DNA of 64,000 nucleotides from a virus. Its lineage: Duplodnaviria; Heunggongvirae; Uroviricota; Caudoviricetes. The notes under the pieces are model-generated. The model worked only from the letters and a program-made list of their open reading frames with translations, made no database searches and was not told the DNA's origin. The position numbers were made by a program, and so were the translations under genes. This document shows positions 1-64,000 of this stretch, piece after piece. The stretch's first letter is position 1, and each line of letters starts with the position of its first letter. The stretch is from IMG/VR virus record IMGVR_UViG_3300021255_000031. The stretch is one strand, 5' to 3'.

Positions 1-363
1 AAGATAAAATGCCATATCTTTTTCAAAATTTTTTTCAAAGTCAGCAAGTGCATTGAAATTACATTGATGCGGTGCATTATTATATCGAAAAGCTAAACGA
101 TGCCGCCATGCTTCTTTATCGTGCGCGGGTACGAATACTTCAAAAGGGATATGTAAATCTCTTAACGCATTGATAACACATTGATGCGCCGAAATAAATA
201 CGGCTTTATTTGTGGTTAGCTCTAACTTGTGCGCGACTGCTATATAATTATATTCCCATCTATCAACTTTGGGAAAGTTAGAACTATCTAAATCAATAGT
301 TGTGTCGGGATGCGCTTTGCAATAAGTGGATTTTCCGCAACCTTGATAACCGCAATAAATCAT
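1..363 (-). CDS. P-loop NTPase/kinase-like protein (C-terminal part runs off window start)
   Basis: Translation from ATG at 363 gives MIYCGYQGCGKST... (Walker A GxxGxGKST); AAAGGAG SD 7 nt upstream; consensus promoter 392-419. Confidence 0.6.
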   Translation of the reverse strand, partial: MIYCGYQGCGKSTYCKAHPDTTIDLDSSNFPKVDRWEYNYIAVAHKLELTTNKAVFISAHQCVINALRDLHIPFEVFVPAHDKEAWRHRLAFRYNNAPHQCNFNALADFEKNFEKDMAFYL

Positions 364-391
364 TTGTGTTTCTCCTTTATTTGATATACTT

Positions 392-460
392 ATTATATCA
401 CAATAATTGCGATTGTCAAGTTAAAAGTGAGTTAAGACTAAACTGGATGTTAAACATCCA
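392..460 (-). promoter_or_regulatory. promoter (-10 392-397 ext TGTGATATAAT; -35 TTGACA 414-419) + palindrome core TGGATGTTAAACATCCA 444-460
   Basis: read on minus strand; drives P-loop gene. Confidence 0.7.
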
Positions 461-473
461 ATTTCCTTTTAAG

Positions 474-496
474 AAAAAGCCCGCCGTGTGGCGGGC
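474..496 (-). terminator. intrinsic terminator (GCCCGCC-ACAC-GGCGGGC + U5 on minus strand)
   Basis: directly after stop of 503..907. Confidence 0.7.
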
Positions 497-502
497 TTGG
501 GA

Positions 503-907
503 TTACTTCAAGCGATACACATTTGCCTTGCCCTTGGCTTCGGTCTTAACAAGCCCGGTTGCCATTTCACGAAGCAAGATGTTCTGAACCTTCTGCCAAT
601 TAAAGTCGGCGGGCAGTTCGGCTTTCGCGGCGTCATACAAGTCCTTGGCGGTGATGTCGGAAGCAAGATACTTGCGGAGGACAGGAGCAACCTTGGCAAC
701 GAGGTCGGCACGTGCCGCCGCGGTGGCTGCCTTGCGCTTTTCCTTGGCTTCGGGAGAGGAAGCGCGGGTAGCGGAGAGCTGGTCGATCATACCGCCGACA
801 ACATCAAGCGCGTCCTTAATCGCGTTCTGCTGGTCATCGGTGAAGCTGGAGAGGTCACAAGCGTTGATGGTCTGGGTAACGATAGTCAGGGCGTTCTTCT
901 TAGTCAT
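503..907 (-). CDS. hypothetical early protein, family A (paralog of 5937..6269)
   Basis: 134-aa ORF with own promoter (961-989), AGAAAGG SD, terminator 474-496; shares N-terminal MTKN..L..VT and LPADF motif with 5937..6269. Confidence 0.7.
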   Translation of the reverse strand: MTKKNALTIVTQTINACDLSSFTDDQQNAIKDALDVVGGMIDQLSATRASSPEAKEKRKAATAAARADLVAKVAPVLRKYLASDITAKDLYDAAKAELPADFNWQKVQNILLREMATGLVKTEAKGKANVYRLK

Positions 908-960
908 ACTTTTCTACCTTTCTGGTTTGTAAGGGTTTTCCTTCCCTTGATTACGCTATA

Positions 961-989
961 ATTATATCACAGATTTGTGAGTTTGTCAA
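961..989 (-). promoter_or_regulatory. promoter for 503..907 (TATAAT 961-966 with TGTGA ext; TTGACA 984-989; 17-nt spacer)
   Basis: innermost of three stacked promoters. Confidence 0.7.
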
Positions 990-1007
990 GTTAAGAATTT
1001 GTTAATT

Positions 1008-1094
1008 GATGGTGGGTTATCCCTTTTCGTTCCCCTACCATCATTGCCTACGGCAATTGTGGTGCTTATTGGGAATAGGCTTCTTGCTTTCAAC
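1008..1094 (-). ncRNA. candidate about 85-nt transcript from orphan promoter
   Basis: contains perfect hairpin AUUGCC-GUA-GGCAAU (1043-1057); no ORF. Confidence 0.25.
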
Positions 1095-1100
1095 GTAATT

Positions 1101-1129
1101 ATTATATCACGGATTTGGGATTTTGTCAA
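1101..1129 (-). promoter_or_regulatory. orphan consensus promoter (TATAAT 1101-1106; TTGACA 1124-1129), no ORF before next promoter
   Basis: TTGACA-N17-TGATATAAT on minus strand. Confidence 0.6.
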
Positions 1130-1130
1130 G

Positions 1131-1297
1131 TGTTTTCTTCGTTAAGTTCTTGAGAGAGTTTTGACGCTATGCGCAACTTGCATCTTAATTCCTCGTGCGT
1201 TCCGCTCTTACGAGTGCCGAAGCAGTACCGTCTATTGCTACTTCCAACCGTAGCCCCACACGCGACCAGTGGCTCAGAGGTTTTCTCCCTCAAGAAC
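1131..1297 (-). ncRNA. candidate about 165-nt structured transcript from orphan promoter (no ORF)
   Basis: 5-prime GUUCUUGAGGGAG pairs with 3-prime CUCUCUCAAGAAC; internal UUCG tetraloop hairpin; bounded by promoters at 1304-1332 and 1101-1129. Confidence 0.3.
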
Positions 1298-1303
1298 AAT
1301 ATC

Positions 1304-1383
1304 ATTATACCATCATACCCATAATATGTCAAGTTAAGAATTTGTTAAGCTGGACTGGGAAACTTGGATGTTTAACATCCAAA
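1304..1383 (-). promoter_or_regulatory. orphan promoter (TGGTATAAT 1304-1309; TTGACA 1327-1332) + palindrome 1365-1383
   Basis: no ORF in the about 170 nt downstream. Confidence 0.6.
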
Positions 1384-1398
1384 TTCCCGTAGGGGAAG

Positions 1399-1419
1399 GC
1401 GGGACGCTGGGCGTCCCGC
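1399..1419 (-). terminator. GC hairpin GCGGGACGC-CCA-GCGUCCCGC after 1426..2967 (no clean U-run)
   Basis: perfect 9-bp stem. Confidence 0.45.
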
Positions 1420-1425
1420 TTCGGT

Positions 1426-2967
1426 TTAGGAGAACATGATATGGAAAGCTTTTGTGATATTTTCAATTAACTTTTCGGTGTATTGACTGGTTACGATAAC
1501 CTTTGCTTTAGTGAATTGATAATCATTACGCATATACTGTTTATTATCGACATCGGTAATAAGGCAAGTATGGGGCTGGTCTATCTGTTTGAATAGCTCA
1601 CTGCAAGTTTCTACACTGCCGGAATTATCACTTAAAGCGTCACCATCAAACAGGAAGATATTATAATTATAACTGTCCTTTTTTTGAAGATTGTTGAAAA
1701 TCTCGGTTAGGTTTTTTGGCAAGTCGTTTCCACCAGTACAATGCATTTGTCGCTCTTTAACACTTTGGCAAGTTACAAAATCATAATTGATAAATGAAAC
1801 ACTCAAAGAGAAATTGGGATTTTTTCTCTCGACTTCGGACAAGAAAGCCAGTAAAGCATTTACAATACCTTCATTATTCCTAAAGCTGCCCGAACGGTCA
1901 AGGAACAAATTCAAACGGCAAGTTCCATATTTTGTGTTACCATTTGTCACGGCTGAACGCTCAAAGTATTTATAATCATCACGCACCACGGCGCGGGGAT
2001 TAAATACGCCGCTATAAGCATTAAAGCCAGAGCCGTTTGAGTTCTTTTTATTGAAATTAGAAATAAGTCGTTCAATAATATTTTCCGCGCCCGCCAACTG
2101 TTGCTTAGCGTTATCGTTAAGCATTTTATCAGCAGAAAGGGCTTGCTTTGCTATTTCGCGGACAATTGCGCGACCAAGGGCTTCACAAGTTGTATTTTCT
2201 TCACCACTTTCGACTTCTTCGGCTTCGCCTTCACTGGCTTCGGCTTCTTCTGTCTTTTCGGCTTCATCATTCTTTATAACATCATCAAAGCCTGTCGTAG
2301 CGGTTTTTTTATCGGCCTTGTCGCCTTTTTCGCCTTCGCCGCTTTTACTCTGCGGTGGGGTTTCTACCTTGCAAGCGTCGGGGTCACCCGCGATTTTCTT
2401 AAATAAAGTCCTTATATCGCTGACATAATTCCAAATTTTTTCATAATCAGTTAAGGCGCTAATATTATTATATTTGTTAATTATTCTTTTTACTTCTTCA
2501 ATATATCCTGCTTTACCATAGCGAAAACGCACAATATTGAAAAAGCGTTGAATGGGGTCAGTCGCGGCGGGGTCAAGCTGGCAAATATTACGGAGCTGCT
2601 GTTTGAAGTCAGTATCAAGGTAATAATCGCTAAGAAGGGTTTCAATGCGCTCATCTTCAAAGATATTGAAAGCAGTGCGCTGTTGCTCATTGTGTGCCAT
2701 TCTAAGTAAATCATTGGGGGTCAAAATAACGTGGCTGATTTCGTGATAGAGCATAGAACGAACAGCCGTTTCCGTATAGCTTTCATCCATTACCGCTTCC
2801 AGCCCTTTGGCAATAATAGGGTAGGAAATAACAATCTTGTTTTCCATAGGCGAATAATAGCTGGTGGGCGCTTCCGTATCAAGAGAAACAGGAACTTGCT
2901 TCCCGCAGTAGTAGCCGATGGGTAGGGTTTTCAAGATTGCGTCAATGGTGTTGATACTTACGAACAT
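1426..2967 (-). CDS. VWA-domain protein with HExxH metallopeptidase-like N-terminal domain (DUF2201-like), partner of MoxR ATPase
   Basis: HEISH motif; C-terminal MIDAS-like DRSGS..GGND..FDGDA; GAAGGGAGAA SD; promoter 2998-3026. Confidence 0.7.
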   Translation of the reverse strand: MFVSINTIDAILKTLPIGYYCGKQVPVSLDTEAPTSYYSPMENKIVISYPIIAKGLEAVMDESYTETAVRSMLYHEISHVILTPNDLLRMAHNEQQRTAFNIFEDERIETLLSDYYLDTDFKQQLRNICQLDPAATDPIQRFFNIVRFRYGKAGYIEEVKRIINKYNNISALTDYEKIWNYVSDIRTLFKKIAGDPDACKVETPPQSKSGEGEKGDKADKKTATTGFDDVIKNDEAEKTEEAEASEGEAEEVESGEENTTCEALGRAIVREIAKQALSADKMLNDNAKQQLAGAENIIERLISNFNKKNSNGSGFNAYSGVFNPRAVVRDDYKYFERSAVTNGNTKYGTCRLNLFLDRSGSFRNNEGIVNALLAFLSEVERKNPNFSLSVSFINYDFVTCQSVKERQMHCTGGNDLPKNLTEIFNNLQKKDSYNYNIFLFDGDALSDNSGSVETCSELFKQIDQPHTCLITDVDNKQYMRNDYQFTKAKVIVTSQYTEKLIENITKAFHIMFS

Positions 2968-2997
2968 TATTTTGTTCTCCCTTCATTTGATGATATA

Positions 2998-3078
2998 ATT
3001 ATAGCACCATACCCCTATATTGTCAAGTTAAGATTGTGTAAAGTTCGGCAGACGGGTATTTGGATGTTTAACATCCAA
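2998..3078 (-). promoter_or_regulatory. promoter (TATAAT 2998-3003; TTGACA 3021-3026) + palindrome 3060-3078
   Basis: drives VWA gene. Confidence 0.7.
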
Positions 3079-3090
3079 ATTCCATTTGTT

Positions 3091-3118
3091 AAAAAAATGT
3101 TGCGGGTTTAACCCGCAA
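3091..3118 (-). terminator. intrinsic terminator GUUGCGGGUUAAACCCGCAAC + U7
   Basis: overlaps stop of MoxR gene; palindrome starts 12 nt later. Confidence 0.75.
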
Positions 3119-4106
3119 CAAATTCACCAGTGATTGCGCCCGCAAGCTGTTCTGCGCTAAGCACAAACTCACGAATATCTTCGCACCTATCGACAAGCGG
3201 CTCGGGCAAGCCATAAGTTACACCGCCGAGGGTCAAGTTCATAGTACCGATGATTTCAAAACCATCATTGATATGGACTTCACGGTTTTTGTAGAAGAAG
3301 GACTTTTTGCCATCTACAATGCCCTGCAAGAAACGGAGACTATCAAAGGGAAGAAGGTTGATTTCATCAAGCACAATGGGCTTTCCCTGTTCCATACATT
3401 CCCAAAGCATAGAGGGGTTGAAGTCGGGCTTGCCGTCCTTGAAAATGAAGTTTTCCATCAAGTCGGCGGGAAGCATAGAAGAATTACATACGATACAGCG
3501 GTTATCCGTTTCGGACTGCGCGAGAGTGGTCTTGCCAGTGCCAGCAGAGCCATAATAAACCTTGAAGCGGTTATTGATTACCTGCGAAGGCGCGCCGTAT
3601 TCCTTAATCTTTTTGAGAAGTTCGGAAAATTCCTTACTACGAATTTTCTGCTCTACATCATTAGCAAAGGAAGAACCCGTCAGCGCGAAGTAATGGTTGA
3701 TATAGTTCTTTGCTTCGGTTTGGCTTTTTACTGCCTTTTGCGCGAGGGTGTTAGTGAAACGGAAGGAGGGCACGAAGTCAAACTCTGTAAAGAATTTCAG
3801 CAGTTCGCCCAGCCCTTCCAGCAGCTGCGCCTTTTTATCTACAGGAAGTTCTGCGGCGGCTTCCACTACATCGGCTACAGCTTCGACCTGTTCAGCAGTC
3901 AGCCAGCTCGGAAAGGTAATACGGCCATCAGCAATAGCATCTACTCTATTAAGAGTAGGGATGCAACGGCAAGTATTATACAGATTGACAGCTTCGTTAT
4001 ACTCGGGCGCGTAGGATGGAACGACAGTAACTTTGCCCTTATACTGAATAACGATAGGAGAACCCTTGCAAGAGCGAGAAATTGACAGGTCAGAAGATAC
4101 GAACAT
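3108..4106 (-). CDS. MoxR-like AAA+ ATPase
   Basis: Walker A GSAGTGKTT, Walker B IVLDEIN; 332 aa; promoter 4156-4184; terminator 3091-3118. Confidence 0.75.
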   Translation of the reverse strand: MFVSSDLSISRSCKGSPIVIQYKGKVTVVPSYAPEYNEAVNLYNTCRCIPTLNRVDAIADGRITFPSWLTAEQVEAVADVVEAAAELPVDKKAQLLEGLGELLKFFTEFDFVPSFRFTNTLAQKAVKSQTEAKNYINHYFALTGSSFANDVEQKIRSKEFSELLKKIKEYGAPSQVINNRFKVYYGSAGTGKTTLAQSETDNRCIVCNSSMLPADLMENFIFKDGKPDFNPSMLWECMEQGKPIVLDEINLLPFDSLRFLQGIVDGKKSFFYKNREVHINDGFEIIGTMNLTLGGVTYGLPEPLVDRCEDIREFVLSAEQLAGAITGEFVAG

Positions 4107-4155
4107 AGCGTTGCCTTTCTGGTTTGTTGTTGTTTTCCTTCAACTTTGTGATTAG

Positions 4156-4184
4156 ATTATATCATAAGGTGGGAAGTTTGTCAA
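4156..4184 (-). promoter_or_regulatory. promoter for MoxR gene (TGATATAAT 4156-4161; TTGACA 4179-4184)
   Basis: 17-nt spacer. Confidence 0.7.
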
Positions 4185-4242
4185 GTTAAGATTTTGTTAT
4201 CTTGGTTTCTTTCCTTGCTTCCGTCCCTCAATCAACAATAAC

Positions 4243-4322
4243 ATTATACCATGTAGGGGCATATATGTCAAGTTAAGATTGCGTTAAGTGGCGGAGAAGG
4301 AAGTTGGATGTTTAACATCCAA
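4243..4322 (-). promoter_or_regulatory. orphan promoter (TGGTATAAT 4243-4248; TTGACA 4266-4271) + palindrome 4304-4322
   Basis: about 50-nt transcribed spacer before next promoter. Confidence 0.6.
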
Positions 4323-4340
4323 ACTATGAAAAGGGGAGGA

Positions 4341-4673
4341 TTACTCCTCCTCCTCCTCTGCTTCGGCGATTGCTGCAATGCTGTTGAATAGGTCAAAGAT
4401 GTCATAGGTCTGCTGGTGTTCTGTTCTCTCACCCAACAGATAGTCTATCATCTCTTCGGGCGGAAGCGCCGTTACATCACCTTCATCCCATTCAAAGCCA
4501 TAGCTCTCTACATAGCCTTCGTTATTGTGATAGCTGCCGCTATGACAGATAATATCCCCAAGAGGAAAGGCAGGGAAGCGCCACTGATAGCCGTCGAAGC
4601 AAGGGGCTACGGTGTATTTGATGCCTGCTTCGTCAAGGAGATGATTAAAGTAATCACGAGTATCTTCAAACAT
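4341..4673 (-). CDS. hypothetical acidic protein (C-terminal EAEEEEE)
   Basis: 110-aa ORF, promoter 4725-4753, hairpin 4334-4350 at 3-prime end. Confidence 0.6.
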   Translation of the reverse strand: MFEDTRDYFNHLLDEAGIKYTVAPCFDGYQWRFPAFPLGDIICHSGSYHNNEGYVESYGFEWDEGDVTALPPEEMIDYLLGERTEHQQTYDIFDLFNSIAAIAEAEEEEE

Positions 4674-4724
4674 TTTTTTTGTTCCTCTCTGGTTTGTTTG
4701 TGTTTTCCTTCACTTGATGGTATA

Positions 4725-4753
4725 ATTATAACACATAAGTGGCTGTGTGTCAA
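4725..4753 (-). promoter_or_regulatory. promoter for 4341..4673 (TGTTATAAT 4725-4730; TTGACA 4748-4753), no palindrome
   Basis: 17-nt spacer. Confidence 0.65.
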
Positions 4754-4754
4754 G

Positions 4755-5033
4755 TTAAAACTGTGTAAAACCCAATTCGTAGAAAAAGTCTTGATCTACT
4801 CCATCGGGAATGCTACAATATAATTCATAAAATTCTTTATACTTCTTTTTAGTTTCTTCTTCATTTCGAGATTCAAAGTATAATTCTAAACCGAAATCAT
4901 CATAACCCCAAGCACTTAGACGAGTATAATATAAACCATTATAAAAGTTTAGATTTAATATAAGTTTAATTTGATGATTTGGATAACAGGGACACCAATT
5001 ATCTGTAACCTTTATCATTCGTTCAATAGTCAT
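4755..5033 (-). CDS. hypothetical protein
   Basis: 92 aa; SD AAAGGAGAA; promoter+palindrome 5064-5134. Confidence 0.6.
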   Translation of the reverse strand: MTIERMIKVTDNWCPCYPNHQIKLILNLNFYNGLYYTRLSAWGYDDFGLELYFESRNEEETKKKYKEFYELYCSIPDGVDQDFFYELGFTQF

Positions 5034-5063
5034 AATGTTAGTTCTCCTTTACTTTGTATATGT

Positions 5064-5134
5064 ATTATAACATCTTATACCATAAATGTCAAGTTAAGAT
5101 TTGATGAAGTGGTTATTGGATGTTAAACATCCAA
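5064..5134 (-). promoter_or_regulatory. promoter (TATAAT 5064-5069; TTGACA 5087-5092) + palindrome variant TTGGATGTTAAACATCCAA 5116-5134
   Basis: drives 4755..5033. Confidence 0.7.
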
Positions 5135-5140
5135 ATTTCT

Positions 5141-5160
5141 AAAAGGGCGATTACTCGCCC
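5141..5160 (-). terminator. terminator hairpin GGGCGA-GUAA-UCGCCC + U-run
   Basis: after 5151..5567. Confidence 0.6.
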
Positions 5161-5567
5161 TCCTGTTCGTGTATCATTCTGTCAAGTCCCTTTTTGTTAA
5201 GTTCCTTGATAGTTTTCTTCGCTTCGCGCTTGGCTTCACGCGCCTTGGCTGCTGCTTCCTTTTTCGCGGCGCTGGCTTCTTTCTTTGCTTGGGTTCTTTC
5301 GCAATCAAGTTTGTAATCTTCCGCGGCGGCGTAACCGTCATAATCGTCATAGCCGCCTTTGCCGTTACGAGTGCCACGAGGAATAGTAACTTTGATTAAC
5401 ACAAATTTATCATTCCCATCGGCATCTACTACAGGGATAGCAATTTCGCTGGCGCTTACTACGCAAATTTGCTTGTCAATGTCAAGGTCGTAATGTGCGG
5501 AGAGGGCTTCTTTAACGACTTGAAGTGCTTCAACGCGGAGGGCATTTTCCAAACTGGCTTTACTCAT
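5151..5567 (-). CDS. hypothetical protein with Lys/Ala/Glu-rich C-terminal tail
   Basis: 138 aa; promoter 5598-5625; terminator 5145-5160. Confidence 0.6.
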   Translation of the reverse strand: MSKASLENALRVEALQVVKEALSAHYDLDIDKQICVVSASEIAIPVVDADGNDKFVLIKVTIPRGTRNGKGGYDDYDGYAAAEDYKLDCERTQAKKEASAAKKEAAAKAREAKREAKKTIKELNKKGLDRMIHEQEGE

Positions 5568-5597
5568 ATCTTTGACTTCCTTTCTTTTGATAGTTCT

Positions 5598-5625
5598 ATT
5601 ATATCACAAATTTGAAAAATGTCAA
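5598..5625 (-). promoter_or_regulatory. promoter for 5151..5567 (TGTGATATAAT 5598-5603; TTGACA 5620-5625; 16-nt spacer)
   Basis: no palindrome. Confidence 0.6.
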
Positions 5626-5789
5626 GACTTTTTTATCTTTTCCTTTGTTAAAATTCCGTAAATTTGGAGGGCGAATGTTATAAGAAATATTACCTTAAAT
5701 TTTGTTTCTTCTGTAAAAGCCCAAAGTAAAAATGAAATAAAGCATACCAAAGCAAGCGCATGAAAAATCCCCCAAAGTATTTTTGCCAT
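5622..5789 (-). CDS. small membrane protein (2 predicted TM helices)
   Basis: Start moved to MAKILWG after AAAGGGGAAAAG SD; hydrophobic segments; promoter+palindrome 5822-5897. Confidence 0.55.
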   Translation of the reverse strand: MAKILWGIFHALALVCFISFLLWAFTEETKFKVIFLITFALQIYGILTKEKIKKS

Positions 5790-5821
5790 AACCGACTTTT
5801 CCCCTTTCATTTGATGTATAA

Positions 5822-5897
5822 ATTATACCAAAGTCGGTTTGTTTTGTCAAGTTAAGTTTCTGTTAAGTGAGATGGAATTTGGATGTTTAACATCCAA
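5822..5897 (-). promoter_or_regulatory. promoter (TGGTATAAT 5822-5827; TTGACA 5845-5850) + palindrome 5879-5897
   Basis: drives small membrane protein gene. Confidence 0.7.
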
Positions 5898-5905
5898 TTT
5901 TTGAT

Positions 5906-5931
5906 AAAAGGAAAGGGGACTTGCGTCCCCT
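5906..5931 (-). terminator. terminator hairpin AGGGGAC-GCAA-GUCCCCU + U-rich
   Basis: after 5937..6269. Confidence 0.6.
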
Positions 5932-5936
5932 TGTGC

Positions 5937-6269
5937 TTACGCCTTGGTGTACTGGTTCGGGCCCTTGGCGTTTTCAATCTTATTGACTTCGGAAGCCCAC
6001 ATTGCGCGGAGGGCGTACTGAAGCTTGGACTTGGTGAAGTCGGCGGGCAGACCCGTGCAAGCATCGAAAATCTCGGCAACGGTGCGCGGCGTGTCGTCAA
6101 TGACTGCCATTACAATGTCATGCGACTTGTCGTACAGCTCGCGGTTAGCGTTAGCCTTTTCTACATTCTTAGCCTGCTCCGCCACAAGCTCGGCGGTCGC
6201 ATCAGCCAGTTCGGGAATGTCGTGCGCGGTCAGGTAGGTTACAAGGGCGTTCAGAGTGTTCTTAGTCAT
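5937..6269 (-). CDS. hypothetical early protein, family A (paralog of 503..907)
   Basis: 110 aa; AGAAAGG leader; promoter 6320-6348; terminator 5914-5931. Confidence 0.65.
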   Translation of the reverse strand: MTKNTLNALVTYLTAHDIPELADATAELVAEQAKNVEKANANRELYDKSHDIVMAVIDDTPRTVAEIFDACTGLPADFTKSKLQYALRAMWASEVNKIENAKGPNQYTKA

Positions 6270-6319
6270 ATCAGTTGCCTTTCTGGTGTTAGGGATTTTC
6301 CTTTCCCTTTTGTGATTAT

Positions 6320-6348
6320 ATTATAGCACAGTTTGTGCGCTATGTCAA
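6320..6348 (-). promoter_or_regulatory. promoter for 5937..6269 (TGCTATAAT 6320-6325; TTGACA 6343-6348)
   Basis: 17-nt spacer. Confidence 0.65.
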
Positions 6349-6431
6349 GTTAAGAGTTTGTTATGTTGAGAGAGAATCATAAGAAATGTACGGCCGATTC
6401 TCATTTCACCCTATCCCCTCTCAACAATAAT

Positions 6432-6521
6432 AGTATATCATAGATTCGGGATTTTGTCAATAGTTTAGAGTGTTAAGATTCGGTTAAGTGCGCAGAATGA
6501 AATTGGATGTTTAACATCCAA
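6432..6521 (-). promoter_or_regulatory. orphan promoter (TGATATACT 6432-6437; TTGACA 6455-6460) + palindrome 6503-6521
   Basis: transcript 6361-6430 has self-complementary ends. Confidence 0.6.
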
Positions 6522-6550
6522 ACTTTTTTACGGAGACTGTTAAGTCTCCG
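6520..6550 (-). terminator. terminator hairpin CGGAGACU-UAAC-AGUCUCCG + U-run
   Basis: after 6540..7292. Confidence 0.65.
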
Positions 6551-7292
6551 TAAAGCGGTAGTTATCTTTATATATCGTTTTCTTTACATATTCTCCCTCA
6601 TGTATTACAATTCCATTAATACTTATCTGATAGGGGTGGGCGACAGGACGCGGAAGTATCTTAACAACTTTGTAATCTTTGCCCCATTCAAGTCCCATTT
6701 TGACACATTCTTGTAATATATGCGCTTCAATGTCTGCATCAAATACACCCATGTGCTGTTCCACAAAAGCAGGAGACTTAGTTAAAAATTGATAAACAGT
6801 CTCGGCATTACCACTATAATTGCCACTTTCAGTAAAGCGCATATTTGCTTCACAGAAGTCTTGATAGTCTTTTTGGCAAGTGATAACCTCGGACGCATAG
6901 CCCCATATATCATGTATTGCTACTGTATCAAAGGGGTTTTGTGTTTTGAACCAATCGCAATTATAGGCAAAAACTTTTTCGTCAAAGTCACTATTATAAG
7001 CATAAGCGTCAGTAATTTCATACCGTTTAATATCGCGTATCATTTCTTGCATAACATAGCCCCACTTTTCAAGTATTGCTTTGCGTGAGCGCATAAGCGG
7101 GATATAAAGCGGGCGCTTATCAACATAATATGCTGTTTGAAATAGGGGTAGGTTATGCCAAACTTGCTCGATGATAAAATGCTTTCGTTCTATTACTATT
7201 CCGCTATCATTTTCAAAAATAAGATAGCCAACATCATAGCAAAAGCACTTGGAGAGGTCGGTCGTTTCAGTATCAAATACCAACGAATACAT
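6540..7292 (-). CDS. DEDD-family 3-prime-5-prime exonuclease (DnaQ-like)
   Basis: FDTETTD Exo I motif near N-terminus, later H..D motifs; co-transcribed with 7345..7593 from promoter 7625-7653. Confidence 0.65.
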   Translation of the reverse strand: MYSLVFDTETTDLSKCFCYDVGYLIFENDSGIVIERKHFIIEQVWHNLPLFQTAYYVDKRPLYIPLMRSRKAILEKWGYVMQEMIRDIKRYEITDAYAYNSDFDEKVFAYNCDWFKTQNPFDTVAIHDIWGYASEVITCQKDYQDFCEANMRFTESGNYSGNAETVYQFLTKSPAFVEQHMGVFDADIEAHILQECVKMGLEWGKDYKVVKILPRPVAHPYQISINGIVIHEGEYVKKTIYKDNYRFTET

Positions 7293-7344
7293 AATAGTCC
7301 TTTCTGGTTTTAGAAGTTGTCCTTCTTCTTTAGTATGATTTTAT

Positions 7345-7593
7345 TTATTCATCATCAATTATTATATCTTTTTGCGGCAAAAGATAAAATTTTGGCATTT
7401 CTTCCTTGCTGTTTGCGGTGGTTTGATTTTTATCATAACCACGATAAATTATATTTTTATGCGCTTCTATCCAAGCTTCTGCCTTTTCTTTAGTAGTAAA
7501 GTACTTAAACATAGATATAAATCCACTTCCATTATAATCATACCAATAGTCATATAATTCTACCTGAAGAACATATACCGTTATTTTCATCAT
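7345..7593 (-). CDS. hypothetical protein
   Basis: 82 aa; first gene of a 2-gene unit; promoter+palindrome 7625-7705. Confidence 0.55.
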   Translation of the reverse strand: MMKITVYVLQVELYDYWYDYNGSGFISMFKYFTTKEKAEAWIEAHKNIIYRGYDKNQTTANSKEEMPKFYLLPQKDIIIDDE

Positions 7594-7624
7594 TATTTTA
7601 TTCTCCTTTGCTTTTGGTAATTTT

Positions 7625-7705
7625 ATTATATCATTAGTGGGGTACTATGTCAAGTTAAGATTGTATAAAGTACAGAAGAATGTGATTTGGATGTTTAACA
7701 TCCAA
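7625..7705 (-). promoter_or_regulatory. promoter (TGATATAAT 7625-7630; TTGACA 7648-7653) + palindrome 7687-7705
   Basis: drives 7345..7593 and 6540..7292. Confidence 0.7.
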
Positions 7706-7721
7706 AATATATATGGACGCT

Positions 7722-8450
7722 TTAAGCGTCCACCAGTTTGAAATCATAGCCGCCGAGAGCAAAGAAGGAGTTCCAACCTGCGTCTGTAGAACACAAATTA
7801 CACAAATCAAAATAGGTTTTTTCATCTACATAGAACCATTCTTTTGCTCTTTGTGCCCTTGAACAAGCGAGGGAAGCAAGGATATTATGCGCGATTGTTT
7901 CACATTCTGCTACACTATAAGTGCCAGTGTTATCGCCCGGACAGACACATTTAGAACAGAATAGCATAGGATTGTAAGAAGCATATTGATTTACTCGCCG
8001 CTCACAATCTTCGGAAGCGCCAATCTTTACGAGATAGTAGGTTTGTTTCGTAAGGGGGTTAATACCTACCATTCCGATAAAATATAATCCTACATTATCG
8101 GTTATTTCTTTATAACTGGAATTGTTTTCAAATGTAGCGCAAGGCATTTCAAGCACAGGTAGGGTATCAATAAGTGATGGTGTATAATAATCATCATCAC
8201 CGTGAATAATGAGGTGTTCATCTATTGTACAATGATTAGCATACCACTGCTGGCGCAGATAAGGAGTAAGGAGCGGGAATAAGGTGTGAAGGCGAAAATC
8301 TTCTAACGAAAGTGACATTAATGAAAGCTTTGGATTACCATCGCACCATTCTTCATCCGACTTTACGAGTTCTGCCATCTCTTTTTCAAGTGCTGGGCGG
8401 TTGTTATCAATGATTTTCATAATAGTTTGGCGATACTTCTTCATATTCAA
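7722..8450 (-). CDS. T5orf172/GIY-YIG-superfamily domain protein
   Basis: GLYFIGMVGINP...YLVKIGASEDCERRVNQY matches T5orf172-type pattern (Y..KIG.S.d..R..qy); AGAAAGG leader; promoter+palindrome 8493-8571. Confidence 0.55.
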   Translation of the reverse strand: MNMKKYRQTIMKIIDNNRPALEKEMAELVKSDEEWCDGNPKLSLMSLSLEDFRLHTLFPLLTPYLRQQWYANHCTIDEHLIIHGDDDYYTPSLIDTLPVLEMPCATFENNSSYKEITDNVGLYFIGMVGINPLTKQTYYLVKIGASEDCERRVNQYASYNPMLFCSKCVCPGDNTGTYSVAECETIAHNILASLACSRAQRAKEWFYVDEKTYFDLCNLCSTDAGWNSFFALGGYDFKLVDA

Positions 8451-8492
8451 AGCCTTTCTGGTTTATAGGGTTTCCTTCCCTTTGATGTTTTT

Positions 8493-8571
8493 ATTATACT
8501 ATAAAGGGGGTAAATTGTCAAGTTAAAATAGTGTAAAATGATATATAATAAATTGGATGTTTAACATCTAA
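8493..8571 (-). promoter_or_regulatory. promoter (TATAAT 8493-8498; TTGACA 8516-8521) + palindrome variant TTGGATGTTTAACATCTAA 8553-8571
   Basis: drives T5orf172 gene. Confidence 0.7.
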
Positions 8572-8596
8572 AATATCAAAGTGCCCTTACGGGCAC
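8571..8596 (-). terminator. terminator hairpin GUGCCC-GUAA-GGGCAC + UUUGAUAUUUU
   Basis: after HAD gene. Confidence 0.65.
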
Positions 8597-9033
8597 AAGT
8601 CCTTCAAAACTTGAAGAATTTTTTCGGGTTTGTAGGAAGTTCCCAACCAATTAATTCTGTTCTTTTGTTCATCATCAAACAGTATATCATCGGGAGAAGT
8701 CATAAACGATTCCTTTGGCGTACCGTGCGCGACAATGTAAATATCATCCCATACTACACTTGAAAGGTGGCGTTGAAGCCAGCTTATTTTGGCGCGGGTA
8801 ACAGCTCTGTCGTAGTCCTCGCGCGGCTCTTTGCTTAGCCAGCTTATCACGGCAATGCGCCAGCCGCCAGCTTGCACCTTATTAAGATAGCGTGCCAGCA
8901 GGCTCATATTTATCATCGTGCGCGCTTCGATATAGGGGGATGGGTCAAAAGCACGCAACTTGGCGAGCCAGTCGGGAACGCTATACAAATCCGCTATTGT
9001 ACCGTCAAGGTCAAAGAAGATTGTCTTACTCAT
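8587..9033 (-). CDS. HAD-superfamily hydrolase, 5-prime(3-prime)-deoxyribonucleotidase-like
   Basis: FFDLDGTIADL motif I; start at MSKT after GAAGGGAGAA SD; terminator 8581-8596. Confidence 0.6.
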   Translation of the reverse strand: MSKTIFFDLDGTIADLYSVPDWLAKLRAFDPSPYIEARTMINMSLLARYLNKVQAGGWRIAVISWLSKEPREDYDRAVTRAKISWLQRHLSSVVWDDIYIVAHGTPKESFMTSPDDILFDDEQKNRINWLGTSYKPEKILQVLKDLCP

Positions 9034-9062
9034 ATTATGTTCTCCCTTCATTTGATACTGTA

Positions 9063-9141
9063 ATTATATCATAGAGGGGTTGAATTGTCAAGTTAAATTT
9101 ATGTTAAGAGGAAAATAGAAAATTGGATGTTTAACATCCAA
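9063..9141 (-). promoter_or_regulatory. promoter (TGATATAAT 9063-9068; TTGACA 9086-9091) + palindrome 9123-9141
   Basis: drives HAD gene. Confidence 0.7.
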
Positions 9142-9150
9142 ATTCTCCAT

Positions 9151-9180
9151 AAAAAAGAAGAGGGGTTACTTCCCCTCTTC
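9151..9180 (-). terminator. terminator hairpin GAAGAGGGG-AGUAA-CCCCUCUUC + U6
   Basis: after SPFH gene. Confidence 0.65.
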
Positions 9181-10143
9181 TCCCAACAGACTACCTACAT
9201 CCATCAGCGACATTGTTTCACTACCATATACCACTGGCATCTTGCCATCCCACTGAAGGATACGGTAATAATCAAGGAGGTCAGCAGACAGCCATTCCGC
9301 AATAGCCTTATTCTTGGCGGCTTCCTTCAAGCCTGCATACTCGGCGGCGTCCGCCTGAATTTTCGTAACTTCAAGGTCTGCTTCGGCGGCAATCTTTGCC
9401 TTCTCTGCTTCGGCATTAGCGTTAATTACATCACGCTTTGCCTTAGCTTCGGCTTCCATAGTTAGACGCTCCTGTTCGGTCTGTGCTCTCAACTTCTCCT
9501 GCGTTGCTACCTGCTTTGCTTCTACTGCTTGTGTAAATGCGTCGGTAAAATCAATATCTTCAATAGAGATAGAGATTACATTGATACCAGATTTAGACAG
9601 GTCAGCGCGCAGTACGGCACCGATATTTTCTGACAGAGCAGAACGATTTTCAATCAGTCCTTCGGCGGTATAGTCTCCAAATGTGCTCTTAACTGCTTCC
9701 TGCGTGCGGGGCACAATAAGGATAGTTTCATAATTAACGCCTACTGTTTTATATAGATTCATAGCCTTAGCGCTATCAATACAGTAATTTACGCTACCCT
9801 TGACCTGTACTTCCTGCAAATCAGCACTAAAAGCAAGCAATTCAAAGTGATAACGCTGTTCGCGGTTATCCATTTCTACTACATTGATAAACGGCGAGTG
9901 CCAGTTAAGGCCGCTTTCCATAGTGTAGTCCTGCACCTGCCCGAACTTTACAGGAATACCAGTATGCCCTGTTCTTACCTGTGTGCCGCACGCGAGCAGG
10001 ATGAAAATGGTGGCGAGAATGACAGCTCCAATACGCAAGCCAATTCGTGCGCCCTTGATGGGCTTGCTATCATAATCCCTGATAAAGCCCGTTCCAACGA
10101 AGCCAATGAGAAGTACAACGATTGCGCCAATTACTCCAAACAT
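9166..10143 (-). CDS. SPFH/band-7 (prohibitin/stomatin-like) membrane protein
   Basis: N-terminal TM helix, SPFH-like core, C-terminal Ala/Glu/Lys coiled coil; true start MFGV after GAAAAGGAGAAAG (listed ORF N-extension translates the -10 box). Confidence 0.7.
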   Translation of the reverse strand: MFGVIGAIVVLLIGFVGTGFIRDYDSKPIKGARIGLRIGAVILATIFILLACGTQVRTGHTGIPVKFGQVQDYTMESGLNWHSPFINVVEMDNREQRYHFELLAFSADLQEVQVKGSVNYCIDSAKAMNLYKTVGVNYETILIVPRTQEAVKSTFGDYTAEGLIENRSALSENIGAVLRADLSKSGINVISISIEDIDFTDAFTQAVEAKQVATQEKLRAQTEQERLTMEAEAKAKRDVINANAEAEKAKIAAEADLEVTKIQADAAEYAGLKEAAKNKAIAEWLSADLLDYYRILQWDGKMPVVYGSETMSLMDVGSLLGEEGK

Positions 10144-10189
10144 TTTTCTTTCTCCTTTTCTATGAGGTTTTCCCTCACTTGATGTATAA

Positions 10190-10268
10190 ATTATATCACA
10201 CGGGGTATGATATGTCAAGTTAAGAATGCGTTAAGTGCAATGGATATATTTGGATGTTTAACATCCAA
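10190..10268 (-). promoter_or_regulatory. promoter (TGTGATATAAT 10190-10195; TTGACA 10213-10218) + palindrome 10250-10268
   Basis: drives SPFH gene. Confidence 0.7.
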
Positions 10269-10269
10269 A

Positions 10270-10296
10270 TTTATAAAGGGGCGGTTAGTCCGCCCA
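10270..10296 (-). terminator. terminator hairpin GGGCGG-ACUAA-CCGCCC + CUUUAUAAAUUU
   Basis: after 10285..10653; abuts palindrome. Confidence 0.6.
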
Positions 10297-10653
10297 ATCA
10301 AATTCAATCCTGATGTATTTACTGTTGTGGCCTAAACTAAATGTTACTTTGTATCCTGCGGCAGAAAATAAGTTCGTAATTAACTGCCGTCCTTCATTTT
10401 TTATCCAAGCCCAACCATATTTTTCTCTGATATTGCAAGCATTATTTTCGTCATAACCAATATTTATATGACATTTAGTTTCTCCACGTCCAGCTGCTAC
10501 TTTAATGCATTCCCATGGAATAGTTTTAATACATTCAAGAATTGCATCTACATCTTTTTTCATCTCAGTCTCTTCGTGCGCTCTAACCATTTCTTTTGCT
10601 TCGGCTGCGGTGATGGCATCGGGAATGTGGATAACATTGATTTCAAAGTTCAT
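10285..10653 (-). CDS. hypothetical protein
   Basis: start MNFEIN after AGAAAGG SD; promoter+palindrome 10700-10771; terminator 10278-10296. Confidence 0.6.
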   Translation of the reverse strand: MNFEINVIHIPDAITAAEAKEMVRAHEETEMKKDVDAILECIKTIPWECIKVAAGRGETKCHINIGYDENNACNIREKYGWAWIKNEGRQLITNLFSAAGYKVTFSLGHNSKYIRIEFDWAD

Positions 10654-10699
10654 TTCTATGTCCTTTCTGGTTTGGTGTTTCCCTTCACTTGATGTATAA

Positions 10700-10771
10700 A
10701 TTATATCATACAGAGGGTGGATTGTCAAGTTAATTTTTTGTTATGTGAAAATTTGGATGTTTAACATCCAA
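10700..10771 (-). promoter_or_regulatory. promoter (TGATATAAT 10700-10705; TTGACA 10723-10728) + palindrome 10753-10771
   Basis: drives 10285..10653. Confidence 0.7.
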
Positions 10772-10779
10772 ATTATGAA

Positions 10780-10798
10780 TTGGCGCGATTAGCGCCAA
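10780..10798 (-). terminator. hairpin UUGGCGC-UAAUC-GCGCCAA
   Basis: after 10789..11142. Confidence 0.5.
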
Positions 10799-11142
10799 AT
10801 TGTCTTTCCAGCTTTGATAAACTTAATTTGATTTCTATCTACTTTCTTCCGTAAGTAACTTGGAATACGATTTACTCCCTTGTAACATTGTACCAGCTCA
10901 CGGAAGGTTGTAACATACATAGTAATTATCTTTTGTTTCAGCTCGTCCTTGATGATGGTGATGCCAGTATCTGTAATACAGATATATACACCAGCTTGCC
11001 CCGCAAGTGCTTTTTCGTGTCCGCGGCGATAAACTTCCTTAACGACCTGCCCTAAGCCAATATCGTTAATAATGTGTTGAACGCGGTCGGCGCGATAGAC
11101 CTCAACATGGTGGGTTAATTCAGCGTTAAGTAGTTGCTTCAT
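10789..11142 (-). CDS. hypothetical protein
   Basis: 117 aa; promoter+palindrome 11175-11255; terminator 10780-10798. Confidence 0.6.
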   Translation of the reverse strand: MKQLLNAELTHHVEVYRADRVQHIINDIGLGQVVKEVYRRGHEKALAGQAGVYICITDTGITIIKDELKQKIITMYVTTFRELVQCYKGVNRIPSYLRKKVDRNQIKFIKAGKTIWR

Positions 11143-11174
11143 TGTTTTTTCTCTCCTTTCTTTTTTACAATTAA

Positions 11175-11255
11175 ATTATAGCATAAGAGGGGACAAAAGT
11201 CAAGTTAATTGTTTGTTAAGTTGGAGAGAGGAAAGTTTGGATGTTTAACATCCAA
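11175..11255 (-). promoter_or_regulatory. promoter (TGCTATAAT 11175-11180; TTGACT 11198-11203) + palindrome 11237-11255
   Basis: drives 10789..11142. Confidence 0.65.
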
Positions 11256-11262
11256 ATCATAT

Positions 11263-11282
11263 AAGGACGATCATTCGTCCTT
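11263..11282 (-). terminator. hairpin AAGGACGA-AUGA-UCGUCCUU overlapping stop of 51-aa ORF
   Basis: perfect 8-bp stem. Confidence 0.5.
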
Positions 11283-11426
11283 AACCTCGATAAATCTTTC
11301 ATCATCTTCAATTTCTATGATTTTACGATATAGTGATTCGGCGAGGTTTGTATCTGTAATTATTTCGTTAATTTTTTCATGAATGACTTTACGGAGTTCA
11401 AGTAAAGTGATTTGCAATGTCATCAT
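11271..11426 (-). CDS. small hypothetical protein (51 aa)
   Basis: Not in ORF table (<60 aa); own promoter+palindrome 11453-11543, GGGAGAG SD, terminator hairpin 11263-11282. Confidence 0.5.
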   Translation of the reverse strand: MMTLQITLLELRKVIHEKINEIITDTNLAESLYRKIIEIEDDERFIEVKDE

Positions 11427-11452
11427 TTTTCTCTCCCTTCTTTGATAATGCC

Positions 11453-11543
11453 ATTATATCATAGTTTCGGGAGTTTGTCAATATATTTTTATGTTAAATA
11501 AAAGTTAAATCATTTAAAATGAAATTGGATGTTTAACATCCAA
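11453..11543 (-). promoter_or_regulatory. promoter (TGATATAAT 11453-11458; TTGACA 11476-11481) + palindrome 11525-11543
   Basis: drives 51-aa ORF. Confidence 0.65.
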
Positions 11544-11552
11544 ATTCCTAAA

Positions 11553-11572
11553 ACGACTGCGTTAGCAGTCGT
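11553..11572 (-). terminator. hairpin ACGACUGC-UAAC-GCAGUCGU + U-rich
   Basis: after 11562..11819. Confidence 0.55.
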
Positions 11573-11819
11573 AGTCATAGCCGCCCTCGTATGGATTGAA
11601 GCCCGTTTCATCAACATCATCTTCAATGTCGTAGCTACAGCTGTTCTCATATTCTTCCCAGCTCTCATAGTAGGCACCAAAGTCAGAGCACTCTTCCAGC
11701 GGGTCGCTGATGTGGCACAGCCCATCCTTATCACAGTAGGGGCAGGTCATGTCAGCAATAGGGCAGAACACGTTCAGGCCGTTGCGAGTGCCATCGGTTT
11801 CAAAATCTTTCTTACTCAT
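11562..11819 (-). CDS. small Cys-rich acidic protein
   Basis: start MSKKDF after AAAGGAAG SD; 8+ Cys incl CPYCDKDGLCH; promoter+palindrome 11850-11931. Confidence 0.6.
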   Translation of the reverse strand: MSKKDFETDGTRNGLNVFCPIADMTCPYCDKDGLCHISDPLEECSDFGAYYESWEEYENSCSYDIEDDVDETGFNPYEGGYDYDC

Positions 11820-11849
11820 AATGATTACTTCCTTTCTTTTGATGGTATA

Positions 11850-11931
11850 ATTATAACACGAAACGCTCATAAAGTCAAGTTAAGTTTATGTTAAAAGCGC
11901 CAGAAGTAGAAGTTGGATGTCTAACATCCAA
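11850..11931 (-). promoter_or_regulatory. promoter (TGTTATAAT 11850-11855; TTGACT 11873-11878) + palindrome variant TTGGATGTCTAACATCCAA 11913-11931
   Basis: drives Cys-rich gene. Confidence 0.65.
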
Positions 11932-11958
11932 AATATATAAGCTGGTTTACGCCAGCTT
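11931..11958 (-). terminator. hairpin AAGCUGG-CGUAAA-CCAGCUU + AUAUAUUUU
   Basis: after 11947..12216. Confidence 0.55.
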
Positions 11959-12216
11959 GCGAATTTCTCCGGTTTTGATGTTCATTTGCGTGCGGTTAAT
12001 GTAGCACTGCTTTGCGTCATAGTAGCTTAGCCCCAGCTCACGCATGAACCAGCTGATATGTTTAATGGTCGTGCGGCTATACAGACCATAGCAGGTTAGC
12101 CAGCCTTTACTATCGATGCTAATTACTTTGGTGTGGTAGCTAATCAATTTGGTGATGCTGCTGTCGGTGATGATGCACGCCTGCGCGTATTTGTGGCCGT
12201 TCAATTTCCTTATCAT
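11947..12216 (-). CDS. hypothetical protein, family B (paralog of 13601..13918)
   Basis: start MIRKLNG after GGAGGG SD; shared LISYxT..I.ID..G.LTC.G.YS.TT.KHI...Q.NI.TGE core. Confidence 0.65.
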   Translation of the reverse strand: MIRKLNGHKYAQACIITDSSITKLISYHTKVISIDSKGWLTCYGLYSRTTIKHISWFMRELGLSYYDAKQCYINRTQMNIKTGEIRKLA

Positions 12217-12265
12217 TGTTATGCCCTCCAAAATTGTTTTATTTCGTTCCCTCAAGAACAATTAT

Positions 12266-12356
12266 ATTATACTACATATAGGGCAATATGTCAATAGTTT
12301 TTTGTGTTAAGAGTGCATTAAATCGGCCGAGTGATTTTTGGATGTTTAACATCCAA
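12266..12356 (-). promoter_or_regulatory. promoter (TATAAT 12266-12271; TTGACA 12289-12294) + palindrome 12338-12356
   Basis: leader begins GUUCUUGAGGGAAC (same motif as orphan RNA at 1285-1297). Confidence 0.65.
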
Positions 12357-12375
12357 CTTTTTTTAAAGGACGGTG

Positions 12376-12612
12376 TTAATCGTCCAAAAGAGTCGGCTCA
12401 ATTATCCAACGGCCTTTGTTAGTGATATAGACATGCAAGCCGTTATCCTGTTCTATATAATCCAGCTTGGTTTCTTCATAATCCTCTATCCAGCATTCAA
12501 TTTGATTACGAGCTTTATCGAAGCTGGTAAAAGCACCCCAAACGCCGCCGTAAAGGTTGGTAGCTTGGGGAGTGAGCCCCTTGAAGGTAACGATGTAAAT
12601 TAGCTGTGTCAT
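12376..12612 (-). CDS. hypothetical protein
   Basis: 78 aa; promoter+palindrome 12644-12715. Confidence 0.6.
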   Translation of the reverse strand: MTQLIYIVTFKGLTPQATNLYGGVWGAFTSFDKARNQIECWIEDYEETKLDYIEQDNGLHVYITNKGRWIIEPTLLDD

Positions 12613-12643
12613 GTTTTTTTACTTCCTTTCCTTTGATGTTTGT

Positions 12644-12715
12644 ATTATAACATAGAGCACGCAAAATGTCAAGTTAAGTTTGCGTAAATATAAAAGTTGG
12701 ATGTTTAACATCCAA
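12644..12715 (-). promoter_or_regulatory. promoter (TGTTATAAT 12644-12649; TTGACA 12667-12672) + palindrome 12697-12715
   Basis: drives 12376..12612. Confidence 0.7.
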
Positions 12716-12732
12716 TAAAAGGTAGAGGAGGT

Positions 12733-12930
12733 TTATTCCTCCTCCTCATCATCTATAAACAGTGTCGGATAAAGCGTAATTTCTTTAATCCAGCGCTTGG
12801 TGGTGGGCGTGTCGCTGATTTCCAACATCTCATTCAGGCGCGTAGCTTTTTTCAGGGACGGGACGGCGCAGAGAACATGAATGTCACCATCTTCGTGGTA
12901 GCGGGCGCATAGCAGGTAAATCTTATCCAT
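12733..12930 (-). CDS. small acidic protein (C-terminal DDEEEE)
   Basis: start MDKIYLL after AAAGGAGATAA SD; promoter+palindrome 12963-13042. Confidence 0.55.
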   Translation of the reverse strand: MDKIYLLCARYHEDGDIHVLCAVPSLKKATRLNEMLEISDTPTTKRWIKEITLYPTLFIDDEEEE

Positions 12931-12962
12931 ATTTGTTATCTCCTTTCCTTGATTACATATAT

Positions 12963-13042
12963 AGTATATCATAGATAGACACAAGTGTCAAGTTAAGTGT
13001 TTGTTAAGCCGTGCAAATATAATTTGGATGTTTAACATCCAA
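12963..13042 (-). promoter_or_regulatory. promoter (TGATATACT 12963-12968; TTGACA 12986-12991) + palindrome 13024-13042
   Basis: drives 12733..12930. Confidence 0.65.
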
Positions 13043-13051
13043 CTTTTTTAT

Positions 13052-13071
13052 AAACGGCATCACTGCCGTTT
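13052..13071 (-). terminator. hairpin AAACGGCA-GUGA-UGCCGUUU + AUAAAAAAGUU
   Basis: after 13060..13146. Confidence 0.55.
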
Positions 13072-13146
13072 ACTTGCTATTAACACGAAGTTAATGAAAG
13101 CGCTTATGATAATTAACATTGCTATAACAAACATTATTGTTCTCAT
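13060..13146 (-). CDS. 28-aa hydrophobic peptide (MRTIMFVIAMLIIISAFINFVLIASKRQ)
   Basis: AAAGGAGG SD 6 nt before ATG, overlaps stop of upstream gene; single TM-like segment. Confidence 0.4.
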   Translation of the reverse strand: MRTIMFVIAMLIIISAFINFVLIASKRQ

Positions 13147-13147
13147 T

Positions 13148-13459
13148 TTACGCCTCCTTTACATAAACTAAACTCATGTTAGACCATTTAAGCACACTGA
13201 TTTGGTTATGTTCTTTACCTATTCTTAACGCTTCCTTTTTCGTGCTGACACGGAAGGAATGGTCGATATAATAGACGCCTTCACTATACCAGATGCCGCA
13301 GCTTCCCTGCATCTTTTCCACAGCTCGCACAGCAGCTTTCAGCGTCTTGCGCTCAACACCATAATCCGCGACTTGATAGCCAGATTTGTAGGTTATGGCT
13401 TTACCTGCTTTTAACGTGAGTCCATCGTTGTTTTTGAGAGCTTTCAGAAGTTCGTACAT
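13148..13459 (-). CDS. hypothetical protein
   Basis: 103 aa; promoter+palindrome 13491-13582. Confidence 0.6.
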   Translation of the reverse strand: MYELLKALKNNDGLTLKAGKAITYKSGYQVADYGVERKTLKAAVRAVEKMQGSCGIWYSEGVYYIDHSFRVSTKKEALRIGKEHNQISVLKWSNMSLVYVKEA

Positions 13460-13490
13460 GAGTTTTAATCCCCTTTCATTTGATGATTAT

Positions 13491-13582
13491 ATTATAGCAC
13501 TGCGCGCCCATTATGTCAATACCTTTTTGTGTTAAGTTATTGTAAATCGCCATAAAAAATAATTTGGATGTTTAACATCCAA
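13491..13582 (-). promoter_or_regulatory. promoter (TGCTATAAT 13491-13496; TTGACA 13514-13519) + palindrome 13564-13582
   Basis: drives 13148..13459 + 28-aa peptide ORF. Confidence 0.7.
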
Positions 13583-13612
13583 AAAAGTTGAACGGGATTT
13601 TTAATCCCGTTC
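13582..13612 (-). terminator. terminator GAACGGGAU-UAAAAA-AUCCCGUUC + U-run
   Basis: after 13601..13918. Confidence 0.65.
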
Positions 13613-13918
13613 GCCCGTCCGAATGTTAATTTTTTGATTCGTGCATGCAATACTCTTAATATCGGCGTAACAGAGAGACGGCGCGTATTCTTTCAGAAAA
13701 GCTCTAATGTGCTTGCGCGTAGTGGGGCTGTATGTGCCCGTGCAAGTCAAGTATCCCGCCTTGTCAATCTCAATGATACGCGTGGTGTAGCTTATTAGCG
13801 CTATTGTACCGTCGTGGTAAATATCCACGCCTGCGCTACCGTAGGGACAATATTTAAGATTGCGGTCGTAGTTAACAGTGATGTAGCGGTATCCATCAAG
13901 AATCTTTTTGCTGTACAT
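13601..13918 (-). CDS. hypothetical protein, family B (paralog of 11947..12216)
   Basis: start MYSKKIL after GGAGG SD; promoter+palindrome 13968-14059; terminator 13590-13612. Confidence 0.65.
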   Translation of the reverse strand: MYSKKILDGYRYITVNYDRNLKYCPYGSAGVDIYHDGTIALISYTTRIIEIDKAGYLTCTGTYSPTTRKHIRAFLKEYAPSLCYADIKSIACTNQKINIRTGERD

Positions 13919-13967
13919 TGTAGCAGCCTCCGTATTTTTATTTGTTCCTTTCCTTTGGAACAATTAT

Positions 13968-14059
13968 ATTATATCATAGGGGGCCTGTTTTGTCAATAGT
14001 TTTTTATGTTAAGTTGCGGTAAATTCGCGCGGGAAATAAATTGGATGTGTAACATCCAA
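13968..14059 (-). promoter_or_regulatory. promoter (TGATATAAT 13968-13973; TTGACA 13991-13996) + palindrome variant TTGGATGTGTAACATCCAA 14041-14059
   Basis: drives 13601..13918. Confidence 0.7.
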
Positions 14060-14066
14060 CTTTTTT

Positions 14067-14090
14067 CATTCGAGGATTATTCCTCGAATG
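14067..14090 (-). terminator. hairpin CAUUCGAGGA-AUAA-UCCUCGAAUG + AAAAAAG
   Basis: after 14077..14253. Confidence 0.5.
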
Positions 14091-14253
14091 GGTCGTTACA
14101 CGACCATATAAGATGATGGTCGTCATAGACGAAAATCGCGGCAGTCGCATCTTTATTTTGGATAGTAGAAACGGCTTCCCAAGCTTTTTGCGCGGAGGTA
14201 AAGGAGTAGCGGGCGCTGATGAGGCTGGAATATACAACGATGATATCAAACAT
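14077..14253 (-). CDS. small hypothetical protein
   Basis: start MFDIIVV after AAGGGAGA SD; promoter+palindrome 14285-14366. Confidence 0.55.
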   Translation of the reverse strand: MFDIIVVYSSLISARYSFTSAQKAWEAVSTIQNKDATAAIFVYDDHHLIWSCNDPFEE

Positions 14254-14284
14254 GGTTTTTTGTCTCCCTTCACTTGATGATATA

Positions 14285-14366
14285 AGTATATCACACAAGG
14301 GGTAAGAAGTCAAGTTAAGTTTCGGTTAATGCCTGGCGCAGTAAAAGTTGGATGTTTAACATCCAA
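14285..14366 (-). promoter_or_regulatory. promoter (TGTGATATACT 14285-14290; TTGACT 14308-14313) + palindrome 14348-14366
   Basis: drives 14077..14253. Confidence 0.65.
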
Positions 14367-14395
14367 ATTTCTCGGAGGCGCTTAACGCGCCTCCC
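14366..14395 (-). terminator. terminator GGAGGCGC-GUUAA-GCGCCUCC + GAGAAAUUU
   Basis: after 14382..14609. Confidence 0.6.
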
Positions 14396-14609
14396 ATTCT
14401 TCTTCTGTTATGTCTATTATGTTAAGAATGTCCTCTATATAATAGGCAAAGATATCATTGAGTTCTGTGCGGTCAATGCCGGAGGGATACATCTCTTCCA
14501 TACATGCGTCAATGATGTCCCACTCTTCTTCGGTGATTTTGCTTGCGTTTGTTTCGGCGTTGCCCCAAAATTCAAAGTCGCGGATGCTGATTTCTTGCTT
14601 GATAGTCAT
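14382..14609 (-). CDS. small highly acidic protein (DNA-mimic-like composition)
   Basis: 75 aa, about one third Asp/Glu; promoter+palindrome 14640-14729; terminator 14375-14395. Confidence 0.6.
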   Translation of the reverse strand: MTIKQEISIRDFEFWGNAETNASKITEEEWDIIDACMEEMYPSGIDRTELNDIFAYYIEDILNIIDITEEEWEAR

Positions 14610-14639
14610 TGTTTTTTTCTCCTCTCTTTTGATGATATA

Positions 14640-14729
14640 ATTATAACATAGTTTCGGGATAGTGTCAATAGTTTTTTGTGTTAATTATAGATTAAGTCGA
14701 AAAAATGAAATTGGATGTTTAACATCCAA
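14640..14729 (-). promoter_or_regulatory. promoter (TGTTATAAT 14640-14645; TTGACA 14663-14668) + palindrome 14711-14729
   Basis: drives acidic 75-aa gene. Confidence 0.7.
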
Positions 14730-14737
14730 ATCTCGCA

Positions 14738-14755
14738 AGGGGATTTATTTCCCCT
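14738..14755 (-). terminator. hairpin AGGGGA-AAUAAA-UCCCCU
   Basis: after 14745..15005. Confidence 0.5.
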
Positions 14756-15005
14756 GCGGCGCGCACCCTGGACTCCACGCAAGTAGTTGCCCGTGACGCA
14801 TAATGTATGCGACAAAATTGTCTGGCGTTAATTCGCACATTTCCTGCGTCCATGCCCGCATGCAATATACGCGTCCTGGCCTATGCCCGAGGAAATTTGT
14901 TGCCATTTCGCGCAATTTTTTCATAGACTTAACATCGCTGGGCAACTTCCATTCACCATCACTACCCATAGGGATATAGTTTCCGTATTCGTAGAACAAC
15001 CACAT
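14745..15005 (-). CDS. hypothetical protein
   Basis: start MWLFYEY after AAAGGAGAAAA SD; promoter 15038-15066. Confidence 0.6.
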   Translation of the reverse strand: MWLFYEYGNYIPMGSDGEWKLPSDVKSMKKLREMATNFLGHRPGRVYCMRAWTQEMCELTPDNFVAYIMRHGQLLAWSPGCAPQGK

Positions 15006-15037
15006 AATTTTGTTTTCTCCTTTCATTTGATATTGAA

Positions 15038-15153
15038 ATTATATCATATAGGGTTAGTTTTGTCAATAGAAAATCAAATTAAAATTTGTTAATTTTATAT
15101 TAAAAACAAAAATGAAATTGCAAGAGTTGATAAGTTGGATGTTTAACATCCAA
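15038..15153 (-). promoter_or_regulatory. promoter (TGATATAAT 15038-15043; TTGACA 15061-15066) + palindrome 15135-15153 (unusually 68 nt beyond -35, AT-rich spacer)
   Basis: drives 14745..15005. Confidence 0.65.
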
Positions 15154-15169
15154 AACAATAAGAGTGGTA

Positions 15170-15463
15170 TTACCACCCTAATGTTATGCGTGTTGATTGA
15201 TATTGCATAGTATAGCCTGCGTTTCGTACAATCTTTGTGAGTTCGTCTATAAAGCATCTGGAAGCAAATTGCCCTAAGTCTGTGTTATCAAATGGCGGTA
15301 AATTGCGCCCTATGGACTGACGGCCTTTTTTACTTGCTTCTTCTATTGCTTTATTAAGTTCGGCAATGTAGTTTGGAATCTCTGTATGTAAAATACATTT
15401 GCGGACGTTGTTATAAAGTTCCGAGACATTCGCGCGGGCAACTTCGGCGTTCATAAGTTCCAT
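15170..15463 (-). CDS. hypothetical protein
   Basis: 97 aa; promoter+palindrome 15494-15573. Confidence 0.6.
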   Translation of the reverse strand: MELMNAEVARANVSELYNNVRKCILHTEIPNYIAELNKAIEEASKKGRQSIGRNLPPFDNTDLGQFASRCFIDELTKIVRNAGYTMQYQSTRITLGW

Positions 15464-15493
15464 AAGTTTTCCTCTCTTTCATTTGATGATATA

Positions 15494-15573
15494 ATTATAT
15501 CATATAGGATATAATAAGTCAAGTTAAGATTATGTTAAACAGTCATGCGCTATATTGGATGTTTAACATCCAA
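15494..15573 (-). promoter_or_regulatory. promoter (TGATATAAT 15494-15499; TTGACT 15517-15522) + palindrome 15555-15573
   Basis: drives 15170..15463. Confidence 0.65.
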
Positions 15574-15588
15574 CTCTTATCGCCCCAG

Positions 15589-15840
15589 TTATACTGGGAC
15601 GACGATGCGCGGAATTTTTCCGCGAAAGTCGCGTTCTTCCTGCAAGCGCTGTATTGCAACTTTGTAAAATTCATTGAATTTTTTCATTGTTGCGGGATAC
15701 TCTACAACGCGCCCGCCGTTGTGCGTATATATTTTTAATGGGCGCACATTGAAAACTAACATGCAAACAGTTTCAAAGGTGCTGATTGCAATAGCAAGGT
15801 CGCGCGTGTTGCCGTAGAACTTGATGTAGTAGTTTTTCAT
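15589..15840 (-). CDS. hypothetical protein
   Basis: 83 aa; GGAGGGG SD; promoter+palindrome 15871-15958. Confidence 0.55.
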   Translation of the reverse strand: MKNYYIKFYGNTRDLAIAISTFETVCMLVFNVRPLKIYTHNGGRVVEYPATMKKFNEFYKVAIQRLQEERDFRGKIPRIVVPV

Positions 15841-15870
15841 GGGATAACCCCTCCTTCATTTGATGATATA

Positions 15871-15958
15871 ATTATATCATAGTGTCGGAATAAAAGCAAG
15901 AGTTTTTTATGTTAAGTTTTGAAGAAAAGGCACAAAAAGTTGGATGTTTAACATCCAA
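15871..15958 (-). promoter_or_regulatory. promoter (TGATATAAT 15871-15876; weak -35 TTGCTT 15894-15899) + palindrome 15940-15958
   Basis: drives 15589..15840. Confidence 0.55.
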
Positions 15959-15972
15959 AATATAAGTAAAAA

Positions 15973-15986
15973 GGCGCGTATGCGCC
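15973..15986 (-). terminator. hairpin GGCGC-AUAC-GCGCC + U-run
   Basis: after 15993..16217. Confidence 0.5.
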
Positions 15987-15992
15987 ACTCTG

Positions 15993-16217
15993 TTAAGTTT
16001 CAATGTAGTATGCGGGATAACGCCCAGTCTCATTACTACAATTGTAGTATTGAAATGCATTTACAATTTTATCAAAGTCGTGTTCTAAATCTGCATAACA
16101 TTCACTATTCAAACGAATGCCAGTTTCGGGACGCATGTTACATGCTGTTATCCAAACGGGTTGATTAGCATTGAATGCCTTGCGTGCGCGAGACTTATTA
16201 ACTTTTTGAAGCGTCAT
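15993..16217 (-). CDS. hypothetical protein
   Basis: start MTLQKV after AAAGGAGAA SD; promoter+palindrome 16249-16330. Confidence 0.6.
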   Translation of the reverse strand: MTLQKVNKSRARKAFNANQPVWITACNMRPETGIRLNSECYADLEHDFDKIVNAFQYYNCSNETGRYPAYYIET

Positions 16218-16248
16218 GATTTTGTTCTCCTTTGCTTTTGATAGTCCT

Positions 16249-16330
16249 ATTATATCATATACATATATATTTGTCAAGTGCATTAACGCATATTTAACAT
16301 AGCAATATAAGTTGGATGTTTAACATCCAA
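16249..16330 (-). promoter_or_regulatory. promoter (TGATATAAT 16249-16254; TTGACA 16272-16277) + palindrome 16312-16330
   Basis: drives 15993..16217. Confidence 0.7.
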
Positions 16331-16356
16331 AAAAGTTTAGGACGTTTTCACGTCCT
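16331..16356 (-). terminator. terminator AGGACG-UGAAAA-CGUCCU + AAACUUUUUU
   Basis: after 16348..16617. Confidence 0.6.
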
Positions 16357-16617
16357 ATAGATTTTGCCATCTACTACATAGCACACCGACTCGCAACCAT
16401 CATAATCAATAATAATGTGGTCTGTTGCTTCGTCTGGTATTTCTACCACTGCCAGCTTCGCAGCCCAGCCACTTGTTTCGTATGCGTTATCTTCTACCAT
16501 GTGAATCAAGCGCTCGTCGTATCTGTCTGCGCCGTATATGCTATCCAGTCCTAATGCTTCGCAAGCTTCATCGCTCACGCTGAACCCACCAAAGCACCTA
16601 TTTACTACAATCTTCAT
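16348..16617 (-). CDS. hypothetical protein
   Basis: 89 aa; GAGAGGAGATAA SD; promoter 16649-16677; terminator 16339-16356. Confidence 0.6.
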   Translation of the reverse strand: MKIVVNRCFGGFSVSDEACEALGLDSIYGADRYDERLIHMVEDNAYETSGWAAKLAVVEIPDEATDHIIIDYDGCESVCYVVDGKIYRT

Positions 16618-16648
16618 AGCTGTTTATCTCCTCTCTTTTGATGGTATC

Positions 16649-16677
16649 ATTATATCACTATCTATATAAATAGTCAA
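16649..16677 (-). promoter_or_regulatory. promoter for 16348..16617 (TGATATAAT 16649-16654; TTGACT 16672-16677)
   Basis: 17-nt spacer. Confidence 0.65.
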
Positions 16678-16772
16678 GTTAATTGTTGGTTAAGTTAGAT
16701 ATTAAGTATTCAAAAAATCAACAATGAGGTTTATTCCTTATTGTGCGCTTGCGCTTGCGACTTTTACCTATT

Positions 16773-16861
16773 ATTATATACCCATTAAGTTGTAAAGTCA
16801 ATAGAATTTACAAAGATTTAACATTGCTTCTGCGTTAGAAAATTGGATGTGTAACATCCAA
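16773..16861 (-). promoter_or_regulatory. orphan promoter (TATAAT 16773-16778; TTGACT 16796-16801) + palindrome variant TTGGATGTGTAACATCCAA 16843-16861
   Basis: about 80-nt transcribed spacer with AU-rich hairpin + U-run (16726-16760) before next promoter. Confidence 0.55.
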
Positions 16862-16868
16862 ATCCTAA

Positions 16869-16888
16869 AAGGACGCTTGCGCGTCCTT
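16869..16888 (-). terminator. hairpin AAGGACGC-GCAA-GCGUCCUU + UUAGGAUUU
   Basis: overlaps stop of 16883..17039. Confidence 0.55.
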
Positions 16889-17039
16889 AACCGTAAATTT
16901 TGTTAAGCGCGCCGCCTTGGCGCTTAATGTAATTGCGTGCCGCTGTTTCTGATTTGAAACTTGCTTTTTTCTCGCTGCCGCCGCACCCGTCTTGCTTCCA
17001 GACCTCAAAAACTTTGCCAATGTGGAAAATGTCGTACAT
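16883..17039 (-). CDS. small basic protein (50 aa, MYDIFHIGKVFEVWKQDGCGG...)
   Basis: ATG with AGGAGG SD 10 nt upstream; replaces table ORF 16865..17047, which starts at a TTG touching the SD in another frame; promoter 17072-17100. Confidence 0.5.
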
Positions 17040-17071
17040 AGTAGCAACCTCCTTGCTTTTTATGGTTATAT

Positions 17072-17100
17072 TATACTCGTTCCAGCTTGCAAATGCAAGT
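17072..17100 (-). promoter_or_regulatory. promoter for 16883..17039 (TATAAT 17072-17077; -35 TTGCAT 17095-17100)
   Basis: 17-nt spacer; last (most upstream) promoter of the leftward array. Confidence 0.55.
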
Positions 17101-17121
17101 TAATTTTGTGTTAATTTCTCC

Positions 17122-17162
17122 AGCTTCCAGCTTGCTTCCAGCTTCCAGCTTCCAGCTTGCTA
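17122..17162. repeat. tandem heptamer repeat (CCAGCTT)x5 with GCTT/GC punctuation
   Basis: tccagcttccagcttgcttccagcttccagcttccagcttgc; just upstream of last leftward promoter. Confidence 0.8.
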
Positions 17163-17199
17163 CATATATATAGTGCCCTAATGAGCGTGTTGGTTGCTG

Positions 17200-17440
17200 C
17201 GCGTAGTCTGCCCTGGCGGATAATTTTGACCACCGCCTGGCGTTAAGATTTTCGGTAGTTTTCGTTAAGATTGCGTTAATTAAGATTTCGCTCGCTTTTC
17301 GTAAAGTTCTGGTTAAGCCGAGAATTGTAAAGTTTTCGCGATTTTTTCGTAAAGTCGGCCTTAACCAAAATTTTACCAAACTTGCGCTAAACTGTAAAGT
17401 GTTAAATTTATGCGTCATTTTTTTACAGTTCCCCTTTCCT
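17200..17440. repeat. AT-rich iteron-like region: CGTTAAGATT x3, CGTAAAGT x3, TGTAAAGT x2, CCTGGCG x2
   Basis: non-coding; resembles degenerate -35 contexts (CTTAAC) and/or origin iterons. Confidence 0.5.
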
Positions 17441-17521
17441 GTTAGCACTCGTCAAATAAGAGTGCTAAACACTCAAACAATAAAAGCATAGCATATTTTA
17501 CTATTGTTTGCAATAGGTGAA

Positions 17522-17530
17522 GTTGGATGT
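17522..17530. promoter_or_regulatory. isolated half-site TTGGATGTA of the 19-bp palindrome
   Basis: only one arm present, in the non-coding divergent region. Confidence 0.3.
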
Positions 17531-17607
17531 AATAATTAGATTGTACTATTCATTATTTGATATTTATAATATACAATAAAAAAATATAGTATATTCTAAA
17601 AAAACTA

Positions 17608-17636
17608 TTGCATTTATAACTCTTAAGTAGTATTAT
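17608..17636 (+). promoter_or_regulatory. candidate promoter for 17707..18489 (TTGCAT 17608-17613; N17; TATTAT 17631-17636)
   Basis: sigma70-like spacing; leader contains perfect palindrome GTACTTTTAGAAAGTAC 17673-17689. Confidence 0.4.
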
Positions 17637-17706
17637 ATTAGTGGGCGCTGAAAAGGTGCTACAATAAAAATTGTACTTTTAGAAAGTACAGGAAAGCAGG
17701 TAGAAT

Positions 17707-18489
17707 ATGACACACAATAAGAGCTTGACCGCAACACAGCACAGAACGATCGACGCACACCTCCGTTTAATCGATCCGAAAATGATTGACAGTGCAAAGT
17801 CTGTCAATTGCTTTGCTAATGTAGCAATTACAAGTTTAATTGCAACATATCCCACGTTATTCAATGAACATGATAGACCGCTTTATCTTGCTTATACTGA
17901 GTCGCAATTGTTGCAAATTGCTTTTAAGGCAGGATATATCAATCTATATGATTATATTCAACTTTACGCACAGCATAAGCAAGCGCAATATAATGAACGG
18001 AACGACTTTGGCGCCTTTGGCGATTTGTTAGAAGTGCTCGCACGTATTGCTATAATCGGCAATTTGAATCTAATCAAAGCGCAACACTTGAATGTAAAAG
18101 CACTATTTAAGAATGATATTATAAGCAAGCGCTATGGAATTATAGAAGTTGCGCACAATGGCAAGACATGGAATTCTGGCACGGCCTTAAATCCTATTGA
18201 AGGCGATTATACAAGCGTTATTTATGGAGTATTTGACGCATACACACAAAATCAAGTGTTTAACGCTTGCATTAATCGCAATATCAAGCAAGCAATTGCG
18301 ATTGTTCGCGCTTATTGCGTTTACTGGCACGATAAAAAAGACTTTTTGAATGATATGGAAAGCTTAACCCGAGGAAAGTTTTTTACTATCAAAAGTTGCA
18401 AAGTTATGAACCAGTACAATCAATCAAAGCATAATGCTTTTATAAGAGCGATTGAAAACGGAACGTTTGCAACACTTGAAACAAAATAA
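17707..18489 (+). CDS. hypothetical protein (first gene of rightward block)
   Basis: 260-aa ORF; candidate promoter 17608-17636; terminator 18505-18532. Confidence 0.55.
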   Translation: MTHNKSLTATQHRTIDAHLRLIDPKMIDSAKSVNCFANVAITSLIATYPTLFNEHDRPLYLAYTESQLLQIAFKAGYINLYDYIQLYAQHKQAQYNERNDFGAFGDLLEVLARIAIIGNLNLIKAQHLNVKALFKNDIISKRYGIIEVAHNGKTWNSGTALNPIEGDYTSVIYGVFDAYTQNQVFNACINRNIKQAIAIVRAYCVYWHDKKDFLNDMESLTRGKFFTIKSCKVMNQYNQSKHNAFIRAIENGTFATLETK

Positions 18490-18504
18490 AATTCACAACA
18501 TAAA

Positions 18505-18532
18505 GCGCTTGCAAATTGCAAGCGCCTTTTTT
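18505..18532 (+). terminator. intrinsic terminator GCGCUUGCAA-A-UUGCAAGCGC + U6
   Basis: after 17707..18489. Confidence 0.75.
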
Positions 18533-18555
18533 CATGAAAGCACTTTAACGCTTTA

Positions 18556-18636
18556 CCGTGTGAAAGCGGGGCCGTAGTTTGAGGCGCAGACGACAGTTGT
18601 CATCTGGCGCACCCCGGCCCTGCTCCTTTCCCACCA
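18556..18636 (+). other. GC-rich (about 60%) imperfect long hairpin between terminator and packaging-operon promoter
   Basis: GCGGGGCCG...GGCGCAGACGACAG-UUGUCAUCUGGCGC...CCGGCCCUGC; flanks are below 35% GC. Confidence 0.4.
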
Positions 18637-18661
18637 ACTTTTTTTATTTTAACCCAAACAC

Positions 18662-18690
18662 TTGACTTTTTTCAATTTATATGTTATAAT
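18662..18690 (+). promoter_or_regulatory. sigma70 consensus promoter for packaging/structural operon (TTGACT 18662-18667; N17; TGTTATAAT 18682-18690)
   Basis: sits about 55 nt upstream of GGAGG SD of 18747 gene. Confidence 0.65.
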
Positions 18691-18746
18691 ATAATCGGTC
18701 AGAGTATGAAAATACTCACTCCAAAATCACTATGGAGGTTTCCAAA

Positions 18747-20036
18747 ATGAAAAAACCCTATACACTTGACTACTCAATTGAACGAGATACTGACCGCCTC
18801 AAGGCAGTCGAAGATATATTAGATAAACTAGATAAAAATCCCTCCCCCGCCGAATTAGAACAAATGGGTTCTTATATACTATATGGCAAAGACGAAAATG
18901 GCAAAAACGCCTACCAACGCGGAGAAATGATAAGAGATGCCCGCTATAATTCTTATAAAACCAAAGAAGATAAAAATGTATCACTTGATGCAATTTTAGA
19001 AAATCCACTATCTGACCAGCAGCAATTTCGTGAGATGGGCACAAGAGACCCATACCTACTTCCACGTCGTGTCCCGCGCCGCCCCAAATACGATAAAAAA
19101 ACAAATACAATAATTGATGACGGGGACGGTGATATTCCAGGAATGCAAGAATTATGGGAGTGCATTGACCGTAACGAGCACTGGATAGCCGTTCTTGAAG
19201 GCAAGATACCGGCGCAGCCCGAAGACACACTATTTGATAATCCCTATCGTCTATATAAACTAAAACATTCACTAATTGATTTGCGGCGGCACCAATATTA
19301 TTTATTAGATGCCTACAAACCTTGTATCCACTTCCTCGCGGCCGACCACCCCAAACGCCAATACATAGATTGGAACAGCGACTCCTTCTACTGGATTTCG
19401 CGTGAAGAGTGGGAAAGGCGCGTTAATAGCACTTTTTTCCCTGTTTCAAAAAATATTGAAGATTATGAAGTGAGAAATGAAGGAAAAGAAGTAAAGTGGG
19501 TGGTGCGCCAGCACACCTTCAATTGGGAAGACCCAAATCATATTTATGCATTAATTTGTAACTATCAAAGTTTATATAATCTTTTATGGGACAAATTAGG
19601 CACGGACGGTCATACTTTACTTATGGATTTTCAACGCTACCGCCAATTAACAAATTTTTCTGAATTACGCAACTTTATCTTACAAATGAAATTGGAACAA
19701 TATTCACAAGCTGAGATTAAATTTGCCGTTCAAAAAAAATATGGATTAAAATTTGGCATTAGTCATTTATATACTGTTATAAGTAAAGAAATCCCAGAGG
19801 CCATCGCGCAAACGGTAATTAAAGATAGAATGTTGAGGCAGACCCCCAAAACCCAATGTCAAAAATGCCGTGATTGCGGCCGTTGGCTTCCAAAAAATAA
19901 TTACTTTTATGTCACTAATAATAATCGCGCAAGTGGATTTTCCGCTCGTTGTAAAGAATGCGAGCGACAGGCGCGTATTGCAAAAGGAGAACAAGGGCAA
20001 TATGACAGAAGAAAAAAAGAAACGCACGTGCATTAG
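18747..20036 (+). CDS. hypothetical protein with C-terminal CxxC...CxxC zinc ribbon
   Basis: start MKKPYT after GGAGG SD; consensus promoter 18662-18690 upstream. Confidence 0.6.
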   Translation: MKKPYTLDYSIERDTDRLKAVEDILDKLDKNPSPAELEQMGSYILYGKDENGKNAYQRGEMIRDARYNSYKTKEDKNVSLDAILENPLSDQQQFREMGTRDPYLLPRRVPRRPKYDKKTNTIIDDGDGDIPGMQELWECIDRNEHWIAVLEGKIPAQPEDTLFDNPYRLYKLKHSLIDLRRHQYYLLDAYKPCIHFLAADHPKRQYIDWNSDSFYWISREEWERRVNSTFFPVSKNIEDYEVRNEGKEVKWVVRQHTFNWEDPNHIYALICNYQSLYNLLWDKLGTDGHTLLMDFQRYRQLTNFSELRNFILQMKLEQYSQAEIKFAVQKKYGLKFGISHLYTVISKEIPEAIAQTVIKDRMLRQTPKTQCQKCRDCGRWLPKNNYFYVTNNNRASGFSARCKECERQARIAKGEQGQYDRRKKETHVH

Positions 20037-20934
20037 GTGCAAAAAGGAAAAAACGGAAGATAATTTCCAATATACGCCTTCACAATTTTTCCCATCGCAT
20101 CGTTGTTACATCTGCACCTCATGCTTGGAAATAATGGTGCCACAAGACAATTTAGGCGAGGTTGATAGATTGTGCCGTTGGCTCGACGTGCCTTTTGATT
20201 TAAATAAATGGACGCAACTTTATGCTATACATAAAGACCATACTTTAACCGCATATTTTAATACATTATTAGACGAACATTATCAATCACTTCAATGGGC
20301 TGACGAAAATGAAAGATGGCGTCTCGCGCGCGATGAAGGAACCATTGATGAAGAAATTGATACATTAAATAGCGCGAAATTGCGTCGATTAAAAAAAGAA
20401 TGGTCGCCAGTTTATACGACCGAAGAATTACTTTTTCTCGATGATTATTATAATCAAATTTTGGCTACTCAAAATGTTTCTACGCCCATACTCAAGTCGC
20501 GGGCGCGCGACCTATGCGAACTTACCTTGCGCGCGAAAAAAGGCATACGCGACGGTTTGGATGTAAAAAAAGATATGGACGCGATAGAGAATATTATCAA
20601 GACCTGTAACTTCAATGCCTCTAATGCTAAAAACGCAGCAGACTTTGAGTCCGTTGGAGAATTAATGGTTTATTATGGTAAGAAGGGATGGCATCCAAAA
20701 TGGCATAATGAACCGCAAGATTCAATTGATTTTATGATGGAAAATATTCAGAACTATCTTAAACGAATGGTAATAAATGAAGGCAACTTTGCAGAACAGG
20801 TAGAAGATGCGCGGCAACGCTATAATATGACAGAACGACTAGAGGAAATAGAAAATGAAGCAGTTGAATTTGACGATACAGCTGGAATAGAATATGAAGG
20901 TGAAAAAGAATTAGAGGAGGATTTAAATGAATGA
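20002..20934 (+). CDS. putative terminase small subunit / DNA-binding protein with N-terminal zinc ribbon
   Basis: Sits directly upstream of and overlaps terL ATPase ORF; assignment by synteny only. Confidence 0.4.
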   Translation: MTEEKKKRTCIRCKKEKTEDNFQYTPSQFFPSHRCYICTSCLEIMVPQDNLGEVDRLCRWLDVPFDLNKWTQLYAIHKDHTLTAYFNTLLDEHYQSLQWADENERWRLARDEGTIDEEIDTLNSAKLRRLKKEWSPVYTTEELLFLDDYYNQILATQNVSTPILKSRARDLCELTLRAKKGIRDGLDVKKDMDAIENIIKTCNFNASNAKNAADFESVGELMVYYGKKGWHPKWHNEPQDSIDFMMENIQNYLKRMVINEGNFAEQVEDARQRYNMTERLEEIENEAVEFDDTAGIEYEGEKELEEDLNE

Positions 20935-21844
20935 AGAAAGAGCGATGGTTTTAAGAGACGGCATTCCTATTGAAAAGGGTGTAGTCTTAACTAAAGAATT
21001 TTTAGATTCTAATCAAGAGCTATTTACTAGTTATTTAAATTATTGGATATTAAATCCAGACCTATTCTTAGACGAAATTCAAGATTCAATTGACGCGAAA
21101 AATTTTCATTTACTTCCATTTCAACGCATAATGTTACGCGCTTGCATGCGCTATCGTTATATCTATCTCACTGCTACGCGTGCAACCTCAAAATCTTTTA
21201 CTGCCTATTTAGCGGCAGCAGTGCGCGCGGTTCTAATACCTAATTCTACTATAATGATTGTATCAGACCAAAAAGGCACAGTTATTAAAATCGCGCAAGC
21301 AAAGTTTGAAGAAATATTCCAGCATTGGCCTTTACTACGAAAAGAACTCGCTACCAGGGAAGATGATGGCAAAACTGGTTTAAAAAGTAGTAACAATTAT
21401 TATGATTTATATTTTAAAAATGGCAGTCACATTTCTGTTATCTCAAAAGATACCAGCCGTGGTTTGCGCGCGAACTATGCAATTTTAGAAGAGTGCGCCC
21501 TCATTGATGAAACGCCTTTCAATGAAGTAATTTGGCCGCAAATGAACGTTAAGCGGCGCGAAGTAGATGGGTCATTAAATCCAGATGAGCCCTCTAGTCC
21601 TCAAATTTTCATTACAACCGCGGCGGAACGCACCGTATTTATGTACTCTAAATTAATTGAGTGCGCGATAAATGCTGTTTTGCGCCCACGGGAAGCTTTT
21701 GTCTGGGGTATGTCTTATGAAGTGCCACTACATTACGGCCTTATTGATAAAGCAACTATATTAGACCAAAGATATTCCAATACTGTTAGCGAAGACTCAT
21801 TTGCACGTAGATTTTTGCGTGAATACATAGGGATATGTATTTAA
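20927..21844 (+). CDS. terminase large subunit, ATPase domain (separate ORF or exon 1)
   Basis: Deviant Walker A LTATRATSKSF, Walker B ILEECALIDE, terminase-like order; ends before HEG-like insertion. Confidence 0.7.
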   Translation: MNEERAMVLRDGIPIEKGVVLTKEFLDSNQELFTSYLNYWILNPDLFLDEIQDSIDAKNFHLLPFQRIMLRACMRYRYIYLTATRATSKSFTAYLAAAVRAVLIPNSTIMIVSDQKGTVIKIAQAKFEEIFQHWPLLRKELATREDDGKTGLKSSNNYYDLYFKNGSHISVISKDTSRGLRANYAILEECALIDETPFNEVIWPQMNVKRREVDGSLNPDEPSSPQIFITTAAERTVFMYSKLIECAINAVLRPREAFVWGMSYEVPLHYGLIDKATILDQRYSNTVSEDSFARRFLREYIGICI

Positions 21845-22008
21845 GTAGATATTTAAAAGCTGGAAACTCCTAAAGCCAAAATACTACAACTTATTACTCC
21901 AATATAAGTGAATGTGCGAAAGCGGAAAAAAGTTTTTGGATGATTGCATGGCGAGAGCCTAAACAATTACAAATGGACAATCAGCGACCAATTATGGAGG
22001 AATTAATT

Positions 22009-23019
22009 ATGGGAAGAAAATTGTTATATACAAAAGAAACCTATTATACTCATTTAATGGAATTATTACCTGATTCTAATTTTACTTTAGATGTTTATAC
22101 TGCTACTGAGAAACCTTGCGAAATTACTTGTAATATTTGTGGAAGTCATTATGTATTTACTCGTGCAGATAGAATTGCTCGTAGGGCGAAGCGAGGAAAT
22201 ACAAATGTATGCAAAAAATGCGAAAATAATTCATTTACAGAAAAACAACATGAAGCTCAAAAGAAAGCTGAATATATCTTACAAAAAAAAGAAACTATTC
22301 AATTAGTAGATGGATTAAAATCATGGGCTTCACAAGATGAAGCACGATGGAAATGCATTAAATGTAATCATACTTTTTTAAGAGCTCCAGTTGTGATGTT
22401 TGCATTAGGAATTACTAATTGTCCTTGGTGTGAATCTCGACCTGGTACTTATACAGAAGAAATGATTAAAGAACAAATTTACCGTTTATGGGGCGATGAA
22501 TATACTTTATTACAATCGGAAAATTTAAAAAAGAATAAAAATGGTTCTCGTAGAATTTTAGTTCAACATAATGCTTGTGGATTTAAATATGAAACTAGTC
22601 AATATAATTTTTGTCATGGACAAGGCTGCCCCAGATGTAAAAAAAGCCATGGCGAAAGAAAAATAATGAATTATTTGCAACAACATAATTTTGCATTTCA
22701 GCAGCAATACACAATTAATACCGGTAAGCATTTATTAAAATTAGATTTTTATTTAGAGGAGCAAGGAAAAAAATATGCCATAGAATATAATGGTATTCAA
22801 CATTATCAACCTATAGAATGGTTTGGTGGAAATGCTGGCTTTCAAGCTCAACAAGAACGAGATTTAGATAAAATAGAATATTGTAAAAATAATGATATAA
22901 ATTTAATTATAATTCCATATAATGATGAAAGTTTAATTAATTCAGAACAATTGGCTCAACGACTAAGTGGTCAAGTGACCGAAGAATATCCATCTAGAAC
23001 AGATGAAAATATAGTCTAA
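22009..23019 (+). CDS. homing-endonuclease-like protein: three CxxC..CxxC zinc fingers + C-terminal Vsr/DUF559-like restriction-endonuclease-fold domain
   Basis: start MGRKLL after GGAGG SD; CNICGSH..CKKCEN, CIKCNH..CPWCES, CHGQGCPRCKK; LDFYLEEQGKKYAIEYNGIQHY resembles DUF559/Vsr motif; lies between the two TerL domains. Confidence 0.6.
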   Translation: MGRKLLYTKETYYTHLMELLPDSNFTLDVYTATEKPCEITCNICGSHYVFTRADRIARRAKRGNTNVCKKCENNSFTEKQHEAQKKAEYILQKKETIQLVDGLKSWASQDEARWKCIKCNHTFLRAPVVMFALGITNCPWCESRPGTYTEEMIKEQIYRLWGDEYTLLQSENLKKNKNGSRRILVQHNACGFKYETSQYNFCHGQGCPRCKKSHGERKIMNYLQQHNFAFQQQYTINTGKHLLKLDFYLEEQGKKYAIEYNGIQHYQPIEWFGGNAGFQAQQERDLDKIEYCKNNDINLIIIPYNDESLINSEQLAQRLSGQVTEEYPSRTDENIV

Positions 23020-23079
23020 TCTTATATGAAAATATAAGCCATATGGTATAAAATTTCACGAATTTTATATAAATAAATT

Positions 23080-23988
23080 TTGGAAAGTCTCAGTATCTGG
23101 TCAGGCAACAATAAAGAAGCTTGGCTAGACTCGCGTCGTTTAAATAAATGCAGAAAATTATTAAAATGTGAAAGGAAGGCACAAGAAAATTTAGTTAATC
23201 AAAATACCTACTATATAATGAGCTGTGATATTGGTCGTTATAATGCCAATACTGCAATTATGGTTGCTAAAGTAATTCCTCAAGCCGACCGTCATCATAA
23301 AAATATAATTTATACAGAAGTTATTCATGGCGCAAACTATATCGTCGAACAGGCTCCACGAATAAAGAAATTAATACAGTTGTATAAACCACGCGAGGTG
23401 GTTATTGACGGAAACGGCCCCGGCATTGGACTTTTAGATGCTATGGTATTACCTTCTGTTGATCCAAAGACAGGAGAACAATTCCCGGCTTATTATGTAT
23501 TTAATAATGACCATCATTTACCGCCGCAATTAAAAAAAGAGACAACCGAGCCCAAGCCAGCTTTTAACGCCATTATTTATGATATTAAAGCGGGCGCAAA
23601 TAATGATGATGAAATTCATTCTAGCTTCTTTTCTCAAATAAATAACGGCTCCGTATCTTTTTTGGCAAATGAACGAATAGTAAAAGATAAACTATTATCT
23701 ACGAAAAAGGGACAAAGAATGACAAACTATGATCGTAGGGTATATTTAATGCCATATGAGATGACATCTCGACTTATGGATGAATTAAATAACCTGCGCC
23801 TGAAACCAACTGGCGTACAAAATCAATTTAAAGTTGAGAGAATTTCTCGTTCCTATGAGAAAGATAGATTTTCAGCGTTAGAGTATCTACTTTATCGAAC
23901 AAAATATTATGAAGATAAGGATATACAGGCACATAAAAAACGGAACCTAAAAAATTATGGTTTTTTTAGCCCAAAGAAAAGGGGGTGA
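23080..23988 (+). CDS. terminase large subunit, nuclease domain (separate ORF or exon 2)
   Basis: RNase H-like motifs YYIMSCDIGR and VVIDGNGPGIG typical of TerL nuclease domain. Confidence 0.7.
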   Translation: MESLSIWSGNNKEAWLDSRRLNKCRKLLKCERKAQENLVNQNTYYIMSCDIGRYNANTAIMVAKVIPQADRHHKNIIYTEVIHGANYIVEQAPRIKKLIQLYKPREVVIDGNGPGIGLLDAMVLPSVDPKTGEQFPAYYVFNNDHHLPPQLKKETTEPKPAFNAIIYDIKAGANNDDEIHSSFFSQINNGSVSFLANERIVKDKLLSTKKGQRMTNYDRRVYLMPYEMTSRLMDELNNLRLKPTGVQNQFKVERISRSYEKDRFSALEYLLYRTKYYEDKDIQAHKKRNLKNYGFFSPKKRG

Positions 23989-25526
23989 GTTATTTGTCAC
24001 AAAAACATGATTTTAATTCATTTAAAATAAAATTGAAAGAGCGGGCGCCGCTTAATACGCGTGCATATTATGATCGATGGAATTATCGTTCTAATGAGCG
24101 CGTAAAAGATGATTTTAGTTTAGAAGAAATTTTAAATATAATCCGACAAGGCGATTTGGAGTCTATACGGCAATTATCAAGATATTATTATAGAACTAAT
24201 AGTAGTTATAAAAATAATATAGATTTTTTGGCGCATCTACCATTGTATGATACTGTAATAATTCCCGTCTTTGAAGAAGGAAAAGGTAGCGAGTCTAAAA
24301 TTATTAAAGCCTTCTATACAGCATGTAAATTTGTAGATATGTTAGATTGTCCAAATGTATTGGCGCATATAACAACTGAATGGCTATTAGTGGGTGTTTA
24401 TAACGGAATCCTGCGTGAAACCGATAATAAAATTGTTATACAAGATTTGCCTTTGGAATATTGCCGTTCTCGTTTTAAGGATTTTAATAATTTAAATATT
24501 TTAGAGTTTGATTTACATTATTTTGAACATTTTAAAGATGAACAACTAAGAAAAGAAGTTTTATCAACCTTTCCTAAGGTCGTACAACAAGGCTGGCGCG
24601 AATGGAAAAATGAAACTAATAAAGATTGTTGGGTTATTATAAGTCCGGAGGACGGGGGCATTAGTTTTAGTTTTGCGACGGACCAAATGCCATTATTAAT
24701 TGCTAGTATTCCTGAATTAAAGAAATTAGATGATGCCACTAAACGGGAAGAAACTCGTGATGAAAATGAATTATATAAGTTATTAATTCAAAAAATGCCA
24801 ATAGACAGCAATGGAGAATTAGTTTTCCAATTAGAAGAAGTAGCCGATATACATGAATCTGTGGCAGAAATGCTTAAAGATGAAGATACTGTTGAAGTTT
24901 TAACTACTTTTGGCGATACAACACTTGAAAATTTACAAGATTCTTCCGCCGCATCACAATCCACTGATAGATTAGAAAAATATCGTAAAAATGTTTGGGA
25001 CGCCCTTGGCAGAGGGGAGGTATTATTTAACGCAACTAATAGCTCTTCACTTGCCTATAGTATCAAAAAAGATGAAACGCTGATGCTAAGTTATTTAAAT
25101 GTTTATGAAACATGGATTAAGTTTTTATTAAACAAACGCTTTGCAAAAAAGACTTTAACTTTTGATTTTGAAATTTTATCAACCACAGTCTTTAATAGAA
25201 CAGATATGCAACAAGCATATTTTAGAGGAGCCCAATATGGATACTCAAAAATGTTTGCGGGCGTAGCTATGGGTATTAAACAAATGAGTCAGTTGAGTCT
25301 TATGAATTTTGAAAATAATTTCTTAAAAATGGCAGAAAATATGATACCATTGCAATCTTCTTATACTACTTCTGGAAAAACTGTAACAGAAGAATCGAAA
25401 AAAACTGGAGAAAATACCACAACTTCTCAGACTACAACGGACATTACTAATGAAGGCGGGAGACCTGCACTTCCAGATGAGCAAAAATCTGAAAAAACTC
25501 AATCAAATATAGATTCTCAAGGATAA
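23985..25526 (+). CDS. putative portal protein
   Basis: 513 aa, immediately after terminase; acidic/Thr-rich C-terminus; synteny-based call. Confidence 0.5.
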   Translation: MSYLSQKHDFNSFKIKLKERAPLNTRAYYDRWNYRSNERVKDDFSLEEILNIIRQGDLESIRQLSRYYYRTNSSYKNNIDFLAHLPLYDTVIIPVFEEGKGSESKIIKAFYTACKFVDMLDCPNVLAHITTEWLLVGVYNGILRETDNKIVIQDLPLEYCRSRFKDFNNLNILEFDLHYFEHFKDEQLRKEVLSTFPKVVQQGWREWKNETNKDCWVIISPEDGGISFSFATDQMPLLIASIPELKKLDDATKREETRDENELYKLLIQKMPIDSNGELVFQLEEVADIHESVAEMLKDEDTVEVLTTFGDTTLENLQDSSAASQSTDRLEKYRKNVWDALGRGEVLFNATNSSSLAYSIKKDETLMLSYLNVYETWIKFLLNKRFAKKTLTFDFEILSTTVFNRTDMQQAYFRGAQYGYSKMFAGVAMGIKQMSQLSLMNFENNFLKMAENMIPLQSSYTTSGKTVTEESKKTGENTTTSQTTTDITNEGGRPALPDEQKSEKTQSNIDSQG

Positions 25527-25540
25527 GGAGCAGATATACT

Positions 25541-26737
25541 ATGGAAAAGAAAATTCCAATTTATTTTGATAATGTTATTATTGCTTCTCCGCTAGAGTCT
25601 GTCTCTGAATCTACTCCTAATATTGGAAAGGTCCAGGTGGGCGTATTTACTAAATATGGGAATCGTAATGGTTCTTATATTACAGACCAAGTTGCGGAAA
25701 TGCTAATTAATAGCGCAATAGAAGGTAATACTCCTGTAGTTGGCTTTTTTGACCCAGAAACTAAAACATGGGCCGGGCATACTGGGCCTTCTTTAGCTAA
25801 TGGATATGGATATGTCAAATCTTTTGAAGGGTGGCGGCCACTCACAGACACCGATGGAATAGAACGGGATTATGCTATTTTTACAGTAATATTATTTACT
25901 AAATATTTTGAAGCAGCTAATCTTATTGTTGGACAAAATCAATCAATGGAACTGGATATTAATTCTATTGATGGAACGTGGGCAACGATTGAAGACAATG
26001 AGTATTTTGTTTATACCAAAGCCGCGATACAGGGGCTTTGTGTAATAGGTTCTCATGAGCCTTGTTTCTCCGTTTCTTCTTTCTTCGCCCTAAAAGATGA
26101 GACTTATGAGTCACAAAGTCAAAAATTTGCTTCTTTACTTGCAGAAGCAAAGGCGCAAGTAGAAAAAATAGAAAATGGAGGAACTTCTTCTATGGATGAG
26201 CTAGAAAATAAAGAAGTTACGGTTGAGGAAAATGAAAATATTGAATCTTCTGTAACTGAAAATTTTGAAGAAAAGTCAGAGGAGAATGTAGAACAAGCTG
26301 AGACTGAGACTGAGCCTGAGTCTAATGATAGCATCTCTGAGTTTGAAGAACTTCAAAATAAATTTAATGAATTACAAACAAAATATGAAGAGGCTGTTGA
26401 GCAGCTTCGCCAATTTCAAGCAGAAAATGAAGAGCTACGCGATACTAACACGCAACTACAAGCTACTGTACATAATTATGAAGTAGCCGCAGCACAAGCC
26501 ATGCTTGAAAAGAAAAATCTCTTGGTTGAAAAATATGAAAAAATTCTTAACGATTCTGAAGAGATTGCCGCTATTAAAGGAAAGATAAGTGACTTTTCTT
26601 ACGAAGCATTAGAAGGCAAATTGGCTGTTCTTTATGCAAATAAACAATTTGCTCGCGGGGAAGAAAGTGACAAAGTACCTCTACCAGAACCGCAAGAATC
26701 ACCATTCGCTTTGCTTATGAAAAAGTATAAAAAATAA
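25541..26737 (+). CDS. putative scaffolding protein (possibly fused to a prohead protease-like N-domain)
   Basis: C-terminal 200 aa acidic coiled coil (ELQNKFNELQTKYEEAVEQLRQ...); between portal and capsid genes. Confidence 0.45.
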   Translation: MEKKIPIYFDNVIIASPLESVSESTPNIGKVQVGVFTKYGNRNGSYITDQVAEMLINSAIEGNTPVVGFFDPETKTWAGHTGPSLANGYGYVKSFEGWRPLTDTDGIERDYAIFTVILFTKYFEAANLIVGQNQSMELDINSIDGTWATIEDNEYFVYTKAAIQGLCVIGSHEPCFSVSSFFALKDETYESQSQKFASLLAEAKAQVEKIENGGTSSMDELENKEVTVEENENIESSVTENFEEKSEENVEQAETETEPESNDSISEFEELQNKFNELQTKYEEAVEQLRQFQAENEELRDTNTQLQATVHNYEVAAAQAMLEKKNLLVEKYEKILNDSEEIAAIKGKISDFSYEALEGKLAVLYANKQFARGEESDKVPLPEPQESPFALLMKKYKK

Positions 26738-26752
26738 TGGAGGAATAATAAT

Positions 26753-27313
26753 ATGACTCGATTTCCTGTTGAAAAATACGCCAGTCTAGAGCTAAATCAA
26801 GTAGCTTTCCCTAAGACTGGTATGGTCGTGTCACAGACTCCCCTAGGTAGTGATTTTAATAACATTCCTTGCGAGAATGGCATGTGGGTAGTTGCTGACA
26901 AGTCCGCCGGTGCGCTAAATGCACCTTCTGCTAACAAGCATTCTCCTATTGGTATTGTATATACCACCGAGAAAGAGTATGATTCTTATAACGTTGGCCT
27001 AAAGAATTATAGTATGAGTAATTATAAGGGCACTTATCCTCGTGTAGGCATCTTTGGTCTTGGCGATACCGTTACCACAAATTGCTTACAATATGATGAG
27101 ACTACTTATGCCACCTTCGCTGCCCTAGAAACCGTTTTGAAGGCTGCGAATACAACTCCTGTATATGTTGTTCCAGTACAGGGCTCCCCTGTGCCACAGC
27201 TAACTGCTACTAAGCCAAATGCTGGTACGTTCTACGGCGTTGTTACTAAATATTATACTGTACCTAACGGCGAGAAAGGCGTTAAGTATCAGATTGTTTC
27301 TCTAGGAAATTAA
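26753..27313 (+). CDS. putative abundant head protein (decoration-like)
   Basis: 186 aa, Gly/Thr/Val/Tyr-rich; same high-expression codon bias (gct/ggt/cgt/act) as the MCP. Confidence 0.4.
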   Translation: MTRFPVEKYASLELNQVAFPKTGMVVSQTPLGSDFNNIPCENGMWVVADKSAGALNAPSANKHSPIGIVYTTEKEYDSYNVGLKNYSMSNYKGTYPRVGIFGLGDTVTTNCLQYDETTYATFAALETVLKAANTTPVYVVPVQGSPVPQLTATKPNAGTFYGVVTKYYTVPNGEKGVKYQIVSLGN

Positions 27314-27328
27314 TAGGAGGTGCGAACT

Positions 27329-28399
27329 ATGAATAATCTACAAATTCTAATGAATGGCGTATTCGGTCGTAAAGTTCCTGCTGAGTTCGCAGCCGCCGAT
27401 TACGATTATGAAGCTGCTCTCCATGATGAGCTAGTTAAGCTTCTTTGCGACGATAAGGGCAAGTTAAGTCGTTCTAAGTATCGTCGTAATAAGGTTGATC
27501 TTTTTGAAGTTCTTGAGCAAAATCTTGATGAAGTTTTACCACGTAGCGTTGGTGCCGCTCTTGACTTCTTTACTGAAATTGTACGCGTACCACAGGGTGA
27601 CCATCCTGGATTCCGTGTAACTCGCGGCAAGCAGCGCGGTCGCCAGTTTGTAACTCGTGCTACACCTTCTGGTAATTATGAGACTTTCCGTCTTGATCGT
27701 GACCGTTTTGATGTTTATATTCAGGCCATTGGTGGCGCTGGCTATGTAGATTTTGAGCGCTATCTTGATGGTATTGAAAATATTACTGATATTTATGAAG
27801 TAATTACTGAGGGCATGACCGAGCGTATTTTTGAAATGGTGCAGGAAGCACTACTTTCTACTTGGAATGCGACTGGCCGTCCAGCCCGCAATAAGGTTGT
27901 AACCAATACTTTTGATGCGGCTGCTATGCGTAAGCTTTGTTCTACTGTAGCTGCTTATGGCACTCCTGCTATTTATTGCTCTCCTGAGTTCGCTGCAGAA
28001 ATGACTAATGCTATTGTATATCAGACTGCCATTAAGATTTCTGACCAGGATATGGCAGAAGTACGCAATCGTGGTTATATTGGCGTATTCTATGGCACTC
28101 CAGTTATTGTTTTGCCGCAGTCCTTTACTGATGAAACAAATAGCAAGTTGGCCATGAATCCTTCCTTTGCGTATGTAATTCCTACTGGCAAAGAAAAGCT
28201 CATTAAATTGGTATTTGAGGGCGGTTCTTATTTCCGTGAGTGGGATGATCACGAGGGCGACAATTCTATTGCATTGCAGGCATATACTAAAGTAGGTCTA
28301 GCAATTGTATCCACTCCTAACTATTGGGGTATTTATTATAATAAAGCTCTTGACGTTGATAGCGGTTGGGCGGCTTATAATAGTGCGCTAAATGCGTAA
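27329..28399 (+). CDS. major capsid protein (HK97-fold candidate)
   Basis: ATG 8 nt after GGAGG (table start 27320 is a GTG on the SD); 357 aa; strong expression-type codon bias; stem-loop 28413-28435 just downstream. Confidence 0.6.
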   Translation: MNNLQILMNGVFGRKVPAEFAAADYDYEAALHDELVKLLCDDKGKLSRSKYRRNKVDLFEVLEQNLDEVLPRSVGAALDFFTEIVRVPQGDHPGFRVTRGKQRGRQFVTRATPSGNYETFRLDRDRFDVYIQAIGGAGYVDFERYLDGIENITDIYEVITEGMTERIFEMVQEALLSTWNATGRPARNKVVTNTFDAAAMRKLCSTVAAYGTPAIYCSPEFAAEMTNAIVYQTAIKISDQDMAEVRNRGYIGVFYGTPVIVLPQSFTDETNSKLAMNPSFAYVIPTGKEKLIKLVFEGGSYFREWDDHEGDNSIALQAYTKVGLAIVSTPNYWGIYYNKALDVDSGWAAYNSALNA

Positions 28400-28412
28400 T
28401 TTGTAATATAAT

Positions 28413-28435
28413 GTGGGGCTGCGTTGCAGCCCCAC
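28413..28435 (+). terminator. stem-loop GUGGGGCUGC-GUU-GCAGCCCCAC after MCP gene (attenuator/mRNA stabiliser; no U-run)
   Basis: perfect 10-bp GC stem. Confidence 0.5.
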
Positions 28436-28457
28436 GATGGAGATAAAGGAGGATTTT

Positions 28458-28889
28458 ATGGAAAAGATTGTAATTAAGAATATTGGTACTGCAAATATTA
28501 TTCTATCATTTGAAGATTTAAAGTTCAGGCGCGAACTTGTTCCGGGACGCTCCTTGACGGTTGATAAGGAAATGTATGAAGAAATGGCCTTTGATCCCGG
28601 TTTCTTAAGTATGATAAATGAGCATTATTTGCAAGTTACTGGGCCTGATGATAATGAATGTAATACCAAGTTTTTTGATAGTTCGGCAATAGCAAAAATG
28701 CTTGATAATCAAGATATTACTGCTTTTGCTAAATTTATTCCTACAGCCGCTCCTGGGGAGAAAGATACGGTTGTGCAATTAGCGGTGCAAAAAAAGGTCA
28801 CCAATAATGCAATCGTTTCTTTAATTAAAAAATATTGCGATTTTGATGTGATGGAAGCAATTCACGCGCAATATCAGGCAGAGGAATAA
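28458..28889 (+). CDS. head-tail connector/adaptor candidate
   Basis: start MEKIVIK after AAAGGAGG SD; position after MCP. Confidence 0.4.
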   Translation: MEKIVIKNIGTANIILSFEDLKFRRELVPGRSLTVDKEMYEEMAFDPGFLSMINEHYLQVTGPDDNECNTKFFDSSAIAKMLDNQDITAFAKFIPTAAPGEKDTVVQLAVQKKVTNNAIVSLIKKYCDFDVMEAIHAQYQAEE

Positions 28890-29335
28890 TGGCTACTCCA
28901 TTTTTACAGGTTTATGATGCCTTTTTGGCGCGTATAACCGCAGACGAATGGACATTAGAAGAAGAACTTGCCATAGTGGAGCGGGACTGGAGAGAACTAC
29001 TAAAAATGGCCATTTTCAGATTTAAATATCCACGAGTTAAATTAGAGATGAATGAAGAAACTTCTCAATTTAATGATGATTTAACGAATGATGAAATTCA
29101 ATTGTTAGCTTTATATATGAAGCATGAATGGATTAAACGCTGTATTGCAAGTTGGGAGCATATAAGACCATTATACGCCGATAAAGATTTTAGTGAAGCA
29201 AACCATTTAAGTAAATTAAATGAACTTCAGTCTGCGGTGGAATTAGAAGTTCATCGTGCTGAAGGAATTTATGATAAATCTAGAGGAAAGCGTCCTTCGG
29301 ATTTATTTAAAAAATTGGCAGGTAAAAATGTTTAA
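28889..29335 (+). CDS. head-tail connector candidate
   Basis: 148 aa, translationally coupled. Confidence 0.4.
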   Translation: MATPFLQVYDAFLARITADEWTLEEELAIVERDWRELLKMAIFRFKYPRVKLEMNEETSQFNDDLTNDEIQLLALYMKHEWIKRCIASWEHIRPLYADKDFSEANHLSKLNELQSAVELEVHRAEGIYDKSRGKRPSDLFKKLAGKNV

Positions 29336-29603
29336 CGAACCAGTTTTTGAAGGTTATAAAAATAAATTAAAGGGTCGCTTATATGGTTTGCTATGCGAAA
29401 AAGAAAAAAATGGCGAATGGGAAAAATTTTTAGATTCGCTCTTAATTGAGATGTATGGATTAAAGGCTAATTCAATTAATTGGTATTCTTTAATTGGAAA
29501 ATTATCTGAGATAAGATTTTTATCTTATGATTATTTTAGAAAAACCATTTTTGAATGTATGCACTTAATAGATAATTTAGAGGCTCCTTATGAATTATCG
29601 TGA
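29328..29603 (+). CDS. small structural-module protein
   Basis: ATG overlapping upstream stop; table ORF 29256 N-extension unsupported. Confidence 0.35.
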   Translation: MFNEPVFEGYKNKLKGRLYGLLCEKEKNGEWEKFLDSLLIEMYGLKANSINWYSLIGKLSEIRFLSYDYFRKTIFECMHLIDNLEAPYELS

Positions 29604-30792
29604 TGTTTTTTATTCTCGCATTAATCATTTGGGGAATACGACCGCAGAGCGAATCCGACAAGGCGGAATCCGTTCTTTTGAGAAATGGCTTGCTGAATCT
29701 CCTCATACAGTGAGACGTTTATATGCTGATAGACAGATTTATTTTGATGCTATTATTTTAACTAATAAAGATAAAGAATATCAAAAAATCATGTTTTTAA
29801 ATGTTGCTAATACTATTCCGCTAGTTATTGGAGATATTATTAATTGGCGCCAAGATAATGGTAATATAGAAAAATGGATTATTTTTCAAGAAACGCATAA
29901 GGTAAATGGCACATATCGAACTTTTTGGATTGTTAAATGTAATTATTTGCTAAAATGGATAGATAAGCTTGGACATTTACAACAAAGCTGGGCTTATGTA
30001 GTAAGTTCCACCGATGATAAAATTAAAGGTAATTTTAGAACTTGGAATTCATTGATAACTCCACAGCCAAATAAGTATGCAGAAATTTTAATGCCACGTT
30101 ATCCTATAGAGCGTTCTACTAATTTTATTATAGAGCAAGAGTCTTGGTCTGTAGTAGAATATGACCATACTAGCGTTCCTGGTATTATATATCTTTCACT
30201 AACAGAGAATAAAGTTAATTTAATTTATGATGATTTAGAGAAAGATATAGCCGATACTGATAAAATGGCACAATATGAATTGGTGGTCCCCGAAGAAAAA
30301 CAGGTATTTAAAGTGGGGGACACTATTACGCCAGCCTTTAATTTAACCAAGAATGGCATACCTATTAGTCTAGACGTTAAATTGTTATCAACTGATAGAA
30401 GTATAGTAACAGAAGTTAATAATAGGCTTACGGCAGTTCATGCTGGAGAAGTTAAAATAATAGTGCAATCAATACAATTTCCTCAAATTCAAAAAGATTT
30501 ATTTATAGTAGTAAAAGATGAGGAAGATACAGCTTTTTCGGCTTATCTATCAGGTGCGGCCACAATTAGGCTAGATAGAATAGAGAAATACGAATTAGTT
30601 GGAACTACAGACTTGAATGAAGAGGAAGTTATATTTACGATTGATAGTAATTTGGCTTCAATCGTAAGTATTAGTAATAATAAATGTGAAATTCATGCAA
30701 ATGATTTAAATCGGCTTGGTTCTTTTACATTATTAGCCACTTATAAAAATGTTACATATACAAAAAATATTCAAGTAATTCCATTATGGTGA
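29590..30792 (+). CDS. structural protein with C-terminal bacterial Ig-like (Big_2-like) domains
   Basis: VFKVGDTITPAFNLTKNGIPI...TAVHAGEVKIIVQS pattern typical of Ig-like surface domains. Confidence 0.45.
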   Translation: MNYRDVFYSRINHLGNTTAERIRQGGIRSFEKWLAESPHTVRRLYADRQIYFDAIILTNKDKEYQKIMFLNVANTIPLVIGDIINWRQDNGNIEKWIIFQETHKVNGTYRTFWIVKCNYLLKWIDKLGHLQQSWAYVVSSTDDKIKGNFRTWNSLITPQPNKYAEILMPRYPIERSTNFIIEQESWSVVEYDHTSVPGIIYLSLTENKVNLIYDDLEKDIADTDKMAQYELVVPEEKQVFKVGDTITPAFNLTKNGIPISLDVKLLSTDRSIVTEVNNRLTAVHAGEVKIIVQSIQFPQIQKDLFIVVKDEEDTAFSAYLSGAATIRLDRIEKYELVGTTDLNEEEVIFTIDSNLASIVSISNNKCEIHANDLNRLGSFTLLATYKNVTYTKNIQVIPLW

Positions 30793-30802
30793 GGTGAAAA
30801 GA

Positions 30803-31318
30803 ATGGCTGAGAAACCTACGCAACGTCGCTTTGCTGTAATGGGCACCAATACTTTTAAAATAGCTAATAAAATAATGCAGAATCAAACTATTTGTAGATT
30901 ATTGAAATATCAAACTAAGAATCCATTCTCACTTGAAGAAAATGGGAAATCTCAACCAGATGTAGATGGAGTAGATTTAATTAACAAACAAATTTTAATC
31001 GTGCCTAAAATTTTTGATGATTCTACCGAAAAAATGTCATACATTACTGCTATTTTTGACGATTTTGTAGTAAATCAAGTTAATCCGGAATTTAAAGTTT
31101 CAACAGTCCGTTTTGATATAGCTTGTCCCTATGATGAATGGATTTTAAACGATAAAACTTTAAGACCGTATTTAATTATGCAAGAGATTGATACAATGTT
31201 TAATGAGAGCAAAATGGCTGGTATTGGCACTTTACAATTCTGGAGAGCAGACAATCTGACTCTATCTCCATGGATTGGTGGATATTCAATGAGGTATAAA
31301 ATTAATGAATTTAACTGA
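30803..31318 (+). CDS. hypothetical tail/neck module protein
   Basis: ATG after GAGGTG; 172 aa. Confidence 0.4.
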   Translation: MAEKPTQRRFAVMGTNTFKIANKIMQNQTICRLLKYQTKNPFSLEENGKSQPDVDGVDLINKQILIVPKIFDDSTEKMSYITAIFDDFVVNQVNPEFKVSTVRFDIACPYDEWILNDKTLRPYLIMQEIDTMFNESKMAGIGTLQFWRADNLTLSPWIGGYSMRYKINEFN

Positions 31319-32084
31319 TGACGAAACGTTAAAATTTCTTCGAGGAACTCCAATTTTACTAGATGATATTTGTGCGATTTATCCTAGTAAAATGGGAGAA
31401 ATTGTTGATATTGGCTATTCTAAATTTCAACAATATTTAGAATTATTAACGCTTACTACTCCTTTAACGCAACATCTTCAAGACAAAGAATTGAATGAAA
31501 TGCTTAGTAAAATGTCTAGTTTTCAATATATACTTTTATTAGCTAGTTGTGATTCGCAAATACATATATTATTAAAAGAAGCTTTTTTGTTTTTTACACA
31601 TGAAAATGTAATTTTTTCTTTAGAACCCGCACAAATTATTATAGGTCCGTCTAGTGAAAAACACATTATGAATGAAGAAAAATTTTATGATTTCCAAAAA
31701 ATTTTACGACGTATGTGTTTTATTGAACAAGAGGGTGAAGAAATTACTATTAATCCTGATGATTCACCTACGGTAGTTGCTTTAAAGAAAAAAATGCTTT
31801 TAAACCGTGAAAAAGTAAGAAAAGCTAAAGCAAAGAAAGCCGCACAAGAAAAAAATGATTTAAAATTTTCTGACTTAATTGCAAGTATAACAATTAATAA
31901 TTGCGGTTTAAATATGGAAAACATTTGGAATATTACATATTATGCTGTACATGACCAACTAAAACGAATGGGTTGGCGTGACCAGTTTGATATAAACAAT
32001 CGCGCGGCCTTGGCTGGCGCGAAATTAAAGAAAAATCAGCTCAAGCATTGGATGCGTTCAATTGCTAGCTCTGATAAATCATGA
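31305..32084 (+). CDS. hypothetical tail/neck module protein
   Basis: 259 aa, overlaps upstream stop. Confidence 0.4.
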   Translation: MNLTDDETLKFLRGTPILLDDICAIYPSKMGEIVDIGYSKFQQYLELLTLTTPLTQHLQDKELNEMLSKMSSFQYILLLASCDSQIHILLKEAFLFFTHENVIFSLEPAQIIIGPSSEKHIMNEEKFYDFQKILRRMCFIEQEGEEITINPDDSPTVVALKKKMLLNREKVRKAKAKKAAQEKNDLKFSDLIASITINNCGLNMENIWNITYYAVHDQLKRMGWRDQFDINNRAALAGAKLKKNQLKHWMRSIASSDKS

Positions 32085-32103
32085 TTTATTCTGGAGGTAA
32101 CTT

Positions 32104-33063
32104 ATGGCTGTTAATATTTTTGATAAGTACGGCATAAAAGAAGTTGCTAATGTATATTTTGAAGCTCTTGATGACGATAGGGCTGCTGGTGTATATGCTG
32201 GCGACATCGTACTATTTTTGGATACTTTAAAGGTATCTACTATTGAGACAACCGCCGAGACCGCCGATGCTACTGGTGGTTGGGGCAACCCAAAACTAGT
32301 ATCTTGGGACTATGGTAAAGAAATTACCGTAACTCTTGAAGATGCTCTAATGAGTCTTGAGTCTCTACGTTTCATGTTAGGTGGCGCAATTAAGCGTCCT
32401 ACTACGACAGATTCTGTTGTTGTACGACACACTGAAGAAGTTGTATGTACTGCTGGCGGTGTTGTGCCAAAGCCCAAAGACCATCTAACCAATGACGTAT
32501 TGACTCCTACTGCTAAACCCGGACATCCTATTCGTCTTATTAACCTCACTACTGGCGCTCGTACCCAGTTGGTTGCGCCCGAAGGTGGCACCGTAACGAT
32601 TGACGGAACTAAAGCAATTAATTTTGTCAATCCTCACATGCTTGCTAATGAGACTAATAATACCCAGAAGACTGCTGAAAATGACCACGTGCGTATTTTC
32701 TGGGAAGAAATTGTTACAAGCGAATCAGCGGCTGAAACTGCTATTGAAGTAACTATTTCTCCTAGCACTTTCCCTGGCACTTATAAAATTGTAGGAGACA
32801 CATTCATGAGGTCTGAAAAGACTGGTAAAGATGAGCCCTTCCAGTTTATTATTGGTAAAGCTAAGGTACAGTCTGAGGTAACTATTACTTTGGAGGCCGA
32901 AGGTGACCCATCTACATTTGAAATGACTCTAAGTGTGCTACGTTCTACTAACGATGACGGCGCGAATGAAATGATGAAGCTTGTTCGTTATTCTCTTGGC
33001 GCGGATGAATCTGAAGAAACTGGTAATGACTATGGTTCTTTATCCAGTGGTTCTATAGGTTAA
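32104..33063 (+). CDS. major tail (tube) protein candidate
   Basis: 319 aa with the same expression-type codon bias as MCP; stem-loop 33074-33098 downstream; two genes before tape measure. Confidence 0.5.
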   Translation: MAVNIFDKYGIKEVANVYFEALDDDRAAGVYAGDIVLFLDTLKVSTIETTAETADATGGWGNPKLVSWDYGKEITVTLEDALMSLESLRFMLGGAIKRPTTTDSVVVRHTEEVVCTAGGVVPKPKDHLTNDVLTPTAKPGHPIRLINLTTGARTQLVAPEGGTVTIDGTKAINFVNPHMLANETNNTQKTAENDHVRIFWEEIVTSESAAETAIEVTISPSTFPGTYKIVGDTFMRSEKTGKDEPFQFIIGKAKVQSEVTITLEAEGDPSTFEMTLSVLRSTNDDGANEMMKLVRYSLGADESEETGNDYGSLSSGSIG

Positions 33064-33073
33064 TAGATATTAT

Positions 33074-33105
33074 GAGCTAGGGCTCTAAGCCCTAGCTCTT
33101 ATTAT
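33074..33105 (+). terminator. stem-loop GAGCUAGGGC-UCUA-AGCCCUAGCUC + UUAUUAU after major tail gene
   Basis: 11-bp stem. Confidence 0.5.
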
Positions 33106-33114
33106 GAGGTAAAT

Positions 33115-33981
33115 ATGAGAGACGAGTATTTTGGAGTAAAAGAATTATATGAAGTAGCATTAAGGGCTAAGGTTCCTATGAAATTCGGCTCTCGTTATAT
33201 AGAAGAACAGGAACCGGTTTTGTATTTTGAAAATGTTAGTATTTCTATGCTAACAGAACGTAATTCTCCACTTATGGCGCGAGGAGGCTGGGCTAACTTG
33301 CCTAGAGTAATTTGGGAAGACCGTTCAGAAGTGCAATTTACTTTTTCTGAAGGTATTATGTCCTCTATAAGTATGGGAATATTGTTAAGCGCAAACGTAG
33401 GAGAAAATAAAAAAGAAGCACCATTATTGGCGCCAAAAAGAGAAGGGCCATTTGAATTAAATAGTGATAATCAATTATTTTTGGAACACTGGCCCGTTGA
33501 TATTGATAAAAAGAAAACTTTTATTTTTGAGTATGACCGTAATGTAGCTCAAAAAAAAGTTTATGGAAAAAGAATACATGGGAAGATAGACCCATTTGAT
33601 ACTACGCAAGAAAGACCTTGTATAGAATTATATGAAGATAAGGATTTAACTGTTTTAGCAGATGCAACGAAGGAGTATATTGTAGATTACTATTATGAGT
33701 ATGATAATGAAGCTTTAATCTACACTATTCAAAAGGAGAGATTCAATGGATTATTTACTCTTGAGGGTAAATTTTATTCCAAGGACGAAAATGAGGGCAT
33801 AAATTATACAAATTTAATTTATATGCCTAAAGTAAGAGTTGTAAGCGATATAAGCTTACGCTTGGGAGAAAGGGCTGACCCAACTGTATCTGTATTTAAT
33901 ATTATTGGTTTGCCAGAATCTACCAATAATAATAAAAATTTAATTTTGGAAATTACGCGTTTGGGCGAAGATATAGAATAG
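33115..33981 (+). CDS. tail assembly chaperone candidate
   Basis: Immediately upstream of tape measure gene; intrinsic terminator 33981-34017 follows. Confidence 0.35.
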   Translation: MRDEYFGVKELYEVALRAKVPMKFGSRYIEEQEPVLYFENVSISMLTERNSPLMARGGWANLPRVIWEDRSEVQFTFSEGIMSSISMGILLSANVGENKKEAPLLAPKREGPFELNSDNQLFLEHWPVDIDKKKTFIFEYDRNVAQKKVYGKRIHGKIDPFDTTQERPCIELYEDKDLTVLADATKEYIVDYYYEYDNEALIYTIQKERFNGLFTLEGKFYSKDENEGINYTNLIYMPKVRVVSDISLRLGERADPTVSVFNIIGLPESTNNNKNLILEITRLGEDIE

Positions 33982-34017
33982 CCGCTGCCAAGTTTTTGGT
34001 GGCGGCTCTTTTTTTTA
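33981..34017 (+). terminator. intrinsic terminator GCCGCUGCCAA-GUUUU-UGGUGGCGGC + U8 before tape measure gene
   Basis: stem with G-U pairs then UCUUUUUUUU. Confidence 0.6.
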
Positions 34018-34047
34018 TGTGTGAAAAAAAGGAGATGAATATATGCT

Positions 34048-37000
34048 ATGGCTGAGGGTATAGTAATAGATGTTAGCGCGCGAGTTACTGGGTATGAGCA
34101 ATCATTGGCTCAATTAAAAGCAAGTTTTGACCATTTGAATCCAGGAGCAAGCATTTCAAAAAGTATCACTCGTGCATTGCAAATTGCAGAGAGCAAGGTA
34201 AAATCTTTAGGAAATAATTTAACTCCTAAGATTACAAGTAATTCACAATTAGATAGATTTACAGAAAAAATAAATAGCACAAGCGATGCAATTCAACACG
34301 TTGCCAGCTTGCTTGGACAAATTAGTTCTGATGATTTGGATTTGTCTTCTTTTTCTGGTGAATTCGATGAATTAACTCAAAAAATACGTGAATTAGAAGC
34401 GTTATTAAATAAAAATATTACAGAACAATTTAGAGAGAAAATTACGGCTGCAATAAGTGGAATTAAAATTGATGATAATGCCACACCTGCGGCTATCTTT
34501 CAACAATTAGAGGAAGCGTCTAAAAAGGCTGCAAAAGCAGTTGTTGCCGCTGAGCGTGAAATGGCTGAAGCAGAGAAACAATTAGCTACGCGGCAACGAA
34601 GACTTACAGAGCTTCAAAGTAATGCGGCAAATAATCCAACGGCATTAAATAATCAGGTGCATAAGATTGCCGATGATTATGTAGAAGCTATGAGTTCTTT
34701 GCGTGAGCAAATGACAAATGGATTAAATACATTATTAGGGCCGGATAGTGCGGACGCTTCAAAATTATTGGAGTCATTTTTTGGTGGTTTGAATCCAGAG
34801 GATGGCGCGGATGTAGCTAATCGTATTTATCAATTACGACAGTCTATTACTACCGCAATGGGTAAATCTGCGGTTAAACCAACTGAAATATATCAAGCAT
34901 TATTTGGTAAGAATTTAAGCCCACAGGCAATGAGTGAATATTTACGAGCTCACATATTGCCAAAGAATTTAGACGATGTAAAAGCTCAATTGATGGCAAC
35001 TTTGCAATCAATATCTACACATCTTACCTCTACTCAAATTGGGCAAGTTTCTGGGTTGATTTCTAGTAATGATATTGATGGTGCGCTGCAAACAACGTTA
35101 GACCTTATTACTAAAGCTTATGAAACAATACAGGCTAAAATACTAAAAAAGCGCCAAGAAGTTGCGGAAGCTTTAAATAAAAGAGACAACGCTCAGCAAG
35201 AAGTAAATAATGCTACCGCTCAATCACAACAAAGTGTTGATAATGAGCAAATAGCACGCGAACAATTAGCACAAGTAATGCAGCAGAATCAAGCATTACA
35301 AGAGCAGAATGATTTATTAAAGCAGGAATTAGCTAGACAAGTAGAAGATAAGACTGTAAATATAAAAAATAGAGCAGCAGATACAAAAGAAGAAGCCGAG
35401 AATCTTAAACTTGCAAGTGAGGAAGCGGGACAATATAATCAACAATTAGATAAAATAGATAATAGAAGGCAACTAGTTAATCATATTGAGGGCATCGCGC
35501 AGCGTTGGTTTTCTATTTATGCAGCGGTGCGAATGACAGGAAACGCGATTCGTTCAGTCGTTTCTACATTGGAAGAGCTGGATAAAACAATTACCAACAT
35601 CGCCATTGTTACTGATATGACACAAGATGATTTGTGGAGCCAGATGAGCACCTATACCGCGATGGCAAAGGAATATGCCGTTTCGATTTCTGGTGTATAT
35701 GAAGTTTCACAACTTTTCTATCAACAGGGCTTACAAACTCGTGATGTTATGACCTTAACTGGCGAGACATTAAAAATGGCTCGTATTGCAGGGTTGGATT
35801 ATGCAAAAGCTACCGACTTTATGACTAACGCTCTTCGTTCATTTAAAATGGAGAACGAGGAAGCTGGCCGAGTTACAGATGTTTATTCTTCTTTGGCAGC
35901 CAGCGCAGCAATTAGCGTTTCTGAGTTAGCAAATGCTATGAGTAAAACGGCTTCTTCTGCATACGCGGTAGGTTCTAGTATTGAAGCTACTTCTGCTATG
36001 ATTACAGTTATGGTAGAAGCTACACGTGAATCCGCTGAAAACATCGGTTCAGCTATGAAGTCTATCATTTCTCGTTACGGTGAAATGACTAGTGATCCAT
36101 TAAAGGTTGTTGATAGCGAAGGCGAAGAAATGAGCCTGAACCGTGTTGATAAAGCCTTGCAGACCGTTGGAATTACATTACAAGATGCTAATGGACAGTT
36201 CCGTAACTTCGATGAAGTAATTATGGAATTGGCTGAAAAATGGAATACTATTGATAAAAATACTCAGCGCTATATTGCCACCATCATGGCTGGTAACAGA
36301 CAACAGTCTCGTTTCTTAGCCCTAGTATCTTCTTATGACCGCTTAAGAGAATTAACAGCCACCGCAATGGAAAGTGAGGGTGCGGCTACTTCTCAGTTTG
36401 AAAAATCATTAGATGGTATTGAAGCTAAAACGCAACAGCTACAAACTAGTTTGCAAAATTTATATACTAGTGCTGGACTGCAAGACCTTTATAGCTTTAT
36501 TTTAACTATTGGCAGCAATGTATTAGATTTTTATAATGATATTGCGGCTGCTTTTGGAAGTGGATTTAAAGGGCTACTTGCTGCTCTGGTTACTTTTAGC
36601 GCACAATTTTATAATGCAGCTAGAATTGTAATGCGTGTAGTAGATTTAGTTAAGACCCACTTTATTGGTGCTAATAAACAAGCTACAGCTAGTTCTGCAG
36701 TGGAAAGTAAAAATCGTGCAAATACGGAGTTATATACTGCTGAAGAATTGAATGCAAAAATAATTGAAGTATGGCGTAAGGCGGAAGAAGAGAAAACAAA
36801 AATTACAACTGAAGAAGCTGAGCGCCGTGCGAAAATTTTATTGAATGCAGAGAAAAACAATTCGCAACAAAAAGGCAGTGGGTTGAAAAACTGGTTGAAA
36901 AAGAACGGAAGTATGATTGGTTCTACCATTGCCGCAGGCTCTAGCATCGTCGGGGGAATGCTAACCGACTCAAAATGGAGTGCTGGTGTGAGTGGAGCAG

Positions 37001-40000
37001 GAGGTCTAATTGGTGCAGTAATCCAAGGTGCATCTGGAGACATTGCAGGGGCCATAATGACTGCTATCAGTAGTATTGGGCCATTAGTAAGCTTAATAAC
37101 CCAATGGGCTACTATAACCGATGAATTAGCGGAAGCTCAAGAAAAATATAACAAATCATTAGAGGAAGCAGCTAAAAAACGGACAGAAGCAACAAAAATT
37201 AATAATGAAGCAGAAGCTTTAAAGAAATTAAGTGAAAGACTCGAAGAAGCTAAAGAAAGACAATATGATAGCGCTGAAGCAAAACAAGAATATTTGTCAG
37301 TAATGAAAGAAATAGCAGAGCAATATCCGTCTTTAGTAGCTTATTATGATAGTGAAAACAATGCAATTGTAGAAAATACGAAAGCATTAGATACTTATAT
37401 CAAAAAACGCAAGCAAGAAGCAGCGATAGCAGAAAGAGAAGCTATTATTGCTGAGGCCGGTGCAGATAGTAGATATGGTGTAACTATTACACCAGCGAAA
37501 CAGGTATACGAAGGAAAGACCAGCGGTCGTGATGTTAGCAGACTTCATAATCAAGAGAATGATATAATCCAGGGGAAATTTTCTACCGTTGGCGCTGCAA
37601 TGAATGCTGCTATTTCAGAATATTTGTATTATAATACAGGTTTTCTTGCTGATGTTGAAACATCTAATCTTTTAGGATTTGATTATAATAATGATACAAA
37701 TAAAACGCTGTTTAAAGAAAAAGCAAAAAATGCTACAAAGGAAAAAACTGACCTTAATATCAATAAAGCAGTTCAAGTTGCATTAGATGTTTTAGTAAGT
37801 AGATTAGAAGCTGCTCAGAAAGCAGGAACCTCTTTAGAGGAAGTCTATACCAAATGGGAAAAAGAGTGGTTAGCAACGATAGATGGGTATAATAGAGAAA
37901 ACAGTTTATTCTATGAGATTTTTCAATATGCCCAGCAATATATTACTCATGCAGATACTTTTAAAGCCTCTCGTGAAGATTTAGTTCATCGAGCCGCCGT
38001 TTCTTTTGTAAAATCATTAGACTTAGAAGGCTATACTGATTTACAAATACAGCATTTAGTAGGACAATTTGAAAGTAGTTTTAAAGAAACTAATCCAGAT
38101 GTGCTAAATATTTCAACTTCTCAAGAAGATTTTCAAAAACGGTTAAATACTTTTTGGGGACAACAAATTGAGTCTAGTGGAAATTACACTCTCAATGCCC
38201 TTGAATATTATGGGACAATTGATAAAAAGACAATCGCACAAATAGACAAAGTATTTAACAATCTTGCAAAATATAGTAGAAATAGTCTTGAAGCTTTGAT
38301 AGATTCTATTGGAATTACAGGGCCGGCTGCCAAAGATTTATTAAAAGAATGGGATACAGAAAATGGTCTTGCTGTAGAGAATGCTAAAAAGGCTTATAGT
38401 AATCTTCTTGGAAGTAATCAAGAATTGAGTCAAGAGCAAGCAGATTTTATAGACTCATTGGCACCTACCTATTTATCAACCTATATAGAACAATTGCGAG
38501 CCTTTTCAAGTAATGGTAGTGGTGGAACTCCTACCTCTCTTAACATATCACCTATTCAAAAGATATGGGAAAAAGCTCAAGGGAATGATGAAGCACTTCA
38601 AGTCTTACAAAAAAGCGATTTAACTACTATTACTGGTATTTATGATGCGGCGAAGGAAATGGAAAAGTTAGGCAATTCTGACTTAGCCACATCTATAACG
38701 AAACTTTCAGAATATATACAAATAAATCTTAATACAGAACTTCAAACATATGTTGATACATTACAGGGGAGTTTCTCTGATTTAGAAGCAGCATTAAAGA
38801 ATGCTTCTTCTGGTATGGATGTTGATACTATGCTTGCTATGGCGGATAGGCTTGGAAAGAGTATTAGCGATTTTTCATTTAAAGACGGAAAATATTATTT
38901 TAATGATATTAATGCTATTTATGATTCATACTCTAAAGCTTCAGACGCTCTAGAAAAACAATTAAGTGAAATACAGTTGGTTGAAGATACTGATAACTAT
39001 GAAGAATTATCAGCAGAAGCCAATGAATTAAAAAATAGAATAAAAGAATTAAGAACCTATACAGATGATTATCTTAAAAAAACCTTCTTGCTTCAAACAG
39101 GACAAATAGATAAATTTTTAGAAGAGCTCAATGTTGGAGCAGAGGTTAAGCAAGAAATAGCTCATGGCGATTATACTCATATTCCTCCTGAGTATATTTC
39201 TGCTGTGACATCCGCCGCTGGAAAAACATATAATGAAATTTATGATATTTTAATTGGTCAAATTAATGGCTCTTCTAAACAAACTACAATAAAAGCAACA
39301 GAAGTAAATTTAGATTTATTAAAGAGTTTAGGTCTAGCTGGTAATGGAGTAGTCGCAGGAGACGAACTACTTATTAATTGGGCTAATGCTACAGCAGACC
39401 AAATTAATTCTTTACGCCAAATCATTTTAGAAGATGGTGATATAGGAGACGATGAACGCAATAACTTATTGCGTTCAATTTATGACAGTAAATTTAAAAA
39501 TAATCGTACAGAAGCTTTATTGCAAGTTATTAATTCTTATACTAACTTTGACCGAAGCGTTGCGGAAGCTTTTGCACTTTCTATCGGTGAGACAGTTGAG
39601 GGGCTTGAAAAGAAAGGTATTATAGCTCTTAACCAAATTACTGGTGCCTATTCTATGACATTCGATGTCTTACAACAACAAATTGAAGAGGCTAAGGCCA
39701 ATGGAGCAAGTGATACAGAATTAGCTAAATTAAAAGATGCTATTTCTACTTTATATAGCGGCATAGCTAATAATATTGTAAAAGCACTAGAGGGCTCCTT
39801 AAGTTCTACAGACGCTCAAGAGTTATCTAAATCAATCGAAGATATTTTTGGTCTAAAACTTGATTTTTCTAGCACAGCTAAAGGTCTTGGTCTTTCTAAT
39901 GAAATTGCTGCAATATTGTATCAACGCTTAATGGCAATTGATGGGATTGCCGCACGCCTAGTTTTTGATGCTTTATACGATTCTTTGACGAAATCAGAAG

Positions 40001-43000
40001 CCACTTGTCAAAATATTTCTACTACTATGCGGCATTTGGCGGAAGTTCAAAAAGAAATTAACAACCTACAAAAACAAAATAATGATGCTGATAAAAAACG
40101 CGTACAATCTCTAAAAGACCAGTATAAGCTTTTATCTCAGATTGCTTATAAGCAATCTATGGATTCTAATTCATTTAAATTTTTAGATAGGTCATTACCA
40201 ACTGGTTATGAGAGCCCTATCAATTATTTACAATCTGCTGTTAAATCATTTGATATTATTAATCAAGCTAGTGAAGATGGCCACATTGCATTAACAGATT
40301 TCTATAACATTGTTATGGAAATGAGTAATGTTGCCGCGATTACGGGTCAGACTATTACTGTATTCGGGCAAACTATTACAGGCGATTTAGTACAAACTTC
40401 TGAACTCATTCAAAAAGGTTTTAAAGTATGGTCTGATATTGATGGCACAGCTTCTATTGGAGCAGAGGCAGCCGCGAGTATCGGATTAAACTTTGAAGCT
40501 GGTGTTGAAGAAGGACAGGGTAGTATTGAATCTGGTATTAAGGCATTTGCAAAACAGCAAATTGAAATGCTTGATGCAATGATTAATGCTTTGGAAGGAG
40601 TCGCGGCTTTAGAAGCGCTAGAGACTGGAACTGGAGATAAGAGTTTAGGCTTAGGAGAGGTTCTTGGTAATTTTTATGAGACTGATGAAAAAGGAAATTC
40701 TACAGGTAACATATCCCAGAAGGCTCAAGACTGGATAAATTCTTTTAAAACAGTTATTGATGGTAATGAAAAGTTAAAGGCATTCGTAGATAAAATTAAA
40801 GTTAGTGATGAAGATCTTATTACATATTTGCAGGATGAAAAAGTTACTGCCGAGCAAAAGAAAAATGTCCTTTCACGCTTATATGAACTAATGAAGAGCA
40901 ACGACTGGGGTGACGACCTTTCACAAGTTGCAGATAAGTGGGCAGAACAAGGATTTAATTTTGATGCTAAATCTGGATTCTTGAAATTCTCGGAGCCAAT
41001 AGAAACGGATGTTCCTCTTACATTAAAAGTTGTACTTGAGGGTATTGATGCCGAAGGATTGAAAGGTTTTAGTGATTTGTTAAAGAAATTACTACAAGTT
41101 AATCCAAATGGTGATATTGACCTTACTGGTACAATGGGTAAGAATCTTGCTTATACACTAAAACTCGCTCGTACTAAAAATGGAGATAAAGTCACTCTTA
41201 CAATTGATGGTAAGGAGCCATATGAAAGTGCGCTTTTTGATGCAACAAATAGTGGTGCATTAACAGCGCAAGTTACAGATGTTATCAATCGAGCAGCGAA
41301 AGATTTAAAGATTTTTAATATTGCTGATACTAATTTTACAGTTACTGGAGTAGGCACAAATACTTATATAGCAACTGAAGATGGCGATACGCTAGAGTAT
41401 CATAAAACTATCAATGGCAGCAATCCGCCTATTATTACTATTTCTGGCACTTCTATAAAAGGTGGATATATTTCAATTGCGTCTGCAATAGAAACTTATA
41501 AAAAAGAAAAACAAAAACAAGCTGCAATTAATCAAGACACATTAAATACTCAAACTAACGAAACCTTTACTGGCATCGAATCTGGTTCTGGTTTAGGATA
41601 TGAGATTCAATTTAAGGATAACGGCGCCACCGCTGCAATTAAAATTGGCGGTAAAGAGATTGCTACCTGGTCTGATAATGATGGTACTGGCTTAACTTTA
41701 AATAGTGCGATAGAACGTGCATTTGCTTTATATCAACAGCAATATGGCAGTAATTCTGTAGAGATGCCATCTTTACCCTCTGGTAATAAAGAAATTATTC
41801 CAGAAGATAAAGGAATTACGCTTGGATATAAAATTACTCCCAATGAGAATGGCGGCTATAGCGTAACTTTTGGCGAGGGTAGCAAGTGGGGAACCCCTGC
41901 CGCATGGAATGGCACAAAAGAAGGATTACAAAGTGTTCTGACGCAAGCGGCTATGCATTATTATACAGAGCACGGTTCCGGTTCCATTCCTGAAGGATTT
42001 GACCCGTTAGGACAATCTATAAGTGGAACAGTGGTATCTGCGGAAGATGATGGTAATACTTTACAATATTATTTAAGTTTTGATAAGAGTATTGATAGCG
42101 GACGTATTACTATCGGAAGCGGTTCTACATATGTTTCTATGGGATGGTCTGGAAATCATGCCGAAGGAATACAAACAGCTTTACGTATTTATCATAATAG
42201 AATAGCATCAGCTGCGAAAGAGCCTTCTTTTGATAGTGATAATATTGAAATATATGATAATGATAATGGTATAGTTTATTCTTTCGCGGCTAATGAAAAA
42301 GACGGTCAATTTTATCTGCCGGGTGGAACGGCTCCTGTTAGTCAAGCAGAATTTATAGCTGGAATTCAAACTTGGGTTGCTACAAATCGTGGTACAATAG
42401 TCGAAGAGCTAAAGGATACAGGTTTAACTCAGGTTGAAGTGAGTAGCGGACCAGAAGGAACCAAGGTTAATGCCGTTGGTGACTATTGGGCTGCGGATGG
42501 CACCGGTATAGGATATTATTTAAGTCTTAAGACTAAAGAAAATGGCAATGTTAATGGTTATTCGACCGGGACAATTAAAAATGCAGTTGATGCTACTAAG
42601 AACTGGTTAAAATCTCTTGAAGAAAAGTATGGTAGCGGTGAAGCTATCGCGGACGCACTTGGTGCAGGTAAATTAGTAATTAATCCAGAAACTAATCAAG
42701 TTACTATGGAAGAAATTCCAATAGCCAATGGTTATAAGCTAGATTATAATTTACAGATTACCACCACAGGTGATGCGACAGCAACTCAAGAGGCTTTAGA
42801 AGAAAAAATAGCTACGGTAAAACGATTACAGGCAGCATATAAAGATTTAGAAGCTTTAAAAGTTGAACAAAATGCTACTGGAATAGAGGGCAGTGCCATT
42901 TTTCCTTCTAAATATTTTTCCTTGGATTTGGGTCTTATCGTTAAAATCACTGATAGTGGAGTTAAGGTAAGCGGTAATGTAAGCGGTTTAGCATCTACTT

Positions 43001-46000
43001 ATGATAGTATCGATGACTTTATGAATGCCCTTATCGATTTTTACGAGCAGAAATTGGGGCAGACGGTCGATATTAATAATACTACTCAAGTTGAGAATGA
43101 TTTATCCACTGGTGGGAATGAAACGACTAATGCAACTCCTTACACGCATGGTGGAACTGCAACTAATGTTGTTTATCCTGATGACCAAAGTGATGCCTTA
43201 TATAATCAATATCCTGATAAAAATGTTGAATCTGAGTTTGAGGAAGAAATTTTAGATGAAGTAACTCAAATTGCTGAAGAAAAAACTAATCCGACTACCG
43301 AAGGCACACAAGCACCTGATACTGAAAATGCTCTTACCGATGAAGAGATTATAGCGGATTTAAATACTAAAGTGGGTGATGCTTTAAAACTTTGGGCAGA
43401 CAAGAGCGAAGAAGCTGATTTAGCTAAATCAGAGGGAAGCGATGATGCTGACCATCTTGAAGAAGAAGCACAGGCATTACACCAATTAGTATTAACTCTT
43501 ATGGATTCTCAAGACATTTTAAATGCCGGACAGTCACAAGAGCAGCAACAAACGCAAGATTTATCTCAAGACCAAATAAAATATTTATATGATAATCAAG
43601 TTTCTAACGATAGTATAGATACAATTATTGGACAATTGGAAGCTAGCAAAAGTGATGATGAAACAACAAATGCTCAAATACAACAAACTATAGACTGGTT
43701 GAGTGCGTTAAAAGAAGGCAATTCTAATCAGCTAGAAAAAATGAATCAAATCGCTGCGAAGACACGCTTGCCATATACCCCGACTGAATTAAAAGCAGGC
43801 TTAGACGGAATTAGTATTCATGGTGATTTGTTTGCAGGCGGCTGGCAGTTAGTTCGCCCTGATGGTGCAGGTGGCTATACACATGAGCCTGGTGAGGGCT
43901 CAGCAAAAGGTAATGCTCAAGCCAAAGGTACTCTCATGGGTGAGCTTGGCCCAGAGCTTTATGTTACTGGCGGGCATTATTATATTGCTGGTCAAAATGG
44001 TGCAGAGTTTGTTGATTTGCCAGATGATGCAATTGTATTCAATCATTTGCAGACTCAACGTCTAATGTCTAATGGCTCTACCGGTCGCGGACGTGCAATA
44101 ACTAGTGAGAAGAAAGCTACATCTTATGCAACCGGTAATGTGGCTATGGCTTCTGCTTCTGAAACCGTTGCTAAATTGCGTGAGCTACGAGCTCTTTGGG
44201 AATCTCTATTAAATCAAGATTTCAAGAGTCTTACTCAAGCCGCGGGTGGTGGCGGTGGCGGCGGTTCTGAAGAAGCTAAAAAGTTTTTGTATGACCTAGA
44301 CCGCTGGTATAATTTACTACGACAGATTGAAAAGGTTGAAGAACAGATTAATTACCAGCAAGCATTACGGCAAAATATGCAATCTGGCTATAAGTATGTG
44401 CGTAGCCTAGAATATGAACTTTCATTATTGGAAAAAGAAGCATCCAATTATGAGATGCTGGCTAAATTGCAAGAAAGTTATTATCAAGCTCGTAAGGCTG
44501 ACCAAGAACGGTCTATTTATAGTTATTTCTTCAATTATGATGATGAAGGCTTGATGCAGTATCGAGACGAAGGCTTCCATCTTGTCGCAGATTTAAATCG
44601 TACTGATGAAACCGGACAGGCTGTTTATACTTCTGAACAACAAATAGCTGCTATTACAAATGCATTAAAGGCTGCTGGCTATGATGCAGATTTAATCTCT
44701 AATACGCTTTACTATGATGAAGCTGGAGAAAAGCTAACAGATTCGGCAGATATAATTCAAAATTTCTATGACAAATTTGATGGCTGGATAGAAGAGATGG
44801 ATGCAGAGTACGATAGCTTTAATGAATATCGTACCAAGACTCAAGAAGCTCTTACAAAACAAAATGAAATTCTTGAAGAATATAGAGAATTGCAAATCGG
44901 TTTAGAGAAACAATTACTTGAAGCCATTGAAAATAGAGAACAAAAAATTATTGATACATTACAAGATGAAATGGATGCATTGAAAGATGCTTCTGACAAG
45001 TATCTTACTGGATTGACGGATGCCTTAAATAAAGAGCAACAAATGTATCAACAAAATGAAAAAGATACTGAGTTATTGCGTTTGCAACGTCAATTGGCTA
45101 TTCTACAAAGGTCTGGCGGTTCTGCTAGTGAAATTAAATCTTTACAAGACCAGATAAATAGTAGGATGCAAGATAGATATTTTGAAGCTCAGCAAACCGA
45201 AATTGATGCAATAAAAGAAGCTTCTGATAAGCAATTAGAAATGATGCAAAATCAAATCGATATACTTACTGAAACTTTAGAGTATCAAAAAGAAAACGGA
45301 TTGCTTTGGGCAGAAGTATCTGAAAAGATGAATACTTGGAAGCCTGAAGAACTTGCTAGTTTTGTGCAAGAAAATAGTCCAGAGTTCGCGGCCGCAAGCC
45401 TAGAAGAACAGACTAAAACAATGCAAGAATCGATTAAAGAGTTTGAAAAATGGTATGAATATATTCACAATTATCGTGCCTTTAATCAATTCTACGATCA
45501 AATTGATACCGACACTTTGAAAAATGAGTATGGTATTAATACTGATGATGAAACTATGCTAAAGCGCGCCCGAGCGACCGCAAAGACCGCATATCAAAAA
45601 GAGTATCAACGGCAAATCGATGAGGAAGGAGCAGATAGCGACACCGCACATAGATTGGCAGAAGAAGCTGCATTAAGGGCGTTAAGAGAAGATTACAGTT
45701 TGCATCCTGCTATGGGGCCCGGACGCGGTGGAATTGATACTAGTGGTGCGATTGGTAGTGGTAGTGGAACTGGTGGATTAAGTACATTTAAAGAAGTCCA
45801 AGCCAAATGGAATGAAACAAAATATAAGTTTAATAACGCAGTAAGTAATTATAGTAAGACGCCATTAGGTTTCCGGAATTGGTATGATGCTAATAATAAA
45901 TGGGGTATTACTTGGGATAATTTGCAAGAAGCGAGACATAAATCAGAGTTTGGCGCGAATGTTTATGCAACAGCATTTGGAGAGTGGCAAGCATATACAA

Positions 46001-46476
46001 ACAATTTTGAAAAAAATAGAAAGTCTCAGCAGGATAATATCACCGCTCTATACAATGAATTAAAACGCTTATTAAAGGGTTATCCTGAAGCATTGAAGGG
46101 CTATACATTGCCTGCGTTGCCGACATTCGATATTGGCGGAATCGTTGATAAAACTGGCCCGGCTTTGGTTCATGCGAAAGAGGGCGTTATAACTTCAGAA
46201 CAAGTTGATATGCTTCGTAAGCTTACTATTACTTCTGGTAAGCAGTCTCTTGCTTATCAAATGGCAGAACTTAATGAAGTATATAGTAATCTAGTAGCGC
46301 CTCTTACACATCTTGCAGACAATTCAACCAATGGTTTGGTAATTGAAAATGCAACAGTTAAGATGAATGTACAATCCATCGCAAATGATTATGATGCTCG
46401 TCGTGCTGGAGAACAGGCTCTTGATGAAATGATGCGTATAGCAAGAAAAACCGGAGCACAAAGTATAAGGAGGTAA
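34048..46476 (+). CDS. tail tape measure protein, 4142 aa
   Basis: N-terminal TP901-type TMP core (AIVTDMTQDDLWSQMSTY...VMTLTGETLKMARIAGLDYAKATDFMTNALRSF...AISVSELANAMSKTASSAY); long coiled coils; internal repeats; GGGGGGG at 44241-44265. Confidence 0.75.
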   Translation: MAEGIVIDVSARVTGYEQSLAQLKASFDHLNPGASISKSITRALQIAESKVKSLGNNLTPKITSNSQLDRFTEKINSTSDAIQHVASLLGQISSDDLDLSSFSGEFDELTQKIRELEALLNKNITEQFREKITAAISGIKIDDNATPAAIFQQLEEASKKAAKAVVAAEREMAEAEKQLATRQRRLTELQSNAANNPTALNNQVHKIADDYVEAMSSLREQMTNGLNTLLGPDSADASKLLESFFGGLNPEDGADVANRIYQLRQSITTAMGKSAVKPTEIYQALFGKNLSPQAMSEYLRAHILPKNLDDVKAQLMATLQSISTHLTSTQIGQVSGLISSNDIDGALQTTLDLITKAYETIQAKILKKRQEVAEALNKRDNAQQEVNNATAQSQQSVDNEQIAREQLAQVMQQNQALQEQNDLLKQELARQVEDKTVNIKNRAADTKEEAENLKLASEEAGQYNQQLDKIDNRRQLVNHIEGIAQRWFSIYAAVRMTGNAIRSVVSTLEELDKTITNIAIVTDMTQDDLWSQMSTYTAMAKEYAVSISGVYEVSQLFYQQGLQTRDVMTLTGETLKMARIAGLDYAKATDFMTNALRSFKMENEEAGRVTDVYSSLAASAAISVSELANAMSKTASSAYAVGSSIEATSAMITVMVEATRESAENIGSAMKSIISRYGEMTSDPLKVVDSEGEEMSLNRVDKALQTVGITLQDANGQFRNFDEVIMELAEKWNTIDKNTQRYIATIMAGNRQQSRFLALVSSYDRLRELTATAMESEGAATSQFEKSLDGIEAKTQQLQTSLQNLYTSAGLQDLYSFILTIGSNVLDFYNDIAAAFGSGFKGLLAALVTFSAQFYNAARIVMRVVDLVKTHFIGANKQATASSAVESKNRANTELYTAEELNAKIIEVWRKAEEEKTKITTEEAERRAKILLNAEKNNSQQKGSGLKNWLKKNGSMIGSTIAAGSSIVGGMLTDSKWSAGVSGAGGLIGAVIQGASGDIAGAIMTAISSIGPLVSLITQWATITDELAEAQEKYNKSLEEAAKKRTEATKINNEAEALKKLSERLEEAKERQYDSAEAKQEYLSVMKEIAEQYPSLVAYYDSENNAIVENTKALDTYIKKRKQEAAIAEREAIIAEAGADSRYGVTITPAKQVYEGKTSGRDVSRLHNQENDIIQGKFSTVGAAMNAAISEYLYYNTGFLADVETSNLLGFDYNNDTNKTLFKEKAKNATKEKTDLNINKAVQVALDVLVSRLEAAQKAGTSLEEVYTKWEKEWLATIDGYNRENSLFYEIFQYAQQYITHADTFKASREDLVHRAAVSFVKSLDLEGYTDLQIQHLVGQFESSFKETNPDVLNISTSQEDFQKRLNTFWGQQIESSGNYTLNALEYYGTIDKKTIAQIDKVFNNLAKYSRNSLEALIDSIGITGPAAKDLLKEWDTENGLAVENAKKAYSNLLGSNQELSQEQADFIDSLAPTYLSTYIEQLRAFSSNGSGGTPTSLNISPIQKIWEKAQGNDEALQVLQKSDLTTITGIYDAAKEMEKLGNSDLATSITKLSEYIQINLNTELQTYVDTLQGSFSDLEAALKNASSGMDVDTMLAMADRLGKSISDFSFKDGKYYFNDINAIYDSYSKASDALEKQLSEIQLVEDTDNYEELSAEANELKNRIKELRTYTDDYLKKTFLLQTGQIDKFLEELNVGAEVKQEIAHGDYTHIPPEYISAVTSAAGKTYNEIYDILIGQINGSSKQTTIKATEVNLDLLKSLGLAGNGVVAGDELLINWANATADQINSLRQIILEDGDIGDDERNNLLRSIYDSKFKNNRTEALLQVINSYTNFDRSVAEAFALSIGETVEGLEKKGIIALNQITGAYSMTFDVLQQQIEEAKANGASDTELAKLKDAISTLYSGIANNIVKALEGSLSSTDAQELSKSIEDIFGLKLDFSSTAKGLGLSNEIAAILYQRLMAIDGIAARLVFDALYDSLTKSEATCQNISTTMRHLAEVQKEINNLQKQNNDADKKRVQSLKDQYKLLSQIAYKQSMDSNSFKFLDRSLPTGYESPINYLQSAVKSFDIINQASEDGHIALTDFYNIVMEMSNVAAITGQTITVFGQTITGDLVQTSELIQKGFKVWSDIDGTASIGAEAAASIGLNFEAGVEEGQGSIESGIKAFAKQQIEMLDAMINALEGVAALEALETGTGDKSLGLGEVLGNFYETDEKGNSTGNISQKAQDWINSFKTVIDGNEKLKAFVDKIKVSDEDLITYLQDEKVTAEQKKNVLSRLYELMKSNDWGDDLSQVADKWAEQGFNFDAKSGFLKFSEPIETDVPLTLKVVLEGIDAEGLKGFSDLLKKLLQVNPNGDIDLTGTMGKNLAYTLKLARTKNGDKVTLTIDGKEPYESALFDATNSGALTAQVTDVINRAAKDLKIFNIADTNFTVTGVGTNTYIATEDGDTLEYHKTINGSNPPIITISGTSIKGGYISIASAIETYKKEKQKQAAINQDTLNTQTNETFTGIESGSGLGYEIQFKDNGATAAIKIGGKEIATWSDNDGTGLTLNSAIERAFALYQQQYGSNSVEMPSLPSGNKEIIPEDKGITLGYKITPNENGGYSVTFGEGSKWGTPAAWNGTKEGLQSVLTQAAMHYYTEHGSGSIPEGFDPLGQSISGTVVSAEDDGNTLQYYLSFDKSIDSGRITIGSGSTYVSMGWSGNHAEGIQTALRIYHNRIASAAKEPSFDSDNIEIYDNDNGIVYSFAANEKDGQFYLPGGTAPVSQAEFIAGIQTWVATNRGTIVEELKDTGLTQVEVSSGPEGTKVNAVGDYWAADGTGIGYYLSLKTKENGNVNGYSTGTIKNAVDATKNWLKSLEEKYGSGEAIADALGAGKLVINPETNQVTMEEIPIANGYKLDYNLQITTTGDATATQEALEEKIATVKRLQAAYKDLEALKVEQNATGIEGSAIFPSKYFSLDLGLIVKITDSGVKVSGNVSGLASTYDSIDDFMNALIDFYEQKLGQTVDINNTTQVENDLSTGGNETTNATPYTHGGTATNVVYPDDQSDALYNQYPDKNVESEFEEEILDEVTQIAEEKTNPTTEGTQAPDTENALTDEEIIADLNTKVGDALKLWADKSEEADLAKSEGSDDADHLEEEAQALHQLVLTLMDSQDILNAGQSQEQQQTQDLSQDQIKYLYDNQVSNDSIDTIIGQLEASKSDDETTNAQIQQTIDWLSALKEGNSNQLEKMNQIAAKTRLPYTPTELKAGLDGISIHGDLFAGGWQLVRPDGAGGYTHEPGEGSAKGNAQAKGTLMGELGPELYVTGGHYYIAGQNGAEFVDLPDDAIVFNHLQTQRLMSNGSTGRGRAITSEKKATSYATGNVAMASASETVAKLRELRALWESLLNQDFKSLTQAAGGGGGGGSEEAKKFLYDLDRWYNLLRQIEKVEEQINYQQALRQNMQSGYKYVRSLEYELSLLEKEASNYEMLAKLQESYYQARKADQERSIYSYFFNYDDEGLMQYRDEGFHLVADLNRTDETGQAVYTSEQQIAAITNALKAAGYDADLISNTLYYDEAGEKLTDSADIIQNFYDKFDGWIEEMDAEYDSFNEYRTKTQEALTKQNEILEEYRELQIGLEKQLLEAIENREQKIIDTLQDEMDALKDASDKYLTGLTDALNKEQQMYQQNEKDTELLRLQRQLAILQRSGGSASEIKSLQDQINSRMQDRYFEAQQTEIDAIKEASDKQLEMMQNQIDILTETLEYQKENGLLWAEVSEKMNTWKPEELASFVQENSPEFAAASLEEQTKTMQESIKEFEKWYEYIHNYRAFNQFYDQIDTDTLKNEYGINTDDETMLKRARATAKTAYQKEYQRQIDEEGADSDTAHRLAEEAALRALREDYSLHPAMGPGRGGIDTSGAIGSGSGTGGLSTFKEVQAKWNETKYKFNNAVSNYSKTPLGFRNWYDANNKWGITWDNLQEARHKSEFGANVYATAFGEWQAYTNNFEKNRKSQQDNITALYNELKRLLKGYPEALKGYTLPALPTFDIGGIVDKTGPALVHAKEGVITSEQVDMLRKLTITSGKQSLAYQMAELNEVYSNLVAPLTHLADNSTNGLVIENATVKMNVQSIANDYDARRAGEQALDEMMRIARKTGAQSIRR
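41340..42670 (+). repeat. at least 5 tandem about 55-65-aa Gly/Tyr-rich repeat modules inside tape measure protein (approximate bounds)
   Basis: recurring G..Y.h.....G.....G......A......YG pattern, e.g. GIGYYLSLKTKENGNVNGYSTGTIKNAVDATKNWLKSLEEKYGSG / QYYLSFDKSIDSGRITIGSGSTYVSMGWSGNHAEGIQTALRIYHNRI. Confidence 0.5.
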
Positions 46477-46482
46477 AGGGGT

Positions 46483-48063
46483 ATGGAAGTATTACAAGGT
46501 ATAGAAATAGAGAGAGCGGCCGCGAGCCGCTCTCAAACCTATGAAGCAACACATAACGGGGCAGGCCAGCGCCTGCCCTATATGTATAGATCTTTTATTA
46601 GTTTTTCTTATGGTGGAAAAAATATAGAGGATTTTGGTTTAATCGCGGTTACTAATGGTGACCGTTTATCTCATGCTGTTTATGCTGATTTTAATGATAA
46701 TATTACTGATTCTAATGTGTTGGACGGGCAACTCTATTGGAGCACTCATTTTAAAGCTAATGCTTGGGATTTAACCTTGGCAACAGATGGAATAACAGAA
46801 CGACAATTAGATGAATTTAAGCACTGGTTCGCGCCGGGCAAAGTAAAAGAATTAATCTTAGCAGAGCGCCCCAATCGCGGAATTATGGCACGAATATCTA
46901 AGGCTCCTTCTTATTCGATGTTACCTTTTGAGAGTGATACTACTATAACAATAAATAGCACTGAATATAAAACAAAAACTACCCTTTATAAAGGCGAGAT
47001 TACGATTAATTTTGTTATGGATGACCCATTTTGGTATTCATTAAATAATATTCTAGATTTAAAAATTAATGATATTTATACTTCTCAATGGATTGATGCA
47101 AATGGACAACAAGTTAATGTCCTTAGTAGTCCAGATGCATTAAAAATACTAGCTGAAGATGGTGTGCTTACTTCTTCTCTTTTTGATTCTAGTGCTCCAG
47201 AAATTCTTACTGGTGATGGTGAGTTATTAACAGTTGATTTGTCTATGAATTCTTATGGCTCTCGCGTGAATGGCGCTCGTGCCGATGAAGGACATATAGC
47301 TTATATCATTTCTGGTAGTGGCCACGGGATAAATATTGGAGACGAAAATAATCCGGGATATTTTTATTATGGTGGTACGGCACCATGCGCGCCGATATTA
47401 AGTTTTACTTTAATTCCACAATTAGGACAAGATGGTTATATTATTTCTCCTAACAACGATATTGGTAATGCAAATAATGAAAATTATTATAATATACTCA
47501 CCATTGAGAGTTTAGATAAAAAAGAATTTAAATTTACTACGCCAAGCATATATACCGGCTTTAATCAAGTAATTAAAATTTTTAAAGATGCTGGTGATGG
47601 AGTAGCTTGGGAAGACGTGCGCGCGCGGTTAAGAGATAATGTTAAACATTATGCACCAAGGCAGTATGGTATGGCTGTTTTAGAGAGCATGCGTTCTGGC
47701 GTCAGTACAACTACTACAATTTTAAACAACATGATAATTAAAATGTCTGATTTTATAAAAGATACAAACGGACAAATTGTGCCTGCGGCTTTTACTATCA
47801 ATAGTAAAAATGGGCAGGCGGTTGCTTATATAAAATATAGAAATACAAATTTAGATTCTCCTGCTATGATAGAATCCGAGGAAAATGTCGGAGATATGAT
47901 TCTTTCAAATTACTTGTTAATAGAAGAAAGAAATTATCCAAATGCAATAGGACAAATACAAATATGGACGGAAGAGCATCCAGAGTATAGCCATAAAGTT
48001 TATTGTGATATTGCTGGCGGGTTACAAAATTTTGATATACAATATAAATTTTTATATCTATAA
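46483..48063 (+). CDS. distal tail protein (Dit) candidate
   Basis: 526 aa directly after TMP, conserved siphovirus order. Confidence 0.5.
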   Translation: MEVLQGIEIERAAASRSQTYEATHNGAGQRLPYMYRSFISFSYGGKNIEDFGLIAVTNGDRLSHAVYADFNDNITDSNVLDGQLYWSTHFKANAWDLTLATDGITERQLDEFKHWFAPGKVKELILAERPNRGIMARISKAPSYSMLPFESDTTITINSTEYKTKTTLYKGEITINFVMDDPFWYSLNNILDLKINDIYTSQWIDANGQQVNVLSSPDALKILAEDGVLTSSLFDSSAPEILTGDGELLTVDLSMNSYGSRVNGARADEGHIAYIISGSGHGINIGDENNPGYFYYGGTAPCAPILSFTLIPQLGQDGYIISPNNDIGNANNENYYNILTIESLDKKEFKFTTPSIYTGFNQVIKIFKDAGDGVAWEDVRARLRDNVKHYAPRQYGMAVLESMRSGVSTTTTILNNMIIKMSDFIKDTNGQIVPAAFTINSKNGQAVAYIKYRNTNLDSPAMIESEENVGDMILSNYLLIEERNYPNAIGQIQIWTEEHPEYSHKVYCDIAGGLQNFDIQYKFLYL

Positions 48064-48088
48064 TGAGTAAGGGAGATGAGACTAAATA

Positions 48089-51000
48089 ATGGCAATTGTG
48101 AAAAAGCGCGATTATGAGGTCTCTATTTGGACGCTTCAGGATGAGTTTTTAACTCTCCTGAAGCCTGCCAATATAGAGAGCAAGGGGCAGCCGCGTGATG
48201 GAAATATTACATTAAAATCAGATGGCACTCAAGAGCTTCAACTGTCTATTCCTAAATTTATTTTTTCTAATGGATTGCGTATAGTTAATCCAATATGGGA
48301 AAATACAATTAATGGAGTTATTGTAAAAAATTTACGCAAAATTAAGTTAATTTTTAATAAAATGACAGAAGATGAAGCCGTTTTTGAATTTGTTATTATT
48401 GACACAGTTGAGCGGCATGAAAACGATGAAGTTTTTTGCGATATAAAATGTGAAGGATTGGCCTTTCAAGAATTAGGGAAAAAAGGCTATAAAATATCTT
48501 TAACGAGTGATAATTTTTATTTAGATGATTATAATGCTTTTATAGCTGGGGAAGAACAGCCTACAGCTACATTACAATATTGGAATAAACAATTTCTATC
48601 AGAACTGCCTCAAGATGGTATTCTAGACCCAACAATTTGGTATTTTGATATTCAAATGGATTGGAGTTCTTACGGTGGTAGTAGAGACTCAAAAAAAGTA
48701 TATGAGGAAGAATATGTTTCTTCTTGGGAAATAAATAATGGAAAATTGATTCCTAAAAGTATTGAAGCAGCTATAGAAAAGGCTCGTTTAGTAGATATTA
48801 ATGAAAGTAATATTTATAATATTACACAAACTTTAGCAGAAACTTTTGGAGTATTTTGCCGATATGAATATGGATATGATAGAAATTATCATATTATAAG
48901 TAGAAAGGTTGTTTATTATAACAATTTTAACATTGAATGCTTGGGATATTTAGATTTAACTTATCCCTATACAACCTCGAAAATTACCCGCGAATATGAT
49001 GGTAAAGATATTACAACTAAAATGTTTGTTAAACCAATTGATTCGGAAGCAACAAATTCTGGCGTTTTAACTATTCTTGATGTTCCTGCGAATAAAAGTC
49101 AGGAAGATTATATTTTAAATTTTGACTATATGTATAGCATAGGAGCTATAAATAAAGAGCAATATGATGAAATCGAGAAATATGAAACTCAGCTTGCCGA
49201 ATTAAATACAAACATTAAAAATACTGATAATCAATTAATAGTATATGAGACAGAATTGCCAGATGTTCAAGGTCATTTAACATTGGCGAATAATTCTGCG
49301 CAATTAGATAGAGAAAGAATCGCCGCCGCAGATGATTTATTAAATAAGTTAGACGCCAAAGATGGAGAATTAGATGGTTCAATTCCTATTACTGAAGGTA
49401 ATCCAGATACGGCAATAATGCTTGAAAATCATCAAGACGCTGTTAATAATTCTTATTATATTAATTTGCCAAGACAAGGAATACAGGCTGAAACAATACA
49501 TATATATAGAGATATAGATTATAGCAAAAGTGTTGGCAATGGGCGTTTAACCAACGAGATTACTTCTGGACAAATAGGATACGACGAATTTGGTATTCCA
49601 AATAGAGTCTTAAATTTATATCCTTCAGGGCAAGGTAAAAAACAAGTATATTTAATTTATAAATACACTCCGCGCCTATATACTGAAAGTGTTAAACGAA
49701 CTTGGGAGACTAGGCTAGCAAAAGATATGGCTGATATAGATTCTCTTGCTGCTAAAGAGACCTTTTTAACAAATATAATTAGTCTTTTAAATACCACAAA
49801 GGCTAATTTACTAGCCGAAAAAGAAGCTGCGATATCTGCTTTTAATAAGATGATGGGGCCCGCATTGCGAGAATCTTATTGGCAGCCAGAAAATTATAAA
49901 GATGTTGGTGACCATTTCGTTGATAATTTTATATTATCAACAGATGCAAATTCTATAGTTAAGGGCGCGTCAAATTATACAGAATTGTTTTGGGATGATG
50001 AATTGTTTGATGGAGAACAAGATATAACTTATCAATTGGGTGTAGAACAAGCAGCAATTAGTTATCCTTGTATTAGATTGGATAGTTATATGGATTATAT
50101 AAAAGCCCATGTTGATGAAGTAAGCTTTTTGTTTTACGACTATATTGAATCAAGTACAAATCCATATGAACCAAGAAATATCAAAGCTTTTGCCGTGGGT
50201 AGTGAAGCTCAATATGGCTTTATTAAAGAGAATAATACTATTATTCCGGTTTTAATATTGACTGGCGCGAGTAAGTTGTCTCAAACTTCTTTGGAAAATT
50301 TACATTCTTTAGAGCATAAACCGCAATTAGGCATTTTGACATCAACGGTAGTGACTGATGAATATAATAATCCATCCATTATTACTACAATAGAAGATTC
50401 AGAAGAACTATCTACAGATAAATTTATTTTAAATGCTACGCAAATTTTTTATCCTCGCATTAAAATAAACAGTTTAGCTTTAAAAAATAATGATGAGGAT
50501 TTAACTATTTTATATGGAAATGATTTAAATCTTTTAAAGAATTATGAAGATTATAATATATTGGCGCGCGAACAAGCATTTTATATATCAATTAAGCCAG
50601 AAGTTTTATATCGCTTTGATTTAAATAATGAAGCTATTGATTTACGTTTTGCTCTGTCTAATGCAGATACAGCAATTTATTTAGATAGTTTGCAAGTATT
50701 AAAAGAAAATTCAGTGCCTAGGGTATCATATGAACTCACTCCTAATGTGTTCGATGATAATTTTATGTTTTCCGCTTATAAGCAGTTAAATAGAATTGTA
50801 AATATTAATGATAGTGATTTGCAATTAAAGAACGCGCAAGGTTACATTTCGGAGCTTACGCTAGATTTAGATGAACCACAAAATGATAAAGTTATTATTA
50901 AAAATTATAAAAATAAATTTGAAGATTTATTTAGTTCTATAGTAGCTCAAACTGAGTCAATGAAAAGTAGTTCATATACTATTGAAAAAGCTGCTGAAGT

Positions 51001-52453
51001 AATTAATAGTGATGGCACGCTTTCTGGAGAAGTAATTCAAAATACCTTACAAAAAGTTAATTTATACTATGCGTTTAATAATGGTAAATTGACTATTAAT
51101 GAACGCGATGGTATTTGGGGCATTAGCGACGATGGCGTAGTGGCTTTTCGTGGCGGCGGCATTTTTACTGCTACAGACAAAGATAAAGCCGGTAATTGGA
51201 TTTGGAATACAGGCATCGTTCCGCAAGGCATTAATGCAAATTTAATTACGGCGGGGCAGTTAGATACGGAGAAAATTTTGATTTATGGCGGCGATAAGAT
51301 TCGTTTTCAATTAAATGGAGAAGGGCTTTTTGCTTATAAGTCTATTTTAGATGATTCAAATATTCTAGAAGCAGCAAGAAATATTGCCGCAATTAACGAG
51401 GCACTACAGCAAAGAGAAAATGATTTAGATACGGCCCAATACGTTGTACATGATAAGAATGGTTTATTTTTAGTAGCCAAGAAAGGTGCATTAATACTCA
51501 ATCAAGACCATAATGCTCTTAATGAATTAGACGAAGATATTAATAGAGTAGAAATTAGTTGGGATGGATTAATTCTACGTGATTGGGAAAATAATAGAAC
51601 TTTTTATGCGGATGCCGATACTGGTGATTTAACCCTTAAAGGAACAGTATATGCAACTGGTTTATATATTGGTAATAATGATGAGCCTATAGATACGCAT
51701 ATTAATAATACTATTAATACAACTTTAGACGATTTAGGCGTATTAGATAGCGGAAGAATATACTATCAGGCCGCTGAGCCGACAGATTATCATCAAAGAG
51801 ACCTATGGATTAATACCAACGATAATAATCAATATATCGCCATTTGTAATTATGATGATACGCCCTTGCCTGCAACACGTTGGATTTTAATTAATAAGAA
51901 AATTCAAGGTGCGCAACTTTCTGTTGATACTGAAAATGGAAAAATTTCAATTGCCGCAGGAGAAAGTATAGATATTTCTGGCGGTAATTTAAATCTGGTT
52001 GGTAATAGTGGGATTACAGTAGGTTCCGGTGGAAACATTAATGTTGCTAGCGGCGGTAAATTTACAATTACTTCTGATAATTTTAAAATTGATAATAACG
52101 GTGCCGTCGAAATAACTGGAGCATTAAGAGCCACTAGTTTAACTATTCAAGATGAAGGCTTTGAAGATTTTAATGCGCTAGTTGAAGGGACTGATGTAGG
52201 AGCATATGTACAAAGTAAAGAACAGGTTCTTAATACTATGGAATTTACCGCGTCAGAGGGATTGCGGATTCGCGCTGGTGAATCGCCATATTCAACATTA
52301 ACTACCAATAATGGATACTATGTTCAATATAATAATAATAATGTTGCATCTTTTACTGGTGATGGTATAGCAGTAGATAATCTTTCAATAGGTAATATTG
52401 TGGTTAAAAAAACCGGTCGTGGCGGTTGGCGCTGGAGTAAAAAGGAGAGATAA
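48089..52453 (+). CDS. tail-associated lysin / baseplate hub (Tal) candidate
   Basis: 1454 aa after Dit; N-terminal MAIVKKRDYEVSIWTL typical of Tal N-domains. Confidence 0.5.
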   Translation: MAIVKKRDYEVSIWTLQDEFLTLLKPANIESKGQPRDGNITLKSDGTQELQLSIPKFIFSNGLRIVNPIWENTINGVIVKNLRKIKLIFNKMTEDEAVFEFVIIDTVERHENDEVFCDIKCEGLAFQELGKKGYKISLTSDNFYLDDYNAFIAGEEQPTATLQYWNKQFLSELPQDGILDPTIWYFDIQMDWSSYGGSRDSKKVYEEEYVSSWEINNGKLIPKSIEAAIEKARLVDINESNIYNITQTLAETFGVFCRYEYGYDRNYHIISRKVVYYNNFNIECLGYLDLTYPYTTSKITREYDGKDITTKMFVKPIDSEATNSGVLTILDVPANKSQEDYILNFDYMYSIGAINKEQYDEIEKYETQLAELNTNIKNTDNQLIVYETELPDVQGHLTLANNSAQLDRERIAAADDLLNKLDAKDGELDGSIPITEGNPDTAIMLENHQDAVNNSYYINLPRQGIQAETIHIYRDIDYSKSVGNGRLTNEITSGQIGYDEFGIPNRVLNLYPSGQGKKQVYLIYKYTPRLYTESVKRTWETRLAKDMADIDSLAAKETFLTNIISLLNTTKANLLAEKEAAISAFNKMMGPALRESYWQPENYKDVGDHFVDNFILSTDANSIVKGASNYTELFWDDELFDGEQDITYQLGVEQAAISYPCIRLDSYMDYIKAHVDEVSFLFYDYIESSTNPYEPRNIKAFAVGSEAQYGFIKENNTIIPVLILTGASKLSQTSLENLHSLEHKPQLGILTSTVVTDEYNNPSIITTIEDSEELSTDKFILNATQIFYPRIKINSLALKNNDEDLTILYGNDLNLLKNYEDYNILAREQAFYISIKPEVLYRFDLNNEAIDLRFALSNADTAIYLDSLQVLKENSVPRVSYELTPNVFDDNFMFSAYKQLNRIVNINDSDLQLKNAQGYISELTLDLDEPQNDKVIIKNYKNKFEDLFSSIVAQTESMKSSSYTIEKAAEVINSDGTLSGEVIQNTLQKVNLYYAFNNGKLTINERDGIWGISDDGVVAFRGGGIFTATDKDKAGNWIWNTGIVPQGINANLITAGQLDTEKILIYGGDKIRFQLNGEGLFAYKSILDDSNILEAARNIAAINEALQQRENDLDTAQYVVHDKNGLFLVAKKGALILNQDHNALNELDEDINRVEISWDGLILRDWENNRTFYADADTGDLTLKGTVYATGLYIGNNDEPIDTHINNTINTTLDDLGVLDSGRIYYQAAEPTDYHQRDLWINTNDNNQYIAICNYDDTPLPATRWILINKKIQGAQLSVDTENGKISIAAGESIDISGGNLNLVGNSGITVGSGGNINVASGGKFTITSDNFKIDNNGAVEITGALRATSLTIQDEGFEDFNALVEGTDVGAYVQSKEQVLNTMEFTASEGLRIRAGESPYSTLTTNNGYYVQYNNNNVASFTGDGIAVDNLSIGNIVVKKTGRGGWRWSKKER

Positions 52454-52458
52454 TAATT

Positions 52459-54627
52459 ATGAGTACGGCTTTTTTAAATTTAAGCAGTAATGCTTTGACT
52501 ATTAGTGTTACAAACAATAAAGGAGTTATGGCTTATGACTCAAACTATCAATATTATAAGGTTTCTCGTGGTTATTCAACTACGGGCGGAAGCATTAGAG
52601 CCACTCTTCCTTCAAATTTACAAGGTAAAAAAATTACCAGCATTGCTTTTTCAGCAACCTTAACATCTAATAGTGGTGGCGCAGCATGGCGATATACTAC
52701 AGAAAATAGTGCGTTGGAATTATTAAATAATGGTACAACAAGTTTTGATATTAGTTTTTTATATGCGCCAAGTACCGATAATGCTACAATATCAGAATAT
52801 AATGGCGCGAAAAGTTATATAGCACGCGGGGTAAATACAAAAAGAGCGACTTGGTCTAATATTAGCGTTGAAATTCAGTATGAAGATGATATCATTATAG
52901 ATGATGCGTTTGGAGTTGGTGATTGTAACACTAATCAAACCTCTTATGCTTTAGGGGAGGATATAGAGTTATCTTTTAATTTTACGCCAACAATCGCATT
53001 AGAGGCTAATACATTAAGAGCACAATTGTTTTCTGAAGAAAATGATAATTTTGTTTTTAATTATATTTTAAATAATGATATGGCATTGGTTCCCGATACT
53101 AATTATAATTTTTCAGTTATACAAACTCTTAATTCTACTTTAGATATTGATAATTTGCTAAACGATATTAAAGTTAGAATTTGGAATTATAATAATCCTG
53201 CAAATTTTTTAGAGATACCTTTGTATATTACTATTATTGAATCTCGTATTGCCCCGACTCTCACCGCGTCTTTAAATACAACAACTTTTTTAACAAATGT
53301 TACTATACCAGTAATCACATTAAGCAATTTTTCTACAGATTCAAATACGGATGCTTATATTCAAAGTATTAAAATGCGTTTTAATAATAATGTTTTTCCA
53401 GAGCAAGAGATTGATTTTGATTCTAATACTTCTACTAATACAATTTCTTTAGTGCCATTTATGAGTACAGTAGATGTCACAAATCTTGCAACTAGTTTAA
53501 TTGTTACTGATTCATACGCACAAACATCTAGTATAATGCTCGGTGCTATCAATGTCTATGTTTATAACGCACCAACATTTAGTAATACTTTTGCTATACA
53601 GCGGTATATTGAAAATCCGCTTACTGGAAATAATGATATTACCGATGAAGGTAGTCAGCTAATAGTAAATGGAAGCGTAAATTTTTCATCTTATTCTACA
53701 ATTCATAAATTGACATTGGTTTTAAATGATATCGAATATACCTTTAGTAATAATCCAATTGTATTTAATAATGATACTAGCGTTTTTTCAACGGTTACAG
53801 TAAATGTAGATCAGTCCTATACTATACGAGCAATAGCGGAAGATGATTATACTTCTACCATTATTGATTTAGATATCCCCGCTGCATCAGGTTATTTCAA
53901 CATAGAAGAAGGTGGAGTTGCAATCGGGGGGTTCGCGCATGGCACAGAAGATGACAAACAATTTGAATGTTATTACCCAATGTATTTATATTTTAATAAT
54001 ATAAAATATCAAATTATTTTAGGAGAGAATAATACTTTAATTGCTAATCCTATTGGTGGTGATAGTGGCGGCGGAACAACTCCTGTAAGTAGTCTTATAT
54101 TATATAATAGTACTGGTAATTTAAGTTATACAGGTAGCAGACGGGAGGACTATATCTTAACTTATACAGAAGGGCAAACAGCATATAACTGGTCTGTAAT
54201 GTTAACTAATCAATACAATAGTACCACTATTTCACTAAAAAATGAAATAGTTATGACTGCGGACAGCGGAACTTCTACCACTTATAATGATAATGTAGCT
54301 ATTACAAATGGGATTATAGTTCCAAGCGGCGCGCATGAACTAAAAGTTAATTATACAATATCTCGTCCTAGTAATTCTCAATTATTTTTATACTATGGAT
54401 TTGTTGTAAGTGGTTATAATGAATTCTCTCCACAAAGTGGCATTACTCAAGGAGAGAAATGTATAAAAACAGTTACCATTTCTTCTAGCGGTGCTTTTAC
54501 CGATAGTTTTGATATATCAAATTATAGCTGGTTATTAGGAAATTCTTATGTACCAATTATTATGTTTAATGCTCGGTCTAATGCAGCATATGCAAAATTA
54601 ACTATTAATAAAGTTTGGTTTGAATAA
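52459..54627 (+). CDS. receptor-binding / tail fiber protein candidate
   Basis: 722 aa Asn/Thr/Ser-rich beta-type composition; last gene of tail module before bidirectional terminator. Confidence 0.45.
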   Translation: MSTAFLNLSSNALTISVTNNKGVMAYDSNYQYYKVSRGYSTTGGSIRATLPSNLQGKKITSIAFSATLTSNSGGAAWRYTTENSALELLNNGTTSFDISFLYAPSTDNATISEYNGAKSYIARGVNTKRATWSNISVEIQYEDDIIIDDAFGVGDCNTNQTSYALGEDIELSFNFTPTIALEANTLRAQLFSEENDNFVFNYILNNDMALVPDTNYNFSVIQTLNSTLDIDNLLNDIKVRIWNYNNPANFLEIPLYITIIESRIAPTLTASLNTTTFLTNVTIPVITLSNFSTDSNTDAYIQSIKMRFNNNVFPEQEIDFDSNTSTNTISLVPFMSTVDVTNLATSLIVTDSYAQTSSIMLGAINVYVYNAPTFSNTFAIQRYIENPLTGNNDITDEGSQLIVNGSVNFSSYSTIHKLTLVLNDIEYTFSNNPIVFNNDTSVFSTVTVNVDQSYTIRAIAEDDYTSTIIDLDIPAASGYFNIEEGGVAIGGFAHGTEDDKQFECYYPMYLYFNNIKYQIILGENNTLIANPIGGDSGGGTTPVSSLILYNSTGNLSYTGSRREDYILTYTEGQTAYNWSVMLTNQYNSTTISLKNEIVMTADSGTSTTYNDNVAITNGIIVPSGAHELKVNYTISRPSNSQLFLYYGFVVSGYNEFSPQSGITQGEKCIKTVTISSSGAFTDSFDISNYSWLLGNSYVPIIMFNARSNAAYAKLTINKVWFE

Positions 54628-54671
54628 AAAAATAGAAGGGATTCTCTTAACGAGAATCCCCTTTTTCTTTT
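54625..54671. terminator. bidirectional intrinsic terminator GGGAUUCUC-UUAAC-GAGAAUCCC flanked by A7 and U-run
   Basis: between convergent RBP gene (+) and RuvC-like gene (-). Confidence 0.75.
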
Positions 54672-55408
54672 TATATATCTTCGCCCCATTTAATGTGGCT
54701 ATTCTTCAATTTACTAGTAAAATATTTTCCAATACAGATGGCATCCGCTTCGTCCTGGGTACAAGTTTGTTCATACCATTGTTTAACTTTTTCTTGTGCG
54801 ATTTTTTTCTTGTTTTCGCGCCCCTTTTCGGTGTTAATATTACAATATTTGCGCCATTCTGTAGAAAATACTAAATCGTGGTCTATACATGCTTCAAATA
54901 AAGTATCTAAAATAACACCTTGTAATTGTGCCAATGTTTTAAATGTTACAACTTGTGCCTGATTTCCATTATAAGATTGTAATTGAATATTTTCTATTCC
55001 TACAAAATCGGGGTCCCAAGTACGAATGGCTGTTTGTAACCACTTTTTAAATTCATTAATACGTGCTTCTGTGTCACCATCGGCTGTTTTAAAAGTGCCA
55101 TAACTAACTAAATCGCCATCATCAAATACAGCATAGCCGCTGACATTCGTCGCAGCATCAAGTGCTAATATTCTCTGTGTGCCAATCTTTTTGGTTGGCA
55201 CAATATTTTTTTTAATTTTTTTTGCATTCCCACTAAAGCACATATCACAAGTAGGATGCTTTCGCCATTCACCATATGTTCTAGTTTGTAAATGCCCGTT
55301 AGGACATTTCATTTCTAACTCTGTGTTTAAATTTTTATAACTGTCGCTAATAAGGAACCACCCTTCCGAGCTTAGATGATTAGCAACAGTATGAATATTA
55401 ATTGGCAT
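54671..55408 (-). CDS. RuvC-like Holliday junction resolvase with N-terminal zinc finger
   Basis: ILALDAATNVSGYAVFDDGDL (RuvC motif I) and DEADAICIG acidic catalytic cluster; CPNGH..CDMC. Confidence 0.6.
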   Translation of the reverse strand: MPINIHTVANHLSSEGWFLISDSYKNLNTELEMKCPNGHLQTRTYGEWRKHPTCDMCFSGNAKKIKKNIVPTKKIGTQRILALDAATNVSGYAVFDDGDLVSYGTFKTADGDTEARINEFKKWLQTAIRTWDPDFVGIENIQLQSYNGNQAQVVTFKTLAQLQGVILDTLFEACIDHDLVFSTEWRKYCNINTEKGRENKKKIAQEKVKQWYEQTCTQDEADAICIGKYFTSKLKNSHIKWGEDI

Positions 55409-56211
55409 TAAACACCAGTACTACCAAAGCCACCAGCACCGCGTTCAGTTTCGTCGAGCTTTTCTACTACTACAGCCTTAAACTGATGAATAGGTTCTAC
55501 CCAACATTGCGCAATACGGTCGCCAGCTTTAATTTCATAGTCAGAATCAGAAATGTTATCATATAGGATGCCAATTTCACCGCGATAATCAGCATCAATA
55601 ACTCCTATAGAATTAGATAACCGCAAGCCTGTTTTTGAACCAATACTTGAACGTGGTGCTATTTTCATTACCCATCCTTTAGGCAAGGCAATGCGTAAGC
55701 CGGTACGAACCTTATTACTAATGGAGTGCGCGGGAAGAATCATATCTTCTAGAGCATAAATATCGGCACAGGCGTCTGTATCATGGGCGTAAGTTGGCGC
55801 TTTTGCTCCTTCTTCTAGGGTGACAGGAAGTTCGATATCATAAAAAGAATATCTATTTTTAGCTTCTTCAAACATTTCTACAAAGATATCAAAAATAAAA
55901 TTTAATAATTCTGCTTTCGCCGCAGAAGGATGTAGTTCATCAATCAGTTCTGTAATACTTAAATTAAAATCATTAATACCCTGTTGAATTTCTGAAGCTG
56001 TTTTATTCTCTTTTTTGTAACTGGTAAGTATTTGTTGAATAGTTTGTTCGCGGACTTCTGGAGTAAAAGCTCCACTAAACATACCCTTTATCATATTTAA
56101 TGAAGCACTATTCAATGCATCATCAGAAATTGACATGATAGATTCTATCATTTTAGTAAGCTCATCTAATTCAGAGCGATTACTATTAAAAATATTTATC
56201 TTGTTTTCCAT
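55408..56211 (-). CDS. dut: dUTP diphosphatase with about 125-aa N-terminal extension
   Basis: C-terminal PRSSIGSKTGLRLSNSIGVIDADYRGEIGI...GDRIAQC...TERGAGGFGSTG = dUTPase motifs 2-5. Confidence 0.8.
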   Translation of the reverse strand: MENKINIFNSNRSELDELTKMIESIMSISDDALNSASLNMIKGMFSGAFTPEVREQTIQQILTSYKKENKTASEIQQGINDFNLSITELIDELHPSAAKAELLNFIFDIFVEMFEEAKNRYSFYDIELPVTLEEGAKAPTYAHDTDACADIYALEDMILPAHSISNKVRTGLRIALPKGWVMKIAPRSSIGSKTGLRLSNSIGVIDADYRGEIGILYDNISDSDYEIKAGDRIAQCWVEPIHQFKAVVVEKLDETERGAGGFGSTGV

Positions 56212-56213
56212 AA

Positions 56214-56450
56214 TTATACCTCATATGCAATGGTAATTTCTGTAAGCCAATTCTCACTGATAATCTCACCGGTTTTTCTATCCTTTTTAGATTTATAATC
56301 TACCTTGGATTTGGTAACCATATAGCCCTTTTCTAACTGTTCATTTTTATATTTTTCAATTAGACTAGTTGATTCCTGCTCGCTATCGGCATTATAAACA
56401 TAAGTTGTTTTAATTAGTTGAGTCATTTTCTTCAATCTCCTTTTTTTCAT
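56214..56450 (-). CDS. hypothetical protein
   Basis: 78 aa, operonic overlap. Confidence 0.45.
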   Translation of the reverse strand: MKKRRLKKMTQLIKTTYVYNADSEQESTSLIEKYKNEQLEKGYMVTKSKVDYKSKKDRKTGEIISENWLTEITIAYEV

Positions 56451-56745
56451 TTAATTTTCTTAATTCTTGTATTAAATTTATATAATTTAATTTAGTGGCT
56501 GTTTCAACAATTGTATTCGCGGCGGAAGCATTACGCATCTCTGGATTATGGGTTTTTTTTGCTAAGGCTCTACGTTGTGCTCGATTTAGTTTAATGTTTG
56601 AATTTTGGCTAATAATTTCTGTAGTGAATTTTTGAATATTTTCAAGGATTTTTTCATCTGTTTCTCCGCCAATTTGCTTTTCTGCTTCTTCATAACTTAT
56701 ACCTTGAACTTCAGCGAAGCGTTTAATAAGTTTATTTTGTTCCAT
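56410..56745 (-). CDS. hypothetical protein
   Basis: 111 aa. Confidence 0.45.
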   Translation of the reverse strand: MEQNKLIKRFAEVQGISYEEAEKQIGGETDEKILENIQKFTTEIISQNSNIKLNRAQRRALAKKTHNPEMRNASAANTIVETATKLNYINLIQELRKLNEKKEIEENDSTN

Positions 56746-56749
56746 TATT

Positions 56750-57685
56750 TTACACCAACTCTATATTATTCAAATTTTGTCCAATAGGATAATTGTCTGA
56801 AGTATAACGCCAAATAAAATTATATGCTGTTTTCCATTTTCCTCTACATACTTCAGCAATGTGCCCATGCGTCTTTCCTAAAAATCTTCCTGCTTCTGTG
56901 GCAGATGAAAATGTCTGTAGATATTTTCCATTTAAATCATATTGATTTACTTGTTTAGAACATCTTTTTAAAACTGCTTTAGATACATGTTCTAATCTTT
57001 TCTGAATATTTTCTTTTCTATTACTAGCTACTTGTTTCATATCAGTTGTATCTTCAGAAAATTTCCATAAAAAATTATAAGAAGTAGTGTGATCATTACA
57101 AGCGCATAAAATATTATTTCGTCCAGTAATAAAATTTTGAATTTTTAATTTACGGGATGCATCTCCTGCAGAATAATATTCATTGAGATAATTTCCATTT
57201 AGATCATATTGTTGAACACTTTTTGGCTGCTGTAATTTGTCTTTTTCTTCTTGTGTCATATATCCTAAATTATACTGATGTAAAACATTTTTAATGGTAA
57301 TTAAAGACGCATTGAAATAGTCACTTAATTCTTCTATAGTATATCCATTATTAAATAAAGTAATTGCTAATTGATGATTAACTTTTGGACTACCATCTCC
57401 GCCTGGAGTTTGATTATATCCTTGTGGGCCAAAAGCTTTATAATAACTAATCCAATAAATTTCTTTTTCAATTAAATCATCTGGTAGACATTCTTCTACG
57501 ACAGAAAAATTAAAATTTTCTATACCATATTTTCGTATAGCTCTATACAAAGGATATTCATATGACGAAGCATCTTTGTAATAAGCAAGTCGTTTATGAT
57601 CTCCAAATCTTTTGTTAATATTTAATGCTTTTCCGATATAAATTTTATGATTGATATTATTTTCAATTTTATAAATACCAGTCAT
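56750..57685 (-). CDS. GIY-YIG homing endonuclease with repeated C-terminal DNA-binding modules
   Basis: GIYKIENNINHKIYIGKALNINKRFGDH (GIY..YIG..R); two repeats QYDLNG.YL...S...A.R.L......N/I.....K.....F.W. Confidence 0.75.
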   Translation of the reverse strand: MTGIYKIENNINHKIYIGKALNINKRFGDHKRLAYYKDASSYEYPLYRAIRKYGIENFNFSVVEECLPDDLIEKEIYWISYYKAFGPQGYNQTPGGDGSPKVNHQLAITLFNNGYTIEELSDYFNASLITIKNVLHQYNLGYMTQEEKDKLQQPKSVQQYDLNGNYLNEYYSAGDASRKLKIQNFITGRNNILCACNDHTTSYNFLWKFSEDTTDMKQVASNRKENIQKRLEHVSKAVLKRCSKQVNQYDLNGKYLQTFSSATEAGRFLGKTHGHIAEVCRGKWKTAYNFIWRYTSDNYPIGQNLNNIELV

Positions 57686-57687
57686 CC

Positions 57688-58674
57688 TTAACCACCCTGT
57701 TTTTTATTATACCCAAATTCTTGGGATTTAAAGAAATCAATATAATATTTTTCCAATTCACTTAATTTTTCTTTTTCACAATAGGTTATGACTTCTATAG
57801 TCCAATTCCAAATTCCTTCTTTTAGAATTGCGTTATGAATTACTTGCGAAGCTATGGCTTCTATGCCAACGCTTGACTTGAAGTGGTCTTGAAGCCGCTT
57901 CTTTACATTAGTGCTTTTACCAATATAACATTTACCAGTTTCAATATTAGTGATTTTATAAATACCTGGTTCATCTTTAATACCAATACGTTTAATTGTT
58001 TCATCCATATAAGGCTTAACATATTCTGCCCAAACAAGCTTACTTATAATGTCTGGATGATTTACTTTTTGACTAACTACATTTAATAAGTAATCAATAT
58101 CATTATGATATTCTTCTGGAACTTGTATTGTATAATATAATCTTTCTTGTTGTGCTTTTTCATATTGATGAAGTGGCGCGAGCAAATTATTAAATCGTTC
58201 TTGTTGAAACTCTGTATCTTTTACAATTTGCTTAGAACGCGTATTATATTCTTCAACCACTGATTGATATGCCTGTTCTAGTAACGAAGTTTGCCTCTGA
58301 TATTTATCAGTCTCAATTTCTAAATTTTTCTGAAGAAGTTTCTTCGAGGAAACTTCTTGCTGTATAATTTCATTTTCAAGTTGTTCTAATCGCCGTGCTT
58401 TTGCTTTATCATAAAATTCATCAACTTCTTGAGCTTTTTGTGCGAGAATTTTGTTATCTTCATCAACAATCGATTTAAATCTTTGTTGTTCTTTTTCAAC
58501 TTGTTTTTGACAAAAGTTTAAATCTTCTTGTAAAGTAGATTTATTATGCTTTAAAAGTTGAACATCCTGTTCTAACTTATTTCTTTCTCTTATATCTAAA
58601 ACTTGCTTTTGGCGTAGTTTTATTATACATATTGCCGCAATCGCAAGTCCTATCACTCCGACTATCCAGCCCAC
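57688..58674 (-). CDS. membrane-anchored coiled-coil protein with C-terminal GIY-YIG/T5orf172-like nuclease domain
   Basis: N-terminal TM MGWIVGVIGLAIAAICIIKL; about 170 aa heptad-rich; C-terminal GIYKITNIETGKCYIGKSTNVKKRLQDH. Confidence 0.65.
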   Translation of the reverse strand: MGWIVGVIGLAIAAICIIKLRQKQVLDIRERNKLEQDVQLLKHNKSTLQEDLNFCQKQVEKEQQRFKSIVDEDNKILAQKAQEVDEFYDKAKARRLEQLENEIIQQEVSSKKLLQKNLEIETDKYQRQTSLLEQAYQSVVEEYNTRSKQIVKDTEFQQERFNNLLAPLHQYEKAQQERLYYTIQVPEEYHNDIDYLLNVVSQKVNHPDIISKLVWAEYVKPYMDETIKRIGIKDEPGIYKITNIETGKCYIGKSTNVKKRLQDHFKSSVGIEAIASQVIHNAILKEGIWNWTIEVITYCEKEKLSELEKYYIDFFKSQEFGYNKKQGG

Positions 58675-58750
58675 TTACATCACCTTTCACTCCTTTCTTT
58701 GATAATTAATTATATCATAAAATTCATGAAAAGTCAAATAATAAAATAGG

Positions 58751-58774
58751 TGGGGCAATATTAAAATTGCCCCA
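58751..58774 (-). terminator. hairpin UGGGGCAAU-UUUAAU-AUUGCCCCA containing stop of small membrane ORF
   Basis: 9-bp stem followed by U-rich tract on minus strand. Confidence 0.45.
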
Positions 58775-58928
58775 ATAAATCAATAAAGTTTTTTACAGTA
58801 AGAACTACCCAATAGGCGACGATAAAAGCCCATGTAAGTGCTTGATCGCGGTTGCCATATTTATATTGTCTATAACTAACAATTCCCGCTATCAGCATTA
58901 GTAGTATTACAATAATTGTTATTACCAT
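58761..58928 (-). CDS. small membrane protein (55 aa)
   Basis: AAAGGAG SD 7 nt before ATG; two hydrophobic segments; overlaps 3-prime end of nrdG ORF in another frame; stop inside hairpin 58751-58774. Confidence 0.45.
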   Translation of the reverse strand: MVITIIVILLMLIAGIVSYRQYKYGNRDQALTWAFIVAYWVVLTVKNFIDLLGQF

Positions 58929-59421
58929 CTCTTAACTCCTTTAAGTTAATAATTCGTTGATTTGAAGAACCACGCAAAGGTAATGTAGTATCGCGCTTAT
59001 CAATTTCAAAGCGTCCGTCAATAAGAACATCAATACTTGTATCGAGCAAATGCTTTACAAGTTCATCTTCTTTACTTCTCTCCAATAGTTCTTCATAAGT
59101 ATAGCCAGTCCATACATAAATAAGAGTATTAGGATAACGGCACTTTACCGCTTCAATTAAGGTTGTTACTGCTGCAATATTACCATCGCATAACGGCTCG
59201 CCGCCAAGAATTGAAAGACGACGCTCAACGCCATTTTTCTGTAATTTCTCTACAATTTCATTCAATAATGCAGGAGTGAAATCTTCACCATAATTGAAAT
59301 CCCATGTTTCTGGATTATGGCAACCGGGGCAATGGAAGTGACATCCAGAAAAATAAACTGAGAGGGAGATACCGGGCGCGGCCGCGGTATCATCCCAATA
59401 AATTCCAGCGATTTTACTCAT
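58876..59421 (-). CDS. nrdG: anaerobic ribonucleotide reductase activating protein (radical SAM)
   Basis: CHFHCPGCHN radical-SAM cluster motif; directly downstream of nrdD; start MSKIAG. Confidence 0.8.
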   Translation of the reverse strand: MSKIAGIYWDDTAAAPGISLSVYFSGCHFHCPGCHNPETWDFNYGEDFTPALLNEIVEKLQKNGVERRLSILGGEPLCDGNIAAVTTLIEAVKCRYPNTLIYVWTGYTYEELLERSKEDELVKHLLDTSIDVLIDGRFEIDKRDTTLPLRGSSNQRIINLKELRDGNNNYCNTTNADSGNC

Positions 59422-59575
59422 TTTTATAAACCTCTGATGATAGATCACTTAATATATCTAATAAGTGACGAAAAGTTCCATCTACATTAATAATTGGTAT
59501 ATTATATTTTTCACATAGTTCAAATATAATTTTTCCTTCACCCTGTTCTACAATTTCTGGAACATCTATCATCAT
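59414..59575 (-). CDS. small protein (53 aa) between nrdD and nrdG
   Basis: GGAGG SD then ATGATG; stop overlaps nrdG start; not in table (<60 aa). Confidence 0.4.
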   Translation of the reverse strand: MMIDVPEIVEQGEGKIIFELCEKYNIPIINVDGTFRHLLDILSDLSSEVYKNE

Positions 59576-59586
59576 ATTTTCCTCCG

Positions 59587-61821
59587 TTAATGAATATGCT
59601 TTACTCTGTCTTCAGTTTCTTTTTGTTTGCCCCAGTTGAACGCATCTTTATACGAACCTGTAAGATAACCTGTGACACGACGTAAGCGAGAAATATGCGT
59701 GCTGCCACACTTAGGACACTTTTCACCAATTTCGTCCTGATAGCCACAATCTTGGCACATATCTAAGGGGATGTTTAATGCGAAATATGGTACATCGTGA
59801 TCCATAGCATAATTTACAATTGTTTCAAGAGCGTCAATATTATTTTTAACGCCACTTGGCACTTCGACATAAGTGATACAGCCGGCATTGGAATATCCCG
59901 TAAGCTGACTTTCAATATCTATCTTATCAAAGATTGAAATGTCTTTCCATACTGGAACATGAATACTATTTGTAAAATATTCACGGTCGGACACATTAGG
60001 AATCTTACCATACTTTTGCTGAAATTTCTTCATCGCTGTGTGACAAAGATTCTCGGCAGGAGTATAATATACGCCAAAGTTTAGATGCTCTTCTTGCTTA
60101 AATTGCGCACATCTGTCTTTAAATAATTGTTCAATACGCTTTGCTAGTTCCATTCCACGAGGGTCAGTATGGTCGCAGCCGATAAGGATTTGAAGTGTTT
60201 CTGCAAGCCCTAATTGACCGATAACGAGAGTACCGTGTTTTAGTGCGGAGCGAATACCCTCTTCTGGTTTATAACCAAGCATTGTACCATTTTCATACAT
60301 AAATTTAGCAGATGCTGGTGATTGAGAGCAAATCCACTCAAAGCGTTCAAGGAGCATATCTTTGGCTTCGTGAATTTTTTGGTCTAAAAGCGACATAAAC
60401 GCTTCTACATAATCATTTGCATCTGGATAAGCGGCATCCACTGCTTCTTTTGCCATCATAGCGAGTGTTGGCATGATAATTGTTACAGGACAAATATTTC
60501 CGCGCCCATCCTTTGTCTGAGGATTAACACCAGGCTCTGCATTGATGTCGGCGCCATTTACTGTTCTACAACCCATGGTACTAAAATAAGTTTTAGGGTC
60601 GTTCTTATCATAACCCGCATTACCGCTCCAATCAACATTGGCATAGTTAGGATAAATTCTGCGTGCAGTAGATTCAAGCGCGAGTCTAAACAGATCATAG
60701 TTTGGATCGCCTGGCTTCCTATTAACACCACTCATACATTGAAAGATACCACATGGGAAGATAGGGGTCTTATGATATTTACCAACACCTTTAATAGAGC
60801 CTTCAAGTAATGCCTTTGTTACAATACGACCTTCTGGCAGGGTGCAAGTTCCATAGTTAATGGATGTGAAAGGTAGCTGATTCCCGCTTCTAGATTGAAG
60901 TGTATTGAGGTTATGATACATGCCCTCAACTGCCTGTTGAAGCTCTCGCTCGGTCATATCCATAGCATACTTATATGATTTAGGAAAGGTAGTATAAAAA
61001 TAATCTTCTATTGAGGTATTATTATCATACATTCCTTCATATTTAGACATATTTATATCTTCATAAAAATATTTTATTCCATCACACCAATGTTTATAGA
61101 AGCTCTTCCTCACATAAGGCACCATAGTCCAATCTAAATGGGTGGCTGAAACGCCACCAAATTGCATAAGCGATTGAAGCTGAAAAATAACTGCTACGAG
61201 TTGAAATGCAGTATTAATACTATTGGCTGGGCGTACATCAGTCTGTCGAGTATTGAAACCTTCTGCCAATAGTTTATCAAAAGGCACTGATAAGCAATTG
61301 TGGTCGCCAAGAGCATAGTGGTCTAAATCATGAATGTAAATCATATTGCCCAAATGATTTTCTTTAGCCATAGGTGAAAGCATAAAGTCAAGTGCGTATT
61401 GTTTAGTAAGAACGCCAGATGCTTCACCTAAACGGCCACCAAATGAGTGTTCATCTACATTTGCATTTTGATTTACAACATTAGAAGCATTTAGTTTTTC
61501 GCTAATCGCACGAATAAACTGCGTTGAACAAGAACGCATAATTCCTCGTTTATATCTATATTTAATGTATGCTTTAGATATAAGAGGGTCATATTCAAAC
61601 AAATTATCTTCTACTAAATCCTGAATCTCTTCTACTGTAAGTGGACGGTCAATTTCAGGGTCATGGGCTATTTCTAATATAGTATCAGCAATAGTTTCGG
61701 CAAAATGAGGTGTCGGAGACATTGCTCCATAGACTTCTTTATTGGCTTTATCAATAGCATTTATTATTTTATTTTTATCAAAACTAACCAAATTGCCGTT
61801 TCTTTTTCTTATCTGAACCAT
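59587..61821 (-). CDS. nrdD: anaerobic ribonucleoside-triphosphate reductase
   Basis: N-terminal ATP-cone, C-terminal CxxC..CPKCG zinc site and glycyl-radical motif RVTGYL. Confidence 0.85.
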   Translation of the reverse strand: MVQIRKRNGNLVSFDKNKIINAIDKANKEVYGAMSPTPHFAETIADTILEIAHDPEIDRPLTVEEIQDLVEDNLFEYDPLISKAYIKYRYKRGIMRSCSTQFIRAISEKLNASNVVNQNANVDEHSFGGRLGEASGVLTKQYALDFMLSPMAKENHLGNMIYIHDLDHYALGDHNCLSVPFDKLLAEGFNTRQTDVRPANSINTAFQLVAVIFQLQSLMQFGGVSATHLDWTMVPYVRKSFYKHWCDGIKYFYEDINMSKYEGMYDNNTSIEDYFYTTFPKSYKYAMDMTERELQQAVEGMYHNLNTLQSRSGNQLPFTSINYGTCTLPEGRIVTKALLEGSIKGVGKYHKTPIFPCGIFQCMSGVNRKPGDPNYDLFRLALESTARRIYPNYANVDWSGNAGYDKNDPKTYFSTMGCRTVNGADINAEPGVNPQTKDGRGNICPVTIIMPTLAMMAKEAVDAAYPDANDYVEAFMSLLDQKIHEAKDMLLERFEWICSQSPASAKFMYENGTMLGYKPEEGIRSALKHGTLVIGQLGLAETLQILIGCDHTDPRGMELAKRIEQLFKDRCAQFKQEEHLNFGVYYTPAENLCHTAMKKFQQKYGKIPNVSDREYFTNSIHVPVWKDISIFDKIDIESQLTGYSNAGCITYVEVPSGVKNNIDALETIVNYAMDHDVPYFALNIPLDMCQDCGYQDEIGEKCPKCGSTHISRLRRVTGYLTGSYKDAFNWGKQKETEDRVKHIH

Positions 61822-61829
61822 TTATTTCT

Positions 61830-62048
61830 TCACTCCCTGTTTATCTTTTTACCACAAATGGGACAAACTTGTCTATCGCTATAATTTAATGTCCCTTCTG
61901 AATGTGGGCAAGTTGATTGTAATTGTTTTAACTTTTCATATGCATTGCGCAATGCAGTATTTAGTTCCATAGTTGCCGATGCGTGCTGAATTTGAATTTC
62001 TAAATCGCTTCTAGCCGCTTTAATTTCATCAATCGTCATACTCTCCAT
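61830..62048 (-). CDS. small zinc-ribbon protein
   Basis: CPHSEG...CPICGKK; 72 aa. Confidence 0.45.
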   Translation of the reverse strand: MESMTIDEIKAARSDLEIQIQHASATMELNTALRNAYEKLKQLQSTCPHSEGTLNYSDRQVCPICGKKINRE

Positions 62049-63115
62049 ATCCTCCTTTTAGATAAATCTTCATACGTTTGTTCAAACAAATCTTTTATCT
62101 TTGGATAAAATTTTAGTATCATTAATTCTTCTAAATATTCTTCTGTGGGCGTTTTTATTGTTTTTTTAATAATCTTATTATTAATTGTCCAATCTTTCTT
62201 ATGGCTACGACTCCATTCTTCTATTGCTATTAATAAATTAGAAATCGCGCAGTGCGTTCCTAAATTGGGAGGTATATATTTAATTTTCATTGGAATGCCT
62301 TGTGCCCAAAAAGAATATAATAAATTTAATTTATAAATTAAATCCTGAAAATATAAAAAACTTGTAGCTTTTGTTCCGCCGACTGGTAAATATACTTCAG
62401 AACTATTTACAATATCTTCTAAAAAGAAATTTTTATATTCTTTAAAAAAATAATTAATTTCATTTAATGGTATGTGAATATTAAATAAAACTGCATTATT
62501 GCGTGAAATTTTAGGAATTTTTCTAATAGCTAAATATTCTGACATTTTGGTACAATTTATAGGATGGATTGTATAAATACCACTAGTTTTTCGCTCGATA
62601 GCTTCTTGCACCCAATCTTGCCAATTATCTTGAAATAATTCTCTATCAAAAAACCATAAACGCTTTTTAGGCAAGATAGAAGGCAAAGGTAATTTTTTAT
62701 CTCCCGCCTTATATCTATAATAACTATCATCTAAAATATGCCCTATAATATTTGCTTTTATACCATCTTGATATTTTTCTTTTAAAAATTCTTTATATAT
62801 TGTAGGACGAGGTAATGTAAAATCAATGATTTCATTTTCAAAAGGTATATACTGCCCGTTTGTTAATCCGGTCCCACCTAATATTATATTTGGTGCATAT
62901 AAAAAATTGGTTGGAATTTCAGAAAGATTATGCTTTTCTGAAAATATATAAATTTTATTATAACTTGTTAATTCAGTCTCATTTAAATTAATAAGTCTGC
63001 AAAATTTTTGTTCTTCTATTTTGTAATAAGTCGCCAATTTCATAATTTCAAGATTGGGAGGATGAAGTCTTATACTAGTGGCTAATTGTAAATCCAAATC
63101 AATAAGTCCAATCAT
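62036..63115 (-). CDS. hypothetical protein (359 aa)
   Basis: long ORF, operonic. Confidence 0.5.
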   Translation of the reverse strand: MIGLIDLDLQLATSIRLHPPNLEIMKLATYYKIEEQKFCRLINLNETELTSYNKIYIFSEKHNLSEIPTNFLYAPNIILGGTGLTNGQYIPFENEIIDFTLPRPTIYKEFLKEKYQDGIKANIIGHILDDSYYRYKAGDKKLPLPSILPKKRLWFFDRELFQDNWQDWVQEAIERKTSGIYTIHPINCTKMSEYLAIRKIPKISRNNAVLFNIHIPLNEINYFFKEYKNFFLEDIVNSSEVYLPVGGTKATSFLYFQDLIYKLNLLYSFWAQGIPMKIKYIPPNLGTHCAISNLLIAIEEWSRSHKKDWTINNKIIKKTIKTPTEEYLEELMILKFYPKIKDLFEQTYEDLSKRRIWRV

Positions 63116-63993
63116 TATTCTTCAACCTCCACCCTGTCATATTGAAATGATAATAAACCATCATCATTAATATGTGTTATTTTTGAAATTATGGGATAAA
63201 TCGAACTTTTTGTTTTCTTTGGTATGAAGTCATTTCCTCGACGAATACCCTGAATCATTAATAGCGTTCCGCGCGCGAACCAACTTTTTTCTTGAATATG
63301 TTTTTTACCGTCATCGCCAGTGGCAGAAATTTGCTTATCATAAATAGAATATTGATTCTTATAAATTTTTACTGTAACGACTCCAGTTGGAGTTAATAAT
63401 GTAACAGTATTCTTTAATTTATTTTTTCCAATTACAGTTCCAATGATGCGATGTAATTTATAAACATTTATCGTTTGCCCGTGGGTCTGGAATGTATAAT
63501 CTATTTCTGGTTCTTCATCTAAAGCAAAGAAATCATCATAATTCTTTTGCGCACAAGCAAGCTCGTGTTCGTGAGAATAATAATTAACTGATTCCATTTC
63601 CCAACGACTAATATTACCTTTGCCATATTTATTTACTACTTCATCATACAAATTACCATTTAACTTTAATAATAAATCTGTTTGATGTTCTTTTAAATAA
63701 ACTCGCATTGGCTCCATACCTTTACTATAAATCTTATCCCATACCCTTTGAAGAACCATATGACCATTATCAATAATGTTCGCATCAAAATTATTTGTAA
63801 TAAATTCAATAGCATCATCATTTAAATCATAATATTCTTCTGCCTTACATGTTTTAAGAAACTTATTAAATAAAAACAGCTTCGCATAAAATGCCATTTC
63901 ATCTGGAATAAGTTCTTTTGTAATCAACATCTGCATATTCTGTAGAGTTAAACGCGCCTTTTTATCCGCAATGGTATCGATATATTGCCACAT
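63115..63993 (-). CDS. hypothetical protein (292 aa)
   Basis: long ORF; start 7 nt from window end. Confidence 0.5.
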   Translation of the reverse strand: MWQYIDTIADKKARLTLQNMQMLITKELIPDEMAFYAKLFLFNKFLKTCKAEEYYDLNDDAIEFITNNFDANIIDNGHMVLQRVWDKIYSKGMEPMRVYLKEHQTDLLLKLNGNLYDEVVNKYGKGNISRWEMESVNYYSHEHELACAQKNYDDFFALDEEPEIDYTFQTHGQTINVYKLHRIIGTVIGKNKLKNTVTLLTPTGVVTVKIYKNQYSIYDKQISATGDDGKKHIQEKSWFARGTLLMIQGIRRGNDFIPKKTKSSIYPIISKITHINDDGLLSFQYDRVEVEE

Positions 63994-64000
63994 AATTTCT

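Follow-up and report, generated by a model that had tools for sequence, protein, structure and literature searches.

A 4142-residue tail tape measure protein of modular build encoded by an uncultured phage

The stretch of DNA analyzed here, the window, is the 64,000-nucleotide viral sequence of IMG/VR record IMGVR_UViG_3300021255_000031. ORF calling and translation of its plus strand identified a single open frame of 4142 codons plus a stop, with zero internal stops, which starts at an ATG at 34048 with AGGAG 13 nt before it. This tape measure protein (TMP) gene and its surroundings are as follows:

32104..33063, plus strand: tail tube protein gene (context); phrog_2729, E = 6e-48, with a homolog in the related locus L009 that matches Pfam YomU_Tube
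33115..33981, plus strand: gene adjoining the TMP gene upstream, a weak tube-protein paralog; phrog_2729, E = 2e-14, likewise preceding the TMP gene in L002 and L009
33980..34007, plus strand: terminator-like hairpin shortly before the TMP start, with a 12-bp stem and then a T run; consensus match only
34048..46476, plus strand: TMP gene; ORF and translation, TMP profiles, syntenic single ORFs in L001 and L009
46483..48063, plus strand: distal tail protein (Dit)-like gene, directly downstream (context); phrog_33, E = 2.5e-10, syntenic in L001, L002 and L009

The frame encodes a TMP, is uninterrupted, and occupies the position expected of one. The canonical TP901-type core that the original prediction placed near the N-terminus is matched by TIGR01760 (tape_meas_TP901; aa 497-810, E = 5e-32, 111 bits against a cutoff of 28.8) and PF10145 (aa 538-746, E = 1e-28, 101 bits, cutoff 33.2). 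The ORF also matches ten PHROG TMP families, with the TMP profile 4211 reaching aa 1939. The gene order is tube, tube paralog, TMP, Dit-like, and then tail genes of 1454 aa (48089-52453) and 722 aa, placing the TMP gene between tube/assembly genes and Dit/tail-tip genes; one gene only, the tube paralog (a putative assembly factor), separates the tube gene from the TMP gene, and a canonical chaperone pair of the frameshifted type was not identified there. The tube protein is 33-37% identical to genes of the Tsamsa and 949 groups, one of them annotated 'major tail protein', and its ortholog in L009 carries Pfam YomV and YomW alongside YomU_Tube. The portal protein is 25-30% identical to SPbeta/Tsamsa/949-type phage portals. 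Megablast of the window against cultured phages returned no match, and ARAGORN found no tRNA in it. Most likely, the ORF is the tape measure gene of an uncultured phage of siphovirus type, with a large genome (probably ~165 kb) and an SPbeta/Tsamsa/phage 949-type tail module.

In the search for related loci, a first alignment (A1) was too diverse, and a narrower one (A2) led to 57 IMG/VR loci. The clade so defined (57 loci in IMG/VR and ENA assemblies) consists of uncultured phages of ~130-190 kb, many of which read TAG as sense; the window keeps to the standard code, with zero in-frame TAG in the TMP gene. It belongs to this clade, whose members all share the core, second conserved block, GELGPE domain, poly-Gly tract, long-helix module and C-terminal anchor in one ORF. 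The protein had been described as exceptionally long, and this holds against typical phages but not within the clade, where its 4142 aa lie below the median (28 complete related TMPs, 3539-5995 aa), nor beside the 5006-aa TMP of Thermus phage P74-26, whose tail is nearly 1 µm long.

Two close relatives bear most directly on the integrity of the gene. L001 has a syntenic single TMP ORF of 4146 aa. The L009 TMP (~4181 aa) is interrupted by an HNH-endonuclease insertion whose junction is exact: the protein reads KNTQRY before the insertion and IATIMAGN after it, and splicing would join CAGCGTTAT to ATTGCA (QRY, then IATI). The HNH-endonuclease elements of relatives insert within the TP901-type core region, and an Rfam search of the L009 insertion and of the whole window identified no group I intron model. 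A mis-assembly or missed frameshift could in principle have created the 12.4-kb ORF by fusing at least two genes, for example a normal TMP with a tail protein from further downstream, and homologs of the C-terminal 833 aa are indeed recorded as proteins of ~500-1450 aa, at first sight a free-standing gene. These short homologs, however, are fragments caused by contig ends, by a scaffold N-gap in L002 and by translation of TAG-recoded genomes with the standard code (L003). Independent assemblies yield single ORFs, in L001 and in 28 clade genomes, the latter ORFs reaching from the core through the C-terminal module; base composition and GC skew stay even along the whole gene, and the C-terminal half is under purifying selection in the same frame. 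An artefact is thus highly improbable and effectively refuted, and the single long ORF stands as first read. Since databases routinely fragment such genes through stop-codon recoding, endonuclease insertions and contig breaks, the size of these TMPs has been under-reported.

The TMP is modular, running from a helix-prone N-terminus through core, hydrophobic segments, spacer, second block, nine modules, linker, GELGPE domain, poly-Gly tract, helices and slot to the anchor:

34048..35535, plus strand: N-terminal region, aa 1-496, helix-prone (helix propensity) and mostly lineage-specific before aa ~400 (clade comparison)
35536..36477, plus strand: TP901-type TMP core, aa 497-810 (PF10145/TIGR01760)
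36541..37110, plus strand: hydrophobic, Gly-rich membrane-type segments, aa 832-852, 954-973 and 986-1021 (Kyte-Doolittle scan, charge-free stretches)
37345..39447, plus strand: variable helix-prone spacer, aa 1100-1800 (close-relative and clade comparison)
39448..40947, plus strand: second clade-conserved block, aa 1801-2300 (matches in 24-29 of 30 clade TMPs)
41116..43059, plus strand: array of nine diverged modules of ~50-70 aa, each of 3-4 beta strands and then one helix, aa 2357-3004 (AlphaFold2 pattern and pairwise-score test)
43060..43767, plus strand: acidic Gln/Thr-rich low-complexity linker, aa 3005-3240, lineage-specific (composition)
43912..44064, plus strand: small beta domain with the motif GTLMGELGPE...DAIVFNHLQT, aa 3289-3339, GELGPE at aa 3298 (AlphaFold2 strands; alignment A2)
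44245..44265, plus strand: poly-Gly hinge G7, aa 3400-3406 (GGT GGT GGC GGT GGC GGC GGT), predicted disordered
44266..45714, plus strand: long-helix module with a small alpha/beta subdomain, aa 3407-3889 (pLDDT mostly 85-97)
45715..46092, plus strand: Gly/Ser linker and variable 'slot', aa 3890-4015, filled in the window by a Trp/Tyr-rich helical cassette (clade and relative comparison)
46093..46473, plus strand: C-terminal anchor region, aa 4016-4142, FDIGGIVDKTGPALVHAKEGVITSEQ ... NDYDARRAGEQALDEMMRIARK (kept in 27 of 30 clade TMPs)

When dN/dS was computed against the close relatives, the core, the modules and the helical module were all found to be under purifying selection. The core has 99-100% amino acid identity at dS 0.21-0.26 (dN/dS 0.01-0.03), and is kept in 27-29 of the 30 other clade TMPs. 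The N-terminal region before it has a dN/dS of ~0.10 against both close relatives, and its first 400 residues have nearly no matches in the clade. Membrane-type segments lie downstream of the core (aa 832-1021), where conservation is patchy: aa 801-1000 matched 2 of the 30 other clade TMPs and aa 901-1100 matched 24. The spacer is 53-66% identical to the close relatives, with indels (dN/dS 0.30-0.38), and has few or zero matches in other clade TMPs; the second block contains zero Pfam domains above cutoff. For aa 1-2340 the structural description consists of crude helix-propensity data; the models show ~75% helix after the hinge and, at low confidence, mixed beta/alpha structure at aa 2357-3004.

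The region at aa ~2430-2870 had been proposed to hold at least five Gly/Tyr-rich, probably globular modules. The repeats are real, but we count nine, extending over aa 2357-3004, and they are weaker than described. Neither self-BLASTP nor leave-one-out HMMs detected them. In aggregate, however, the 36 pairwise local-alignment scores among modules average 28.2, against 21.9 ± 0.68 in composition-preserving shuffles (z = 9.3, 0 of 200 shuffles), with the caveat that module boundaries drawn by eye may inflate this z somewhat; control helical segments gave z = -0.7 in the same test. Single-sequence AlphaFold2 modelling, at low confidence (pLDDT 45), places nine consecutive units of 3-4 strands and one helix at the same positions. 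The array makes up ~16% of the TMP and is not helix-prone. It is confined to three genomes and absent from the 30 other clade TMPs examined. A collection of 5.8 billion proteins contained zero homologs of aa 2300-3100, and a search of 1.84 billion representatives returned only the close relative P0052 and one weak match, the Ig-type repeat protein P0053 (E = 8e-9 over ~70 residues), which we dismissed as uninformative. A profile of the nine modules had zero matches in PDB sequences or Pfam. The best Foldseek match in the PDB was human PURA (E = 0.019, probability 0.57), a likeness of topology only; PUR repeats and AP2 domains (E >= 0.02) were not counted as evidence given the pLDDT of the underlying model, and no sequence or profile match links the modules to PUR/Whirly-like beta-beta-beta-beta-alpha repeats.

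The acidic linker that follows has zero matches among the 30 clade TMPs and is swapped for a longer, different sequence in L009. A C-terminal AlphaFold2 model (903 aa, built on a 51-sequence alignment) has pLDDT <50 in its first 50 residues. The strands of the GELGPE domain come next in this model (residues 56-83, pLDDT ~70-85). The domain was found in the 57 IMG/VR loci and matches no known family; its motif is nearly invariant, with invariant columns in alignment A2. A derivation of the domain as an internal copy of the C-terminal anchor was unsupported (hhalign E = 0.11). The poly-Gly tract predicted as a hinge at 44241-44265 is real and conserved, but starts 4 nt later, at 44245. All 18 clade TMPs listed have a G-rich tract at this place, as do alignments A1 and A2, and the spacing from GELGPE to poly-Gly is ~103-112 aa in most of the clade TMPs listed and 155-162 aa in two.

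Of the ~750-aa coiled coil proposed to follow the hinge, the helices were borne out: the 736 residues after the tract are ~75% helical (mean pLDDT 72), with helices of up to 102 residues. A coiled coil remains putative, since the model is of a monomer. The long-helix module has 51 homologs and matches in 29-30 of the 30 clade TMPs; it is 99% identical to L009 at dS = 0.36 (dN/dS 0.014), yet 45% identical to L001. BFVD matches of the model were gut-siphovirus 'minor tail proteins' (E = 1e-8 to 1e-6), Foldseek against the PDB found generic long-helix proteins only and no enzyme fold, and tblastn with the C-terminal 903 aa found no match in cultured phages. The clade order of GELGPE domain, poly-Gly, long helices and anchor is present in the last ~850 residues, where aa 3201-3900 and 4001-4142 match 27-30 of the 30 clade TMPs. 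The slot between helices and anchor is 25-40% identical to the close relatives and has zero matches in the 30 clade TMPs or in Pfam. The equivalent slots of other TMPs lie ~110-150 aa before the C-terminus and hold PG_binding_1 (as in P0001), SH3_3, CW_7, choline-binding repeats or LysM; no cell-wall-binding domain was recognized there in the window TMP. By inspection, the anchor is similar to the ends of the TMPs of Tsamsa and 949 (FDTGGYTGDW..MAMLHKKE.VLNA). A few relatives have a second GELGPE domain at the anchor position.

Part of the protein had also been suspected of decorative, lytic or receptor-interacting functions. Searches of Pfam, NCBIfam and the PDB, at relaxed thresholds too, identified no profile or fold of a lysozyme, peptidase or other enzyme at any point in the TMP; they covered the peptidoglycan hydrolase domains SLT, tail lysozyme and M23, and a PDB sequence search with the whole TMP was empty. 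The suggestion of lytic domains is unsupported, and decoration is unlikely because the protein sits inside the tail tube. Receptor interaction has the indirect support of the cell-wall-binding domains in the relatives' slots, but the window slot matches no known domain.

Comparison of the close relatives shows that TMP segments have been traded by recombination, with each variant still under purifying selection. Modules 3-9 are 97% identical to L001 (dS 0.17, dN/dS 0.07) and have a dN/dS of 0.23 against L009; the first two modules are divergent (dN/dS 0.45-0.62). The window differs from the 30 other clade TMPs in aa 2200-3200 (nine modules and acidic linker) and in the slot cassette, both absent from them. 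The phAss-1 group, with TMPs of 3149-3209 aa and predicted Clostridia hosts, is distantly related to the clade. The host is probably an anaerobic Gram-positive (Bacillota) bacterium of gut or rumen, as hinted by the anaerobic ribonucleotide reductase NrdD, the choline-binding, CW_7, SH3 and PG-binding domains of relatives, and portal and tube proteins whose closest counterparts are in phages of Bacillus, Lactococcus and Enterococcus. Against this assignment, the record of one homolog belongs to a genome bin labelled Methanobrevibacter. Scans of metagenome and bacterial genome contigs gave zero new close relatives or host clues.

Tape measure proteins are the textbook molecular ruler. By analogy with lambda gpH, TP901-1 and T5 pb2, a few TMP copies would pass through the lumen of the tube, each fixed by its C-terminal anchor in the Dit/Tal tail tip. 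From established TMP biology, tube subunits would polymerize along the TMP up to its N-terminal end, so that TMP length would set tail length; on infection the TMP would exit first, and its hydrophobic segments may help to make a membrane passage for DNA. The cultured relatives Tsamsa (TMP 3123 aa, tail 440 nm) and phage 949 (3276 aa, 500 nm) calibrate the ruler at 0.141-0.153 nm per residue, with P74-26 as a further reference for length, and the Tsamsa TMP has been reported as unusually large, matching an unusually long tail. Scaled in this way, 4142 aa would give the window phage a tail of ~585-630 nm, or ~490-535 nm if the nine modules add no length. The tail of about 600 nm originally predicted thus agrees with the empirical scaling of the nearest cultured giants, as a length drawn from the gene and not from virions.

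Two other accounts would make less of the protein a ruler, or less of it functional. If the ~740 residues after the hinge, or the nine modules, lay outside the tube as a tail-tip fibre or binding array, the tail would be well below 600 nm and the slot would serve host-surface recognition. A conserved hinge with long helices behind it would suit such an arrangement, as would the cell-wall-binding domains near the C-terminus of relatives and the swapping of the slot between near-identical genomes, as often happens with receptor-binding modules; phiL47, a related phage, bears a tail fibre 280 nm long, and in part of the T5 literature pb2 was once read as ruler plus fibre. But whole Tsamsa and 949 TMPs, post-poly-Gly region included, fit their measured tubes at 0.14-0.15 nm per residue, the separate downstream tail genes could supply fibres, and solved siphovirus tips bury the TMP C-terminus in the Dit/Tal hub. 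We judge a partial ruler unlikely. The second account, which we rate slightly lower still, takes the nine-module region as selectively neutral filler, for instance left behind by a mobile or foreign gene that inserted there, and tolerated since only length matters. Its restriction to three genomes, its zero detectable homologs or known fold and the divergence of its first two modules fit this account; modules 3-9, however, are held more tightly than the helical spacer, and the strand/helix pattern is repeated in all nine units.

Our preferred reading remains a full-length ruler assembled from exchangeable segments, and two more speculative additions to it concern the modules and the hinge. The nine modules might fold only outside the tube and have a sequence-specific role after ejection. 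The conserved poly-Gly tract might be a flexible joint or processing site, parting the ruler from a ~85 kDa C-terminal penetration module that would be the first to meet the cell wall. Hints in favour of the latter idea come from Tsamsa, whose TMP appears in virions as two bands of 280 and 100 kDa and carries a G5 tract 804 residues before its C-terminus; the bands are one gel observation in a distant relative whose sequence around the poly-Gly is not homologous to that of the window. That the modules are an undescribed small fold family, inserted in the ruler under strong purifying selection, and that with the poly-Gly site they make the TMP a two-part injection device, is a tentative proposal that we consider doubtful. 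If true, a tape measure would carry long, non-helical, sequence-specific cargo through the lumen, which would regain its fold once ejected and work on the envelope of the host or on incoming DNA, and giant TMPs with a conserved poly-Gly hinge or processing site would be two-part injection devices and not simple rulers. The same doubtful reading extends to the clade: relatives with the standard code or with recoded TAG, whose TMPs reach 5995 aa, would have the greatest tail lengths predicted for viruses so far, ~0.85-0.9 µm or more, on a par with P74-26.

The window gene and its clade widen the known ruler size range in gut and rumen phages to 4000-6000 residues. Near-identical genomes that trade whole TMP segments, with total length kept within ~1%, offer a natural experiment, and a lineage-specific non-helical array under purifying selection tests the equal weight of every ruler residue. 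The GELGPE/poly-Gly/long-helix module has no counterpart in cultured phages and is a candidate for first contact with the thick Gram-positive wall.

Among known systems, TP901-1/lambda-type TMPs (~850-950 aa), from which the ruler mechanism is inferred, share with the window the TIGR01760/PF10145 core, the hydrophobic segments and the gene position. The window TMP exceeds them four- to fivefold in length and carries additional modules, some conserved and some lineage-specific; in contrast to TP901-1, it contains no peptidase domain. P74-26 likewise pairs a very long TMP with a very long non-contractile tail. It is, however, of an unrelated lineage with a Gram-negative thermophile host and an annotated metallopeptidase domain, and was absent among the phage-search matches listed. 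The Perkons TMP, unlike that of the window, contains Phage_lysozyme2. Tsamsa is closer, with a genome of similar size (169 kb), a tube protein ~37% identical, and a TMP (gp226) with the PF10145 core near its N-terminal quarter, poly-Gly ~800 aa from the C-terminus, a slot with SH3_3 ~110 aa short of the end and a C-terminal motif like that of the window TMP; as in the window, no peptidoglycan hydrolase domain is embedded. Only the core aligns, however, at 28% identity; the Tsamsa TMP is without the GELGPE domain, long-helix homolog and nine-module array, and the window TMP is 1019 aa longer and without a recognizable SH3 domain. The 949/phiL47 group (TMP 3276 aa, tails 480-500 nm) resembles the window in overall plan and has related tube and portal proteins. 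Phage 949 has poly-Gly 936 aa from its TMP end, LysM in the slot and the shared C-terminal motif, with ~23% identity in the core, but an SLT lytic transglycosylase right after the poly-Gly, where the window has long helices and no lytic domain. The plan common to the window, Tsamsa and 949 TMPs comprises a core at aa ~500-900, poly-Gly 740-940 aa from the end, the position of the slot, and the C-terminal motif.

We established the identity, gene position and integrity of the tape measure protein (TMP), as well as its modular build and the selection acting on it; it is a tape measure protein, a known kind, with a new variant of architecture. The gene is a single uninterrupted ORF of 4142 codons plus stop, with an ATG 13 nt downstream of AGGAG and with even GC content and GC skew throughout. 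TIGR01760 (tape_meas_TP901) matches aa 497-810 (E=5e-32), PF10145 (PhageMin_Tail) matches aa 538-746 (E=1e-28), and 10 PHROG tape-measure families match aa ~350-1939, which bears out the TP901-type core in one long ORF of the original prediction. All factual statements of that prediction hold, with slight corrections to coordinates and repeat count. The neighboring genes are as follows.

23985: portal gene, upstream of the TMP
Also upstream of the TMP: head and connector genes
32104-33063: tube protein gene (phrog_2729; an ortholog in a relative has Pfam YomU_Tube)
33115-33981: weak paralog of the tube gene
34048..46476, + strand: TMP gene
46483-48063: Dit-like gene
Downstream of the TMP: two large tail genes (1454 aa and 722 aa)

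Strong terminator-like hairpins lie directly 3' of the tube gene (33074-33098) and directly 5' of the TMP start (33980-34007); the pair would fit expression that falls in steps between the tube protein and the TMP further downstream. Portal and tube protein each share 25-37% identity with counterparts in large siphoviruses of Bacillota (Tsamsa-group Bacillus phages, the Lactococcus 949 group, Enterococcus phages, Brevibacillus Sundance and the gut phage phAss-1), and a phage sigma factor and an anaerobic ribonucleotide reductase are also encoded in the window. The host is probably an anaerobic Gram-positive bacterium. A 1454-aa TMP-family fragment (P0011; NCBI title 'peptidoglycan-binding protein, partial') comes from a Methanobrevibacter sp. 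metagenome-assembled genome, a label that is probably a binning artefact. The large terminase gene is seemingly split into N-terminal (20927-21844; phrog_15503 and a weak TerL match) and C-terminal (23080-23988; phrog_24618) parts by an HNH endonuclease ORF (21940-23019; phrog_559, E=8e-49), which points to an intron in terL, or else to a free-standing homing endonuclease there. Two adjoining ORFs at 56750-58674 (- strand), both matching GIY-YIG homing endonuclease families, adjoin the anaerobic ribonucleotide reductase gene nrdD (59587-61821; NrdD, E=9e-192).

The domain layout below draws on profile matches and hydropathy, on two AlphaFold2 models and on conservation mapped across 30 other TMPs of its clade, a group of uncultured ~130-190 kb phages.

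aa 1-496: helix-prone N-terminus, mostly lineage-specific
aa 497-810: TP901-type core, clade-wide
aa 832-1021: three hydrophobic, Gly-rich segments, patchy (2/30 for the aa 801-1000 window, 24/30 for aa 901-1100)
aa 1100-1800: variable helical spacer, few or no clade matches
aa 1801-2300: second conserved block, clade-wide
aa 2357-3004: nine beta/alpha modules, lineage-specific
aa 3005-3240: acidic low-complexity linker, lineage-specific
aa 3289-3339: small beta domain with the motif GTLMGELGPE...DAIVFNHLQT, clade-wide and nearly invariant
aa 3400-3406: poly-Gly tract, clade-wide
aa 3407-3889: long-helix module and small alpha/beta subdomain, clade-wide
aa 3890-4015: Gly/Ser linker and variable slot
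aa 4016-4142: C-terminal anchor, clade-wide

The AlphaFold2 model of the C-terminal third, built on a 51-sequence alignment (mean pLDDT 72), places in order a small beta domain at GELGPE, the disordered poly-Gly, long and confident helices (up to 102 residues), then a Gly/Ser linker, the slot (helical) and the anchor; the original prediction had a coiled coil after the hinge, where this monomer model has helices. The proposed hinge is present as a Gly7 tract with mixed GGT/GGC codons, its coordinates now corrected from 44241-44265 to nt 44245-44265. A G-rich tract follows GELGPE in every relative examined (at least 18 clade TMPs), 103-112 residues downstream in most and 155-162 in two. The lytic domains that had been suggested were not recovered: along the full length of the TMP no profile of a lysozyme or peptidase has a match, and Foldseek searches of the model identified no enzyme fold in the PDB; in BFVD they matched gut-siphovirus 'minor tail proteins' (E=1e-8 to 1e-6). 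The C-terminal part of relatives carries PG_binding_1, SH3_3, CW_7, choline-binding repeats or even an intein. A second GELGPE-type domain occurs at or near the anchor position in the homologs P0016 and P0051 and in IMGVR 3300028591_000102, which hints that the GELGPE and anchor motifs are interchangeable; a profile comparison of the two was not significant.

Each of the nine consecutive modules, delineated by eye and with a low-confidence AlphaFold2 model, comprises 3-4 strands followed by one helix. Their similarity is too faint for self-BLASTP and leave-one-out HMMs, neither of which detects them; aligned locally in pairs, they give 36 scores that far exceed those of shuffles (z=9.3, reached by 0/200), and control segments show no such excess. 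The predicted Gly/Tyr-rich repeats are real, but number nine where at least five had been counted. The region has no homolog in a collection of 5.8 billion proteins, no Pfam or PDB match, and no counterpart in the other 30 clade TMPs; among 1.84 billion representatives it matched only the close relative and one weak Ig-type repeat protein, the latter dismissed. The best structural match, to PUR repeats (E=0.02), is a likeness of topology only.

When IMG/VR was searched with conserved motifs, the C-terminal module was identified at 57 loci and the core at 54, and these were joined for 31 contigs with every overlap consistent. One ORF of 3539-5995 aa spans both in 28 of the 31, six in the standard code (4146, 4363, 4537, 5129, 5158 and 5995 aa) and 22 reading through 64-178 in-frame TAG codons; the other three are split, two by ~1.1-1.2 kb insertions and one by a 4.5-kb gap, and similar insertions break the core at several further loci. 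The window TMP, predicted to be exceptionally long, does have 4142 aa, but given these 28 complete proteins it falls below the clade median of ~4950 aa. TAG is a sense codon in most clade relatives (L019-L062, most of those in IMG/VR), in L003 and in phAss-1 (L008); the window, its close relatives L001 and L009, and a few others keep to the standard code. Gene calling under that code breaks the recoded TMPs into small ORFs, and the extreme gene sizes of this clade seem under-reported.

An assembly or fusion artefact behind the 4142-codon ORF is excluded in practice; the original prediction had named a frameshift or assembly error splitting the ORF as its possible undoing. L001 (IMG/VR 3300031994_000013, 167 kb), with flanking genes 97-99% identical to the window, has the gene at the syntenic position, likewise as one ORF (4146 aa); in L009 (an ENA contig) the gene is split after ...KNTQRY by a ~1.2 kb insertion encoding an HNH_3/NUMOD4 endonuclease, and the frame resumes exactly at IATIMAGN..., giving ~4181 aa with the insertion removed. 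The ~1000-aa database matches to the C-terminal module are fragments, owing to contig ends, a scaffold gap or translation of TAG-recoded genomes under the standard code. Neutral filler is a disfavored account of the nine modules: modules 3-9 are 97% identical in protein to L001 at a dS of 0.17 (dN/dS 0.07), so that, judged by substitution rates, the region is not junk but an insert specific to the lineage and functional in it. The C-terminus could lie partly outside as a kind of fibre, but this reading is disfavored, as the length calibration from the cultured Bacillus phage Tsamsa and Lactococcus phage 949 counts against it.

Endonuclease insertions of the HNH_3/NUMOD4 (I-HmuI-like) type break the PF10145 core of many relatives at several different positions (L009:8792-10000; L002:3500-4975; also L012, L015, L016, L061, L063, L065 and L068), with lengths of ~1.1-1.5 kb where measured (L002, L009, L012, L016); in the L009 insertion, the single one submitted to this search, no Rfam group I intron model had a match. 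In L001, the closest relative, the tube gene contains an 814-nt insertion (L001:7452-8264; corresponding to window 32311/32312) with a gene for a 188-aa HNH_3/NUMOD4/NUMOD1 endonuclease; the window tube gene is intact. P0010, a C-terminal TMP fragment of a relative, contains the Hint/intein domains PF07591, PF05203, PF01079 and PF14890, and inteins may thereby add a third kind to the mobile elements that insert into the gene.

Between genomes 97-99% identical elsewhere, TMP segments fall to 43-75% nucleotide identity, and the window, L001 and L009 combine shared segment variants differently at total lengths of 4142, 4146 and ~4181 aa. The long-helix module of the window is 99% identical to that of L009 and only 45% to that of L001, and the slot cassette common to L001 and L009 differs in the window. 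With dN/dS of 0.01-0.03 in the core and 0.014 in the long-helix module, each variant is, by this measure, under purifying selection.

By analogy with lambda, TP901-1 and T5, the TMP would extend through the lumen of the tube, its C-terminus sitting in the Dit/Tal hub, set tube length, and exit first at infection, when the hydrophobic segments would help form a DNA channel. More speculatively, the poly-Gly tract would serve as a hinge, or as a site of processing, from which a C-terminal penetration module is released, the slot would contact the cell wall, and the nine modules would act only after ejection. The one observation behind a processing role is that Tsamsa virions contain the TMP as 280 and 100 kDa bands, a ratio that fits a cut near its poly-Gly tract.

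Both cultured giants have a PF10145 TMP finishing in a motif that resembles the window anchor. That of Tsamsa (gp226; 3123 aa, tail 440 nm) has a G5 tract 804 aa from its end and SH3_3 in the slot; that of 949 (3276 aa, tail 500 nm) has a G6 tract 936 aa from its end, then an SLT domain, and LysM in the slot. Whole-protein scaling (0.141 and 0.153 nm per residue, respectively) predicts a window tail of ~585-630 nm for 4142 residues, matching the earlier estimate of ~600 nm, or 490-535 nm should the nine modules contribute nothing to the length. Thermus phage P74-26, of an unrelated lineage, likewise combines a very long TMP (5006 aa) with the longest known phage tail, nearly 1 µm. TMP ORFs of the present clade, in IMGVR_UViG_3300032038_000011 (L070 and L059) and others, reach 5995 aa under the standard code, or 5759 aa where TAG is sense, both exceeding that of P74-26.

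Follow-up and report, generated by a model that had tools for sequence, protein, structure and literature searches.

A family of predicted membrane-anchored, stalked GIY-YIG nucleases in gut and rumen phages, with a layout resembling that of the SNIPE defense nuclease

The gene at positions 57688..58674 (minus strand) of the window, the whole 64,000-nucleotide stretch of phage DNA analyzed here, encodes a protein that we propose to be an immediate-early, bitopic inner-membrane protein, in which an I-TevI-type GIY-YIG nuclease would be held at the cytoplasmic end of a long helical stalk. On sequence grounds the product is not a homing endonuclease. The role that we favor, with a probability of roughly 0.4, would be that of an early nuclease whose action is confined in space and which most likely serves superinfection exclusion. 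The phage is large and apparently lytic, and its Bacillota host is uncultured.

The coding sequence is complete and has exactly the coordinates at which it was originally called: it opens with GTG, runs for 328 codons and ends with TAA. The GTG start is supported because homologues begin with M-x-W-I, and it is preceded by a Shine-Dalgarno region at 58680..58696 (minus strand), read directly from the sequence as AAAGGAG ... AAGGTGA, which contains a mini ATG-TAA directly 5' of the start codon. At E<=0.001 a protein search gave 1198 matches; nearly every one of the best 120 is full-length, with 301-349 aa and a query coverage of 92% or more, which excludes a chance reading frame. About 100 clusters (at 50% identity) of proteins from gut and rumen phages of Bacillota share the same length and layout, with the TM segment, the stalk, a middle module and the nuclease co-occurring across these divergent clusters; the architecture is also kept in the TAG-recoded Phage Phass-1, at 34% identity. 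The family's present annotations read 'group I intron endonuclease', 'GIY-YIG' or 'hypothetical', and in TAG-recoded phages its member appears broken into fragments. A nucleotide search of a phage collection with the 56-60 kb region gave no match, and the matches from a protein search of that collection were limited to the GIY-YIG domain, apart from Phass-1. The scan of species-representative genomes yielded only MAG contigs and one isolate match confined to the GIY-YIG domain, and no bacterial chromosomal or defense-island version was found in it.

Within the window's clade the order DnaE-nrdD-nrdG-gene-dUTPase-RuvC holds unchanged at identities as low as 44-47%, and the position of the gene is identical in the related contigs L002-L007, L015, L034 and L035. 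Linkage to nrdDG is present in this clade and in Phass-1 and absent in L010 and L022, where the neighbors are DNA ligase, gyrase A and RNase H; as a functional clue, the nrdDG linkage fails in these two relatives and was set aside. Two further contigs, L020 and L021, have the same neighboring genes and no full-length copy, indicating that the gene is accessory rather than essential. The ORF at 56750..57685, 2 nt downstream, is the conventional GIY-YIG homing endonuclease (HEG) that it had been taken for, and carries two NUMOD1 motifs besides its GIY-YIG domain. HEGs recur at this downstream site, and the neighboring HEG is present or absent depending on the relative. The large, syntenic and non-mobile nature of the membrane protein's own family had been missed in the sequence-only reading.

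A consensus sigma-70/sigmaA promoter with an extended -10 element lies upstream of the gene at 58709..58737 (minus strand), in the form TTGACT-17 nt-(TG)A-TATAAT. Its score of 11/12 is the joint best in the 54.5-62.2 kb region, shared with a plus-strand site at 60040-60068, and among the 11/12 sites of that region it alone carries the TG. It is the sole perfect TTGACN-N16-18-TATAAT from 18.7 to 64 kb; the other 31 perfect promoters in the window comprise 30 in the early region (392-16801, minus strand) and one preceding the sigma-like gene. An equivalent promoter occurs 47-62 nt 5' of the gene in L001, L002, L004, L005, L006 and L022, and in L007 its -35 element is visible; these seven relatives include 32-34% homologues. 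Since the 10-kb replication/nucleotide module has no second perfect promoter and 30 others crowd the early region, the gene's own consensus, host-type extended -10 promoter points to immediate-early expression. Further upstream, an intrinsic-terminator-like hairpin at 58751..58774 (minus strand; TGGGGCAAT-loop-ATTGCCCCA and then a T-rich tail), read directly from the sequence and given a 9-bp stem with five GC pairs by a terminator scan, ends the upstream nrdG/small-ORF transcription unit; together with the promoter it speaks for early expression. A small ORF with two TM segments at 58761..58928 was considered as a partner of the membrane nuclease and dropped, as it is not kept in relatives.

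The N-terminal TM helix that had been noticed from the sequence was borne out by hydropathy. Residues 2-20 (GWIVGVIGLAIAAICIIKL; 58615..58671, minus strand) have a mean Kyte-Doolittle value of 2.36, and every other segment reaches 1.6 at most. The window protein has no K/R ahead of this helix and KLRQKQ directly after it; among the full-length family representatives the TM begins at residue 1-7, is preceded by no K/R in nearly all cases (maximum 1) and is followed by 1-6 K/R (mostly 2-5) within 12 residues. This charge distribution predicts an N-out/C-in topology, and on that topology, derived from hydropathy and the positive-inside rule, the nuclease is predicted to face the cytoplasm. In a profile comparison, a weak resemblance to the TM and stalk of ATP synthase subunit b was also noted.

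The anchor is followed by a variable amphipathic α-helical stalk, probably a coiled coil, at aa 23-164 (58183..58608, minus strand). AlphaFold2 modeled aa 2-179 as a single unbroken helix with pLDDT >90 at aa 50-150, and aa 22-165 contain neither Pro nor Gly. The 3.5-residue hydrophobic periodicity of the stalk was matched by 14 of 2000 shuffles, and across 68 family members the median z was 3.3 at period 3.5 and 4.8 at period 3.6, with values near 0 at periods 3, 4 and 5. The stalk is probably a dimeric coiled coil of ~140 residues, roughly 20 nm long. The coiled coil claimed earlier is therefore present as a helical stalk; its length is ~140 and not 170 aa. Residues 165-235 form a separate, highly conserved helical module, which had not been separated out. 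Weak matches to ZorA, JetC, LmuB, DUF948, DivIC and apolipoprotein were discarded as coiled-coil noise.

The module at aa 165-235 (57970..58182, minus strand) is specific to the family, packs on the nuclease domain and consists of two to three helices with a net acidic charge; residues D192, I193, L196, K212, L213 and W215 show no or almost no variation. Scans against Pfam, PHROG, PADLOC and NCBIfam gave no family match for either the stalk or this module, which we infer to be a novel acidic helical adaptor. Close relatives share 32% pairwise identity in the stalk versus ~75% in the C-terminal half, and aa 160-270 correspond to a 93-100% nucleotide-identical tract held in common with a phage that is otherwise 66-77% identical. 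Judged from these identities, the family is one of two-speed evolution and module shuffling.

The GIY-YIG catalytic domain of I-TevI type, at aa 236-328 (57691..57969, minus strand), is complete, and the protein terminates exactly where the domain does (GYNKKQGG, then the stop). The earlier claim of a full motif is well founded: PF01541 matches the window protein with a Pfam E=1.5e-9, and the G237-I238-Y239 and Y250-I251-G252 motifs are present, with Y239, Y250 and G252 invariant among 68 homologues. The predicted fold is the three-stranded sheet with flanking helices that is typical of GIY-YIG domains. The equivalents of the catalytic residues R27, H31, E75 and N90 of I-TevI are R260, H264, E308 and N323, so both the Arg and the Glu whose loss would mark a dead domain are present. 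In alignment A3 none of the four varies; in alignment A4 the same holds for R260, H264 and N323, and E308 reaches a conservation of at least 90%. With its catalytic site intact, the domain is predicted to be an active DNA endonuclease. It passes the cut-off of the TIGR01453 'group I intron endonuclease' model, with a match that spans model positions 3-88 of 215, and the families that it matches best in PHROG and in PADLOC are those of HEases. The arrangement nevertheless differs from that of the I-TevI/Seg HEGs, in which the catalytic domain is N-terminal: here the domain order is inverted, the protein is membrane-anchored and it has neither the linker nor the C-terminal, sequence-tolerant DNA-binding domain (NUMOD, IENR1, HTH or zinc finger) of those enzymes, a profile scan having shown no NUMOD or HTH. 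Moreover, HEGs are mobile and sporadic, whereas the window gene is syntenic and non-mobile, occupying the same site in relatives and spread over ~100 clusters.

Since the protein has no recognizable DNA-binding domain, we infer that the anchor serves to confine a low-affinity nuclease. It would restrict cleavage to DNA arriving at the membrane, and would keep the enzyme away from bulk host DNA and from replicating phage DNA; the most likely substrate would be the DNA of a second phage during injection. Superinfection exclusion had been suggested from the sequence, and the predicted immediate-early promoter and cytoplasmic orientation, together with the strictly conserved anchor, add support to it; nothing specific supports the abortive-infection-like variant that had been offered beside it. 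In T4, the exclusion gene imm likewise sits among early nucleotide and replication genes. Several observations argue against exclusion. The ~140-residue stalk would put the nuclease up to ~20 nm off the membrane and not at the entry pore; for an arms-race protein, conservation of the C-terminal half is unusually high; and the DNA-metabolism neighborhoods in which the gene is always found (nrdDG and dUTPase, or ligase, gyrase and RNase H) suit a DNA-metabolic role equally well.

One such role, unlikely in our estimate, would be that of a host-takeover nuclease, which nicks or cuts the host chromosome early, causing host shut-off and supplying deoxynucleotides to the adjacent nrdDG/dUTPase pathway. 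The GIY-YIG nuclease EndoII (denA) of T4 exemplifies a takeover nuclease that attacks host DNA. EndoII, however, is a soluble tetramer without TM or stalk that acts on the host nucleoid. I-TevI is far more similar to the window protein than EndoII is, and the window protein shows neither the N-terminal extension nor the closest structural similarity by which EndoII was to be recognized.

It appears still less probable that the protein is a membrane DNA-processing factor for the phage's own genome, nicking or resolving replication, recombination or repair intermediates either as a catalytic counterpart of phi29 p16.7 or as an Slx1/UvrC-like structure-specific GIY-YIG nuclease. The gene's surroundings do always consist of replication and repair genes (DnaE and RuvC in the window; in L010 and L022, DNA ligase, gyrase A and RNase H), and conservation of the C-terminal module hints at a partner or substrate that is conserved too. 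The early phi29 protein p16.7 has the same plan, in which a TM at the N-terminus is followed by a coiled coil and a cytoplasmic C-terminal DNA-directed domain, although it binds DNA and does not cut it, and the likeness is one of layout with no sequence relationship expected. A DNA-processing role sits poorly with the contigs L020 and L021, which keep the flanking genes and have no full-length copy, with a predicted immediate-early host-type promoter unlike the remainder of the module, with a catalytic domain that is HEG-type and unaccompanied by a structure-specific or DNA-binding module, and with the RuvC-like resolvase already encoded close by.

Slightly more doubtful again is some other membrane-proximal target, such as host mobile DNA arriving through conjugation or competence, membrane-attached plasmids or prophages, or RNA; in the last case a TM, coiled coil and nuclease arranged as in RNase Y would act in host shut-off or counter-defense. 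Predicted early expression would agree with this, as would an architecture that is generic for membrane-tethered nucleic-acid enzymes, but no partner or defense-related neighbor is conserved in the relatives examined. We know of no established RNase activity for I-TevI-type GIY-YIG domains.

Finally, an ordinary or decaying HEG fused to an upstream membrane ORF, with an architecture that has no function of its own, is very improbable: the TIGR01453 and HEase matches and the true HEG 2 nt away, at a site where HEGs recur, would favor it, but that match is confined to the first part of the model, the catalytic domain is C-terminal without any NUMOD, HTH or zinc-finger part, the four parts co-occur in ~100 clusters with catalytic residues that are invariant (at least 90% for E308), and the gene's position is fixed, whereas the neighboring HEG is present in some relatives and absent from others.

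Superinfection exclusion remains the role that we prefer, and if it is correct this would be, as far as our literature search found, the first nuclease-based superinfection-exclusion system. Even if the protein attacked host DNA or acted in replication, a strictly conserved anchor on a phage nuclease calls for explanation, and recognition of the family would improve the annotation of abundant gut and rumen phages.

Two other systems invite comparison. UzuA of Uzume (PADLOC PDLC03973) is ~280 aa long and, like the window family, has a C-terminal GIY-YIG domain. Its profile matches 32 of the 68 family members with E down to 1e-9; these matches are confined to model positions ~164/184-277, the GIY-YIG part, and are not full-length, and no homology to the N-terminal part of UzuA was detected in family members. 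Concerning membrane GIY-YIG proteins of phages, our literature search found nothing but the work on SNIPE. SNIPE is PD-lambda-1 of E. coli ECOR26, built of DUF4041 and T5orf172 (Saxton et al., Nature 2026, PMC13190303). This nuclease sits in the membrane with N-out/C-in topology, cuts the DNA of phages while it is being injected and interacts with the tape measure protein; without its TM it is toxic and nucleoid-bound (PMC13190303). Two-speed evolution and module shuffling have been reported for SNIPE, and the DNA-binding face of its DUF4041 is basic and conserved. The Vassallo supplement names RCP76574.1 on QOXL01000020 for SNIPE/DUF4041.

The sequence-only reading had likened the window protein to T5orf172/DUF4041-type proteins, an analogy that was well chosen for the membrane-tethered GIY-YIG layout and does not extend to family membership. 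The HMM searches that it proposed for these two domains were negative on the window protein: DUF4041 (PF13250) gave no match with the full protein at E<=0.1 or with aa 161-328 at E<=10, and T5orf172 gave none either, including with aa 161-328 at E<=10. Nor does DUF4041 appear among the 25 Pfam families with the most matches to the 68 relatives (E<=1); five of these relatives match T5orf172 (best E 1e-3) and 67 match PF01541. The PADLOC PD-Lambda-1 model did not match the window protein at E<=1 and matched eight of the 68 relatives weakly (best E 1.5e-5), presumably through the nuclease domain. In these Pfam and PADLOC profile searches, homology with SNIPE did not go further than membership of the GIY-YIG superfamily. 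Since DUF4041 is lacking and the nuclease is of HEG/I-TevI type, the resemblance is, at the level of sequence, one of layout and not of family membership.

The differences extend further. SNIPE has ~500 aa against 328 in the window protein, its adaptor is a basic globular domain instead of an acidic two- to three-helix module, its nuclease is T5orf172/MUG113 instead of PF01541/TIGR01453 (I-TevI type), and its locus is one of bacterial defense, whereas ours is a predicted immediate-early gene of a phage. Because the adaptor is net acidic in contrast to the basic face of DUF4041, the DNA or tape-measure recognition of SNIPE is not transferable by analogy to the window protein. What the two have in common is (i) a single-pass N-terminal anchor with N-out/C-in topology, for the window protein by hydropathy and the positive-inside rule only, (ii) an elongated helical region, a small adaptor and a C-terminal nuclease of the GIY-YIG superfamily, and (iii) a variable N-terminal part with a conserved nuclease that is confined to the membrane. 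The phage protein may hence apply the spatial self/non-self principle of SNIPE with an HEG-type catalytic domain and an acidic adaptor. We suggest, tentatively and at somewhat less than even odds, that phages independently assembled a SNIPE-like weapon from a domesticated HEG catalytic domain, a new adaptor and a fast-evolving stalk anchored in the membrane, a weapon that would be expressed from an immediate-early promoter and would cut the DNA of rival phages, or other incoming DNA, at entry. If so, HEG catalytic domains can be domesticated by swapping a DNA-binding tether for a membrane tether, and aa 160-328 would represent a compact module for studying the control of an I-TevI-type domain in the absence of a DNA-binding domain. 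Spatial self/non-self discrimination by a tethered nuclease would then exist on both the phage and the bacterial side and be widespread in gut Bacillota phages, and the family would be a convergent, phage-encoded counterpart of SNIPE.

Reading of the sequence confirmed an ORF at 57688–58674 on the minus strand, which opens with GTG and encodes a 328-aa protein; the start codon was backed by an alignment in which the homologues open with M-x-W-I. The anchor, residues 2–20 (GWIVGVIGLAIAAICIIKL; mean Kyte-Doolittle value 2.36), is the sole strongly hydrophobic stretch of the protein. AlphaFold2 produced a single unbroken helix spanning residues 2–179, with pLDDT above 90 through the middle, and residues 22–165 of this stalk lack Pro and Gly and are abundant in Gln, Glu, Lys and Leu. 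The stalk showed a hydrophobic periodicity of 3.5–3.6 residues, above that of shuffled sequences (the local power was reached in 14 of 2000 shuffles), and across 68 family members the median z was 3.3–4.8 at periods of 3.5–3.6 and about 0 at periods of 3, 4 and 5. Since this heptad-like signal beats the shuffles and recurs family-wide, the stalk can reasonably be called a coiled coil, with a presumptive oligomeric state. The sequence-only reading had run the coil up to the nuclease; the helical stalk is real, but a middle module at residues 165–235 had been wrongly merged into it. In the homologue alignment this module is sharply conserved and distinct from generic coiled coil, and its conserved residues include P167, L168, Y171, Y181, Q184, P186, D192, I193, L196, H206-P207-D208, K212, L213, W215, E217 and Y218, among others. 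It is net acidic throughout the family (median charge −3). A model of residues 162–328 built from a 48-sequence alignment (pLDDT 93.3, pTM 0.85) placed the module and the nuclease in one compact unit, the helical part of which had no structural relative in the PDB.

The nuclease itself, a GIY-YIG domain that is complete (Pfam E = 1.5e-9), occupies residues 236–328. Where I-TevI has Y6, Y17, R27, H31, E75 and N90, the domain has Y239, Y250, R260, H264, E308 and N323, and all six are invariant or almost invariant across 68 homologues sharing only 23–48% identity with the protein. Thus, the earlier claim of a complete motif holds and the active site does not look dead; motifs, catalytic residues and fold each place the protein in the GIY-YIG superfamily. 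The domain shares 38% identity with the catalytic part of the neighbouring homing endonuclease gene (HEG) and is a domesticated HEG-type domain joined to a novel adaptor. Homing endonuclease identity was rejected although model TIGR01453 was passed (69.9 bits against a cut-off of 56, with only positions 3–88 of 215 covered), because the domain order is wrong, a DNA-binding domain is lacking, the gene is non-mobile and the protein is membrane-anchored.

Among 5.8 billion proteins searched, 1198 matched, and almost all of the best 120 were full-length (301–349 aa), on contigs of up to 188 kb. When a profile of the middle module was run against 1.84 billion cluster representatives, 100 clusters were recovered; two of these (P0143 and P0214) were rejected as repeat artefacts and, fragments aside, the rest were proteins of 280–390 aa with the module in the same relative place. 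In the full-length representatives, the hydrophobic helix begins at residue 1–7, Lys or Arg precedes it in almost none, and 1–6 (mostly 2–5) such residues lie in the next 12 positions; a search for a second hydrophobic segment found none, and anchor and nuclease are 166–269 (mostly 170–230) residues apart. By the positive-inside rule the anchor is predicted to be N-out/C-in, which would put the nuclease on the cytoplasmic side. The N-terminal third also has weak profile similarity to ATP synthase subunit b, which is likewise N-out/C-in. In a scan of one genome per prokaryotic species, full-length copies were confined to MAG contigs in Bacillota bins of gut and rumen origin, several of them phage-sized at 110–130 kb, with no cultured isolate among their sources. 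The family is widespread in gut and rumen Bacillota phages as phage-encoded, putatively immediate-early, membrane-tethered GIY-YIG nucleases.

The phage is large and siphovirus-like, with a portal gene and a phage sigma-like factor; Phage Phass-1 and phages of approximately 130–140 kb from Enterococcus, Lactococcus and Brevibacillus are distantly related to it. Its structural module holds a single 4142-aa ORF (34048–46476, plus strand), probably a tape measure and presumably a giant one, or else a tail protein, whose product is a candidate interaction partner of the nuclease if the analogy developed below holds. A 98% identical copy of the nuclease is carried by a 171.6-kb contig (L035). Within the clade the gene order is fixed, running DnaE, a 359-aa ORF, a 72-aa ORF, nrdD, nrdG, small ORFs and the studied gene, then a variable stretch, a 111-aa ORF, a 78-aa ORF, dUTPase and a RuvC-like gene, and it is kept down to 44–47% identity of the studied protein. 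At its N-terminus the dUTPase (55408–56211, minus strand) carries about 130 additional residues that match no family and are kept in the 267–274-aa proteins of relatives. In other phage lineages the family is always surrounded by genes of DNA metabolism: in L022 it follows RNase H, a glycosyltransferase and an ATP-dependent ligase, in L010 it follows gyrase A and an NAD-dependent ligase, and in Phass-1 it lies upstream of nrdD/nrdG. The Phass-1 homologue (OQ749652.1, 4488–5468) appears in GenBank as a pair of short "hypothetical" CDSs, WIC39637 and WIC39636; when its eight in-frame TAG codons were translated as sense (code 15), the product was 326 aa long with the same order of TM helix, stalk, module and GIY-YIG domain, and the split is an annotation artefact of stop-codon recoding.

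The adjacent free-standing ORF (56750–57685, minus strand; GIY-YIG plus two NUMOD1 domains) starts 2 nt beyond the stop of the studied gene. Three related contigs (L002, L007 and L034) lack it at this junction and L035 has it (10990–11925); in L004, where the studied protein is only 49% identical, the site is taken by a HEG of 62% identity (2836–3042). The adjacent ORF is a true mobile HEG, and the junction appears to be a site of repeated homing. GIY-YIG and LAGLIDADG-like ORFs break up the gene for the DnaE-type polymerase and nrdD in L035 (1–5571, with the polymerase in three pieces), L002 (1–3618) and L020 (1077–4293); these interruptions, possibly introns, inteins or HEG insertions, point to a heavy traffic of selfish elements in the module. 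The studied gene is a conserved accessory rather than universal, because L020 (which keeps nrdD/nrdG/dUTPase) and L021 (which keeps DnaE/dUTPase/RuvC) gave only HEG-like GIY-YIG matches.

Among close relatives, identity is 32% in the stalk, 44% in the anchor and 74–76% in the middle module and nuclease, the latter being more conserved than the flanking dUTPase or 359-aa ORF. Compared with L034 (10455–10810), the codons for residues ~160–270 (57865–58195) are 93–100% identical in nucleotides, with all third positions identical over residues 226–270; the 5′ half of the gene is about 50–60% identical and neighbouring genes 66–77%. With this sharp mosaic, the segment is a recent recombination tract, and the C-terminal module and stalk are exchanged independently of each other.

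The 86-bp spacer upstream of the gene contains, on the minus strand, a terminator-like hairpin (58774–58751) followed by a promoter, TTGACT-17 nt-TGATATAAT (58737–58709), which has the joint top score (11/12) in 54.5–62.2 kb and alone among the 11/12 sites has a TG. A small ORF of 55 aa (58761–58928, minus strand), whose product has two hydrophobic segments, overlaps nrdG at the 3′ end of that gene and terminates within the hairpin; it is not kept in relatives, where other small ORFs occur, one FeThRed_B-like. Perfect TTGACN-N16–18-TATAAT sites number 32 in the window. Thirty lie on the minus strand at 392–16801, about one per small ORF and mostly with a TG-extended −10; one (18662–18690, plus strand) precedes the sigma-factor-like gene (18732–20036, phrog_5767); and that of the studied gene is the only one between 18.7 and 64 kb. 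The dense cluster is most simply an early region read by host RNA polymerase, and the promoter before the sigma-like gene suggests a cascade from host polymerase to phage sigma. Equivalent extended −10 promoters were found 47–62 nt upstream of the start in Phass-1 (L001), L002, L004, L005, L006 and L022, and the promoter is also recognisable in L007, hence in all seven loci examined, including homologues at only 32–34% identity. We infer that unmodified host RNA polymerase probably transcribes the gene as soon as infection has begun, which would set it apart from its replication and nucleotide-module neighbours.

On its own, the catalytic domain of I-TevI is a poor DNA binder and must be tethered to reach its substrate. 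No recognisable DNA-binding domain was found in our protein; the membrane may be the tether, so that only DNA within reach of the inner membrane face would be cut, and a coiled-coil dimer would pair two single-site domains to give a double-strand break. By the time the protein appears, the resident genome would already have entered the cell, and DNA arriving later would be cut at entry. Our best reading, tentative at a probability of roughly 40%, is a superinfection-exclusion nuclease, the phage equivalent of the use made of SNIPE (PD-lambda-1), a bacterial membrane nuclease that cuts phage DNA at injection. Immediate-early timing of expression, an anchor that is strictly conserved, the accessory distribution and a modular stalk that evolves fast all agree with it. 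Counting against it are the acidic adaptor, whereas the DUF4041 domain of SNIPE has a basic DNA-binding face; a stalk that, fully extended, would hold the nuclease up to ~20 nm from the pore; and a C-terminal half unusually conserved for an arms-race protein. Degradation of host DNA, as by T4 EndoII, would suit the nucleotide-metabolism neighbourhood and early timing, but is unlikely given the anchor, which in SNIPE is known to hold the nuclease away from the chromosome. A nuclease for replication, recombination or repair at a membrane site, with a p16.7-like plan plus catalysis, agrees with the DNA-metabolism context in every lineage; the absence of the gene from related contigs, its distinct promoter class and the RuvC-like resolvase nearby make this rather improbable. 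Other membrane-proximal substrates (conjugative or competence DNA, or RNA) are given slightly less weight still, and accidental fusion of a decaying HEG is excluded in practice by the family-wide architecture.

Apart from the SNIPE work, literature searches on GIY-YIG phage proteins with a membrane or transmembrane part brought up only unrelated papers and no description of this family, and members in databases are named nothing beyond "hypothetical protein"; judged from sequence, this is apparently a phage-encoded, membrane-tethered GIY-YIG nuclease family not previously described in the literature searched. Matches to Uzume UzuA were confined to the nuclease domain. SNIPE family membership was rejected in profile-versus-sequence searches: PF13250 (DUF4041) had no match on the protein (E ≤ 0.1) or its C-terminal half (E ≤ 10) and fell outside the top Pfam families for the 68 relatives, T5orf172 matched only five of the 68 (best E 1e-3), and the PADLOC PD-Lambda-1 model gave no match on the protein at E ≤ 1 and weak matches in eight of the 68. 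The sequence-only reading is supported in part: it was right about the architecture and the SNIPE-type analogy, but membership of the DUF4041/T5orf172 family fails in these searches. A 242-aa early-region protein (7722–8450, minus strand) has a C-terminal T5orf172/MUG113 domain (residues 135–214, E = 3.5e-6) and no hydrophobic anchor; the phage thus also encodes a soluble nuclease-like protein of the T5orf172 branch used by SNIPE. In SNIPE, an N-out/C-in anchor is combined with an elongated helix, DUF4041 and, at the C-terminus, a nuclease of the GIY-YIG superfamily. SNIPE cuts lambda DNA as this is injected, turns toxic and nucleoid-bound without its anchor, and has a hypervariable N-terminal region with a conserved nuclease (PMC13190303). 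It is the closest functional precedent: the two proteins are alike in layout, whereas ours is built from a HEG-type nuclease and a novel adaptor.
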